A stretch of 64,000 nucleotides of DNA from contig CBFFRP010000397.1 in the NCBI GenBank assembly GCA_965644295.1, positions 62,001 to 126,000 of the forward strand, given 5' to 3'. A model generated the notes under the pieces. It ran no database searches and was not told the DNA's origin. It saw only the letters and a list, made by a program, of their open reading frames with translations. Source of the stretch: Paraphysomonas bandaiensis (Eukaryota; Protista; Chrysophyceae). Positions 1 through 64,000 of the stretch are shown here, one piece after another; the first letter of the stretch is position 1; each line of letters starts with the position of its first letter. The translations under genes and the position numbers were made by a program.

Positions 1-359
1 CGATGTGGTTCATGGACAAAGAGGCGATGTCTGTTGAGGTATCAGAACTGTGGGTTTAATCTAATCGTGCTGACTCTTCGCAGAAAATAATTGAAACAGT
101 GAATTTCTTAAATTCGAATAGTTCGTGGGAAGCACACTATATACCCTTTTGTGGTGATGAAGATTCGTTGCTCCTCATCGATTCCATTTCAGGTAAAGTT
201 TATGAATGGGACAGTGCTGATGGACTCGGCGACTGTGTTGCAGTATCATTCAGTGGATACTTGGAAAATTATCGGAACTCTCTTCTGGAGGGACATATGG
301 ATTTTGTGAGTGGTATGGGTGTAGTCGAATGCATGACCGGCAAGAGTTCGAGAAAGTAA
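1..359 (+). CDS. 3' part of a KNR4/SMI1-like domain protein (5' end outside the window; intron 39-83)
   Basis: Frame MWFMDKEAMSVE joins through a GT..AG intron (39-83) to KIIETVNF...HYIPFCGDEDSLLLIDSISGKVYEWD...VAVSFSGYLE. The 'IPF..D....L.ID...G.V..W......VA.SF..YL' pattern is typical of SMI1/KNR4 domains. Confidence 0.6.
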
Positions 360-1261
360 TATTTTCAAGTCTTCGAACTGTTCAGTTCCGAGGTAGTCTC
401 CAGTTTGCTGAGTTATCACGTGGCGCCACGAAGAGCTTGGACCCACAAATAGGGCGTATGGTCCTTAAACGTTCTCTGAATAATCAGTGTTTATGATTGC
501 CTAAGAAAGTGGTCATGCATAATAATTATCATATCCAATTATTTTGTAGTAGTGTTGGTGTATTTTGATTATGACATACGCTCATTTAAGAAATGTACAA
601 CTGCGTTTTAATATTGGAAGAAGGAAAAAGTATATACTTCACATAAAATTATAGCACAATGAAATTCAACTGAGTTGATTCACCCTGTAGATAAGAAAAA
701 AAATTGTGCAATACGTGCTTATTATAATAAGTTGACTAATAATTACTACCAGTGTACTTTAGCGGTGTACCTACTAATTCGTTTGCTATGAGAGTGATTA
801 CTGTTGTGAGTGTACTCTAGTTCGAAGTAGAGTAGAGATACCTATTCCGATATCTGCATAAATGCTTTCAGGGAGCACCGGTGTCAATCGTAAATGATAT
901 CACATTCTACCTTTCAAACGTAGATTTCTTTTGCTTTGACTATAACCGTGTAGAAGAGAAAAATGCCCCTAGATAAACAGCGGTGTAATAGTTATTGTCA
1001 GTGGTCAGACATTGATGTATCAATAGCTATTTCTCTTCAGTCTTTCGTGCTGCATATTCTTAAATACATCACCCTTCTACAACGTACTAAATAATTATTA
1101 CATCACACCAAAACGAAGAACTAGACTACAGAATCTACAACGTTCGCATATTATGCAAACTCTCATCAACTGGGCTGGCTAGTATACATCCAAAATACAA
1201 TCTTTGTGTCTGAACAAATATGAGATACATTCATACGAAACTCACATTGCAGATGTGATAG

Positions 1262-4200
1262 CTAGTCTTCTACAACAACTAAAAATGGGCTGAAAGCAAC
1301 CGCCTCTGCATGGTCATGGAGATAAAAAGCAGGAATGCGAGTCTCACGAGTAGAATTCGTATGCCATGTTAACCTTATGTATGAATTTTTTTGCTGAACA
1401 TGGTGACTTGTGGCTGACGCTTCAACCCGAATAGCATAAACAGAACTGGCCCACATTTTCACTGGGAGAGTGTGGGTCAAGGTGCCATCAACGCTACTGT
1501 ATACCAGATTATTGTCGATATAGACTGACACATTGAAATGTCGTGCATGAGCTTGTATCCCAAAATCAGCCGAGAGAGGTGACAGTAAATAACCATCCCA
1601 TAGTATACTAACACCACTTGAAAAGTCCACGGACGACAAACCAATGCTATTTAGTGGGGTCGACAAATTTGAGTAGTCAGTGGAGGTAATATCAACAGCA
1701 AACCCATTGGTGAAACTGTGAAACACCTCACGCTCTATTCGAGTTAAAAACGGAATCGATTCTTGATTAGCTCTTTTATTATCTGTCAATCGATAACCTC
1801 CAGAATCCGCGAAATACAGTCCATTTAAACCACGGCCACCTGGATAAATATCTGACGATGCCACCAACATGACCCGCAATTCGTATTCCCCTGGAACTTG
1901 AGTAATATAGGAACATTTGAAGAGTCCATTCAACATATCCTTACACAACGGAACAATCACCTTCTCCACATCATTTCTACGATTGCTACCGACCAATCTA
2001 AGATACAATTTGTGACCTCCATTTACGCATGTGTTGTTGTATTTATCTTTTATCGTGACCTCAAAATGGCTGGAAGAATTCACATGCGCAGAATGCTTTC
2101 CCACACCTCTTACCACTGAGCTTTTCGCATGGGGGGTGGTTGGGTGAATAAATAATGGAAAAGGTGAACCAATTATATCACGAGACATTATTTGGACGTG
2201 CATTAAATAGCTTCCAGCACTTGTAATGTTATAAGCTGCAGTTGCACTAGAATTCGACAGGGTAACTACTGTGTCAGCGTAATTGAAAACTCTTTGTCCT
2301 GTTTCAGTTGACGTACAGTAAATATCAATGGGTAACCCCTCTAGCGGTTCAATACTGGTCGGGTTATTATGAATATCGCGAAACAGTATTTCAAACTTTT
2401 TGAGTGTCCCAGCTTCCCCGCTAATCAGACTACTTCCAACTGCTACGGTACGAGATGGATCAACAGTAGAAGGGGATATATGTAGCAAAAATGGCGACCC
2501 TTCCACTAACAGAGGGCGCATTAAACCAATTTCACGTGATATTCCAACATTCGGGTGCGGAGTACAACAGCCAATCGCAATATACAAACGATACGTCCCA
2601 GATTTTGTAGGATAATACTCCACTAAATATGTTGAATTCCCGTAGTCAGTTACAACACCACGAAACGCTACACCATCTGAGCCAACTGCGACCACAGAAA
2701 GCGGATCGCCACCGCGCTGCAACAAATTACTGTAAATATCCCGAGCATATACCACGAAAGAATGTAGTTTTCCAACTATAGCAGAATTTAAGGCTGAACC
2801 AAACGCAGTGGAGCATGATGAACACAAGGCACTTGGGTTGGCTGTTACATTATAATGCGAAATATTTCTCCAATGCCGAAAAGCGTGAGCAGGGACCACG
2901 GACTTCGGAGTGGATGGTGATTCCCAGAGAAGTTGTAAATAAATTTCGGGGCCATTGAAATGTCGATACTCCAAAACAAACTCTCTGAGCTTCGTATCCG
3001 TGAATGAATACTGACCTTCGGAAACATTTACTGAGGTATTTAAATGTAGAACACTATCCCCACGCCAGCTCATATTTGTTGCCATGCCTAACCCTCCAAT
3101 CCACAATGTAACTTCACTGTTCAAGTCAGCAACTGCAGTGAAATTATATATTTCCGAGTAATCTGCATTTATCAATCCAACGTATCGTACACTCCAATAA
3201 TCTTCCCGATACTTTTCATCAACAGAAAATACAGTATTCGAAAGGTTACCATTGTCACTACTGCCTTCTCGATTGTCGAGATACACCATCGACTCTACAC
3301 GGGTTTTAAAAAAGTGAATATATGATCCTTCACCCAAGTCGCCTCCTCTGCCTGGTCGACCACCAATATCCCCAGTCCATGATATTGTGTTTCCCAAATT
3401 TACGGCACGTCCATTAGTATTAGCAACAAAATCGCGAATATTGTCATCAAACGTTACCAAATATCCAAAAGTCGTATCATTGAAGAATGTGGCGTTCAAT
3501 CCAGGCTCAGCAATACTTAAGCGCATCACATAAACACCAGTAGTTGTGATTGTAAAAGTCCCCGTGTAGCTACCATCACTATGGTCCACCCATATTCCAT
3601 ATAAATCAGAATACGGGCCGTGATGGCCAGCGTAGTTGTAAGTATCCTTTAATCCAGGAAGTGTTCCAAATGGTTGAATGGTACCCCAATCACCGGAGAC
3701 CCCATTCAGTACAAGTTCAACATCTTCACCACCACTTTCAAGTCTGTTACCAAATTGATCACGCAGCACAATAGTAACAAAATACTGAACTCCTACAGTA
3801 GCATTATTCAGCGTGCCTGAAACGATTGTGTTCTCAGCATGAGGTGGACCAGGGTAAATTCTGGCAACAACAGGAGTATTCTTCAACTCGGACTTTCTCC
3901 CATCCTCGTCAAGCAAATACACAGATATATTCAGGAATCCAGATACTGTTGGGACGAATACCGCATAATATAGCCCCCCGTCATGAGGATACTCGCCGCA
4001 ATACTTCAAACTATTTTCATCACCGATGCAGGGAAGCAAAGTACCATTAATGACCTCGGATTTCGATGTTGTAAAGACAAAAGTATCATCACTATTGGAT
4101 TTCCGATTGCCATCTAAATCAAATGCCAAAACTTGGAAAAATGATACAAAACCTGCACGTCCACTGTGCAATCCACCACCCACAGCAAGGGAGTGTGAAG

Positions 4201-7200
4201 AACTCGCATTGCCGTCATACACTGGAACATTAAACGGGGAATCCACTATTGGAGCCCCATTGATACTGACTTGAACGAAATTAAGTCCCGTCTTCGTTGG
4301 AGTAAAACTCAACGTATGCGATCCATTTCCCAAATCGACTGTACGTGCACTTACTTCCGGTGATTGAAACACATGAAACGATATGTTGTTCTCTGTCAAC
4401 GGTTCACGCACAACATTTCCGTAACTATCTCTTAGAGTTATCATGAAAGAAGCTAAAACCCCAACTGTACATCCTCGTAAATCTCTCTCAACTTCTACTG
4501 TAGATGTCGCGCCCGACGCCACATTGTTCCTAACATACACACGATATGGACTATTATGGACGTATTGCCCTCGGTGAGAGGAACCTGAACTCGATCCACT
4601 TGGAAGTCCCTGCGATTCCTGACGACTATGCACTTGGAACGGTAAGTTCGATACACCGTATCCATTCAGCAAAATATGAACTTCATACCAGCCTGTAACA
4701 ACAGGGCATATCTCGCAGGTATAATTACCATTCAATCCGTCAAATACCTCTCCATATCGCACAAGTTCAAGGTTAGGATCGTACATCTCCGTACTCGCTA
4801 CTTCCTGGGCGGCATCTTCGAAAAAACCAACTCGGTACAAGTACGTTTGCAATTCTTCACCTCCTTTCAAGCGTAAATTGTGTGAGCCATCTTTTGAAAT
4901 CACAGTAAATGTATAACATACACCAGCAATTAAACTGTTCTCGTCAGGGAAACCTTCAACTCTTGAATATGGGCCATTCATGATATTTGGGTCAATATTA
5001 ACAGTAAATGGGGAACCGGACACATGTTCACCAGGCTCCCCATGCCACTCATGATATAATATATTTAATTCGTATTTACCCGCACGTTCTGCAATATATT
5101 CTGCTTCAAAGCAATGTGTCCTGACATCATATACAAGGTGTGGGTGTAACACTTCTCTGCCTTGACCGCCATATCCCATATCATCCACCAAGGTCAATGT
5201 CACATTAAAAAGCTCTGACGACAAAAAGAAGTCATCCGCATCATCTCGGAAATTGCGATATCGATCTCTTGGACAAAAAGAAAAGTACGACACCTCTAGC
5301 GTAGTTCCAGAAAATAGCCCAGGACCAGTGCATTCAGTTTCCGTAGGTGATGTTTCACCAGATGTGACAGTCACATCCACAGGACTGTTTCCTATCTCAT
5401 GTAATGAATACATGTTCTCAGGAGGAATCACGACAAAGCTTTCATTCCCCATACCACCGTTTGCTTCGTAAAGTGAATAATTGGTCGCTGTAGTCCACAT
5501 CAACCTTGCATACGCATCCCCTCTAACTTCTCGATATTCAAGAACAACTTCGTAGAGGGAATTTTCTTCGAATTTTACAGAACGAAATGGCTCTAAATCG
5601 GCTCGTTGTTCATGCCAGTGATCAATAAGAAGACTTCCACCAATCCATAAACGTGCGTGATCATCGGCATCAACAAGAAAATAATAATCATCTGATGTAT
5701 CGGGGCGAATTACCCCAGTCCATCGGATGGATATATAATCAGCCCCGCGTGGCAGTAAGCGACCAGAACCCCATGTAAAGTTTACGAAGCGGTCGATGCG
5801 TTCAAGAGCAACATTTTCCATGAACGCATCACGGTGGTATGTTCCCATCAAACCAAGTGGAAATGCATGCCATATTCGGAGCTGGTACCTACCTTGCTCT
5901 CGGAGGATACCGTTGATAACATACGTTCCATTACCATTGTCAACTACATCACACAGAGTTCGAGAAGCATGTCGCTGCCCACTAGAACGATAAATATTAG
6001 TACTCGAAGCCCAGGTGTCCATATCATTTTCTATGACAGCAAGAAATCTCTCGCCCCCCACAACTGCAGATTCCCCATTTGCCAATACAGCCTGTACAGT
6101 CACGCTCAATGATTCATTTGCTACCGTTACTACCTCAGTTTCAGTTGGCGATGTGAATACAGGAGACAGCAAGTACAAATCGTCGTCAACTATCGTGACA
6201 TTCGTGCGAAATTGCGCCCCGATTGATCCACCGCCTTCGGGAAGCTCTAGAACTATTTGGAAAACTTCATTTTCTTCAACAATATTGTCATCGATAATGC
6301 TTACTAAAAAACTCCTCTCCACGACACCTTCGTCAAATTCTAGTGTTTGAGAAGTAGTATAGGGGGCGGTTGCAGTTAGATCATTATCACTTGTCGTAAA
6401 GTGCCTAATAAAATAATTAACCAATACATTTCCAAATCCCCCCCCTGACCGCCTCACTGACAAACGAAAAAACCTCGAAGTTTCATTGATAACATAATTG
6501 GGATAGGTAAAAGAAAAAACGCCCTTGTGTCCACATACAATGTGTGATGCCTGCAATTTTTCACATTCCCATGTTTCATCATTATTATAACCCTGGTGAC
6601 AACTAATTGCGTTATCTTGGAGCTTATTTTCCGGAGTTGTGGCCACAATAAATGCCTCGGCATCAGCAAAACTTTCTGGACTTTTCGTTCCAAATGGCAG
6701 TGTAATGGAAAACTCACGCGTGTCTTCCTCAACGGGTACACGTGGATCAGAAGAGCGATAACCACTTCTCCGTACAGATGTTAATATAGGATCCGCACAT
6801 AGAGTACAACCCAAATCTTTCGTGCATCCTGCACATCTAGGGTCATAGTCATAACAGCTACTGCAATCATTACTCTCAGTGAGATAATACCCGTCAGGGC
6901 ATCTCAAGCACTGAGTAGTTGAACATGCTTCGCACAAATCATTGAAAGATTTACAGAGTAACGTTCCACAATCTTCACCGACACGATGAGGAAGACAATT
7001 GCATGTTCCAGTCCAATAGTCACACACCCCAGCACCATTGCAGTCATTTGGGCACGTCTTCTTTGGATAACATAAGAAACCAACTTTAAAATACGCTGGT
7101 GTACACTCTGAGCAATCAATTCCTTGGTATCCAATGTTGCAGAAGCATACGCCGGATCGTCTATCACAGTACCCATACTCTTTCGCAGTACAGAAATAAT

Positions 7201-7483
7201 TTCCATCGGTAAATGGTCCCACCATTCCAGGACAAGTCTGAGTTCTGACTGCCTCTTCATAGAGAAGCTCTTTGGCAGGATTTTCAAATGAGCCCTCATT
7301 TATACGTTCTCTCAAAAAATTGGAAGCCTCGCCATATACACCAACAAAGCCTTTTGCGTATGGGGTAAAATACGTAAAATTTTGGCGTCCTAAGCTGTCG
7401 TGTCTAATGTAAGCACTTGTAAAATGTATATGTTGAACCAACACAGCATAAAATATTGCACTCTGAAAGACAAACTGTAACAT
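1262..7483 (-). CDS. Large secreted multidomain protein: signal peptide, EGF/Cys-rich repeats, Calx-beta, several filamin-type Ig repeats and three PA14-like domains
   Basis: 2073-aa intronless ORF. Hydrophobic N-terminus; CPNDCNGAGVCDYWTGTCNC (tenascin-type EGF); TLEFDEGVVERSFLVSIIDDNIVEENEVFQIVL (Calx-beta); repeated D.GNG.Y...Y....G.Y and GSPF.V (filamin); ISIRWTGVIRP...DADDHARLWIG, WSVRYVGLI and SILWDGYLLSP (PA14). Confidence 0.85.
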   Translation of the reverse strand: MLQFVFQSAIFYAVLVQHIHFTSAYIRHDSLGRQNFTYFTPYAKGFVGVYGEASNFLRERINEGSFENPAKELLYEEAVRTQTCPGMVGPFTDGNYFCTAKEYGYCDRRSGVCFCNIGYQGIDCSECTPAYFKVGFLCYPKKTCPNDCNGAGVCDYWTGTCNCLPHRVGEDCGTLLCKSFNDLCEACSTTQCLRCPDGYYLTESNDCSSCYDYDPRCAGCTKDLGCTLCADPILTSVRRSGYRSSDPRVPVEEDTREFSITLPFGTKSPESFADAEAFIVATTPENKLQDNAISCHQGYNNDETWECEKLQASHIVCGHKGVFSFTYPNYVINETSRFFRLSVRRSGGGFGNVLVNYFIRHFTTSDNDLTATAPYTTSQTLEFDEGVVERSFLVSIIDDNIVEENEVFQIVLELPEGGGSIGAQFRTNVTIVDDDLYLLSPVFTSPTETEVVTVANESLSVTVQAVLANGESAVVGGERFLAVIENDMDTWASSTNIYRSSGQRHASRTLCDVVDNGNGTYVINGILREQGRYQLRIWHAFPLGLMGTYHRDAFMENVALERIDRFVNFTWGSGRLLPRGADYISIRWTGVIRPDTSDDYYFLVDADDHARLWIGGSLLIDHWHEQRADLEPFRSVKFEENSLYEVVLEYREVRGDAYARLMWTTATNYSLYEANGGMGNESFVVIPPENMYSLHEIGNSPVDVTVTSGETSPTETECTGPGLFSGTTLEVSYFSFCPRDRYRNFRDDADDFFLSSELFNVTLTLVDDMGYGGQGREVLHPHLVYDVRTHCFEAEYIAERAGKYELNILYHEWHGEPGEHVSGSPFTVNIDPNIMNGPYSRVEGFPDENSLIAGVCYTFTVISKDGSHNLRLKGGEELQTYLYRVGFFEDAAQEVASTEMYDPNLELVRYGEVFDGLNGNYTCEICPVVTGWYEVHILLNGYGVSNLPFQVHSRQESQGLPSGSSSGSSHRGQYVHNSPYRVYVRNNVASGATSTVEVERDLRGCTVGVLASFMITLRDSYGNVVREPLTENNISFHVFQSPEVSARTVDLGNGSHTLSFTPTKTGLNFVQVSINGAPIVDSPFNVPVYDGNASSSHSLAVGGGLHSGRAGFVSFFQVLAFDLDGNRKSNSDDTFVFTTSKSEVINGTLLPCIGDENSLKYCGEYPHDGGLYYAVFVPTVSGFLNISVYLLDEDGRKSELKNTPVVARIYPGPPHAENTIVSGTLNNATVGVQYFVTIVLRDQFGNRLESGGEDVELVLNGVSGDWGTIQPFGTLPGLKDTYNYAGHHGPYSDLYGIWVDHSDGSYTGTFTITTTGVYVMRLSIAEPGLNATFFNDTTFGYLVTFDDNIRDFVANTNGRAVNLGNTISWTGDIGGRPGRGGDLGEGSYIHFFKTRVESMVYLDNREGSSDNGNLSNTVFSVDEKYREDYWSVRYVGLINADYSEIYNFTAVADLNSEVTLWIGGLGMATNMSWRGDSVLHLNTSVNVSEGQYSFTDTKLREFVLEYRHFNGPEIYLQLLWESPSTPKSVVPAHAFRHWRNISHYNVTANPSALCSSCSTAFGSALNSAIVGKLHSFVVYARDIYSNLLQRGGDPLSVVAVGSDGVAFRGVVTDYGNSTYLVEYYPTKSGTYRLYIAIGCCTPHPNVGISREIGLMRPLLVEGSPFLLHISPSTVDPSRTVAVGSSLISGEAGTLKKFEILFRDIHNNPTSIEPLEGLPIDIYCTSTETGQRVFNYADTVVTLSNSSATAAYNITSAGSYLMHVQIMSRDIIGSPFPLFIHPTTPHAKSSVVRGVGKHSAHVNSSSHFEVTIKDKYNNTCVNGGHKLYLRLVGSNRRNDVEKVIVPLCKDMLNGLFKCSYITQVPGEYELRVMLVASSDIYPGGRGLNGLYFADSGGYRLTDNKRANQESIPFLTRIEREVFHSFTNGFAVDITSTDYSNLSTPLNSIGLSSVDFSSGVSILWDGYLLSPLSADFGIQAHARHFNVSVYIDNNLVYSSVDGTLTHTLPVKMWASSVYAIRVEASATSHHVQQKNSYIRLTWHTNSTRETRIPAFYLHDHAEAVAFSPFLVVVED

Positions 7484-8409
7484 ATTCCCCCTTATAATAC
7501 GAGTACTATACTCGAAAAATGTGTTTTACTGATGGTAATAATAGCCTCAAACTGAAATATTTAAAGCCAAGACAGTAACACAACTGGAATGATACAGAGA
7601 CTTTTGATGGGCATTCAATCAAGATCACAGTGCAGTCAAACGAATGAGTTGTCAGTATTTGTTAAATACAAATATAACAACGTCGAAGAGATGCAGAGAT
7701 GGATATATTAAGCCGACTGGTTGATGAGACTGTGACTTTTCTTTATCTTTTAGCACTGCAGATGCAAAAACTGAAGAAAATATTAATCAATACTTTAAAT
7801 TCTAGATTGAAACATCATATAGTTGAATATGCCGTACTACAACCTCTATGCAATATACACTAATCGTAACAATTCAAAGATAAGGGTGCATTATAACAGT
7901 GAGTCGAGTATAACCACACCATGATAATATCACTGCTACATGCTGCAGTACCTCCACCGCAGTTCATTACTTTCTATTACAAAAACAGTGGATGGACTGG
8001 ATAATTACGTTGGGTGGGTTTCCTGATTGTAAAAAATGGGGTTATTATTATAAATATGTCTGATTTTAGTTTTTGAATGTATCAAAACCACCAACACATA
8101 AATCTTCAAAAAAAAGCTTTGAAGACTTCTGGATTGTTGAAACTGCTGCCAACAAGTACTACTGCTGTATTCCACGTACTATACATATGATGTATACCTA
8201 CCAGCACCGTATGTCTAGATCGACACGTACAGCAGTACTGTATATAGACAGAGATATACCATATACAGCAGCAGTATGTATGTATATACCCCACACAGAG
8301 TTATCGTTACTCTTACTGGTATGTATAAATGAGTCACATGATCATCTAAGCCTATAGAATAGTCCTTATATGGTGGGTATAATATAAACAACACTTCAAC
8401 GGTGAAATC

Positions 8410-11400
8410 ATGGCAGACGATATGTCTGCATTGACGAGAGTGACGTCAAATAATAACACTCCAAAGTATTTGATTCCACCCACTGATGATGAGATTCGGG
8501 ATAAATTAAATACACTAACGAGCTTTGAGAAAGCCAATCAGGAAGCAGAGAAATTGAAAGCTAAAATTGCTCTTCGAAATGATAAAGAGAAGCTCAGAGA
8601 AGCAATCAAATCAATGACTCCTGATGAAGTCTTCAATCTATTTGATGATGATGGGAGTGGATATCTTGGTTTTAGTGAGTTTCGTGCTTTACTCCCTGCT
8701 CTTGGGATTGAAATTGGAGATGCGAAAGCCTTTAGATATTTTAATCTTTGTGACACTGATGGTAGTGGTGAAATTGATGTCGATGAGTTTAAAGTTGCTC
8801 TTTTTGCCTGTGATCCGAGTTCTGGAAACCCAGTTGGGTTCGTACCCAATAAAATATTGACACCGCTAGATGCCTTTGAAACGTTTGATGAGAATGGTGT
8901 TGGACACTTAGACGAGGACGAATTTTATTATGCCATGGAATACCTTAATTTGAAGCTGAAAGATAGCAAACACGAGAAATTTTTCACTGGTATTGACTTT
9001 AATAAAACGGAGTGTATTGATTATCTGGAATTTCGTGAAGTGTTCCTCAAAGTGTGTAATGTTCGTAAAGAATTAGAGGATAGAGGAATCGAAGTCCCGT
9101 CTTTCAGCTTCCGAAGTACATTGGTCGATATTCTACGTGAGGTTTTAGATGAAGAAGAAGACAGAGAGCGTCGAGCATTGGCAGAAGCACGGCGATACAA
9201 AGCTTGGATATTTAGTATCAAGGACAAGAAAAGGTATTTGCAGCGTGCGCAATGGCGGTCTTACCAGGAGTTAAGATCGAGTTTAGACGCAGCCGGGCAG
9301 GTGTATGTATTTGGAGAAGGTTCTCACAAGCAATTCTCGCATTCTTGTAGGGATAAGATTGCAACGTCAAAGTTTGAATTCGAGAACTTCGATAAAGTAC
9401 TCATGCTATGGAGAGACAGAGTTCACCCGGAGCAGTTAGTTGAGAAATTGAAATTACAACGTAGGGCGGAGCAACAAGAAGAAAAGAGGTACAGCATCCA
9501 GAGTATGACAGGTGGCCAAGATATGGGCGGAATAACGACCAAAGAGCGAAGAATTGACCCTTACGAAGAAGCATTGGTCAGCCCTTTTACTGGATTAAAA
9601 GTATCTGTTAACACTGCTTCGCTCTGGGGCCGACGGATTCATCATGTAGCTATTAGTGAGAACGTATTGTTTGCACTGGCAGATCAGGGTGAAGTATATG
9701 CTTGGGGTGGTAATAGTTATTGGTGGCATGAAATCCAACCGGATTCTGTTTATCAAACGAAATGGAGAGGCGATATCACACCGAGATCTCAATTACTTAT
9801 GAATGTGGAGAACAAGACTATTCCCCCGGACACCAATGCCAGTGATGATATTGATACAAAAAATCCAGATGATGAGAAAGTAGAATACATTAAAGTTGTT
9901 ACAAAATACTTCAATGTTTGGGAACCTCCGCCAAATGCGGCAACGAGAATGCATTATTTGGAAAAAGAGTTACTGGCGAAAGTTACATATGATGAGATCA
10001 GATTTTCGCTAGAGTGTCGTGGAAAGCAAATTCCAGATATTACGAAGCTCGAGCTTGTGGAAGAGTTGTATCATGATATCATATTGGAGAAGAAACTGCT
10101 TGGGGAACGAGCACACAAGGCGATTAGAGAACTCGAAAATCAAGTTGCGACTCTGAAGAAAAGGAGAAAATTTAAATTAGCAGCGCGAGTTCAAGAAAAT
10201 ATCGAGAAAATGTGGGAGCCTTTGCGTGAAGTGCAAGCTGAGAAACGAGCCGCTGAAAGAGCGAAAAAAGCTGCCGAAGTACATAATAAAGCTATGAAAG
10301 TAGAGTCAGATTATGTGGACTATCGTCACCGTATAGCTGAATTACGGCAAGAAATGGGAGGGAAATACACTTCTCGAGGAAATAGTCTAGAAATCAATAT
10401 CCACGGCACTACACCACGAGGACCAGATATGCAAACCCCTCGTGGGTATCAATCTGCCCTACAAGTGTCAGCTGGGACGGCACACGCCTGCCTAGTTCAT
10501 AGGAGTGGACAGCTGTATTCGTGGGGAGTCGGAGGATCTGGAAGATTAGGATTAGACTTAAGCCAGAAAGGAAATCCTCAATGCGATGTAGCGACTCCAA
10601 CATTGGTACAAGCTTTAAATGGACGACCAGTAACTCGAGTTTCATGTGGGTATTCTCATACCGGTGCCATTGTATCAGGAGGGGACTTGTATATGTGGGG
10701 GTCGTGTGCCCTGGGAAAGTGCGGACTGGGGGGACCTGACGTAATTGGAAACGTTGAATGTTACTGTTCCGTACCGACGAAGGTAATAGTTGGAGCCGAA
10801 AACTATAAGGTTAAAAAGCTTTCCTGTGGTGCATCTCACACTGCTGTTATCACTGAAAACGGACGATTATTCGTATTTGGTTGTGGAGATGGTGGTAGGT
10901 TAGGCCTACGTGAAGGTTCTTATGACACTGTGACAACTCCAACTCTTGTCGAATCTCTTTTGAATGAAACTATAGTTTCTGTTTCGTGCGGAAATTCGAC
11001 GACAGTTGCACTAACGAAGATATCGCATGCTATGGTTGGGCCAAAGGGATTCCAGGTTAGGAAATTAATTGGTGGAAAGGTTTATATAGCTGGATCGGGA
11101 AATGTGTTTGATAAACAATATTCTGTATTTACTTTGTTGAAAGACGTTGAAGATATTCCAATGAAGCTTGCCTCGGCTGGATATCAACACACAGCTCTTC
11201 TTTCGGCAGAAGGAGAGTTGTACTGTTGGGGTAGGAATAGAGGAGTTTGTTGCGGTGTGGCACCTCATGTAAAGTTTATTGAGCACCCTTTACCTATACC
11301 ATGTTTATTTCAAAATGTAAAGAATCTTGCGTTGGGCTGTCGAGCAGAACAGAGTTCGACCTACAACAGCAGAGAGGCCACAGCAGCCACCGATGGTGAC

Positions 11401-12606
11401 ACTGATGGATTTGGTCTAAAGAAATGCACTTCTACACAGCAAGACCCACAACCCTGGCTTGAGATTGACTTAGGACAATTTGCTCTCATAGATGAAATAA
11501 GACTGTGGGGTCGGACGGACTCACCGCACGATTCATCGATGCCTGCTGACCACTTTACTTCCAGGCTATTTCCGTGTTGGGTTATGATTGGAATGGAGCC
11601 TTTCGACAGAAGTCCGGGGGAAATTTCTCTTGCAAACAGCAAGATGGATGCAGTGGCAAAAGTGAAATTTACGGAGAACACAAGAATGAGTTCTTGGAAG
11701 TGTCCAGCTAATACTCAAGGACGTTATGTACGAGTTCAACTTGAGGGGTACAACTTTTTATCTGTGGCTCAAGTGGAAGTGATGGGTAACTGGGGTATTA
11801 GTACTGGTGTGGGACGCGTGTCTTACGCGGCTGCAGGGCGGGATGTCACTGTTGCTGTCATAAGACCGAGAACTGACCCTATTGATATTGATAATATATA
11901 TCAAAGAGCAGCATACGCAGATGCAGGCAATGCTGATGTACTTCGACAATATGAGACCTTTGCATTGGAATATGACAAATATGGTAGAGGGGAAGCTATA
12001 TCTAAGTGCCATATATGTCGTGGTCAGACTCCATGTGAAATATGTCTCTTGAACAAAATGTATAAAGAGGAGATAGAGAATATGCCTGCTGGAATAGGTG
12101 GAAGGAGGAGGAGATTGGATAGCATAGAAGATTACCTTATCAACGCGAATAAACCAGAGCTCGTATTACCAGTTATTCATAGAGTTCAGCGACCAAGTAA
12201 ATGGGAAGATTTTAAAGCTAAATGGTTTCCCAGTTTTGGTCCTTTGCGCTGGTTCGCTGGAAACCCGAAATCAAAGACTATTGCACCAGAATTTGAGCAA
12301 TCGTCCTTGCTGTTAGACGGATTTAAACGAAATGATATTCCAACGTCTCCAAACCCTAGCATCCAACAACAAGAGCATGGGAAAACACAGAGTACTAATA
12401 ATGCTAACACACATATGCAGGTGACAGTTGATGCCGATAATTCCGAGCCCTATGCTCCTTCACCAGCTATGTCACCTCACGTACAATCTGCACAAAATAG
12501 TACTCACACGGTGAAGAATCCATTTCCGCGAAGTATTGGTGACAAGATTGATGAAACTAAACAAATGATAAATAAGAAGAAAGCTGCTGCAAGGAAAAGT
12601 AGATAG
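8410..12606 (+). CDS. EF-hand, SAP-like, coiled-coil, RCC1-repeat and F5/8-type-C (fucolectin-like) domain protein
   Basis: 1398-aa ORF. Four EF-hands (DDDGSGYLGFSE, DTDGSGEIDVDE, DENGVGHLDEDE, DFNKTECIDYLE); RCC1 repeats (VSAGTAH...YSWGVGGSGRLG, VSCGYSHT, LSCGASHT); NLALGCRAEQSST...PWLEIDLG...GRYVRVQLEGYNFLSVAQVEV (discoidin/FTP). Confidence 0.85.
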   Translation: MADDMSALTRVTSNNNTPKYLIPPTDDEIRDKLNTLTSFEKANQEAEKLKAKIALRNDKEKLREAIKSMTPDEVFNLFDDDGSGYLGFSEFRALLPALGIEIGDAKAFRYFNLCDTDGSGEIDVDEFKVALFACDPSSGNPVGFVPNKILTPLDAFETFDENGVGHLDEDEFYYAMEYLNLKLKDSKHEKFFTGIDFNKTECIDYLEFREVFLKVCNVRKELEDRGIEVPSFSFRSTLVDILREVLDEEEDRERRALAEARRYKAWIFSIKDKKRYLQRAQWRSYQELRSSLDAAGQVYVFGEGSHKQFSHSCRDKIATSKFEFENFDKVLMLWRDRVHPEQLVEKLKLQRRAEQQEEKRYSIQSMTGGQDMGGITTKERRIDPYEEALVSPFTGLKVSVNTASLWGRRIHHVAISENVLFALADQGEVYAWGGNSYWWHEIQPDSVYQTKWRGDITPRSQLLMNVENKTIPPDTNASDDIDTKNPDDEKVEYIKVVTKYFNVWEPPPNAATRMHYLEKELLAKVTYDEIRFSLECRGKQIPDITKLELVEELYHDIILEKKLLGERAHKAIRELENQVATLKKRRKFKLAARVQENIEKMWEPLREVQAEKRAAERAKKAAEVHNKAMKVESDYVDYRHRIAELRQEMGGKYTSRGNSLEINIHGTTPRGPDMQTPRGYQSALQVSAGTAHACLVHRSGQLYSWGVGGSGRLGLDLSQKGNPQCDVATPTLVQALNGRPVTRVSCGYSHTGAIVSGGDLYMWGSCALGKCGLGGPDVIGNVECYCSVPTKVIVGAENYKVKKLSCGASHTAVITENGRLFVFGCGDGGRLGLREGSYDTVTTPTLVESLLNETIVSVSCGNSTTVALTKISHAMVGPKGFQVRKLIGGKVYIAGSGNVFDKQYSVFTLLKDVEDIPMKLASAGYQHTALLSAEGELYCWGRNRGVCCGVAPHVKFIEHPLPIPCLFQNVKNLALGCRAEQSSTYNSREATAATDGDTDGFGLKKCTSTQQDPQPWLEIDLGQFALIDEIRLWGRTDSPHDSSMPADHFTSRLFPCWVMIGMEPFDRSPGEISLANSKMDAVAKVKFTENTRMSSWKCPANTQGRYVRVQLEGYNFLSVAQVEVMGNWGISTGVGRVSYAAAGRDVTVAVIRPRTDPIDIDNIYQRAAYADAGNADVLRQYETFALEYDKYGRGEAISKCHICRGQTPCEICLLNKMYKEEIENMPAGIGGRRRRLDSIEDYLINANKPELVLPVIHRVQRPSKWEDFKAKWFPSFGPLRWFAGNPKSKTIAPEFEQSSLLLDGFKRNDIPTSPNPSIQQQEHGKTQSTNNANTHMQVTVDADNSEPYAPSPAMSPHVQSAQNSTHTVKNPFPRSIGDKIDETKQMINKKKAAARKSR

Positions 12607-14637
12607 CATTAGTCTGGTATACCTTGTATGATATTTGTTCTATCTTTGTGAAGCATTGCTGATTTTTGTGAAACTATGTGTTCTAATATGGAGTAATGTA
12701 GTAATATGTAATTCTGTTTAAGTTCACGTTCATCAAAGTTTGCCAGTGTTCTGTTGAAACATGAGGTTAACAGGTATGCAGAATCCGAATTATACGTTTT
12801 GACTTTACTAACTGGGCTCTAAAATAATACAGAAATCTAGTGAATAATGTACCTAGTTGCAATGAATGATGATAAGTGATTATCACAATTTCAATTAATT
12901 GCTGCATTTAATTGAAATTAATTAATTAATTCGTTGCCGGTATACAGCATTTAACATTTAAGTGCTCAACATGCAACGCTACTCAGACCTCAGATATAGG
13001 AGGACTAGGGACAATATACTGTAATATTGTAATATTGATTGGTCGGCCAGATAGAACCAACATGATACCCACACTGATATTGGTATTGTTAAGTGTATGT
13101 GCAATAAATAGCAATATATTATTGTATCTACTACATACCAAACGTTTCTTAGTAAACCTGGGTGATCAGTTTCATCATTGCATTGATATGCATGAAGGTG
13201 TTGGTACAGCATAGATTAGTAAGTAGCATGCATAGATTATTAGTCCTACTTGAGCTAGAACATCACATCTATTTAATACTCATACGGTGTATAATTACTG
13301 TATATTCGACAGTATGTGTGTAAGTTTTTCTAAAAATAAAAAGTAAAGGTAACACGGCTTTGTGACATCATAACGTGGCGAATATGCATTTGCATAATTT
13401 AATCTATTCTAATACCACTTTATACCGTAAATAATACACCATGTTACGACGTCACTGATGTCTGAATTCTACTCTGCAGAAAATTTTCAATACTTCTTTC
13501 GCAAGAAACCTTCCGTTCAACGACTGAAACAATTAGACGAGCCCTTCTTGGTCACAGTTGTAACCGTATATCTTGCGATGTCATTTTGGAATCACACGAG
13601 TCAATCTCGCTATTATAGTAGACGACAGAAATTACCCTCTGTAGCATGTAATCTGAAATCTACATACATTCTAAAACCAAACACTGTCACATTCTTACCT
13701 CAGCTGAGGTGTCTCAAAATCCTGTATCATGCCCACCACTGTGCAATAAAATCGTGTTTCATAATCGTGGTTTTGTTTTTCAAGAAATATGTACTGTTTT
13801 GAGTCATTGCAACCCGCATTCTCGTGAGAGTCACGCCGATTGAGGTATACAGTCTTCAAAAGAATCCCTTTGAGAGTTTTCTTAAATATACTCTGTATTT
13901 CCGGTGAAGTGTTCACTCTCTTTTCCGCGTATATATTCTTAAGCGAACGACATCAATGACATATTAATGTATGTGTAGATATACAGACTAAATGCTTCCG
14001 GTATAGGTAATTGTCGTTTACCAAATATGCGGAGTAATTCTCATCAACTCAGTGTATTTCAGAATTCTTTCTTTCCTCTAATATCTAATGTGGTTATTGT
14101 ATTGCTTCTTGTTGTTGAGGTCACATACATGTAGATATTATTACAGAGATATCCGGATATGTATGGCTGGTTCGAGTGGTGTTGTATTCCTGGTTTGTAG
14201 CAGCTAAAAGTATAGTTTTGGTAGGCAGTTAAAATACCTAATTTTTTGAGTAATTTTAAGATGTGTGTTCTGTATATTCGGGCTTTGCAAACTAAAAATG
14301 ACGAAATACGTTCGTTTTTGTTAAAAATCCGGACATTTAATCATTAAAACCGTTGTTGACCTTACAATATGAGTATTCAGTATTCAACAATACTGTATTA
14401 TTCCCATACTTCACAGTATTCCACTTGGAAAATGAATGCTAGCCATACAGCCTCCTCCACTTCTCAGTCATCGAATTTCGAATCAATCACTCCACAGACG
14501 AAGTCATACAGTATGCCCATGTAATGTCCATCGTAGTCATATATAATCCACTCATCCATCAGTCTTATAGCAAACAATGAAACTATAGAGGAGCTTTATA
14601 AAGTAACTCTAATTGCGTTAATTGACTCTTTTAAATC

Positions 14638-17168
14638 ATGCTAAGGTTGAGTAATATATTATCCTCTCATGTGAGGCGTAATATAACACATCGTCAGCTT
14701 ATAGCATTCTCAACTAAATCTATTAAAGATCGTATATATGATATATGTCATGGCTCAAAAGGTCCTTCATATAGAATTCTTACACGCGGTGTGGTGAGAG
14801 ATATAGTCGAAGACCCTGATATGATAGCCATAGCTAAATCAAAGTATATAGACGAGAGGTTATGGGGTCACTTTGGATTCAACTTTAGACGTAAACTTGC
14901 AAAAAATCCGGAAGAAGTATTCTTACCTAAAGAAGTGCCGAAGTTTTTAGACATGGTAGATGATTTATTGGACTCTGGTGGAAAGGAGAGTAAACAGTTT
15001 AGAGATTTAATGACAGAAGTTATGTTTCGAACTGCTGAAGTTGATTTGAAGCATGACATAGCGTCTACTCGAACTCTTACCTCGTGCTCAGATCTCCGTA
15101 TTCCCCACGAGTGGTATGCTCCGGCGCGGCTCATGCGGCGTAAGATCATATACCATGGTGGCCCGACGAACTCTGGAAAGACATACCACGCTCTGAAGCG
15201 TTTGCGCGATGCTGATCCAGAAAAGGGTGGAGGCGTATATTGTGGCCCCTTGCGCCTCCTTGCGCTTGAGGTCTACGAGCAACTTAACCGGCAAGGCGTT
15301 CACTGCAATCTGATCACGGGACAGGAGCAGCGCATTCTTCCTTTCAAAACCCATACATCATGTACTGTTGAAGTCGCTAACCTAAACCAAGATTATGATG
15401 TGGCAGTTATCGACGAAATACAGATGATCGCGGATTCGTCTAGAGGATATGCCTGGACGAGGGCACTTTTGGGATTGCGTGCCAGGGAGATCCATGTTTG
15501 CGGAGGTGCAGAGGCGGGAGACATTGTGAGGCAGTTGGCTGCTGACGCTGGCGATGATTTTGAGATGAAGACTTACTCTCGTCTTTCTGAGTTACGGTAA
15601 GGATTATGGAGTGCATGTTGTTCTTCTTGTTGGATTTTTTTTTTTACTTTTTTGTGTACAGTATTCAAGAGAACTCTCTCCGAGGGGACTACTCTCAAGT
15701 GCGACCTGGGGATTGTATTGTTGCCTTCTCAAAGGCTGATATATTCTCCATAAAAAGAGAGGTTGAACGTTTAACCAATCACAAGTGTTGTGTAGTATAT
15801 GGTCAGCTCCCTCCTGAGACGCGTTCAAAGCAAGCGCGGTTATTCAACGAGGAAGGCACAGGTTATGATGTTCTTGTCGCGTCTGACGCTATAGGGATGG
15901 GTTTGAATCTGAACATTAGACGCATTGTATTTCATACGACAGTCAAGCCGGGCTACGGCCAGAAGAAAAAGCCGGGATATATGGATGCAACTTACATAAA
16001 ACAAATAGCTGGTCGGGCTGGGAGGCGCTCGTCTCAGTACCAGTATGGGGAAGTCACGGCATGGCAAGAGCAGGACCTGGCATATATCCGCGCTATTATG
16101 GGGGAGGAGATTCCACAAATAAAGGCTGCTGGTATATTTCCATCTGTTGAACAGGTGGACTTATTTTCAAGGCATCTGATAGCCTACACCAGCGAAAATG
16201 CTTTGAAGGAGTCTTCCGCAGCTTCTGACGAGCCACAAAATAATGATAGTGATAGTGAAGCTGAAATGGGAGATGACAGCGTCTCCAGTCTTCTTGAGAG
16301 TGACGAGAGTGTACCAGAGAAAAGTAAGACAGATGATGCGGTTGTGACTATTGAAACTGCGAGACTTTCATCATTACTTGAGAAATTTGTGGCATCTGCA
16401 CAGACTACAGGTCACTACTTTCTGTGCGACCACGATTCCCTTATTGTAGTTTCTAACTGGCTTAATTCGATCCCATTGACCCTTTCAGATAGATTTGTGT
16501 TTGGCACAGCCCCAGTTGACCTTCGAGACGGGATATCTATCAATATGTTGTACTACTATGCGGCCATGTATGCGACTAAGCGCCCAGTACCTCTAAAGAT
16601 TCGATTCGCCAAGGGTAAGCCGAGGGACGTTGTTGAACTTACTGACCTCTGTTCGAAACACAACGTGGTCGACTTATATTTGTGGCTGTCGAACCGCTTC
16701 CCGAAATACTTTGTAGAAAGGGAAAGATGTCTAGAACAAAAGGAATACGCATTGGCGCTCATTCAGAGCACCTTAGAAAACACAATGCTCAAACACCAGT
16801 ATTCCCATTCTGAAAGCTTTAGAAAACTTCGGCGGGCTATGACTGTCACATTAGATGGATTGCCGGCATCCCTTCCTCCTAATATACGCTCAGTGATGTT
16901 CGAGAAATTGAGAGATATTCCGCAAGCGGAATGGAACTGCTTCCCGAATGAATTATGCAGTGGCGAGCAGGCCACTCTTTCCAAGGAACCGAGAGAAAGG
17001 GCACCGTCGAAACCGATCAACAAAACCGAGCATCAGTTTCGGGCGCCTCATCGGCGAAAGGAGAAAGGAAGGTCTTTTCATGAAAAACAGCTCCTGCAGA
17101 GTAAGCGAGTCGTACGCAGCGCTGATGGCAGAAAACTACAGGTGTATAAAGCAAGCCCAAGTGTGTAG
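14638..17168 (+). CDS. SUV3: Mitochondrial ATP-dependent RNA helicase SUV3 (2 exons; intron 15597-15661)
   Basis: HGGPTNSGKTYHAL (Walker A), YCGPLRLLALEV, VIDEIQM, VASDAIGMGLNL, KQIAGRAGR, LYLWLSNRF. The GT..AG intron joins the two ORFs in frame. Basic N-terminus resembles a mitochondrial presequence. Confidence 0.95.
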
Positions 17169-19185
17169 CAGTTTTCAACGAAATCATCTGGTCCATTAGG
17201 TTAGTGTACATACGACTGAGAATAGTACTATCTGTATTGTGTGATATACACTCAAGCGATTTGCCTAAGAGGAGTTGCTATGAGTTTTACTTCTACTCTT
17301 TGTTTTGCGCTTGTAGACCATTACGTACATGAGTAGAAGTAATGTTGTAGTTTGTGGTGTTAATGCAATTGTTGAAGTTGTAGTGTACATTTCATTAGCT
17401 TGTAACGTGGCATTGCAACTCGTGTATCATAGTAATGAGGGTCGCATCTCAAAATATAATGCCGCAAGATGTGTAATATGTACAGCAAGATGTTGATTAT
17501 CGTGAGTACATGGCATTACAGTCGAAATCAGGGCAACAGCGTGACGGGTAATAATACTATATTTACTAATGATCTTAAATATCCCCGTTGGCAATTAATA
17601 GTATAAATATTTCAAGGAAAAGGAGTAATGTTGCAAGTAACTGGCTCCAGATATGTTTACTTTTTTCTCATCATGCTAGGAAACGGTAACATATACATTA
17701 AAGATAAGGGAGTTGTACTTTAGATGATGATGACTTCACTCTCTCCTTCGGGTGTCCACTCTCTTCTCTCATGAGTTAATGAAGTATCCCCCTGTGTAAT
17801 ATAACGTCAACATAATATACCCAATTATATAGCGATAATACATACCACACATTTCCTCTTTGTAATCCAATACGATCCATTTATTGTCAATTTGGATTTT
17901 TTGCGTACGAGCAATCGGCTTCGGGTTGTTAAGCCTTAAAAACACCACTGTGGAGTGGCTGCGCATAACATACCTCACTGTCACATCCTTTATTCTAACT
18001 TGTGCAAAGTGTTGGCGAATCAGCTCTTCGTGTCCCCTAGAGTCGCATCTACAACTAAACACGTAGTGGTTCCTTTTGCCATCTTAACATCCAACATGAG
18101 TGCCACTTAATTTATGCAGTTAATTCACGACATTGCCTTCCCTGTTCTCTTCTGCATCACAGCAATCGACAAGTGATACTTTTTCAGTTTGTGCAGTGGG
18201 GTCGGTAATTCTTTTGTGCAGTATCCTTAACAGTTAGTTTTGTTAACAACGATTTCAGTTTATGCAATTAAGCAATGTGTACATAGGTAGAGGTACGCGG
18301 TCGCAACATTCAGCCGCACCCACTAGAGGGCCGCACGCAGTGATTAGTTGCGCTGTCAGTATGGGGCAGTTTGTAATCAAGAGATTAAGACACGACATAC
18401 TTTTGTATATTGTGTACAGATGTGATGCATACTGTGATACTGTGCCCTCTAGTTCCCTCTAATTTCCAATATGCCATTATTTATAATTTATACAAACACT
18501 TGTAATTAATATAAACAATAATTCATAATAATCTTCACCATAAAAATAATGCACCACTCCTAAGAAAAAGTATCACTTTTCATCTTTTACTGCATATTTA
18601 CGACTTCAGATACTTCTGAAGTAGGCGTCTAAAACACTCTAAAAGATGCATTAGCATTCACATAGAAGTAGCTGCACCATCGCGATCTAGTAGGGCTGTT
18701 GTCAGACTAGGAACAGAGTGACGCCTTCTTCCCATTGGCCTACTCGCATCGATAAACTCGGCTGACGAGTTCAACAAACATGAATCTATAGTGTTTCTCT
18801 CACTGGTGTGTAATCGTGTGCTAAACAAGACCCTTGCAGGGGCAAATGATGGCTGAATAGTTACTGATATCGCCACTGGCTTTCGGCTCAATGAATGTGG
18901 TGATCTAAAATCAGCATACCTACTACACCATCTTGGGCGATGAGTTCTCGTTGCCTCATACGTGATTTGACTCATATACTCTACGTTTCATATATACATC
19001 AAAGTAACTCATAGCAATATCACTGTAGTAACTCATACATACATACATCTGTAGACTTGAGACGAACATATCTTGTTGAAGAAGATACATACACTATGCA
19101 TACATACCGCATACACTGTGGTGTTCGTACTACTGTACGTCATACATATACAGCAGAGTGTGTTTTGATACGAGTATATTATATT

Positions 19186-22100
19186 CCTATAACGAAAGAA
19201 AATCGGCCCCCTCAAAAAAATCGGCCCCCCTTTTCATCATCCATTTTCCCACCCCCCCTTGAACTGATATGCACATACACACATGACATTAACTCCAACA
19301 CCACAACTAACCACAACATACACCAATACAATCAGACACATACACACTGTCTTTACAATGGAGTATTTCAACATTATATGCAGCCATTTTTACCATCACA
19401 CCCTGTGTCTCGAGTGATAAGACAGAGGAGCCCTGCGTCCTCAGGATGGCTATTGATCGCTATATGCAGAGCAGTGGGATACACTAACCACTACTGAGAC
19501 TCTATATGCGACTTACTTCTGCAGACAAAGTGTTTGGAGAGGTGAGAGGGTGTGGGAGGGTCACGTATCATCTCTGTGGCTTGGATTCTGTGCCGGTCAG
19601 TATTTGTCCATAGGGAGGAGGGGTCCATACAGTGCATATCAGGTCATACATTCACCAGAAATTTAAAATACGCCATAATAGTATGCCATATTGATGGATG
19701 GAGGGCATTGATATGGCATATCAACCAATTTGATTAGATTTAAGTGCACCGCTGCCGTCCGTAGAAATTATGTGGATATGCTACCTTGTCACCATCCGAG
19801 TCAGCTTATCAGTGTCGGAACAGACTTATCGAATGGAAGATAAGCGATATTTATTTGGTAGAAACAGATTTGGCACTTTATGGGCTTCCTTGTGCGTTGT
19901 ACAATGATTAATGTTGCAAATACCCTTGACTAGCTTGTTGGTTGCAGGCACCCATGTTAGGGTGCTGTAGGGTCACAGCAAGCAGTGTTCACTCATGTCA
20001 TATATGTAGGATACCTAATATATTGCACTCATTCTGCTTTATTGGGGTCTTGTTACATCTACAATGCCATTGTTGCCATACTTGTCGATTTAAATAGGCT
20101 TTACGGCGAGTGCAGCTGATGATTGTTGAAAGTCTATATATGTCTAGTCTTTGTTGGCTATTCTCAAGACTTTGTCCCGAACTATCTCTCCACGCGACTT
20201 GTGTGAATGTGTATGTTTTATGTCTATACATATATATTACCTTTGTATGTACTTTATATGCACATGTGTGTACTACATTTCCCTTATGTTTACTAGGTTT
20301 ATATGGGTGTACGAGGTTTATTGTATATATTACCTACAATGCTACATATAAGCGTCAGTGTTCGAATATATGTACTCTTGACTTTATGTATGAGAATATG
20401 TTATCTGTGTGTTTGTGTATGCATATATATACGAGCGTTCTGAATGTATGTGTATCTGTGTGTTGTCATGTAGATATTTATAATAATAATATGATATCGT
20501 TATAGTCGATGTGAACTTGCTTGTATAAGTACTAGTCATAGTAAAGTAGCTATACATATATGTAGATCTTAAATACAACGATTGGCAGTATGTGTTTACA
20601 AGAAGTATAGGTATAAGGTATAAGTTTGCTTATCACACAAGTGTCTAAATCTAAACTACGAAGGAGTACAGTAGCTGATTTATATTGACAGAAGTAGTGT
20701 ACTATTCCAAGTTATATGTGGGCTAGCATCGAGGTATTTGCTGGAATAATTACATGCATAACAAGACAGTATACTATCAAACCACACATATACCGGCATG
20801 AATTTATAAGCAAATATTAGAATATTAGTCAAGTGGTTATCTAGTTTCAAAATAGCAATCAATAGACGATAACAACCTAGGAATTATAAGCACACCACCA
20901 GTACTCTCGCCACTAAACAGATTAGTTGGGAATATATGCGAACAATAGCATACAACTACGCAATGTTTTAATGGTTTAAGTATTACGTTTTCAGTGATAA
21001 TACGGGATGAAGTGGTAGATGTAATGTTTGACTTAATTTCTTGTGTTTTCGTTTATGTCACACTTCGTTGTCGCGCAGCACATAGAGAGTTGGTTGAGGG
21101 TGGTATTGAACCTGGTACTACCATCATTTGTCATAATAATCTCCCGCATGTTGAACTTTAGTCAAAGAGTGTTAATCATGAAGTAGTTGTTGAAAGATAC
21201 AAAGCGGAGATGGCTGCTGGAGACCTTAAGTTCATTATAGAATACATGTGGATGAAGAAAATATTCGTATAAAGGTTTCAAGACAGCAACAGCTATAAAG
21301 CAGAAAGGAAAAGAATAAAAAAGGCAGAAGATGCGCTGTAAAGAGCAACAAATGAAAGAACTTGACACTTAAAAAAGAAAATCAGAGTCTTAATCGAAAC
21401 ATAGAGCTGATATTACTTTGATAGGCGGAGGCAAATTGTACATGCTCTATCAGCTCTAGCTGCTCCTACAACCTGGAGCACTGGAACATAAAATGACTAA
21501 TTCGATTTAAAGACATTCAATAGTTCGTTGTACCATTGCGTAGTTGTATGCTATTGTTCGCACATATTGTTCTAGAGTACTGGTGGTGTGCTTATAATTC
21601 CTAGGTTGTTATCGTCTATTGATTGCTATTTTGAAACTAGATAACCACTTGACTAATATTCTAATATTTGCTTATAAATTCATGCCGGTATATGTGTGGT
21701 TTGATAGTATACTGTCTTGTTATGCATGTAATTATTCCAGCAAATACCTCGATGCTAGCCCACATATAACTTGGAATAGTACACTACTTCTGTCAATATA
21801 AATCAGCTACTGTACTCCTTCGTAGTTTAGATTTAGACACTTGTGTGATAAGCAAACTTATACCTTATACCTATACTTCTTGTAAACACATACTGCCAAT
21901 CGTTGTATTTAAGATCTACATATATGTATAGCTACTTTACTATGACTAGTACTTATACAAGCAAGTTCACATCGACTATAACGATATCATATTATTATTA
22001 TAAATATCTACATGACAACACACAGATACACATACATTCAGAACGCTCGTATATATATGCATACAAAAACACACAGATAACATATTCTCATACATAAGTC

Positions 22101-23295
22101 AAGAGTACATATATTCGAACACTGACGCTTATATGTAGCATTGTAGGTAATATATATAATAAACCTCGTACACCCATATAAACCTAGTAAACATAAGGGA
22201 AACGTAGTACACACATGTGCATATAAAGTACATACAAAGGTAATATATATGTATAGACATAAAACATACACATTCACACAAGTCGCGTGGAGAGATAGTT
22301 CGGGACAAAGTATTGAGAATAGCCAACAAAGACTAGACATGTATAGACTTTCAACAATCATCAGCTGCACTCGCCGTAAAGCCCATTTAAATCGACAAGT
22401 ATGTCAACAATGGCATTGTAGATGTAACAAGACCCCAATAAAGCAGAATGAGTGCAATATATTAGGTATCCTACATATATGACATGAGTGAACACTGCTT
22501 GCTGTGACCCTACAGCACCCTAACATGGGGTGCCTGCAACCAACAAGCTAGTCAAGGGTATTTGCAACATTAATCATTGTACAACGCACAAGGAAGCCCA
22601 TAAAGTGCCAAATCTCTTTCTACCAATAAAGATCGCTTATCTTCCATTCGATAAGTCGGTTCCGACACTGATAAGCTGACTCGGATGGTGACAAGGTAGC
22701 ATATCCACATAATTTCTACGGACGGCAGCGGTGCACTTAAATCTAATCAAATTGGTGGATATGCCATATCAATGCCCTCCATCCATCGATATGGCATATT
22801 ATTATGGCGCATTTCAAATTTCTGGTGAATGTATGACCTGATATGCACTGTATGGACCCCTCCTCCCTATGGACAAATACTGACCGGCACAGAATCCAAG
22901 CCACAGAGATGATACGTGACCCTCCCACACCCTCTCACCTCTCCAAACACTTTGTCTGCAGAAGTAAGTCGCATATAGAGTCTCAGTAGTGGTTAGTGTA
23001 TCCCACTGCTCTGCATATAGCGATCAATAGCCATCCTGAGGACGCAGGGCTCCTCTGTCTTATCACTCGAGACACAGGGTGTGATGGTAAAAATGGCTGC
23101 ATATAATGTTGAAATACTCCATTGTAAAGACAGTGTGTATGTGTCTGATTGTATTGGTGTATGTTGTGGTTAGTTGTGGTGTTGGAGTTAATGTCATGTG
23201 TGTATGTGCATATCAGTTCAAGGGGGGGTGGGAAAATGGATGATGAAAAGGGGGGCCGATTTTTTTTGAGGGGGCCGATTTTCTTTCGTTATAGG
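19186..23295. mobile_element. Foldback-type non-autonomous DNA transposon: ~1.77-kb near-identical inverted arms (19186-20965 and 21534-23295), 568-bp spacer, 4-bp TSD TATT
   Basis: Starts cctataacgaaagaaaatcggcccc and ends ggggccgattttctttcgttatagg. TATT lies at 19182-19185 and 23296-23299. The ORF track shows mirrored near-identical ORFs on opposite strands (e.g. 20680-20862 and 21619-21801). Confidence 0.9.
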
Positions 23296-23675
23296 TATTC
23301 CCTTTGTTTGAATGAACCATTTTTTTAGAAATTCTATAAAAATATACACTGAAAACACCAAAAGCAACATATTTTCACTTTTTCTTGCGGAAAATCATGG
23401 TCTTTAGCAACATATCGCTAAAAACAATGTCTAGATATTGTATAAAAATATCAAAAGTCATTGTTATTGTTGTATTCAAACAGCTAGTCTGTATACAGAT
23501 GGTGTGTATGTGTATATATATGCCGTCCTTTGCATATATATGACAATATTAACTAATACCACCATAAGATAAGGATAGATTATCACCTAATTGATAGGAT
23601 ATACATATCCCACCATAAGGAAAAGCTGTATGTTGTGAAGTGGATAGAGAGGGTTTCTTACTGTGTTATTGTATA

Positions 23676-26283
23676 ATGGAACCAGTGAGACGATCTAGTC
23701 GAGGAGCGACTGCACAGTCAGCTCAAAAGAAACGAAGGGTGTCTGAGTCATCACAAGGTCCCACATCCTCAACAAAGAGGTAAATATGAACATCATGCTA
23801 TATATATATTTATAACAATGCTCAGATTAAAGGCGAGCGTCACTGCAGAAACGTTAGAGGAGCAGGCAGCTCACCACAGGCCATGGACAAGGAGTTTACC
23901 CGAGCCGAAGGAAGATATTACTCCAATTGTGAATTCTCGTTCTAGATCACGCAAAACCCCAGCAAAATCTACTTCAAAGGAAACACCAAAAACAGAATTA
24001 AAGGCCGCCAGACAAAGTGAAGATGCGTCCAAATCAGAAAAAGTTGCCCCCAGAAAGAGAAGACAGACTGTTGCAGCTGTCGGTACATCATCAAGAGCAA
24101 ATACTACTAGAAATTCTCTATCTAAAACAAGAGCTAACAAAGAAGAATGCGAACGAGTTGCATTGCCGCTGGCATCTTCTCCAGCAGATAAGGCAATACC
24201 CTCACCGCGACGGCCTTCGGAGCCACCTGCTGCAGCCTCTTCAACACCACCGCACTCTTCGCAGACATCTAGTGCACAAAGTGCACAAGTGCCACCACCT
24301 CGTACACCAATTCCGCCACGTAGTGTTACTGCGACCAGTATCTTTTCCCGAGTGCAAAAGAGCCCAGTCCCCAGAGCGGTTATAGTTGTTTGCTTATTCG
24401 TCTGGGTGATTTATACAGCCTACGTTCTGCTTCACTCCGCACTTGGTGCCACGACCCGGGTGCTAGACATATCGCTTCGGCGGGTTCGATCACTGAGCAG
24501 CCCTTCAGAAGTTGAGGAGTGGGAGTGGGGGGTGCCGCAGGAGCATATTCGCATTGTCCGACATGCAGAGGAGGTACTGACTCAACAACAAGAGGCAATG
24601 GATCACTGGCTCAGGCGACATAGAGGAGTTATGGAGCCTGCTTTGGAGGAGGTGGAAAGAGGGCTGAATCACTTACACGCTCAAGTGCTGGAGCTTTCCG
24701 AGGGTGGAAATGGACGACAGAGTACACCACCAGACTCCTCTGACGTCACACTTTTAGAGAATGTTGTTCATGCGGAACAGCTTCAGAGAGCCATGGAGTC
24801 CATGGTGGAGGATCTACAGTCTCTTATCAGTGATATTGAGCGCACGTATGCATTAAACAGCTTAGAAGTCCCTTTGTCGCTCTCTAATGCTACTTTTCTT
24901 CCCACTTGCTCAAGTAGTGACCCAGCGTACGAGAATTGCCTTTTTCGTCGAGCGGAAGCGCTGGTATCCTGGGTGGTGAACATGAGTAATCCCAATAATT
25001 CAGGAGAGGAGATAGAAGAGAGAATGCAAGATGTGTCAGTGGTGTTGACTGGTGCTGAGGGACTATCAGTGGAATGCGAACAGAGAGCCATACAAATAGA
25101 AAAGGAAACATCGCTACTGCGAATAGGTAATGTTGTGCATGAGGGAGAAGGGAGTGAGCAACAGAGAGCTGATGAAAAGGAAGTGGCACAGCGCTTGATG
25201 GAGGAAGCCGATCCTATACTAGAGCGCGTAGTGCATGAATCGGCCCATAAGATGCTGCATGGTATTTCGAAAGATACGACCGAGGACATACGTACAACAG
25301 CTGGTGTAGTGCTAGGACAAGTATTGGACAACATTTGGAATCGAGAGCTACAGACTATTGAAAAAGTTCTTACTGAAAACGATAATAGTAAGCATGGTCA
25401 ACGTGAAAGCAATAGTTATGATGCCACAGACAAACGGTATACTGAAGTTACTGCGGGAGAAGTAGAGACAGCGTTGAGTGAAATCCTTTTGGATAACAAC
25501 CGTAGGGATACATCTCTCGGCACAGTAATGTCCGTACATGAAGTGACGTCTATGATGAGAGCCCACGCTAACAGATTCAGAGGCACTGCTAGCTCTGATG
25601 TTAGTGATACGCTCGATGACCAGGCAGGAAGTAGAATGAGGCAATCTGCTGATGTGATCTTCGATAGAACGTGGGGCGTGGACTACGCGGTTTCCCCTCG
25701 TGGTGGAAAAGTATTTCCACCAAAGCTGCGTGCTGCTGACGGTAGTGTGTTAACGTCAACCCCCTTTGTAGCGTCATCTTCTGCTGGAATGGTATCGCAA
25801 GTCTTACATTCTACTGGTTTGGACTCAAGGGCCGCTGACCCACAGAGTGTAGTCAGCCACGTGATCCCTCCAGAACCAGGTCACTGCTACGCGTTCCCAG
25901 GTGACAATGGGAACATTACAGTCACACTTCATTCCCCGGTGTACGTACGTCGTTTAGGAATTTATCACCTTCCTCTCACCGACCTGTTCCCGGGGAGCGA
26001 GTCCGCCGCCCCAAAGGAATTTTTAGTGGTCGGATGGACTGAGCAACCCACCGTTCATGGTCTTCTTCCAGGCATGAGACGTGCCGTCATTGCAGGAACT
26101 CCCTATTTCCTTGGAAATTTTGTATACCGCGGCGATAGTGACCCTTTACAGACCTTTGCTGTACCTAATGCAGAAGCCTTACCACCTCTTTCAGCCATTT
26201 CTTTCATAGTTGCTAGCAACCACGGCAATAGCAATTTCACATGTGTGTACAGAATTCAAGTGTTTGGAGAATTAGCTAGTTGA
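23676..26283 (+). CDS. SUN-domain (Sad1/UNC-84) inner nuclear membrane protein (intron 23780-23825)
   Basis: Basic/Ser-rich nucleoplasmic N-terminus, one TM segment (AVIVVCLFVWVIYTAYVLL), coiled coils, and a C-terminal SUN domain (DYAVSPRGGKV, PGHCYAFPG, SAAPKEFLVVG, SNHGNSNFTCVYRIQVFG). The upstream exon from ATG 23676 splices in frame. Confidence 0.9.
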
Positions 26284-26691
26284 TTTATTGTATAAGTAAC
26301 TAAATACGTGACTGAAAGTATGAAATATACTTGTTTTACGAAATTGGCAAAAGGTATGTATTTTCTTACTACATCCTGCACTCAATAGCCAATTGTAACC
26401 TTATCACTGAATGCTTACATTTGACGGCGTTGACACGTACGAATGCGGAGAAAATATGATGACTAACAAGGAAAATGTATACCCTTCTATACTTTCGAAG
26501 CTTGTTTTCTGTAGTTTTAGCTGTAAAGCATAATAAGGTGAAAGTGAATTCAACATTACACGGTATTGCTGCGACTACGTACAATGGTATAAGATGTATT
26601 AGCATCACAGATTGCATTACACATTAATAGTTTCGTCACCAGTAACATAACAACCATACTAATCTATCCTTTATCAGCATCACTACCTTTC

Positions 26692-27457
26692 TTACTTAGA
26701 AGATGACTGAGCCAACTTTTTCACTTTGACATTGTAATTAAACAACCTAGCCATATTTACTTCAACAGTGATTGAATTGGTGCGCAGGTGATCCAAGTCC
26801 TCATTCAGTTCGGTGATTTTCTCAGCAAACTGCTTGAGTTGAGTTTCCAATAGTTCGATTCCTACGCATATAATTACCCACGACTTCATTCTACGTTCAA
26901 CAGACCTTCATCATATGTATACTCAACCATTGTGCTAGCTCCAACCCAAAGATAAACTTTAGATTCAGATGTATCTACCTGAAATACATTTTTATTAGGT
27001 GGGAACAACATATAGATCAGCTACCTTTGCCTCGGCAAATAGAGTATCGCAAAGACTGTAGCGCGTAATCAACTCTTCTTCATCTTCTTTCTTCTTCTTT
27101 AAAGTTCTTAGAAGATCTAGTGTCTGCTCAGTTAAGGGAACTTTTGACTTATACACACCCTTCGATCGCTCGAAACTCTGTTCCATATATTTATATTTAC
27201 TGTAAAGTTCCTGCAGGGCCCCTAATGTTGATTCCACTGAGTGTCCTCCAAGGTACTGCTCAACATTCTCCTGTATATACATTTATTATGTCTTCTTAAT
27301 TGGGTTATATACAGTATACTGCTGTACGTACAATGAATATAGCGGATGGAATGCCACGAGGGTTCTTGCCTTCTGTTATTAATTGCAATAGTGTGACATC
27401 ACCAGTCACATCAGTTGTACTTTCACTTTGTTGTGAATTTTTAGTTTCTTCTGACAT
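26692..27457 (-). CDS. PFDN3: Prefoldin subunit 3 (VBP1), multi-exon
   Basis: NPRGIPSAIF, LQELYSKYKYME, YSLCDTLFAEAKV, VYLWVGASTMVEY, EVNMARLFNYNVK across exons separated by short GT-AG introns. Confidence 0.92.
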
Positions 27458-27894
27458 TATTAGCTGTGTCCTTCTAATGTAATGAATGACCTGCAATCAA
27501 TCTGTTCATAATAATATCATGCTGGATGAGGATGGCTATGATTGGATTTCTATATGCTGAAAAAGTGGGGGTTTTATGTCCAAAGATGAAGAAATTCACA
27601 TCCCATGAGTGTATTTTATGTATTCCTGCCCAGAAATGGAATGGAAAAAGGCCCCACATGCAGTTCACTGTCACATACACTGCACTGCACTGCACTCTGC
27701 TCTATACACTACTCCGTATGTACACACTGGTATAGAATATATACATACACATCAGTATATATGATGGTGTATGTGCTCTGTATACATACATATATTTCTA
27801 TGCACTGAACTCATAGCACACAACACCCCATCACTATATATCAATATAATTCCTAACTAAAACACTTCACCCCCATATTCACACTGCAATTAAT

Positions 27895-29488
<1,594 letters not shown>

Positions 29489-30718
29489 TTGGTAAAGTAT
29501 AGACGTGTTATGGCTCCGGTGCTGATCTCATCGTACATTGAATGGAAATCAATGCGCGTGAGGCCATCATCATTGGGGACATAGTCCGGTTGTAATATCT
29601 AGCTTAATCCATGATTGGTGCTCTCAATAAAAAACAAGTCTATTTGCTGTGTTTGGAATATTACTCAGAAATCGCTTTACATGAGTAGTAATAGACTTCC
29701 GTAGAGGATAATCAATTGTCTGTGATACCAGTGTTGAGTTCATCGCGCTAAACAAACCAACGATAGAAAAGCATCATATATCACAAGCTGCACCGTAATA
29801 CTAAAATAATAGCTCAAAACGCACAACCGATTTCGTACTGATAAATTTTCAATTACTAACCTAGAATACTAAAAAGCAAAAAATAATCTAATCTAAAGTA
29901 TAAAGTAATGTATAATTTATTAGAATATGGATTATATTCTAGTATATTCAGTGTGTCACTTAAAGAATACTTAAATGCTGTGATGATATTGACAAACTGA
30001 AATATTTTAATCTTTCAAGTTATGTCTATAGTAACGAGAGGTTCACATATGCAGGAGATAGGAGATTATGTGTGGAACAAAATGAGATCGTGTTGTCTAT
30101 CACAACTTCGTGTAAACGATAGTAATTAATCTATCTAGTCTAACGACAAAATCTCTCTGAGATCTAGTTATGAATGACCAATTTCCAACATAATTGAACC
30201 TATGTTTTTCTCAGAGCCACTTCCGTCTCAAGTGAAGCATCATTTTTAACAATGCCAAATTTAAATGAATGGCAGTTGCTTTTTGCCAGAGGCTTTGACT
30301 CGATTTTAAGATGAGCAACATATTAAAAGCTGTCGGATATTATCAATTCTGCAGGTAAGGGTAAGGTTGAATTCAATCAATTGTCGGTTGTTCTGCTGGC
30401 AAGCTGACGGTATCAAATTTTGGCATATCCAAAGTCTGAATTGCTGTAGTCATTATAAATATTAACATCAGTCATTTCAACAATTCACTATCACTTTAAG
30501 CTTTATATATAAATTGCAAAATATCAATCTATATTTCTTACAACACCGTGGCTGTTCATACAAATTGTAGATTATATAAATTGTAATTATGATGTTAAGA
30601 TGTACAATATATAAAAGTAGCTGTTAAAATTCAAATATATATATAGTCCTGCATATAGTAAATACTAGTACTGTACATATATTGCAGTTAGAACCAATGT
30701 CAATTAAAGGCTGAAATT

Positions 30719-30875
30719 CAGGCTTGCGTAGCCATTAATGGTTTGATTACTATTGCTTCATTGCTTGAGAAAGAAGTAAATGGAAAGTGTTAATAATTAG
30801 ACTAAGTGCTAGTTTTTTCCATTTTATGGGGGAAGGCCATTAATGGCCATTACCATTAATGGTTACGCAAGCCTG
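30719..30875. mobile_element. 157-bp MITE, hAT-like (23-bp TIRs, 8-bp TSD)
   Basis: Left end caggcttgcgtagccattaatgg; the right end read on the reverse strand is caggcttgcgtaaccattaatgg (1 mismatch). Flanks are ctgaaatt (30711-30718) and ctgaaagt (30876-30883). CAG..CTG termini with an 8-bp TSD are hAT hallmarks. Confidence 0.85.
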
Positions 30876-31315
30876 CTGAAAGTTATGGTATAATTGTATA
30901 TGCTGACCATCTTGTCATACCTAAAATTTGTGCCTGTTCAAGATATGGCGAATAAGTATGATTTGACATATTGATCGTTTATGAGATGAACATAAAGGAT
31001 ATTGTTATATCGAGCTGAAATAGTTGTCATCCTAAATCCTAAACCCAATGCCAAATTCGAACACTTGACTGACGGTATGGTACCACCACACAAAGCATGC
31101 AACCATCATAGTCACTAAACCACAAAATTAGAGCAATGTAAGTTTTGTTTCTCTTAATAATTACTATGATACATATAAATGAGCAGTAAATTCATTGAGT
31201 CTTAATATCTATAGCACAAACACTATATACAATAACTCTCTAGTTTAGAGAATAAAGTATACAATTGTTCAATTTATATTCTATGTCCGGTTACGTAACA
31301 ATATTATTCTAATTC

Positions 31316-32395
31316 CTATGAAACACGTGCCTTGGAGCCAACATGCTTCCTCCCTCCATTCTTCCCACCCCCTTCACGTTGTTTCTTCTCTTCCTGGATA
31401 TTTGAAGAGAAATCCTCTGCATCCTCAATATTAGTAAACACAGGTTGCACTTTCTTCTTTTTTTTAGATGTTTTTTCTCTCTTCTTCTCACCATTTTTAA
31501 CAAGATTAGGACGAATAAAAGAGCTTCTACGACGCCTCTGAGCAGGAGGTAACGTGTTGGACGGTGTCGCTCCACCTTTCGCGTAGAAACTGAACATAAT
31601 ACTTGTTCGTCGTCGACCGTCCCGGCGATTACCCTTTTTACTCTTAGCTGCATCAATTCTTTCTTGTTCCTTTGCCAACTTCCGTTCCATCATTAAAATG
31701 CGACTCTTTTCCTTCCTTTTAGCATCAATATTTTGCGATAATTTCTGAATAAAGTCGGGCTGACTTTGATTGTGGTCTGCAGCCCGTCGGGCAGATATAT
31801 CTCGCCAAAAGGAATGCCCAATGAACGATTCACGAATGCGATACTGTAAACTTATTAAGGGTGCCGTGAGGCCTTTATTTTCGCTACAACATTTCTCGAA
31901 ATGGGTGATACTCACACGTGCACCACCACAGTTGGCCATCACATCTTGGACATACTTTTTCACTGCAGGGTTTGTATCATACGATTTGTGATGTATAGTT
32001 TCAACAAGCTTCTTAAGCTCCATATGATCAAGCGATCCAGATTTGTCATCGTCAAATATGTAGTATGCAAATGAGCCGAGCTTCTCAGGCAGTAGAGATA
32101 GGAAGTTCCACATAGCACAAACAAACTCACAGAAATTTAGGTAGCCACTGTTGTCCGTATCCATATCAATAAATATTCTTTTATTGAAAGGTGTTTGTTC
32201 TATACGAAAATAAGCAAAGAATTCATCTGCCCTTATGTGGCCAGAATCGTCCGCATCAATATCTAAGAATGCTGTGAAAAAGTAATTGAGGTCTTTCTGA
32301 GATAGTGACAAGATTTCAAAGGCCTCCATTGCCAATGCATCACATCCAGGGATAGAGTCATTCATCTGAAACTCTTTAATATGAATACATCCCAT
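31316..32395 (-). CDS. EF-hand (calcineurin-B/NCS-like) protein with predicted N-myristoylation/palmitoylation and a basic tail
   Basis: Starts MGC. EF-hands DADDSGHIRADE, DTDNSGYLNFCE, DDDKSGSLDHME. Lys/Arg-rich C-terminus. Confidence 0.85.
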   Translation of the reverse strand: MGCIHIKEFQMNDSIPGCDALAMEAFEILSLSQKDLNYFFTAFLDIDADDSGHIRADEFFAYFRIEQTPFNKRIFIDMDTDNSGYLNFCEFVCAMWNFLSLLPEKLGSFAYYIFDDDKSGSLDHMELKKLVETIHHKSYDTNPAVKKYVQDVMANCGGARVSITHFEKCCSENKGLTAPLISLQYRIRESFIGHSFWRDISARRAADHNQSQPDFIQKLSQNIDAKRKEKSRILMMERKLAKEQERIDAAKSKKGNRRDGRRRTSIMFSFYAKGGATPSNTLPPAQRRRRSSFIRPNLVKNGEKKREKTSKKKKKVQPVFTNIEDAEDFSSNIQEEKKQREGGGKNGGRKHVGSKARVS

Positions 32396-32840
32396 TGTGA
32401 TGAAATGAAGAATAAAACTAACGTAGTTAGTGGATTAAGTGTGTAAGTTAGACTTCGTCTGTTCCATGAATAGATTTGTATATATATATAGGTAGAGATA
32501 AACACAGAGAGAATGAGATGATCAGATAGAAATACAAACAACCTTCACTACAATTCAAACCTAGACTGACATCTCTAATTGAGGTTGACAAGTCTGACAG
32601 ATGTTGACAAGACAGACAGAAATCTGTTTAGAATTTGATTATATGGCCCACCGTATCAGCCCTTGACGTCATATTCTATATTGTAACCTCTACACGGAAA
32701 CACAGCAACATATTCCCTATGATGATAGAATACATAACCAGCAGCAGATAGAACAGCTTCAACATTTTTTTTTTTATATAGCAGAACAAAATGAAAAATT
32801 CCTACAAAACAACCTACATCGCCAAATATCAGTGTGTACG

Positions 32841-32870
32841 TATGTATGTATGTATGTATGTATGTATGTA
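32841..32870. repeat. Short (TATG)n microsatellite
   Basis: About 7 tandem TATG units. Confidence 0.9.
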
Positions 32871-33067
32871 TACAGTAGGTAGACAGTAGCATATGGCGAC
32901 CCTGATATGATCTATACATATATATATATATGTGTGCTGTCATAACATACAATCTTTCTTATTACAGAGTTGAATATAAGGATTCTCTATAACTAAACAT
33001 CTCTTCATTCCTTCAAACGAATATTCTGTTCATAGAAATTTAATTAAAGCTTAAGATTATTGATAAT

Positions 33068-34735
33068 ATGAGCACTAAGCCAAAGAAATATATATTTGTA
33101 AATGGTGTGATGGTAAGCTGTATAATAGCATGATATATATAACTCTACAAGCCGATCTAATGCATATAATCTAGAAATTAAATCCGGAGTATTCTGATGG
33201 AAGTAGTAATGCTACTCCTGCTGCTGCACCGAATCAACAACCACTTGCTGTGATATCATCTATGGCAGATGCCCAGGGAGCATCAGAGGCTCAATCAGCA
33301 GCTACTGGGGCTCCTCTCCAACTATCTGAGAGCACTGTAGCGGCCATGGAGATTATGCAGGATGATGAGTATACGAACAACTTTGGTGCTTCTGTTGATG
33401 GAAGTATGCTGCTGGATCAACTCACTGAATACTTTGTGCAGTACGAGGTTCCAGTCGGCCTTGTAAATAAATTAATGGCACTACAGTTCTATCGGCTTAA
33501 CTTCATTGTAGATGACTCTGGTACCTTTATTAATGACTCCTTATTATTTTCTGATGGGTGTAATAGGATCGATGAAGGCACCTTCAGATGTGTTGTTGTC
33601 AGAAGGTACACCTCATCTGCTGCGAGGTGTGTTGCCTGGTGCGCACGACAAAATGACCCGCTGGCAGGAGGCTGAGAACAGACTTCATATTATGATGGAC
33701 ATTCTCTCATACATACCGACAAAGACTATAGAAATTCGTTTTCTTAATGCCAAGCAAGTTATCGTCATATCTCGTAACGGAAAGAGCCCAGAGGTATTCC
33801 GCCAAGAGGCTCATGAGGCCATTAGCAATGCATTCACTACCATCGACGTGAGATATAAAACACCGACACATAAAGTCTTAACACGAGCATTTGAGACAGC
33901 TTCTTCGTACTCCGACCCAACAATGCACTATCTACTTACTGATGGGGTTCCCTCTGATGCTCCAACGGAGGTTGTCGCTGCACTCATCACCAATCGCCCA
34001 AACCCTCAAATGAATCCTCTTACCCTGATATCGTGCACGAATGAGGACGACGAAGTAGAATGGATGAAACAGGTAATAGTATAGGAAAGTCAGATATACT
34101 CTTTAGAATTTGCCTTCCTATATTGACAAGTATAGTAGTACACAGACGACAACTATTTACTTATATATATTCAAAATTATATACCACAGGTTGAAGAGGT
34201 AGCACCATTTACGGCTGAACTTGACGACTTCCATGACGAAAAAGATGAGGTGTTGACAGACCAAGGTACAGGATTTCCTTACACGCGCGGCTTCTGGATG
34301 ATATCTCAACTGGTGGCCGCTATTAACCCCGATGATCTTGATGCCATTGATGAGAACTTGCCGTTCACAAAGAACACACTTGACAACCTCCTGGGTCGTA
34401 CTCACACCCCGCAGGAGTATCAATACTACTTCGAGAAGAACCCACATGCACCCTTGTACGTAGACGTTTACCCGCGATTCCTCAACGAGCAGGTCTTTGC
34501 GCGACAGATCGTAAGTGTAGAGGACCAGCGCAGGCGTGAGATGGGGGCGGGGTATAAGGATGGCAAGAAGCCTTCTTCATCCTTTTCTCCCAAACCAATC
34601 GCACATTTGCTCACGCCTCACACAAATGCAGCAGCAGGGGGAAGTGCCCTTCCTGGCGGTGGCACAGGTGTGTTCAATATACCGTCTGCAGCTCCTCCAC
34701 CCTACGCTGGGCCTCCTCCTTCATACGGATCGTAG
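33068..34735 (+). CDS. vWA-like domain protein (4 exons), Pro-rich tail
   Basis: ATG 33068 (MSTKPKKYIFVNGVM). Splicing restores a MIDAS-like FIVDDSG|SM, followed by TRWQEA and YLLTDGVPSD. C-terminal PPPY-type motifs (PPPYAGPPPSY). Confidence 0.75.
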
Positions 34736-35261
34736 TTCTACAGAGCAGAATAGCATTCAAAGTTTCACCCTTTGGAGCCTTAAACGACAAGTAGCTATCT
34801 CTTATATAAAATAACACGATTGCAACAGAGAATGCACAGTCCTTGTGTATATGGAATACGTAGAAGGTGCCGAATCTAACTGGCGAGAGCCCCTTACTCA
34901 CTATTGTAATTCAGAAGTATCAGTACTTTCATCTCAATAACTGGTAGAAACTTAAGAAAACAAAGTTCAGTAGTGTGTCATATTTTAGACGGAAAGCCCT
35001 GGTAAAGTATTATGTAATATGTAATAACCAATTATTTGGTTACTCTAGCATATACTTGTGTATGCTTATATGCTTATGCTTGTACTTTGGTATCGAACGT
35101 TTACTACGGCTTTTTGTACGAATCTCGCCCATATTTCACGGCATTTATATCCCTAACAGAAGGTCTAGATCACATAATGGAAAGAATCGGACAAGAAACC
35201 ATTGATATCATATAGGTGAACAATACAATAGAAACTGAGAAGACTATACTGATGACGTCTA

Positions 35262-35859
35262 TATTGAAAGTCTTATTAAATTATTAACAATAGGCGTTAA
35301 GAATTAGCACCAGTTTAGTAGCTAGAAGAAAACTATTCAATTTACCTGTAACTAGCGAAAGCGCAACCTCTATTATCCTACAATTTAACGCTACGGAGGC
35401 CGCTTGTGCGTCGCCGCAAGCACCACAAGGTGCAACCACCTCCGCTCTATTGCTCAAAGCAAACGCCGTGAGTCGTGAGTAAGCAGAACGTTGATATATC
35501 TGACATCTGCTGACTTCAGGATTTTTGAGTCCTTGAGGTGAACGTCCCGGATGCTTGACTTCAGCAGTCAGCAGGCATCTCCAATACCCCGGTTACCATT
35601 CAGGTGGGCCCTGTCCCGGAATGCCCTTGAGGTGGGACCATTTTCGAATGCCTGTTTATTCGTCAACGCCCAAAGATGTCTACACAAGACAAGTGAAACG
35701 TATTGGTATCCCTTGTACCACACAAGCATTTGGCTAAGAGTGGGTAGAACAATATCTGCTGTCTATATGTTTGCGGCTCACGTTAGTTTCCCGGATAAAT
35801 ATCTCCGGTATTATCCCCCAGAACGCCACGAAAAGGTGCGAGTCCGACTTTGTTTAGAG
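35262..35859 (-). mobile_element. ~600-bp non-autonomous retroelement (SINE/RIME-like), inner copy with 12-bp TSD
   Basis: Its 3' ~190 nt (minus strand) align with the LINE 3' UTR at 53965-54150 (gtggttgcacctt..ggtgcttgcggcgacgcacaagc..cgtagcgttaaat.gtaggataa...cttctagc...aacgcctattg). Flanked by tgatgacgtcta (35250-35261) and tgatgacatcta (35860-35871). Confidence 0.8.
35777..35859 (-). ncRNA. Putative HDV-like self-cleaving ribozyme at the 5' end of the non-autonomous element (second copy 36152-36237, plus strand)
   Basis: Two-copy consensus: P2 GGCUCAC/GUGAGCC, P3 ACC/GGU, L3 UUUUCGU, P4 CCGGA..UCCGG, J4/2 GAAACUAAC, in HDV order. P1 is imperfect in both copies. Confidence 0.5.
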
Positions 35860-36667
35860 TGATGACATCTAGAAGTATGTTGTAGCAAAACAATTAAACT
35901 AACTAATGCATAACTCTGATATCCTACTATTTAACGCTACGAAAGCTGCTTGTCTTTAAGATGCGACCACTTTCGCTCTCTGTCTTTCAGTAAGGTGAAC
36001 TATCCCGGATGCTTGACTTCAGTAGGTAGCCCAATACCCCGGATGCTCTTCAGGTGGGCCCATTCCCGGATGCCGTTTTTTCGTCAAGGCCCAAAGACAT
36101 CTACACAAATGAAACATATTTGTGTCCCTTGTACCACACAAGTATTTGACTCCCTCAAAAAAGTTGAGCGCACACCTTTTAGTGGTGTTCTGAAGGATAA
36201 GAACCGGAGGTATTTCTCCTGGAAACTAACAGTGAGCCGCATATATAGTCAGCAGATAATTTTCTGTGCACTGATAGGCAAATACTTGTGTGGTACAAGG
36301 GACACAATAATTAAAAAGCAAAAACACATGGTTGTAGGCAGTCATATCTAATATCTACTATACGTCAAGTATATAGTGTTACTCTATTCTCAAGAGTTCT
36401 GAGTGTATTCTCACAACTTGTAAATGATAGCTTGCCAGCAGCAACGAAAGTATGTTTGATGTGGAAATTTACCAACAGCATACGTCCTACATCGTACAAT
36501 TGAATGACTACTCATAACCTTATACCTGATACAACGATGTCTTATGATTACTACATTCAGCATATATCCGTATAAAAAGGAGTTCACACAAAACTAGTAG
36601 ATACTGAGTAGTAGTAACCCTTCCTTTGACAAATCACACACAATTATTCAACTTTACTCGTCAACAC

Positions 36668-39581
36668 TTAGCCCATGTTAGCAAAAACTTTCATACCATC
36701 CCGACTCAGATCACTGGAGGATATTAGATTTCCTGGAGGGATTATTTTCGTTCTCTTGTTGCAATCGTTGCCCTCAATATTAGATACATATACTTGGGCG
36801 CCAGACCAAGACACAGTCGGCATGAGTGCATTCTCCTCAGCGACCTCCACAGTGAAGCTATCCACCCCGCGCTCTCCCATTCCTTCGGCGAGGTCCTTCT
36901 GTATCCTTTCACGCATACCTTTCAGAAGAGATGTCTTGCCCACAACAACGACGTTCTTACAAATCTCACGTCGCACCGAATCGTCAACTGCTTCAACACA
37001 GGAAAGAATCACGTCTATCAGACTACTCTCATCCTGGCAACCCTCGTGAAGAAATGGTGCGAAAAGTACTTCCGGGCAGTAGAAGAGCTCCCGATCAACA
37101 GACATAGTCATTTGTGTCCCATCGGGCAGCTCAAAAGATTCTTTCACCTGTATGTCCGCAGTCGCGTCCGTGGTACATGACCGAATATACCTCAATTCAC
37201 TGTCACCTGCTGCTTCCATTACCTCGGTGTATTCGAAACTAAATCTCCCGTATATCTCCACCCAATGCTCAAACGAAGGAGCTACAAAAGCATGTTTCTG
37301 CTTCACCTCGCGCGCAAGATGCTGCCGTCTTCGAGGAAGCTGTGAACTGTACTGCTCCAATCCTTGAGCGTCTATCAAAGACTCCATGAACTCTGTCAAA
37401 TGCTCACCACCAACTTTGCTTGACTTCAAGCAGTGAAGCATCGCGTAGTTTTCGAAAACAGGTACAGCAGTTGTGGACCGTGACCCTATGTCCACCACAA
37501 GACAAGAGTCTTTCTGACTACCAGCAGCAGCCAGCACAGGTTCATTCATGAAGCACGCCACTGGAATGTTACATTGGTCAAAAAGCACGTCTGTAAAAAT
37601 CTTAAAGTTCTCAGGCTTATAATCCAGCTTGTATGATACCAGAACCTGTGTGTCACCATCTACCTGAAACTCGTCATCACAAGAGTTCTCCATGCAGTGC
37701 TCGATGAGTAGAGCGAACCCTTTGGTATCGGCAACATGGCCGCTGTATGGCATGGGGTAGGAAAGCTGTAGAGCACCCCGTAGGCCAGCATCGGGGTGGG
37801 AAAATGCACAATACCAAGCGTCTTTACCTGCAAGCGCGTTCTTTTCTCGAAATGAGTCATACATAGCTGAGGCAAGAGTGGATGCCCCGCGAGTTAGGTC
37901 GACAGCGCTTATATTGGGGTTACGGGGACGGGCTATTACAGATGGACATTCAAATCTACAGCGACATATCAGCAACAAATATTAAGAACTAGGCTGTGAT
38001 CTATACCTAAGGGAGAAGGTATGATTGTTGAGGTCCCATATTCCTACCCTGGTTGTGAAGCTCCCAATTTCGATCATCATGAGAGGGCTCTGAAGTGAGA
38101 GTGTAGTGACTGAACCTTCACTGCGTAATTCCGATGATGCAAATGGAGGATCCGGGAGGCTGTCAGCGGGGTTTTGCTGCTTCAGTCGCAATTCAAGGGC
38201 AGATATTATGTTTCGAGACTCCAACAACATCTTCGACTTCACAGCAAGTTCTTCCCGAAGCTTTTCTGTACTCTCCCCAGTAGGTTCGTTTGACATATTA
38301 TTGCGGATTATTTCACGGAATTTATCTAGCTGCACAAGAGCAATATTTAGTCGCTGCTCCAATGCTTCATTTGACGTATTCTTTTGATCATCTACCTGCG
38401 CCTGAAGAACTTTCACACGTGCCTCGCTCTCATCCACTGCCTTCTGTAGCTTCAATACCGTGTTGAGATGCATTGTCATTTGATCCTCTCTCTCCGTAAT
38501 CTCCTCCGTATGGCGGTCTTCGATAGCCTTCACGTCCTCAGGAGATACCCAGGTAGTCTTGCTATCCAGTTTTGTCTTCATCTCCTGTACTTTATCCAAG
38601 AGTGAGTTGCGTTCGGCCTCCAATTCTGCTACTTGAGTCTGTACTGCATCGGATGGATCCTGTTTCCCCTCAGCACGGAGGTCCGCCTCAAAAGCAGCTA
38701 TTCGCTCGCGAGCATCGCGGACCTCAACTTCCAGCGCTCTCATGCCTCTGTATAGCAACGTAAAAACACACACTTAACTACAGCACCCGCACGCTGGATA
38801 CACTAGGATTGTACAAGTAGCTTCAGCATTAAATACAATATAATATCAGAACATAAAGCAGGAATACTCACGCTTCAGCAGCGCCTTCTCTAGAGCGGGA
38901 CACTTCTAGTTCCTCCTCTAATTTTTTAATTCTTTCTGCAGTTGTATCACTCAAGGCCGCCCGATTATCCGCTTCCAGTTCCAATTCCCCGATACGTTTG
39001 GACTGCTGATAACACTCGAGCATTTTCTCCTCCTTAAAAGTGTCATACTCCAGACGCAAAGATTCGTACTTCTGTTGTAAATTCGAAAATACATCACTGG
39101 CACCATTCCCATTTTCAGAAGTGGAGGATACGCAGATATCACTTGCCCATGATGTTCTATCACACAACTGGTTCAATCCAGTACAAAGGGCATGAAGTGT
39201 CAACACAATATCTTTATGAGAAAATTTTTTTGAATTCGTTAATGATTCCACAAGAAATGATAAATATTTTCTAATAGTAGAGGAGTCCTTATTCGAATGA
39301 TCACGGAGCTGTTGCACATCATCCACTAAACAACTTTGCAATTTTATAAGTTGATGTGATCTCCAGTCACTTCCCAGAAAATAACTAATTGACTCACATA
39401 CAGTGTCAGGTAATTGACATGGACTATGAGTGTTATTTTCCGGTGATTCTACTGATTTCAATGCACCCTACATATATATATATAGTTATAAACGAGTACA
39501 GGACACAGTATATTTAATTATTACATAACAGAGTGCCTCTATACTCAGAAGAGGGTCCAGGATATGATCAATAGAAGACAT
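36668..39581 (-). CDS. Divergent actin-related protein with a long N-terminal coiled-coil extension (4 exons)
   Basis: PLMMIEIGSFTTRVG (actin phosphate-1-like), EPVLAAAGSQKDSCLVVDIG..TTAVPVFENY, VGGEHLTEFM, FELPDG, FYCPEVLF, NVVVVGKTS, SWSGA. In-frame intron 37956-38006 links the actin fold to upstream heptad-rich exons. Start at ATG 39581 is inferred. Confidence 0.8.
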
Positions 39582-39674
39582 TTGATATCACAGTCCCGCA
39601 ATAGTTTAGTTATCTTACTAAATCTATAAATATGGATATGACGAACTCAAATATGATGCATCGTTATGATATGC

Positions 39675-40184
39675 ATGTATGTATGTATGTATGTATGTAT
39701 GTATGTATGTATGTATGTATGTATGTATGTATGTATGTATGTATGTATGTATGTATGTATGTATGTATGTATGTATGTATGTATGTATGTATGTATGTAC
39801 TGTATGTATGTATGTATGTATGTATGTATGTATGTATGTATGTATGTATGTATGTATGTATGTATGTATGTATGTATGTATGTATGTATGTATGTATGTA
39901 TGTACGTATGTATGTATGTATGTATGTATGTATGTATGTATGTATGTATGTATGTATGTATGTATGTATGTATGTATGTATGTATGTATGTATGTATGCA
40001 TGTACATGTATGTATGTATGTATGTATGTATGTATGTATGTATGTATGTATGTATGTATGTATGTATGTATGTATGTATGTATGTATGTATGTATGTATG
40101 TATGTATGTTTATAGGGAGGTATGTATGTATGTATGTATGTATGTATGTATGTATGTATGTTTGTAGGGAGGTAGGTAGGTATG
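39675..40184. repeat. ~500-bp (TATG)n microsatellite
   Basis: Long, nearly pure TATG array with a few interruptions. Explains the YVCM/HTYI pseudo-ORFs. Confidence 0.98.
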
Positions 40185-40393
40185 TGTACGTCGGAACGTG
40201 GCAGCGGTGTACATATACTTGTATGTAGATATTTGACTCTATCTTGCTATGTAGTTATATCTCATCACTTACCAGGGTTACAACCCTATACTACACCCTG
40301 TAAGATATACTAATCATAATGATCTGCTATACACAACCTGTGTAGCTTATTCCATCGTTCAATTAGACTTTAACAGTTTAAATAATATCATCT

Positions 40394-43300
40394 ATGAACA
40401 TATTTGGAGCAGCAGAGCAGAGAGCCCCACAACATCATCATGATGTCGTTAGAATCGATAGAACGACTGGGTATATTATTCCCTGTATATTATATCATTA
40501 TCTGAGTTTTGTGGTGTTAGATTTGTTGAGTTTCCTCAACCGGGTGACTCTAAGAAACACTTACTTCCTGTATATGATGATCCAGAGGAAGTAAAACCTA
40601 ATCTCGCCTCGCTACAGGCTGAACTCCAACATCATAAGGAAGGGAAAGAAGACTACTGGATGCCGGTAAGTGTTACAATGGTATTATGACCACGACTCTT
40701 TGATGAGGTGGACTGTATGGCAGGACAAGTTGTGCAAAATATGCTATTCCTGTGAGGTTCCGTTCACCATGTACCGACGGCGACATCACTGTCGCATGTG
40801 TGGCCAGGTATTCTGTAACCCTTGCTCGTCCTTTTACATTGAGCTGGAGTCTGGTACTCAAGGCCCAGTGCGGAGCTGTCGATTGTGTTTCGAGCAACTA
40901 GGAGAGATATATGACAGAGACCTCAAGGCTCCACCAAAGCGACGCACGGTCAGTGGGCCCCGACGTCCTGAATTACAAGTCTATGGAGATCCAGGGAGCC
41001 GCTCTAATTCATCCGTTTGTAATGACGATGCTTCCTATGATAATGGATCCGGTCAAGGCCAGAGGTTTTTCGAAACAGCGGAGTCTCGTGACAGACATGT
41101 GGGAAATTTACAGACTCGCGCCTCCCTTCACCTGGAAGCAGTGGTGAGCTTCCTAGTAGATAACGCCAACAATATCGCGCCTGGATCGAAAGGAATATGG
41201 AAGGGTATCATTGTTCAGCTGGTACGGGAGGTAGTGGCGTACGTGGATCCGGATGTGAGAGCTGGAGACAGTCTCGATATACGCCCGTATGTCAAGCTGA
41301 AGATAATACCAGGTGGACCCTTGGAGGACAATAAGTTCGTCAATGGGGTGGTCTTTCGTAAAAATGTTTCTCACAAACGTATGGGTATGCCACGTGAAAA
41401 TCCTCGAGTTCTTCTTTTGGGTGGGGGGATTGATTTTCAACGTGAGGATCACCGACTGTCCTCTTTGGATACTTTGATCGAGCAGGAAGACCGATATACA
41501 GAGATATTAGTAGAGAAGATTATGACACTGAAGCCGGATATTATTCTTGTTGGTCGGTCAGTTGCAAGAAAAGCACAGGAAATGCTATGCGAACAGAATG
41601 TTGCTGTGATGCAGAGTGTTAAATTGAGTTTGCTGGAGAGAATCGCACGCATGACTGGGGCTATAATGCTGCCCTCAACAGACCACATGATACAGCAGTA
41701 CGGGGAGGAATGTCTGGGCAGCTGTGACAGATTTTGGCTTCAAAAAGTAGTGGTCTCTGAAGCTGTGGATGGAATGAGTATTAGACAACCTTCAGCCAAT
41801 CTGAAGCGCATTACGAAAAACCAGAGAGGTGTCACATATGCATATCTAGAAGGCTGCCCTCCTGAACTCGGTGGTACAATCATACTCCGAGGGGCCTCAA
41901 GGAAGACACTGAACGACGTGAAGAACATTATCAGCTATGGGATTATGCTAGCCTATCATCTGAGACTTGAGGTCTCGTATTACACGGACAGATGTGGGCG
42001 GTTGCCCGAGTCTCCTGATATCTCAAAGTCAGACTATGAAAGCGATGATGATTTATTCGACCCGTTATCTGATTCACAAGATGGGGGTGGTGTGGGGGCT
42101 GTGTTAGGCAATGAAACACGGCGAGGACTTCTTTCTGCCTCATTAGACGTCGACATTAGCCTTCCTTACCGACAGGAAATTTTGGGGATGTCGGATGAAG
42201 CTCCTTTCTCACGTGCTGCGATAGAAAGTGTTAGTCCGCAGGATTACCAAACACTGTTAGTGACCTCACTGTTGATGACACACAGTCGCGCACAGAGGTC
42301 TAGAGCTGAAGTGAAGGGTATTCGATTTTACACCGCTCAGGATGTAGCACTTGGTCAGTTTCTTGTTGAGAGCTGCTTCCAGTTAACGCCTGGTCGACAG
42401 AATAATGGACGGATCATGATGATGGACCATACGCTTAGTTTTATACATCGTCCCGGGCGTGTGGATATCTCTGTCAGCCGTACCGCAGCAGAGCCTGGGG
42501 TGTCATCTGCACCCACCAATGTGCCCAGTGGCAGTAATCAAGGTGATGATACGGCCACATGGTCTCGGGACCCACTTAGGAGTCCAATCAGAGTACACTC
42601 ATATTGTAAGGAGTGTCAGGCTGTAGTAACTCCTGATGTTATGCTGTCGGATGAAACTTGGAAAATGAGCTTTGGAAAGTTTCTGGAGATTACTTTTTAC
42701 AATCGTAGTGCACGGTGTCGTACTGGTGGATGCTCGCACTTTCTACGGGATGATCATGTGCTATTCTTTGTTTGTGAGGGTTACTCTGCACGATTCGAGT
42801 TCGTCCCAATGCACCCGTACTCCCTGCATGTGCGAAACTCGCTCACACTACCATCGATGTTTCATGACGCAGTGGTGCTTAACTTTCTTAATGAGTACTC
42901 AGTACAGAGTAGTCGTCTTTTTGAGGATTTCAGAGGCGCCCTGAAGGGCCTAGAAAAGATGGTCCGGGATGTCCTTGGCAGTAGACCTGAGGTTATGTCT
43001 ATTGCCCTTGCTGACATCGCCGCCATCGAGCAAGATATTGAAAAATCTATCACTGAACAGGCCGAGGAGGTAAACACTGTAATGGACATTATGTCAGGCA
43101 GCAGAAGCAAGCAGCAGAGCGTGGACGAAGGTGGGTGTCGCGACAGACAACTGATGCAACTCACGAAGAAATTCCCTCTCCGGCTGCGGAGAGATCTGAT
43201 GCATAAAGCATCGCAATGGAATATGAGTATTGAAGTGGTTCACCGTTTTATTGACTCATTAGAATCCTTGTCTCAGCAACCTTCGAGCAGCGGCAATGGG

Positions 43301-45698
43301 ACTGAACTGCCGGATGATGATGACCTACTTACGCTACGCGCCTCATTCATGAACCTATCTGTTTCTGGACTTTCCGGTAAGTCGTATAGTTTTATTGCGA
43401 AATTGTGTGACTGTGAGACACAGCGGAAGACACAGAAGATAAAGACTCTGTGGTTGCTTCGCTTATTCGCAACACCAGCATTGCGGTAGAAGAGGGGATT
43501 CCAGCTATATCACAACTGGTTGACGATTTCACTGCGTATCCTGTCCCTGCAGGGGATGATAAACGCAGCAGCACCATTGCAATGGATGAAAAGCGCGGAA
43601 GTACTGTTATGGACAAGCGTGGAGGTAGTAGTAGTAAGAGTTCTATGTCGCTCAGCAATGAGGACAAGCGAGCTAGTACTCGTATTACGAAGGCTTTCCA
43701 GCGTTTCATGGGCAAGGAAAATGTGAAACGCGCCGAATTTGCGGTAGATCTATCGGAATTTTCAGGTGGTAGGCTTGGTTTAAGACCAGGACGGACTGGA
43801 GAAGTAATTGGTGTTGTTGAGGAGGAACTGTCGACCGTCATCGCATATTCTCTGGCCTCACAGGAGTACTACAATCAAATTCAGTCCTTTCTGAAAGAGG
43901 GCTCAAGTGATCTAATTGTGAAGGACAGGCCTTACAGCAGCAAGGGTGATATACTGTCCAGTCCCGCTGATTTCACTGACGAACAGCGAGATATTCCTGG
44001 TGCAGTGGAGCAAAAGGACACATTCGATGCTGCTGTGGAGGATAGACAGCCAGTAGATAGTGGGCAGGAGAGCAACTTACAAGATGAGCCTGCGTCGTCT
44101 ACAGGCGATGCTGCACAGGGGAAATTGAAGAAAGCAGCTTCTTTTGCTAAGTTCTCTCACTTAGTTAAACAACACGACGAACCATTTTTGAAGATGCACC
44201 CTGCCTCGGAAGATGATCCTCCGGAGCAGTCTGAGGAGGATCAAGAGGTTCGAGCAGAGGATCCTCTTCATTTCATGCACTTTAACACAAGCACTGTGAA
44301 CTTTGAGAGCCAGGGGGCAGGTTACCTCTCTTCGCCAGTTCACGACAGCCAGGGTGTAATAACTTCGGCAACATCTCCAGAGGAGAGCCCCAACGCTCAG
44401 ACGGCGGCGACGGCGGTTGTCTCACAGGAGCCCCTTGAAGAGACATCGAGTCCTGGCCTTTCTCGGCAGACCAGCACGACATCTATGAATGCATCACGGG
44501 AAGCGATTATGATATCCCAGCGTAAAACCCATATAAAGCATCGTTTCAGTGATATTGACGACAAGAACAATATTACATGCAAGTTCATTTGTCATTCCTA
44601 CTGGGCAACACAGTTTCAAGCTCTACGTGCTGAATTTTTGGATGACGACGACGACGAAGGATATATTCGATCCCTTTCTCTGGCGTCTCGGTGGAATGCA
44701 CAGGGGGGAAAAAGTGGAGCATCTTTTTCGCGCACAACCGACAATAGATTCGTTGTCAAGCATATCACTCGTACAGAACTACAGATGTTTCTTGATTTTG
44801 CACCGGCATACTTTGAGTATATGGCGAATACCTTCTATCATAAGCTTCCTACCGCATTGTGCAAGATCCTGGGCGTTTATCAGATTGGATACCACAATAA
44901 GGTGACTGGAAAGAAAGTTATGGAGCAGGTAGTTGTCATGGAGAATTTGTTTTTTGAGGTAAGCAATGTGGCGTTAAATGAGTCGTTCTAATCTTGCACA
45001 GAGAAATATTACCCGCACGTTCGATCTCAAGGGCAGTAGTAGGGCGAGGTATGTAGATATGGTTGGGGAAAACGGAGAGAAGGTTGATGATTTGGATGCG
45101 GTAAGTATCAGTGAGATATAGATGATTGTTTCTTAAATACTTTATTATATTAGTTTCTATTGAAGACGAGGAGATTTCGCCAACATAAAGGACCCCAACC
45201 CGTACGGGCTGATGCCAATAAAGTAAGCTGAGTAATGCAAAATTTCTCTTTTGTACTGACAATAATTTGAAGGTGTGTATGGATGACAACCTGATGGAAC
45301 TCACTAAGGGCCGTCCGCTTCCGCTAAAACATAAGGCAAAGGTATGACAGCAGCGACCTATATGACGTTTGCTCACATTATGTGATGTGTAGGTTCTGTT
45401 TCATAAGGCAGTCATGAACGACACGTTATTCCTATCCATGATAAATATTGTTGACTACTCCATACTTGTCGGAATAGACGAAGATTCACACGAGCTGGTC
45501 GTTGGAATCATTGACTACATGCGCCAATATGACATCATTAAGAAGATGGAAAGAATGGGTAAATCGGTGGGCACGATGATTGCGGGACAGGCAGAGCCCA
45601 CTGTCATACAGCCACCGCAATACAGAAAACGCTTCCAAGTGGCAATGGATAGATATTTTATGACTGTTCCAGATAAGTGGATTGTGAATGATATATAG
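40394..45698 (+). CDS. FAB1: 1-phosphatidylinositol-3-phosphate 5-kinase (FAB1/PIKfyve), multi-exon
   Basis: FYVE (YWMP|DKLCKICYSC...RRRHHCRMCGQVFC...RSCRLC), CCT-like domain (YVKLKIIPGG, GVVFRKNVSHKRM), WKMSFGKFLE, and PIP kinase domain (QGGKSGASF, FDLKGS, IVDYSILVG, GIIDYMRQY). Confidence 0.96.
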
Positions 45699-46396
45699 TT
45701 GCTCAGCAGAATGTATTGTGATATATTTTGGCTGTCAATAAATAACTAGTAATCGTAGTATGCACGCGGTGGTGTGCTGTTGGTGTATACCTAACTATTA
45801 ATGATGTAGTCAGTTAAACATTGTAACAATGATTCACCTAAACTGAAATATCATGTCACCCAACAACAACAAAGTGTATAAATTTAAGCAATTTAGAAGT
45901 AAGTTTATCTGAATTACAGTACTTGATACTTTCTGTGTATTTCTCCAGTATCAAGTAGTTTTTAGACTAAATTGGGGTGCATTGTTGTTATTTTAAATAC
46001 TCGGGCATGAGACAATAAGTCTTTTTTACGGAAATCTCCTAGCTCAAGAAGTAAAAAAATAATACTGTGCTAATACTTGTTCCGATAGAAAGTATACATA
46101 TCACAACATTGAGTAACACTGCACAACAGCGAGGAGTACTAACACCTATAATATCAAAGATATCTACTCTTTTATAATCAGATATATATGTCTAGACTAC
46201 TACTACTTCATTGTAAACTTTTTATTTAGGTATTACTGAATTCTAATCTGCTTAAGAGACTCTTAAATTATACTTGTAATAGCACAATACTGACTGAATT
46301 ATGTTAGAAGTGATACTGTAATATTGTGATGTTGTAGCACTGTGATTGTGAAGACACATCATAGCCAAGGCTTCCAGGACGGACAACTATGATCTC

Positions 46397-47908
46397 ATGA
46401 TATCATTCACGCTACCAGAGCACAAATTGGATACCACGCACAGCGCCCTACTAGTTGCCCAGCATCTCGCGAATGGCAACAAACCCTGGGCAGACTCCAC
46501 TCATGTTGTATCTAGGCATGTGCGGACCCTTTGCCTGACAAAGGGTATTCCCTCAACAGCCACTGTTAGTCTCCGTAAGACACTCATGCAATATGAATCC
46601 TCGACTCCACACACAGGACTACATCTAGACACGGAGGATTTCCAACTGCTACTCGATCTTCTCTCCATACCATACAGACTATGGGACGCTGTTCAACCGC
46701 ACCTGGCGCCTGGTTGGGCACAGCTGTCACCATTCTCCAGACAGGCACTAACAGTGCACGCTTCTACCAACACTGTGGTAACCCATGACATCATACGCAG
46801 CCAGCATGGGTTTCACATACTCAATGCAACAAATATCCCCACCTGCATCATGCACGCTCTAACACGGACTCAGGAGCGGCTATCCTGTTTTCTACAACAC
46901 CAGACCTCCAGACAGAGCACCAATATCCTCTGGACTTCTGAGCCGTCAACTGTACCACCTATGCTACATGAGCACAGAGAGCAACAGGAACAGAGGGAAG
47001 TAATTGCAGTCTCCTTGTCACCGAGAGCTCGACGTCAACTACGACAGATGAACCCCACGGACCGTCGACAACTCAGGCTCCATATGTGCGACATGAGCAG
47101 AGTCTACCGCCTCACCCTCAGACCCTCAGCCCTTCGCACACAACAACATATCCCTAGTGATGGGTACTGCGCATACAGCACACTCTATCATCTGCACATT
47201 CTTGCTTCAAGCAGGCGACACACTCGCTCCTGTCTGAAATTAGACCTCAAACAACGCAAGGACCGTCACACGCTAGCATCTTTCATAAATACATTAGGCA
47301 CCCAAGCGTTCGACATAATGCAATGGGAGTGCATGGCCCATCACACACTTCAGCCACTACGACATAAGTTAGATCACGCACAGGCCGCACTTTTAATACC
47401 TACTAAAACAACATACACTACGGAAGACGACATAACTCACTGGCTCTCAGTGCGAGAAGTCCACCTTTTAGCCTCTACTATCAACCCCTGCACGACGTGG
47501 GCGCAAAATGGTAATTACCTCAGCATTGTAGGCATCCCTACTGACAAAGTAGCTTATAACATCGCATGGAAGGTGGACGAACTTAGGGACGCTATTCGTG
47601 ATAACTACTACCATGTCATACTACAAGATGCTCACTACTTCCTCTTAGACCCTGCCGGTCTTTCTACTGCCCTAGACAACGCCCTACTATCTCTTGAAAA
47701 CACCTTGGCCACCAGTATACTCTCAACGGCTGACCCCATCGCTCCACCTACACTCCCCGCGGACTCAATCACGAACAACAATAGGACATCAAAGATGACC
47801 AGCACCAGAACAACCTCGTCAAGCAGCACCAAGTTAGCACGAACAAATCGACAGATTCTGCAGGCTTCAACCCTGGAGCACTACCATCGCACAAGAAGAT
47901 GCAGTTGA
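46397..47908 (+). CDS. LINE upstream ORF (N-terminally truncated) with an OTU-like cysteine protease domain (~47140-47650)
   Basis: QHIPSDGYCAYSTL matches the OTU Cys motif (IPxDGxC); HWLSVREVHLL resembles the central W-loop helix; HVILQDAHYFLL supplies the catalytic His motif. Confidence 0.7.
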   Translation: MISFTLPEHKLDTTHSALLVAQHLANGNKPWADSTHVVSRHVRTLCLTKGIPSTATVSLRKTLMQYESSTPHTGLHLDTEDFQLLLDLLSIPYRLWDAVQPHLAPGWAQLSPFSRQALTVHASTNTVVTHDIIRSQHGFHILNATNIPTCIMHALTRTQERLSCFLQHQTSRQSTNILWTSEPSTVPPMLHEHREQQEQREVIAVSLSPRARRQLRQMNPTDRRQLRLHMCDMSRVYRLTLRPSALRTQQHIPSDGYCAYSTLYHLHILASSRRHTRSCLKLDLKQRKDRHTLASFINTLGTQAFDIMQWECMAHHTLQPLRHKLDHAQAALLIPTKTTYTTEDDITHWLSVREVHLLASTINPCTTWAQNGNYLSIVGIPTDKVAYNIAWKVDELRDAIRDNYYHVILQDAHYFLLDPAGLSTALDNALLSLENTLATSILSTADPIAPPTLPADSITNNNRTSKMTSTRTTSSSSTKLARTNRQILQASTLEHYHRTRRCS

Positions 47909-50900
47909 AACACGCCCAAACTGCGTTGACAAGTCGATGCCAGCCAACCCGGAAAGCCAAAAAGGTCGTAAATTACGATGAAAGTGACCAACCAACGAAC
48001 CTTCACAACTCACACCCAACCACGACCACACGAACGATCAGACCAACTCCAGCACTAGATACCACCGGCTGGGACAGGGACTGGTCAAGAAAGTTCTACA
48101 TTGCGTACGCCGATAACACTGCCAAAGGACTATCCCTTTATGCGAAGAACACATTCCCAGCAGACGTCATCATTGCTGAGTACAAAGGCAAACGCTATCC
48201 ACTAACAAAGATGAGTCAGTCTACAAGGCGTTCTGATTACATAGTTCAAGACAGTACTGGTACCTTCGCAATAGATGGCTTTGACCAAGTCCGACAATGT
48301 GTAACATGCGAAGCTGGGTATATTAATGACCCCCTAGCCACAAATATGGCTAATGTCAAGTTTGTCACGAAAAATAAACGCCTCTATGTCCGTACAATAC
48401 GTTCCATTGCTAAGGATGAAGAACTTCTCATCAACTACGGACATCATTATTGGTGTGATCAACGCTGGCCACTTGAGATATTAATCCAAGCCAGGGCTGC
48501 GTACGACAGCGACATAGGCGGTGCCAATATAGCAGTATGGGACAGACTCCTTGCAGACAAGAGTGGAACTCCTACAGAGACCTCCAGCAGCATCCCCAAG
48601 GATCCCTCGGGAGCAGCCATGGGACTCCGACTCTCCACATGGAACACAAATGGCAATCCGGCATCACACACAGGTAAAGCCCAAGCTATCATCCGACACT
48701 TTAAGCGGCAAAAATTGGACGTGCTCCTATTACAGGATGTCCGTCTAACAGAAACTCAGGCCAACTTCTTCACGCGTATCATCGAAGATGCACTCCAGGG
48801 AACAAGAATATGCCTCTTCCTCAGCAAGCAGCCAAAACTGACTTCAAGAGACCCACTAATGGGGGGTACAGTAGTCATAATCAGCGAATACTGGAAGCGC
48901 CGTCTCGCCTTCACAAAGGCTGACTTTACGGGACTTGGTTTAGTGAGCCGACTAGAGTTCAAAACGTCGGTGGCGCACACCCTAGTACTAATAAGCGTCT
49001 ATCTACCCCCGAAGCCATCCACGCCAGGCACTTGCACATTATGGAGCAAATTGACCAAGCTAGGGAGAGCGTCCCGTGGTATCTGTACTGCTGACCCCTA
49101 CAAGCTCCTATGCAACATCCTTACGAAATGGGTCACTAAAGCCAGAGCCAAGGACCATACTGTCATTGTCGCCGGCGACTTCAATGGCTCCATGGAGACA
49201 AATCCTAAAGGCAGAGACATACGACCACTTGCCGACAAACTCCAACTGGCTGCACCACTCCATGAGCTTCTCCTACCCAGGAAAACATATCATACCTTCC
49301 ACAGATTAGACAAAGGAATATCGCGGATCGATCATATTCTACACACGCCGTTACCTCCGAACATGTCTGTTACGGACACTGGCTGCCTTGACTCCCCCTC
49401 ATTACTCGCAGCAGCCTTCGATCATCGACCGGTCTGGGTCGGTTTCACCGTACCAGTCAATCTTGACCCTCGACCACCTGAGTCGCACCTCCGAATCCCC
49501 CCCCGTCTCAATGTAAACCCGAAGGACTCCAAGGAAGTACAGGCATACACCGCAAGACTCCTCCAACTTCATGCACAACTACCACATTTCGACAACGGAT
49601 CGACTACCATACTCCCTCCTGAGGTGGCAGCCAACAGACTAGCGGCCATCCATCACATAACCCTCCAGGCTTCGCTTGAGGCGAAGCGTCCTGCATGTAC
49701 ACATAGCACACGCCTACACGAACGTTGTCAGCGCACACGCTCAAAGTTCAAGAATGGCTTTTCCCCGGAAATGAGAGTAATACAGGAAGGAATGCTCATG
49801 GTTTTGCGGATTATCCAAAAGATGTTCAATTCTGCTGGATACAAACGGCATGGATGGCGCGGCCCCCCGGCAACCTCCCCCACCCACGAAATCATCACTG
49901 CATGGTTCGCCCGATGGGACTCCTATCTCAGGAGTTCTCAGGGTCACATCAAAGGCATATCGGACATCAACTTCTGGTGCAGCCACCGCAACGCGGACCC
50001 ACGAGTAATCCTGGGTTGGAACGAAAAGCAAGCCACCAAGAAAAACCTTCTCCGAATTGCCTTGCGACTGAGAGGACTTCTTCATGGAAGAGCCAGGACA
50101 GAAATGCGGACTAGACTCACGGCTCGCACCAAGCAGATGGAGGCACTGCTACAGCAGAAAAGACTTCAAGCAATTCTTCAGAAAATTGGTCTCAAGGTCA
50201 AAACACCACTCCGACTTACCACGGTGAAAACAACGGACGGACACATCCTCACAACGCCGCAAGACATTCATGAAGGCATTAATGCGCACTTCCGTGAACA
50301 TCATGCCAAACCTCCTGGACTTGACCCTGTAGCACAACAGCTCCAGGATGACCCTACATGGTGGAAATCACTTCTTGATCCGGGCTCAGCGACATGCCAG
50401 GAACCACTCCACCCCCGCTCGAAAATTCCTCTTCCCCTGCAACTGGGGTTACGACGGGCCCTTTGTACCAAGACCACTCCGGCCATGGCAGCCACACTCA
50501 AATCTACTCTTGCAAAAGACATCACCCAGGATGAATTCTACTGCACACTTCACTCTCTCTCCTTCAACCGCGCGCCTGGACCCTCAATGGTCTCCTCCAA
50601 CATGGTCAAATCCTGGCCACCGGTAGTTCAGCGAGAGGCTTACATCCTCACCAGATCTCTCTGGAAACATAAACATGTGCCCATTTGGTGGAGAGACAGG
50701 GTAATGTCTCCCATTCTCAAGAAACCAGGAGAATCCTCCCTCACTAATCTCCGACCGATTGGTCTGCTTGAAGTCAGTAGGAAAATATTAACAAGGATAA
50801 TCACTCATAGAATTCTTACCGTATGGGAGGAACAGAAAGTTTTGCATCCGTCCCAGCATGGTTATCGCTGGAGGAACGGGACGGACACAGCGATACTACG

Positions 50901-53900
50901 GGTACTCGCGGCTGCAGAAGAAGCAAGACGAAAAGGCGACCAGCATATATGTACACTCTGGGACTTCAAGAAGGCCTTCGACTCAATTGCGCCTAACCTC
51001 ATGCGTCTCGCGTGGGCACGACTGGGCGTTCCGGACGATGTAGTTGACTGGTTTGGCAACTTAGATGCCGGCGGTCTAACATTTCCCTGGACACCATTCA
51101 TGGCAAACAACATAGAGCCACGTTCTCTCCTTGACCTCCTGTCCGCAGACGGCCACTTCATTGCACTATTCAGTCTGGGTTTCGAAGCCGAAAGGGGTAT
51201 CACCCAAGGGGGCACAGAATCCACATGCGCCTGGGTGGCACTCTACGACATCCTTCTCACGTGGCTGGACATTGAACTGTCAACAACGAGTCCAACGTTA
51301 CCAACTATTCAACTCACGACTCCGACTACAGGCGAAATAAAGATCTCCTTCGCGGATGATCTTAACACAATAGCTAAATCCATACACGCTGCCCAACTCA
51401 TTGCCCAACAAATATCTGCGTTCTGCGTACTTTCGGGAATGGAACTCTCTATCCCCAAAGTAGTTTGCACAGTGTTTCCGATCCTACAGGATTCCAACAA
51501 GTCCTCCGACCCCATTGGCTACATCATTCTCTACGACTGGTCATGGCGCCCACACCCAGTCCCTATCCAAACATCACTAGAGTCGATACATTACCTCGGA
51601 GCAGACCTTCCTCTCACAATCACAGACAAGGCCTCCCATGACTGGTGTCTAAAATACCTGAAAGTCGTGACCACACACCTAGGGATCAAACAGGCCTCAG
51701 CCGGCTGTAAAGTCATGGTTATCGAGACCCAAATCATACCGACTTTGCTCTATAGAGCCACCAAAGCTTCATGGCCGCTACACTGGTACAGAGAAATTGA
51801 CGCTGCTTGCGCAACCCTCTACAGAAAGGCCCTCAGTCTAGGCCCTGGATACCCCACGGAACTAATCTACCTCTCACTCAAGCACAACGGATTAGGTATG
51901 AAACGTTTCTCAGACTCAGCGCAGGAGCAAAAATGGGGATCTCTACAGCGCGCAATAACCCTCGGGGGAGAAGCAGGTCAAGCAGCACATTTTCTACTCA
52001 CTCAGACAACAGAGCCACAGCCCCAATACCACCACTATGTTCTCAGCCTCAGGGAATGGGGAACGGAATTGGGCCTTACCCTTCAGGAACCTGAGCCCCC
52101 CGAACCACAGGATGAACACATGCTGACCAACCTAAAACAAGAACTCGGCCTTAATAGTGTCCAACCAGATACTTTCAAGGCTATCTTCACAGATGGATCA
52201 TACACAGCCAGTGCGCTCTCCACTCGTCGCCTCACTCATGTCAATCCGCGAACCCGATGGACACACCGAGGAGGTGCAGCGGTCGTCTACTTACCCCCAG
52301 AAAATGCCTGGGAAGATGGTACAACCACAATACTACGACTAGATACACCCTTTCGTGACGTGCCCGGTTTGGACTCATACGCATATGAACTCATAGGCAC
52401 AGCCATGGGGCTTATACTCTCAACACGTATTCCCGAACACATACGAAGCCACACAGACTGTCAGGCAGTGTGCACCCGCACTGAGGAAGCACTCTCCACA
52501 AGACGCAGAGCTCTCGGTCACCGTGCAAAAGGGGTACTACTCGAAAGCATCGCAGCCAGCAGAGATTGCAAACGACAGGTGACCTGGGTGAGGTCTCATC
52601 CCGAACGACGTACCACAGATGAAACGGAGTGGACGTTTGAGGACAAGGGCATCTATATTGCGGACGCAGTTGCGGGTGAAGACTGGCATGAAGTCGATCG
52701 CATCCTTGGAAAAAATAACTACACTGTCTGCACAATTGCGATTGACAGTGCCATCGAACGCTTACTAACTGCTGGATTATGGCACTGGCGTATGCACAGT
52801 ACAAGACGGCCATACTACTCTAGCCCACTCCTTACTAATTTCCAGGATCTCTGCGACCTAAGGACACTTGAGAACTACACTTCAACCAGAGATCAACGCT
52901 ACGGACACAATCCTGATCGAGCGCCTGGCTACTGGACCAATAGCGGAGTACACCTCCCGCGCAAACTAGCTCAAGCGGATGGCAGTGCATCCAAAGACAA
53001 ACTCAGCTCAAATCTACGCCAAAGAATACTCAACACGGCACTGACATGGGACAAATCTTTCTGCATAGGGAGGAACCGGGCCAAAACCAAACAGGGGCTT
53101 GACCTGACCAAAGCCGCATGCTCTGACTGCGGGTTTCGACTAGATTCCCTAAAACATATGTGCCTCGACTGCACACATGAATCCATCACCCAAATAAGGG
53201 AAACTGCATTTCAATCGCATAAAAATGTGCTCCACGAAATACAGAGAACTCAGACCTTACCCAACTGGATCACATCTGCACTACGGAGACTCTCCAGCAG
53301 AGCCTGGAATCCCTCCATCCCACAGGTCGAGAGATACTGGACTGGAACCATCACAGCAGCCCAACTGGAAACGGTCTTCGAAGATGCCATACACAACCAC
53401 CTGACGGCACACAGTCTACGGAACCTAGAAACAGCGGTTATTAATCTCCTGCAACCGCTTTACACTGCAGCGAAGCTTATGCTACAGGATCGCGGTTGTC
53501 GCTATATCACCATGTCCAAAAGGCCGCCCAGACTACTCCCGAGACCCCGTCCGAAACGCAGTCAGTCAAGACAACGTCCGAGAGTCCTTCGACTACTAGG
53601 GGTCCAACGAAGACCCCCCACAGCGTCCCCGACTCCAGACACACGTGCACACCTCACAGGTCCTACCCGACAGAGCACTGGACTGCCCAGACCTCCACAA
53701 CGCCGACGGCTTCGACAACTCTATCTACACCCGCGGCCCCACAGGAGCACAGTAACACAGACTACAAACCCAACTCCTCCTCCCAACAATCCCCACCACT
53801 CTCAACCCACACATCTGGAACTAGGTGCACTCAGGACCCTAATCCAGAACGCTGAGCCCCCTCCAACACCAATGGAGACCCATCCCAAAGGGAGACCCCC

Positions 53901-53910
53901 AGATCAATAG
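47899..53910 (+). CDS. LINE polyprotein: SET (~48091-48453), AP endonuclease (~48625-49440), reverse transcriptase (~50570-51600), RNase H (~52180-52675), CCHC Zn finger (~53119-53172)
   Basis: SET: KGLSLYAK..IIAEYKG..AGYINDP..NVKF..IAKDEELLINYGHHYW. APE: TWNTNG, LLLQD, AGDFN, SRIDHI, DHRPV. RT: APGPS, LRPIGLL, QHGYR, DFKKAFDS, GITQG, FADD, YLG. RNase H: FTDGS, AYEL, HTDCQ, WVRSH, IADAVA. Zn finger: CSDC..DSLKHMCLDC. 2003 aa with no stops. Confidence 0.93.
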   Translation: MQLKHAQTALTSRCQPTRKAKKVVNYDESDQPTNLHNSHPTTTTRTIRPTPALDTTGWDRDWSRKFYIAYADNTAKGLSLYAKNTFPADVIIAEYKGKRYPLTKMSQSTRRSDYIVQDSTGTFAIDGFDQVRQCVTCEAGYINDPLATNMANVKFVTKNKRLYVRTIRSIAKDEELLINYGHHYWCDQRWPLEILIQARAAYDSDIGGANIAVWDRLLADKSGTPTETSSSIPKDPSGAAMGLRLSTWNTNGNPASHTGKAQAIIRHFKRQKLDVLLLQDVRLTETQANFFTRIIEDALQGTRICLFLSKQPKLTSRDPLMGGTVVIISEYWKRRLAFTKADFTGLGLVSRLEFKTSVAHTLVLISVYLPPKPSTPGTCTLWSKLTKLGRASRGICTADPYKLLCNILTKWVTKARAKDHTVIVAGDFNGSMETNPKGRDIRPLADKLQLAAPLHELLLPRKTYHTFHRLDKGISRIDHILHTPLPPNMSVTDTGCLDSPSLLAAAFDHRPVWVGFTVPVNLDPRPPESHLRIPPRLNVNPKDSKEVQAYTARLLQLHAQLPHFDNGSTTILPPEVAANRLAAIHHITLQASLEAKRPACTHSTRLHERCQRTRSKFKNGFSPEMRVIQEGMLMVLRIIQKMFNSAGYKRHGWRGPPATSPTHEIITAWFARWDSYLRSSQGHIKGISDINFWCSHRNADPRVILGWNEKQATKKNLLRIALRLRGLLHGRARTEMRTRLTARTKQMEALLQQKRLQAILQKIGLKVKTPLRLTTVKTTDGHILTTPQDIHEGINAHFREHHAKPPGLDPVAQQLQDDPTWWKSLLDPGSATCQEPLHPRSKIPLPLQLGLRRALCTKTTPAMAATLKSTLAKDITQDEFYCTLHSLSFNRAPGPSMVSSNMVKSWPPVVQREAYILTRSLWKHKHVPIWWRDRVMSPILKKPGESSLTNLRPIGLLEVSRKILTRIITHRILTVWEEQKVLHPSQHGYRWRNGTDTAILRVLAAAEEARRKGDQHICTLWDFKKAFDSIAPNLMRLAWARLGVPDDVVDWFGNLDAGGLTFPWTPFMANNIEPRSLLDLLSADGHFIALFSLGFEAERGITQGGTESTCAWVALYDILLTWLDIELSTTSPTLPTIQLTTPTTGEIKISFADDLNTIAKSIHAAQLIAQQISAFCVLSGMELSIPKVVCTVFPILQDSNKSSDPIGYIILYDWSWRPHPVPIQTSLESIHYLGADLPLTITDKASHDWCLKYLKVVTTHLGIKQASAGCKVMVIETQIIPTLLYRATKASWPLHWYREIDAACATLYRKALSLGPGYPTELIYLSLKHNGLGMKRFSDSAQEQKWGSLQRAITLGGEAGQAAHFLLTQTTEPQPQYHHYVLSLREWGTELGLTLQEPEPPEPQDEHMLTNLKQELGLNSVQPDTFKAIFTDGSYTASALSTRRLTHVNPRTRWTHRGGAAVVYLPPENAWEDGTTTILRLDTPFRDVPGLDSYAYELIGTAMGLILSTRIPEHIRSHTDCQAVCTRTEEALSTRRRALGHRAKGVLLESIAASRDCKRQVTWVRSHPERRTTDETEWTFEDKGIYIADAVAGEDWHEVDRILGKNNYTVCTIAIDSAIERLLTAGLWHWRMHSTRRPYYSSPLLTNFQDLCDLRTLENYTSTRDQRYGHNPDRAPGYWTNSGVHLPRKLAQADGSASKDKLSSNLRQRILNTALTWDKSFCIGRNRAKTKQGLDLTKAACSDCGFRLDSLKHMCLDCTHESITQIRETAFQSHKNVLHEIQRTQTLPNWITSALRRLSSRAWNPSIPQVERYWTGTITAAQLETVFEDAIHNHLTAHSLRNLETAVINLLQPLYTAAKLMLQDRGCRYITMSKRPPRLLPRPRPKRSQSRQRPRVLRLLGVQRRPPTASPTPDTRAHLTGPTRQSTGLPRPPQRRRLRQLYLHPRPHRSTVTQTTNPTPPPNNPHHSQPTHLELGALRTLIQNAEPPPTPMETHPKGRPPDQ

Positions 53911-54375
53911 CGCCGGTGAGTCCACGGACACACGATAAAGGCGAATTTCATATCACACAAAAGAACGGAAGTGGTTGCACCTTGGTGCTTGCGGCGACGC
54001 ACAAGCAGCTTTCGTAGCGTTAAATAGTAGGATAAAAGAGTTTGTATTGATTAGTTACGGGTAGTGGTCTAACTAGTATGACTAGCATTCTTCTAGCCAC
54101 TAATTGATGCAAGGTCTCAACGCCTATTGCTAAATAATCAGACATTCACTACTGTGAAGACACATCAATCACCAACGCCAATGTTCTTTTCTACAAATCA
54201 TGTCTTTAACAGCAACTATATTTACTGTTTCATTGTATACTTTTAATAGCTACTCCTATATTGTTATCCTCTAGTAGATTCTGTATTTCATTGCTACATA
54301 GAATACAGGATGGCTACTAGCTATAGACTTCAACATGCTTCAAGTACGTACGTAGGAGTGGGTTGTAGCTTAGTA

Positions 54376-54790
54376 CTCCCACTCAATATCAGACTATAAT
54401 ATAGCAAGCGAGTCTGCTTAGCATGATATCATTGTGTGCTGATGGTGCAGCTTCTCTGGTGAGGCTCTAGTCATCATGTCTGCTGTCATCTCTGCCGTTG
54501 ACACATGATACAGTCTGGCAATACGGTCTCCCACTTGGTATCGAATCCAATGATACTTGATTCTAATGTGCTTGGAGCTAGATCAATAGTACTCTTGCTA
54601 TCCATAGTCAAGGTTTTTGGAGACGCAACTTTACTGAGCTCAAATTCACGAAGTCCATGATCTATCATCATCCTTCGTATCCATACAATATCCTGAATTC
54701 AGTTTCCATGGTCGAAGTAGCCACTGTTAGCTGCAGACTTCCTTGCCATACGCCATACAATTGGTGCAATATGAACTACAACATGTTTCC
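54376..54790 (-). pseudogene. Decayed Ty1/Copia RNase H fragment followed by a polypurine tract
   Basis: Minus-strand translation with frameshifts gives APIVW..QGSLQLTVATSTMETEF, LTMDSKSTIDLA, SKHIRIKYHWIR and VSTAEMTADMMTRA, collinear with Copia RNase H motifs (SWxSKxQxxVAxSTxEAEY, DNxSAIxLA, KHIDIRYHFIR, ADILTK). PPT-like gagtgggag at 54376-54384. Confidence 0.8.
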
Positions 54791-54931
54791 TCTTTTGATA
54801 CTCATTCAGTCAATTACTATAAGTTTCTCTGAAATAATGCAACTTTACCTTCATAATCACGTAATGCGAAGTAAGCGGAATATGGCAACAGTTTCAGTAC
54901 AACAATGGGCGAATGGGGCATAAGTATTAAT

Positions 54932-55828
54932 TTAAAAGGGTAATACATTTTTAACTCTTCTAATAACACTATCAATATATATGGTATTGAACTCCGGCCC
55001 AGGGTGTACGGAGTCTCGCCGATTTTTATTTACTCCAAGAAACTTGTGAAACTCTATCCAATCTAATTGCTTCCTACTTGATATATTCCGCGCAGCGGAG
55101 TTCATTTCAAGTATCATCTCCTGACGACAAGGCGGATCAGGGGTTAGAATATCATTGGCCGATCTCCAGGCCATCCAGGTACGCGGAAAATATTCTCTAA
55201 TTGCATCCACAAGCTCCGAGGCATTGTTCGCCCATGACTTTACCCACTGGGTACGTAAGATAGGGGAACTGCAAGTCTCCACACCACCATGTCGACCCAT
55301 CGGTCCTGTCACTAAACGGCCAATATCCCAGAAGCAGGTGTTGACAATAACTGCATCTGGTGAGCCACCCATTGCGCTTACTAGTGGAGTTATCGCTGGA
55401 CCTTGTGCTATACGGAAGGTTTCCGCCATGGAATTCATGGAGCCCTTAGCATATTTTTCAAGGCCAAGCTGAGACTTTCTCGGGTCATACCACGGACCGT
55501 TCGGAGATGCACCTTGCATGTTAAACAAAAAACCCAGAGTGATATTATGTTGTGGAGCATCACACACAGAAACAGACCACGAATACACACGAACACTGAA
55601 CTTAAACATATCAAATAATCGTATGGGTGAACTCGATAGTGTTGAGCAATTGGTCGGTTTCCATATCCATCCATTCTCATTAACTACCTTGCAAAACATA
55701 CCGTGTTTGCTCATACACCAGTCGTGAAGAGCATATCTGTCTACAGAGTCGCCTATAGACAATATACGTATAGAGGAACCAGTTACTGTTAACCAACCCA
55801 ATAATAGAGGGATAAGAGGAGAAATCAT
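54932..55828 (-). CDS. Secreted/Golgi SGNH-fold (PC-esterase/TBL-like) acyltransferase or esterase
   Basis: N-terminal signal peptide; SIGDSVDR (GDS nucleophile), VIVNTCFWD, and RRDSVHP (DxxH) near the C-terminus. Confidence 0.75.
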   Translation of the reverse strand: MISPLIPLLLGWLTVTGSSIRILSIGDSVDRYALHDWCMSKHGMFCKVVNENGWIWKPTNCSTLSSSPIRLFDMFKFSVRVYSWSVSVCDAPQHNITLGFLFNMQGASPNGPWYDPRKSQLGLEKYAKGSMNSMAETFRIAQGPAITPLVSAMGGSPDAVIVNTCFWDIGRLVTGPMGRHGGVETCSSPILRTQWVKSWANNASELVDAIREYFPRTWMAWRSANDILTPDPPCRQEMILEMNSAARNISSRKQLDWIEFHKFLGVNKNRRDSVHPGPEFNTIYIDSVIRRVKNVLPF

Positions 55829-56015
55829 AGAGTGAATGAAGAATTCAGGGTGGGTTGAGATGATTTGAACCTATAAAGGCAGAGAGTGTACATAGTGGAG
55901 TATATTAATATGTGTGTTAAGATAGTGACAAGGATACATACACACTCTGCTGTACATACACACACATACATACTAATGAAGTGTATTTGTATAGTCAAAA
56001 ACAAGTCGACTCAGT

Positions 56016-56134
56016 ATGGACGGTCATACAATGCAAACCGCACCCGCTCTCGTTCCGCTCGCGGAAGTTAAGTTGCATCTGGCCCGGTTAGTAGTACGGT
56101 GGGTGACCACGTGCGAAGTCCGGGTACTGTCCGT
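56016..56134 (+). rRNA. 5S rRNA gene (single copy)
   Basis: 119 nt. Helix I atggacggt/actgtccgt pairs; conserved ggtcatac, gaagttaag, ggttagtagtacggtgggtgaccacgtgcgaa motifs; followed by a Pol III oligo-T terminator. Confidence 0.95.
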
Positions 56135-56163
56135 TTTTGACTATTTTTGACTATTTTTGACTA
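56134..56163 (+). terminator. Triplicated Pol III terminator (tttttgacta)x3
   Basis: 10-bp tandem repeat, each unit with T5, directly after the 5S gene. Confidence 0.8.
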
Positions 56164-56578
56164 CGATATCTAGAAAAGGTGTTTTTTTGGCAAATTCATA
56201 CCATAAAAATCCAGGATATGGAGAAATACAGATACATTACTTTTGGATTAAAATTTTTGAAACAAGCCAATAATATACGTCGTGAAGGGTAAGTCGATGT
56301 TTCATTGGTTTATATAAACATAGTGATATTTACTACACTGAACTGATTTCAGACAGTGTTTAATACCCATCCAATCACCTCCATGCCATATACTTTACTA
56401 TTATCGTCTCTATAATCTATAACGTTATCAAAGTAAATGCCAAGTATAATGTTGACCTACTTTGATCAATTCCAATGCAATATAAATGTACATGTGTGAG
56501 AATACTTACAACGTTACAGTCTCATATAACTCTCTATAGAATAAAATATATTCAATAAACTCATATCTTCCCTCTAAT

Positions 56579-59500
56579 ATGTTTCCTGAATTCGATATAT
56601 TATCTCAGTATGAATCGCGTGAATGTTCAGAATTAAAAAATCGGAGTAAAGTTCCTCTTTTGATATTGGATGATCCCTTTCTCCCCGTCTTCATTGATTG
56701 GGCTATGGCCGAAGGCTGCAGCGATTTATTAATGTTTTTATTTATGGCAGACCATTTTAGGTTTGCGTCTAAACGCCGAGAGCACATTCTAACAGATAGT
56801 ATGGACTGTATTATCAAAAGGATAAGAGAGTTGTATGATTTTGAAACATTTGATCGAACTACAGAATGTCTTCTCGACTTGTTGTCATGTGGTATTGATA
56901 TGCCCGCTGCGTTTTCGTCTGTTTGTCATCTTGTATGGAACGATTTTTTAAATCGTTCTCAGAGAATACATAAAAGTCGTGTATGGTCCACTTTTCGCAA
57001 AATAATTGTGAGTGGATTTGATGTAGACCTATTATCAGTTATTGGTGATGACCACCACGCCGCATATTTTAGGCAGTATCTATCACATTCCACTGGAGAC
57101 GTAGAGTGTCTTAAATGCTGGCGCGATGCACAACATGTACTTAGTGCCGTACATGTTCTAAAAGCCTCCAGTTCTACACAGTCCTCTCCCTCTTCACGTC
57201 CGTCGAAAAGTGTCTTCTCAACAATGCGGTCGACGAGCTTGGAGAGCTCAGGAAGTGTCACTGCACCACCAGTGTACACAGACCCATATCAAGCTCTCAA
57301 AATTCTATTGGAATGTTTGCGTAAATTCCACACTTCTATAGTGCGAGGCACATGTACGGGTCCCTCGAAGTCTACAAGAATAAAACTATCCGAAGCATTT
57401 CAGAATACCAGTTCTATCCGTCAAGTGGAGTCCACAGATAGATCCTTTGCTTCGGATTGCTGTGAAGCTCTGGAGGGCCTGCTTATGCAAGTTAGAGATG
57501 AAAATTACGAGCATTTACTGGACAGGTTCACGGCATTTCAAGATTCCAAAGAATATGTCGCTCTTGCAGCTTCAGTCAAGCTTCAGGAGTCACAGGCCGT
57601 CCGCACTTATCTGACACAAAATGCATTCCTGCGCGAGGTAGATTCTAATATCATACATGCATCAGGGGTCATGTCTAATGAGTATAAGCAGGTTATGATG
57701 GGACGACGGTTTCCATGGAGACTTACTGGGGACGTTATGTTTGTTTGCTATGCGGAAGCCTTACGAACTCGGTCACTTAGTGCCGTCAGTGAGACGCATA
57801 ACACTGATGCATGCAATGTGTATAACGGCAGAGACAATATACGAAAATTGTGCTTGCAGTGCTCTGAGGGTATACCACACGACCTGTGCGATGTTCTTCC
57901 AGTTCTAGCTATTCGAACTTGCCCTGACGGTGGCTACACCTGCTGGGTGGGTGTCCGTCCCAGTACTGAGCTGAAAGAAATATGCATGAGGGCTACGTCA
58001 TTCACCGACTTAGATGATGGTAAATATTCTAAAGAAATTTTGTTACATCATATTGAGTTAACTTACAGAGTCCCTTGTGAGAGACATGTTTCTATTTTGT
58101 AGAGAAGCTGGGGGCTACGATTCAGAGTCAATGGTCACTGAAAATACACAGGAGCATGATGCGGTAGTGTTTGCCACAAGCGACCAGGTGCTTCTACTAC
58201 CGATACTATGATCCCAAATAATACAATTTATATTCAGGTTGCTCTGCGATGCTACTACCAGCTTTGTGCGCTTTTACATGCCAGTCATCATTCGCAGTCA
58301 TCTCCGGGCGATCGTCCTGTGACTCCAATGCTATATGTATCAATTTCAAGCTGTCACGTGGGGGGAGACGACCGATGGGAACATACCTTAGTTGCGACTC
58401 CCTATCCTATGCTAAATACCATTCGCAATATTACTAGCCACCTCTCAGAAATGTCACAATGCGACATTGAAAAAATGCGGGTAGACGGTGTTTCAGTGCC
58501 CTTGACTTTATTGGCGTCGGACGCATTGGATGCGAACTTAACATCTTCGCAATGGCTACGCAGGAACCGAGACAAAGAAAGGGCAGCTGAATTCTATCTC
58601 ACTCCCCCTGGTACATAATAATTTGTAACAGTATAACTGTATTAATGTATTTTGCACTGCATAGCTGGATCTGTGTCTAAGGCATCTAAGTTCAACCCAG
58701 ATTTTCTTTTACTTGGGACTATACAGAACATGTCTCCGAAACTATTGGCTACGATGGTGACAGCTCTGCTAAGCAACAAGTCCATAGTCGTCCATTCAAT
58801 TTCCAACAAAAGCGTAGCTGAATGCATTGCGACTGTGTTGTTAGCTATTCATCCTTTCGAGCTTGTTGCTCACAGGGTATGCCAATATTGCGGACCGTTA
58901 GGAAAATTTCGTTTATGGAAAGGAATTCCTTTTTCCGCATCAGACAACCCTCTGCGGCAACCATTTTTGGTACGTTGCCACTACCTCCTCCAATCTATTT
59001 TCTTACCATGATTTTCTAACATCAGCTTGGCCTACCCTCGGATATAGCAATGGGAATTGTGAAGTACCAATCGGATCACAGTATACTACCTACACTAAAT
59101 ATGGAGAATATGGACGTCAGCTTGAGAAATCTAGACCCTATGGAACAAATCCTCGTAGATTTTGGCTCTTATGATCTTCACGATGTTACATTTTTTGATG
59201 TGGACACTGAACAGGTAAGTTCGACTGGATATATGAGTTTGGTACGCTGATAGGGGAGTGTAGGTATGGACGCCTTGGGATGGAAGCGCATCAAGATCAG
59301 TCAAAACGCTCATGAGATCCATTCCTCCACAGGCTTTGAAAAGATTGGAAGAGTCTGTACTCAAACGCCAATATCAATATAGCACTGGTCGCATGAAACA
59401 TAAGCAATGTGTCTCTATCGACTCCCAGTGTAATTACTACATTGAAAGGGAGTTAAAGAGTTTCATAAACAGTATGATATTGGGTGGGGTCCCTTCCTCT

Positions 59501-59755
59501 CTTGCGCACTACCCGCAGTACCGAATTGTTTCGTGTGATGTTAAGTGCGTCATGAAGAACTGTATGAAAAGTGACTATTTTGACTTACCACTCGTTGGAA
59601 AGGACCGGGCTGACCTAACCTTTGCTGATAGAGATAGAATAGATTTTTTGGACTCTGTTGTTCAATCGCCAAGCTTTACCAATTTCTTATTCCGACACGG
59701 CGTTGCTCTTGATTGTGTAAATAGTTTTGCTTGTAGAAATGGGAGTGGTGATTAG
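56579..59755 (+). CDS. Multi-exon protein with two RGS-like domains and a DENN-like C-terminal region
   Basis: ILDDPFLPVFIDWAMAEGCSDLLMFL and VIGDDHHAAYFRQYL..ECLKCWRD..RFTAFQDSKEY resemble RGS; TALLSNKSIVVHS..VAECIATVLLAIHPF, QPFLLG and FLDSVVQSPSFTNF resemble cDENN/dDENN. Successive ORFs are separated by short intron-like gaps. Confidence 0.55.
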
Positions 59756-60513
59756 ATATTAATAGTGTTAATGAGTGTATGTGACGATTAGATTTCAACG
59801 ATGCTATTAAATATATATTAGTACCTAATTAATAGTAGATAGCAGATAGCAGGAGTGAGTAACGACTAATTCCAATGAATTTGCAGCTTCTTGATAGCGA
59901 TTGAATCCCTGTAATGTTTTGTCAATATTGGAACTCGTCCTGTCACAGCTTGTGTAAGTTAAGTTTATCATGTCAGATACAATACTATGCCATAGTCCGT
60001 TATTTTACGACATGTTTTCTTGTTTCTTGTACCGTTGATGGATCACACACGTCGTTGTATGTGTGTATGGAAGCTAGAGGCGCCCACGTTAGGAAAACTG
60101 TAAGATATATCCATGGTGTAGGGGGTACGCTGTGTAAACAACAATTGGAAGCAGCACTTTGCATAGGTAGCAGTGTACCACTCATCTATATTCTATGCCC
60201 TATACCATTACACATCATTAGACACACAGCAACGACCTTGTTTGTGTATTCCTACGCTGCAAGTATGACAAGGAGGTTAACTCAACACTAGCTTATGTAT
60301 AGTGCTGCCCTATGACCATCTATCTGAGTTCATGTATCCATTTACCAGGAATAGCTACCATCGGCACCTTTCAAAAGCAGATTATTTAATTGGAAATAAA
60401 TTGACAATATACTCAGAGACAAGTCCTATATGTGCTTTTTTATCCAAGGCCACGCATTATGTTATTGACAAAAAATCCATCTCACTGTAATACACTTGTA
60501 ATATCATGATATT

Positions 60514-60891
60514 TCAATCACTCTCATCAACATCACAACCCTGCAGTCTGTTCAGTAAAGTTGACATGGATATTACCGACGGGGTGACAGTAGCAGGTGC
60601 ATGACTGGTTCCTTGATCGAGTTTACGAATATGAGTCTGTTTTCTTTGATCAGCACTACGATCATTCCTTCCATCTTTTTTGTCATTATACTCTATATCT
60701 TGTTTCCCTTGTAAATAATCACTAAACAAAACAGATGATGTTGAATTGGATGTATGAGCTTTAAACATTTCATATGATTCCACTGTAGTTCGAATATTAT
60801 TCAGTTCACTCTCAATATCTTCTTTCAGTTTCTCAGATTTCTGAAGTTCAAGATGAAGTAGAACATCTAATTCTCTTGAAGATAGATTCAT
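60514..60891 (-). CDS. Hypothetical small coiled-coil protein
   Basis: 125-aa ATG ORF with a heptad N-terminus, divergent from the ORF at 61563. Confidence 0.45.
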   Translation of the reverse strand: MNLSSRELDVLLHLELQKSEKLKEDIESELNNIRTTVESYEMFKAHTSNSTSSVLFSDYLQGKQDIEYNDKKDGRNDRSADQRKQTHIRKLDQGTSHAPATVTPSVISMSTLLNRLQGCDVDESD

Positions 60892-61562
60892 TATACAGTG
60901 TTTTATAATTAGAATGATATGAACTCAATAACTGAATAAGTATAATATAGAATAGATAGTAATTAATCTTGACTATATGATCTCATTGATAGAAGTGGAG
61001 TGGAGGATATTGCTCGTGTTTGAGTGCAGTTAAAACAATTGTGTTTAATGGAGAGTGTTATGGGTATATGCATATGTATGTATATGTACTGTGTATATAC
61101 AATTGGATCTCCTCGCCTGCTTTTCAGCAGTTAATATAAAAACCCTTGAAAGATGACAAAAATAAATGGGAAACTATAAAAATCACCTAAAACTAAGTTT
61201 TTGCACAAACATAAAAAGACAATCAAACCAACTAAAAACTTCGACCAATAGATCTGTCTTACTTTGATCCTGATTGGTGAAAAGATATACACTTCCTAAC
61301 GAAGTGTGTCGTAGTCTGCACATGTCCGTCATTTTCTGTCGTTGAAGGAACATTGAAGTACACATCGACAAGTACACTACAATCCATATACACAGATACG
61401 TCAATGCACTGTATATAAAGTAGTTGGATGTCCACAATCATATACAAGAGCATCAGTGTTCATGTATCTATCAATACGTAACACAGGCACATCATAATCC
61501 ATATTCTACCATTGATTACATATATTGCCAATACTTAGCCATTGCATTATACTTATCAGATC

Positions 61563-61823
61563 ATGGATAACGAGAAGAAATCAAAGCGTCCAGCAGATGA
61601 AATAGATGCAATCAAAGAACCAGTTGCAAAGCTGGCACGAGTGATAGATGACTGTGAGGATAAAGTGCACTGTGCCGCTGTCAAAGAAGATATCGATGCA
61701 ACGACTGAAATGATACAAGGTGATTCCGTATCAGAGAAGGATAACAAAAGCGATCTGTCGAAGGCACTGGAGGATACGACGAAGACTATTGTGGAGAGCA
61801 TTGAATCTTTCAACGAGTTTTAA
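61563..61823 (+). CDS. Hypothetical small acidic protein
   Basis: 86-aa ORF MDNEKKSKRPADE... with coding-like composition and an NLS-like start. Confidence 0.4.
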   Translation: MDNEKKSKRPADEIDAIKEPVAKLARVIDDCEDKVHCAAVKEDIDATTEMIQGDSVSEKDNKSDLSKALEDTTKTIVESIESFNEF

Positions 61824-62205
61824 TCATTATTTTACTCTGTTATCTTTTAATTTTTCACAATTATGGTTGATTGATCGTCGATGAAGTTCTCAGTATATAT
61901 GTAGTTTAACTAATTCTATTTAGCTTTCACGACCATCTCATCACTCTTTATAACTGCTATCGTAGCTGCAATGAATACAACACCAGAATGTTGAACAATT
62001 TTCTAGCTTCAGATTAGCGGAGGCTGTGTAAAGCTATCACCTTACTATTTATTATTATACGACGATGGATTAAGAGCAAATCTCAAATATACACATATAT
62101 CTATTCTCTGCTCGTACTATGAGAAAACCCATACAGAAAAACACCACGACATCGATACAATATAATGTATTCTGATCAATAGTGGCTTTAGAAGTGATGA
62201 GAACA

Positions 62206-64000
62206 TTAGTGGATACTTAATCTGGAAATAGAAAGCAAGGAAGAGCGCTGAGCTTCATCCTCATCGTCAAATTCTCTCAGATCTGCATCAGTTTTATATT
62301 CGTAACCCTCAGAGATGTAGTAAAAAATGACTTGGTTGATCACCATCAGGCCGGCAAGGAGAAAGAAATAGTAGTCCAAATGCCCATCATCAAGATTTTC
62401 TGGAACCCATTCTTCACCAAATATCCCCGAATTGACGATGAGGAGCAGCGGTATCGTCAACCAGGACCCAAGAGCTGTCGTAAATAGATTCAGAGCCTGG
62501 GAGACAGAGCGCATAGACGTCGGTGCCTGCGAGTAAAAGAACTCAAGAGATGTTATGGAAGCCAGTATCTCTGACACGCCAATAAGACAGAACTGAGGAA
62601 TCTGAAAACAGTTGCATGAGCATACTACATATACATGTATCCAACACAAGAGTACACACACCTGCCAGAAAACGGAGATATGGCTCATCTGTGGGATGTC
62701 GTCACACTTGATACACGTTAAATTCAGGTACATGTATGATCCACTGGGATAGTAATCATTGCACCCATTGATTTGGTGGCAGTTGAGTGGCTCATCCACG
62801 TCTCCCTGCATATTTATGCGAGTGAATAAACACACCACAATATATCAGAAATATATCCTACCTTCCCTGCCTCCCATTTTTGGTATTGATAAGGATCATA
62901 GTCGTCTATATTCTGACAAGGTGAGATGTTGTCTCTCGCACTCTTGTCATAGTAATCACCCTGCTCTGGGCTTTCTTTTAGGCGGTATATCTCGACAAGA
63001 GCCGCCACCACCATTGCAAGAGCAGCGAAGATGAAGCCCCACCCAATGCGATCCAACATACTGGCTTTAATTCCCCTATTCTTCAGAGCAGGGTATAGAT
63101 AGGAGTCAAATAGTGGTACTAAACACAGGATAGCTATGGTATCAAAGAGACTGAGAGCTGATACAGGAACTTTCACAGGACCAACACTCAGATCCATCTG
63201 ACAACCTTGGTTCTGAAAGGCAGTACTCATTTGACCATATATACCCCAGTACCCTATCAGTACACCAAGAAAAGGAAGAAGCCGAGTTACAAGTTTAACG
63301 GAGTCCACCTTGTTTTGAGAGTAGGAGCCGCCATACTTATCGCATGCTCGATCCAACACTACTCCCGTGCCAGTCTCAGCCCTACGATTTGTCCATATCG
63401 CTTCCCAGCATACCGCAAGCGTTGATCCCACAACACTTCCCTGAGGTTCAGACACCTTGTAACGAGGGGTTCCTGCTAGAAATATTAGGATAGCGAGCCC
63501 CATCATGATACAAGGTATCATGTATCCAACAAAGAACCCCCAGTTTTGTCCACCTAATTGCGGAATGCCATACTGACATATATAACTCACTAGAGTGTAT
63601 GATACGCCTGCACCAAGGTTGATAGACCAATAGAACCTGTCATCATGCGGGATGCATTACAATTACTGTATACAACAAAGGAAATAGGTACCAGTTGAAG
63701 AAAGACTCTTTCTCTAGACGATCCTGCTCGTAACGTTCGTCAAATTGATCTGCCCCCATAGTGCATACATTGGGTTTGATACCCCCGGTACCAATTGCAA
63801 TAATGTATATGGCAGGAAATATGATACCCGGGCTCGCCTCTCCAGGAATGCTGCCCAAAACCACAAGAACCAAACCAACCATGTAGATGGTACTGAAAAC
63901 AAGAATTGCTCGATATCTGCCCAAGTAGGTATCCGCGATATATCCGCCAACTAAGGGTGTAACGTAACATGCACCCGCCCACGCTGAGTACTACAATAAC
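62206..64000 (-). CDS. POT/PTR (NPF) proton-dependent oligopeptide transporter, 5' end outside the window, multi-exon
   Basis: YVTPLVGGYIADTYLGRY, IAIGTGGIKPNVCTMGADQF, SFFNWFYWSINLG, QIPQFCLIGVSEILASITSLEFFYSQAPTSMRS, LDYYFFLLAGL. Confidence 0.95.

Follow-up and report, generated by a model that had tools for sequence, protein, structure and literature searches.

The window, a stretch of 64,000 nucleotides of a Paraphysomonas bandaiensis contig, carries a LINE copy on the forward strand whose sequence is 99.6-100% identical to that of its sibling copies. An exact 15-bp target-site duplication (TSD) brackets the element, as the original prediction had it, with the end now at 54153 (54152 earlier). 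The features are as follows, with amino-acid positions referring to the 2003-aa ORF of this copy.

46347..46361, +, left TSD copy (TGTGAAGACACATCA), an exact repeat of 54154-54168 that directly abuts the element
46362..54153, +, LINE copy of subfamily A, 5'-truncated and frameshifted, spanning 4548-12339 in the coordinates of the full-length (12.3-kb) element
46397..47000, +, putative degenerate protease-like module (second BLASTP segment, 27% identity; tentatively assigned from sequence)
47039..47761, +, OTU-like cysteine-protease module, with codons for the putative catalytic Cys and His at 47168-47170 and 47633-47635
47871..47873, +, private 1-bp deletion (CCC, against CCCC elsewhere, in an 8-copy alignment) that splits the polyprotein frame into "ORF1" and "ORF2"
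48061..48510, +, SET domain with C-terminal helix (Pfam core 48127-48441), containing KGLSLYAK, AEYKGK, GYINDP, EELLINYGHHYW and WPLEILIQARAAY
48637..49350, +, APE (Pfam Exo_endo_phos, aa 247-484, E 7.5e-10)
50719..51600, +, reverse transcriptase (Pfam RVT_1, aa 941-1234, E 5.3e-15)
52159..52848, +, RNase H-like region (FTDGS ... E ... D ... SHPE ... AD), recognised at the level of motifs
53119..53172, +, CCHC zinc knuckle (aa 1741-1758), its Cys/His spacing kept in P0169, P0170, P0173 and P0175
53479..53910, +, basic tail rich in Pro and Arg (29 and 24, respectively, of 143 residues), with the stop codon
53911..54153, +, 3' UTR ending in ...CATTCACTACT, the same 3' end as in all copies
54154..54168, +, right TSD copy, 15 bp, matching the left copy

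Reverse transcriptase (RT) and an AP-type endonuclease occur together in one ORF according to Pfam, as in APE-type LINEs. Furthermore, TSDs of 9-15 bp were found around the window copy, 5 of 12 other truncated copies and 4 full-length copies. The LINE copies start at no fewer than 13 distinct 5' truncation points and always end in ...CACTACT, and no poly(A) or microsatellite tail is present at the end of the 3' UTR. Self-BLAST of full-length elements of subfamilies A and B detected neither long terminal repeats nor inverted terminal repeats. The variable 5' truncation, the TSDs, the lack of terminal repeats and the fixed 3' end show that the copies propagate by target-primed reverse transcription. 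All 12 relatives found for the RT are metagenomic, and the solved structures nearest to it are 8c8j (an RNA-directed DNA polymerase) and human LINE-1 ORF2p, each at an E-value of about 1e-7.

Since other copies share up to 4547 bp of additional upstream sequence, the window copy has lost approximately 4.5 kb at its 5' end. Full-length copies measure 12,339 bp (subfamily A) and 9,397 bp (subfamily B), each with its own TSD of 10-13 bp. The window was previously described as encoding an intact 2003-aa ORF overlapped by an upstream ORF with OTU motifs. Both frames exist (47899-53910 and 46397-47908), and the upstream one does contain Cys and His motifs, but the copy is truncated as well as frameshifted. 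In 7 of 7 other long copies, the OTU-like, SET, APE and RT regions are read through in one frame; the two overlapping ORFs are thus an artefact of the 1-bp deletion private to the window copy. Public DNA runs contain both forms of the C run, some of the DNA contigs having one more C after 47870. The window therefore holds a young but dead APE-type LINE copy, disabled by 5' truncation and one frameshift. Intact copies have open frames of 2724 aa (L004), 3021 aa (C440) and 2823 aa (C433). Subfamily A has a possible upstream ORF followed by a giant ORF of approximately 3160 aa, and subfamily B a single open frame of approximately 3000 aa. The order along the giant protein is OTU-like module 1, the degenerate module, OTU-like module 3, SET, APE, a long linker, RT, the RNase H-like region, CCHC and the basic tail. 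Subfamily B has multiplied without the Cys of module 1 and without the upstream ORF, so those parts are either dispensable or supplied in trans.

The SET domain of this LINE family is genuine and significant by Pfam profile (PF00856, aa 77-181, E 1.7e-8, 35.2 bits against a cut-off of 22.4), and SET also scored above threshold in L004, P0001 and P0167. It sits 65 residues N-terminal of the APE, and the Pfam matches (SET 77-181, Exo_endo_phos 247-484, RVT_1 941-1234) bear out the predicted fusion of SET to the N-terminal side of APE-RT; the motifs KGLSLYAK, GYINDP and EELLINYGHHYW also lie where they had been reported. An alignment of 30 sequences contains invariant Y, N, N, Y, Y and W residues, and Y60, N89, Y126 and Y130 are unchanged across 30 relatives. 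Of the cofactor and catalytic motifs (GxG, YxG, NH(S/x)C and ELxxxY), the clade retains without variation EYKG, the motif Asn and the ELLINYG Tyr. In every member, however, ND replaces the usual NH, and the GxG of the SET-N motif reads GLS in the window family and GNA in P0001; with GxG altered in this way, cofactor binding could be weakened.

An AF2 model of the SET domain reached a pLDDT of 88.2 and gave 371 matches in the PDB at E ≤ 0.001, of which the best 50 are all SET or PR domains. Among these best 50 of 371, the closest is SET7/9 (TMq 0.70-0.72, including the C-terminal helix), followed by MLL3/4 (0.58-0.59), with E-values of about 1e-8. SET7/9 (SETD7) and MLL3/4 share with the LINE SET its fold, its ELxxxYG motif and, instead of a zinc post-SET, a C-terminal helix; they differ in sequence (17-24% identity), and the LINE SET has ND for NH, GxS for GxG and no MORN or WIN/complex context. 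The original prediction had instead compared the domain with chlorovirus vSET. Like the LINE SET, vSET (1n3j) is small and without pre-SET and post-SET zinc clusters, but in the LINE SET a conserved C-terminal helix and N-terminal strand are additional. When PDB sequences were searched with the family profile, KMT2C, PRDM12, SETD7, LegAS4 and EZH2 outscored vSET (E 3.5e-7), and SET7/9 and MLL are ahead of it by fold, so the likeness to vSET is not specifically supported. On these rankings we rejected membership in a vSET-like class of minimal viral SETs. The sequences nearest to the LINE SET are transposable element (TE) polyproteins and metagenomic fragments.

Two other readings of the SET domain were weighed against that of a methyltransferase acting on chromatin. 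Chromodomains steer chromoviruses to chromatin states, and the SET could similarly be a non-catalytic tether that binds a histone tail and directs the endonuclease or integrase to a given chromatin state. Consistent with this, a gypsy-type pol (P0127) carries a SET of the LINE SET clade at the C-terminus of its integrase, the usual place of a chromodomain; GxG is altered in the window family and P0001; and the more distant P0172, with a degenerate SET, has retained a SET-like fold after losing the YG..YW motif. Nevertheless, a pure binding module would not need the four residues that are invariant in 30 relatives, and the SET model superposes on active enzymes, which makes the tether unlikely. 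Alternatively, the substrate might be a non-histone protein, for example the element's own or a host restriction or repair factor. SET7/9 methylates many non-histone substrates; the closest structures among the best 50 of 371 are SET7/9 complexes with TAF10, ER and DNMT1 peptides, and no pre-SET or post-SET zinc clusters or reader domains were found near the LINE SET. However, fold likeness does not predict a substrate, and the histone enzymes MLL3/4, PRDM, SETD8 and LegAS4 score nearly as high. We regard a non-histone substrate as a minority possibility, slightly ahead of the tether.

Behind the RT, the RNase H-like residues D12, E77, D100, H147 and D169 are invariant in 8 relatives, and the CCHC knuckle is of a kind typical of LINE ORF2 C-termini. 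The order D-E-D-H-D is the pattern given for LINE RNase H (PMC4640811). No RNase H match was obtained in Pfam or in the PDB profile search. Of the APE-RT-RNase H-zinc finger series originally proposed, APE and RT thus stand by Pfam and the knuckle by conservation, but the RNase H is recognised by its motifs and is negative in Pfam. Inspection of the region after the CCHC knuckle revealed a Pro/Arg-rich tail and no PD...(D/E)xK motif, and membership in Dualen/RandI was rejected.

The identity of the modules upstream of SET is less clear-cut. In the upstream ORF, PSDGYCAYS at aa 253-261 supplies the Cys motif and QDAHYFLL at aa 410-417 the His motif, and the patterns DG(Y/F)C and (A/D)H(Y/F)(F/Y) are kept in P0001, P0003 (His) and the paralogous module of subfamily A. 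In the degenerate module, the site that reads GRGFCSVAAAH in P0001 is TTHSALLVAQH in the window copy, with no Cys. The AF2 model of the OTU-like module has a pLDDT of 54; it places Cys44 within the opening turn of helix 40-57, with the His on strand 199-203. The best 50 Foldseek matches of this low-confidence model are all OTU proteases, but at E 0.01-0.2 and TM 0.15-0.39. VIA-align against OTU gave Z 5.0-5.4 over 118-131 residues, and in a wide non-Foldseek structure search the OTU matches (Z about 5) did not rise above the helical background. The Atlas feature score against an OTU-bearing set was 0.91. Pfam OTU (PF02338) gave no match at E ≤ 1, a profile search of the PDB with the module returned no OTU, and hhalign against the true OTU of P0016 gave a probability of 0.7%. 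The module is probably an OTU-type protease. The label "OTU-like deubiquitinase" is accordingly backed in part, by Cys/His motifs conserved in the 41%-identical P0001 and by weak Foldseek matches, but not by Pfam, PDB profiles or hhalign.

These modules are no less likely to serve in self-processing of the polyprotein than in removing ubiquitin. OTU-fold proteases process the replicase polyproteins of arteriviruses and tymoviruses, and viral OTU-fold proteases both process polyproteins and remove ubiquitin-like modifiers. No conserved cleavage site was found in the giant polyprotein, and a GG between SET and APE is absent in P0001. On the view of the original prediction, that of a ubiquitin eraser, the modules would mainly remove ubiquitin or ubiquitin-like modifiers, protecting the RNP or remodelling ubiquitinated target histones, and would not chiefly process the polyprotein. 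In favour of this view, the top fold matches (best 50) are all ubiquitin- or ISG15-specific OTU enzymes, and the related LINE P0016 combines OTU with the SUMO-type protease Ulp1. Ulp1 also occurs in NeSL and Utopia (PMC4640811), and Dualen LINEs carry a Josephin-related protease, likewise of a deubiquitinase family (PMC9977147). On the other hand, the fold evidence for OTU is weak, the Cys is gone from one module of three, and a 3000-aa single-ORF LINE without a separate ORF1 obviously needs processing. A mainly deubiquitinating role is therefore conceivable, though we would bet against it.

Genome-wide, the OTU-SET segment has at least 90 matches, ranging from 100% down to 36% identity, many of them stop-free in frames of 2000-3700 aa. 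Fixed differences between subfamilies A and B comprise 59 synonymous and 35 non-synonymous changes (pN/pS 0.19; 0.15 in the OTU region); for SET alone the ratio is 0.43, from just 5 fixed differences, and is uninformative. Purifying selection has maintained SET and the protease module in families diverged to approximately 40% identity. The genome-wide collection of copies proposed earlier thus found the module kept at 90 or more places. The SET and Cys/His module also belongs to the element, as had been claimed: it lies inside the TSD, is present in all copies at unrelated loci and shares a frame with APE/RT. The window copy itself is broken, as might be expected if SET and protease did nothing for the element, having been picked up by chance, joined to it by misassembly or contributed by a neighbouring host gene. 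The copy survey refutes this reading, which we consider negligible: the same architecture recurs at dozens of unrelated loci with their own TSDs and in independent metagenomic contigs, with long open frames in families down to approximately 40% identity and the low overall pN/pS. The metagenomic P0001 (41% identity over 1271 aa) keeps the Cys/His motifs, SET, APE and RT. A distant member of this LINE clade, P0016 (25% identity along 1183 aa), has its SET behind the RT, together with Ulp1 and an OTU that Pfam recognises (E 6.7e-18). In two poly(A) metatranscriptome runs, contigs span much of the element, although contigs from RNA libraries are no proof of transcription.

Given SET and probable OTU modules ahead of APE/RT, the element appears to bring its own protein- or chromatin-modifying enzymes. 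We consider it probable that, in the family to which this dead APE-type LINE copy belongs, the SET is active and acts at the integration site while the OTU-like modules process the polyprotein. The SET would be a working lysine methyltransferase of the SET7/9 kind, and its covalent link to the endonuclease would bring it to the nicked target. Its most likely substrate there would be the tail of a histone, or else some other protein of chromatin or the RNP, and the methylation would help integration or sustain expression of the new copy. The OTU-like modules would be papain-type cysteine proteases, most likely cutting the giant polyprotein into working parts, with removal of ubiquitin-like modifiers as a possible second activity.

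As far as literature searches reach, the SET-APE-RT architecture is new, with no paper describing a SET-carrying LINE found; the idea of modifier-carrying TEs is already known. The novelty first suggested for a SET-APE-RT-RNase H LINE hence applies to the exact architecture but not to the idea, which has precedents in Helentrons, SET-TE fusions, LINE proteases and SymbioLINE-DNMT. Phytophthora Helentrons and the proto-Helentron are rolling-circle transposons with a LINE-derived APE, a SET gene and OTU-like cysteine protease genes (PMC4067079), and like the window family they unite SET, OTU-like proteases and an AP endonuclease in one transposable element. By their description, however, Helentrons are DNA elements with Rep/helicase in which SET and OTU are separate, occasional ORFs, whereas here SET and protease modules are fused in frame to APE/RT. 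A broader reading, which we hold only tentatively, is that a marine-protist LINE clade has long carried a transposon-borne SET lineage together with OTU/Ulp1 proteases; the cassette would have shifted in position (before APE or behind RT) and element class (LINE, gypsy-type LTR, Ulp1 proteins and perhaps Helentrons), and the SET would write a histone mark where its fused endonuclease nicks the target, so that these elements would determine the chromatin state of the copies they insert.

Among LINEs, NeSL and Utopia have a Ulp1-like protease and a restriction-like endonuclease (RLE) (PMC4640811), and Chlamydomonas Dualen/RandI a Josephin-related protease with both APE and RLE (PMC9977147). Like the window family, these are polyproteins with a protease of the ubiquitin-like-modifier type, some also with RNase H, but the window family has an OTU-like protease and no RLE motif after the CCHC knuckle; SET is not reported for them in these papers (PMC4640811, PMC9977147). 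SymbioLINE-DNMT, a dinoflagellate LINE, and DIRS/gypsy-DNMT3 are retrotransposons with their own DNA methyltransferase (PMC5890265), and DIRS/LTR elements carry DAM (bioRxiv 10.64898/2026.05.21.726589). Such element-borne epigenetic writers have been read as an adaptation to the host epigenetic landscape (PMC5890265; bioRxiv 10.64898/2026.05.21.726589). These elements also encode a modifying enzyme of their own, but theirs methylates DNA, while that of the window family is a predicted protein lysine methyltransferase. Finally, a survey of 172 eukaryotic genomes includes SET-TE fusion gene models, among them SETMAR, which in the accessible part of the preprint combine SET and TE domains in one predicted protein as the window family does; that part gives counts by class, and no SET-APE-RT LINE family is described there, nor copies of one or selection acting on it (bioRxiv 10.1101/2021.11.30.470311). 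SETMAR itself is a host gene with a captured transposase, not a mobile element.

The element lies on the forward strand between exact 15-bp direct repeats, as had been predicted, and its G+C content is approximately 50%, compared with 36-45% across most of the window. The features of this copy are given below (aa positions are those of the 2003-aa ORF).

46347-46361 and 54154-54168, exactly matching 15-bp direct repeats that flank the element
46362-54153, forward strand, the element
46397-47908, short ORF of 503 aa, overlapping the long ORF
47899-53910, long ORF of 2003 aa, overlapping the short ORF
aa 77-181, SET domain (Pfam, E 1.7e-8, exceeding the curated cut-off)
aa 247-484, Exo_endo_phos (Pfam), the apurinic/apyrimidinic-type endonuclease (APE)
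aa 941-1234, RVT_1 (Pfam), the reverse transcriptase (RT)

No Pfam match was obtained for the 503-aa ORF. When the window's own genome (62.6 Mb in 669 contigs) was searched at the DNA level, at least 25 more copies, 98-100% identical, were recovered, which fall into subfamily A (99.6-100% identical to the window copy) and subfamily B (approximately 98.2%). The 5′ cut points differ among many copies, and clean 9-15-bp duplications were found at 6 of the 13 truncated copies examined, including the window copy; these features are characteristic of LINE insertion by target-primed reverse transcription. One truncated copy (L018 1316-1499/L027) adjoins an inverted 185-nt fragment of the element's 3′ tail, 88% identical.

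Seven other long copies share sequence 5′ of the first base of the window copy, up to 4547 bp more in subfamily A and about 1560 bp more in subfamily B. The full-length elements (12,339 bp in A and 9,397 bp in B) start with AAT(C/T)T..CTCTGCCCTACG, end with CACTACT, have no terminal repeats and are each flanked by their own 10-13-bp duplication. As they extend further upstream, the window copy is 5′-cut by 4.5 kb. Furthermore, an alignment of eight copies revealed a private frameshift, with CCC at 47871-47873 in the window copy and CCCC in the seven others. The original prediction of an intact copy with two overlapping ORFs therefore gives way to a dead copy, whose "two ORFs" form a single frame in three other copies (L002, L004 and L005) and are split by the CCC; open frames reach 3021 aa in other genomic copies. 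Public DNA runs contain contigs of both the CCC and the CCCC form, so the deletion is genuine variation and not an assembly error. The natural intact copies L004 and L005 served as the intact reference, in place of a repaired window copy or a consensus.

In subfamily A, an 851-codon open frame is followed by one stop codon and then by the giant frame. This in-frame stop (L029 8065-8067) recurs in L030 and L033, so that three subfamily A copies have it, and it could reflect either readthrough or two separate ORFs. Pfam matched neither the 851-aa frame nor the giant ORF's upstream portions, and the former had no usable ESM Atlas match. Subfamilies A and B are only 81% identical over the element's first 640 nt, compared with 98% over the remainder. 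A coding role for the initial 195 codons of this upstream frame was rejected on a pN/pS of 0.69; given this ratio and the low identity, the first 640 nt are probably a 5′ UTR. Subfamily B has an internal deletion with 42-bp tandem repeats at its junction (L031/L032 8438-9307 compared with L029 5454-9307), which removes the upstream frame together with the Cys-bearing half of the first protease module. The divergent first 640 nt led to a partial rejection of subfamily B as a simple deletion of A, and the sequences suggest that its 5′ end arose by replacement or recombination between lineages. The giant protein has the following order of parts.

Part 1, first Cys/His module, MEGFCGL ... NDHFF
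Part 2, degenerate module, THSALLV in the element's family and GRGFCSV in the metagenomic relative P0001
Part 3, the Cys/His module of the original prediction
Parts 4-5, SET, then APE
Parts 6-7, a 450-aa linker, then RT
Part 8, invariant D-E-D-H-D in RNase H order, Pfam-negative
Parts 9-10, a conserved CCHC knuckle, then a Pro/Arg-rich tail

A profile search of the PDB with the RNase H-like alignment gave no match. The GG between SET and APE, considered as a conserved cleavage site, is missing in P0001. No restriction-like endonuclease motif was found 3′ of the CCHC knuckle, which disfavours assignment to the Dualen LINEs.

The SET domain is real and maintained. An exhaustive HMMER scan across 1.84 billion representatives yielded 170 matches, nearly all on the SET part, and in a 30-sequence alignment Tyr, Asn, Asn, Tyr, Tyr and Trp are invariant at SDY, YIND, xN, NYG and YW. 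The AlphaFold model built from this alignment (pLDDT 88.2, pTM 0.82) has SET7/9 (TMq 0.70-0.72), MLL3/4, PRDM, SETD8 and LegAS4 as its best PDB matches. The sequence-profile ranking agrees with the fold ranking, and chlorovirus vSET, to which the domain had been likened, comes later. The C-terminal helix WPLEILIQARAAY is conserved in place of a zinc post-SET, and the SET7/9 structure likewise has a C-terminal helix there. We propose that this SET has lysine methyltransferase activity of the SET7/9 type and that its fusion to the endonuclease would bring it to the target. Two deviations were seen, GxG to GLS in the element's family and NH to ND throughout the clade; a rival reading takes the SET as a non-catalytic tether. 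Alternatively, an active enzyme with the same SET7/9-like fold may methylate a non-histone substrate.

The OTU call is probably right, although part of the evidence speaks against it. The Cys and His motifs of the module are kept at 40-45% identity in the relatives P0001 and P0003 and in the paralogous module. Its model (pLDDT 54) places the Cys in a helix's first turn and the His on a late strand, and the best 50 Foldseek matches are all OTU proteases. With VIA-align, nairovirus OTUs were the only matches covering the whole module (Z 5.0-5.4 over 118-131 residues, values within background). An Atlas feature search led to an OTU-bearing set, and P0016, a distant LINE from the same clade, contains an OTU with a significant Pfam match. 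On the other side, the module was negative in Pfam, a PDB profile search with its alignment gave chance matches only, and hhalign against the true OTU of P0016 was not significant, though the Cys motifs aligned. An OTU-type or papain-like protease fold is a likely assignment. OTU-fold proteases of arteriviruses and tymoviruses perform both polyprotein processing and deubiquitination. In the element, the protease modules would most likely cleave the giant polyprotein; the rival view is that they are pure deubiquitinases.

Long-term retention of the accessory domains is established, as are the anatomy and the insertion mode of the element. Across all differences fixed between A and B, pN/pS is 0.19; it is 0.15 in the protease module, 0 in RT and 0.43 in SET (5 sites only). 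More telling is a survey of the window's genome with the OTU-SET segment (511 aa), which returned 90 matches at 100, 97, 84, 76, 59, 55, 48, 40-44 and 36% identity, many of them stop-free in frames of 2000-3700 aa. Among relatives from elsewhere, P0001, from a metagenomic contig of 8.8 kb, shows 41% identity across 1271 aa and the same part order, P0167 is 73% identical with SET and APE, and P0172 is 26% identical with a degenerate SET-like region (hhalign 85.6%). P0016 is a 3923-aa single ORF on a 13.8-kb contig (L035 1454-13225), 25% identical over APE-RT, in the order RNase H, APE, RT, SET, OTU and Ulp1; its SET is 30% identical to that of the window, flanking motifs included. P0016 is multi-copy in its host, since its 11 near-identical cluster members lie on separate contigs. 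P0127 is a gypsy-type pol (RVT, RT_RNaseH and integrase) with a C-terminal SET of the same sequence neighbourhood, at the position where chromoviruses have a chromodomain. The same neighbourhood also occurs beside Ulp1 domains in P0046 (known from a short contig), P0101 and P0111. Taken together, the genome survey and these relatives indicate that the SET/protease cassette is old, retained, and mobile across positions and element classes. The recurrence of this SET lineage in LINEs, in a gypsy-type pol and next to Ulp1 or OTU proteases points to an accessory cassette that transposable elements share. The APE-RT part has only 12 relatives among 5.8 billion proteins. One APE-RT relative at 49% identity, P0168, carries the NCBI label of a "Nitrospiraceae bacterium" MAG, probably because eukaryotic sequence contaminated the bacterial bin.

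Retrotransposons are commonly viewed as targets of host chromatin silencing, and elements encoding DNA methyltransferases show that some carry their own epigenetic tools. Such methyltransferases are carried by retrotransposons including a dinoflagellate LINE (PMC5890265); theirs is DNA methylation, whereas a SET points to histone or protein lysine methylation. NeSL/Utopia LINEs carry Ulp1 proteases (PMC4640811) and Dualen LINEs carry Josephin-type proteases (PMC9977147). Judged by its sequence, our family is likewise a LINE with accessory enzymes, and the SET fusion is the point of interest. In line with the original prediction, no account of a LINE with a SET came up in literature searches. 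A precedent is provided by Helentrons, among them a Phytophthora proto-Helentron, which carry SET and OTU genes with APE (PMC4067079), and a survey lists SET among chromatin domains fused to transposable-element domains (bioRxiv 10.1101/2021.11.30.470311). A SET-fused LINE endonuclease would bring histone or protein lysine methylation into the range of element-encoded epigenetic tools, as a compact natural nickase, writer and reverse transcriptase, and the shared cassette may bear on the origin of the Helentron SET, OTU and APE parts. Young intact copies, a confidently folded SET and relatives for comparison make this reading directly testable.

The sole other match to the element within the window is a 57-nt segment (35897-35953, reverse strand), 89% identical to part of its 3′ UTR. 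It adjoins the "partner element" of the original prediction (35262-35859), a region for which BLAST found no longer tail shared with the element. Rfam detected no ribozyme in the whole window or in the 5′ end of the full-length element; its sole match, outside the element, was a 5S rRNA gene (56016-56135, forward strand, RF00001, 100.7 bits) 1.9 kb downstream.

The element is present in DNA runs labelled as three coded organisms and as several marine metagenomes. Two poly(A) metatranscriptome runs from a single marine sample have contigs, 97-99% identical, that cover much of the element, including a 2.5-kb piece across RT; this is consistent with transcription in nature but no proof of it. Contigs from two RNA-library runs and one run that is possibly DNA join 46540 to the sequence of 53812-53838; this join indicates an internally deleted short derivative without 7.27 kb, found in RNA libraries as well.
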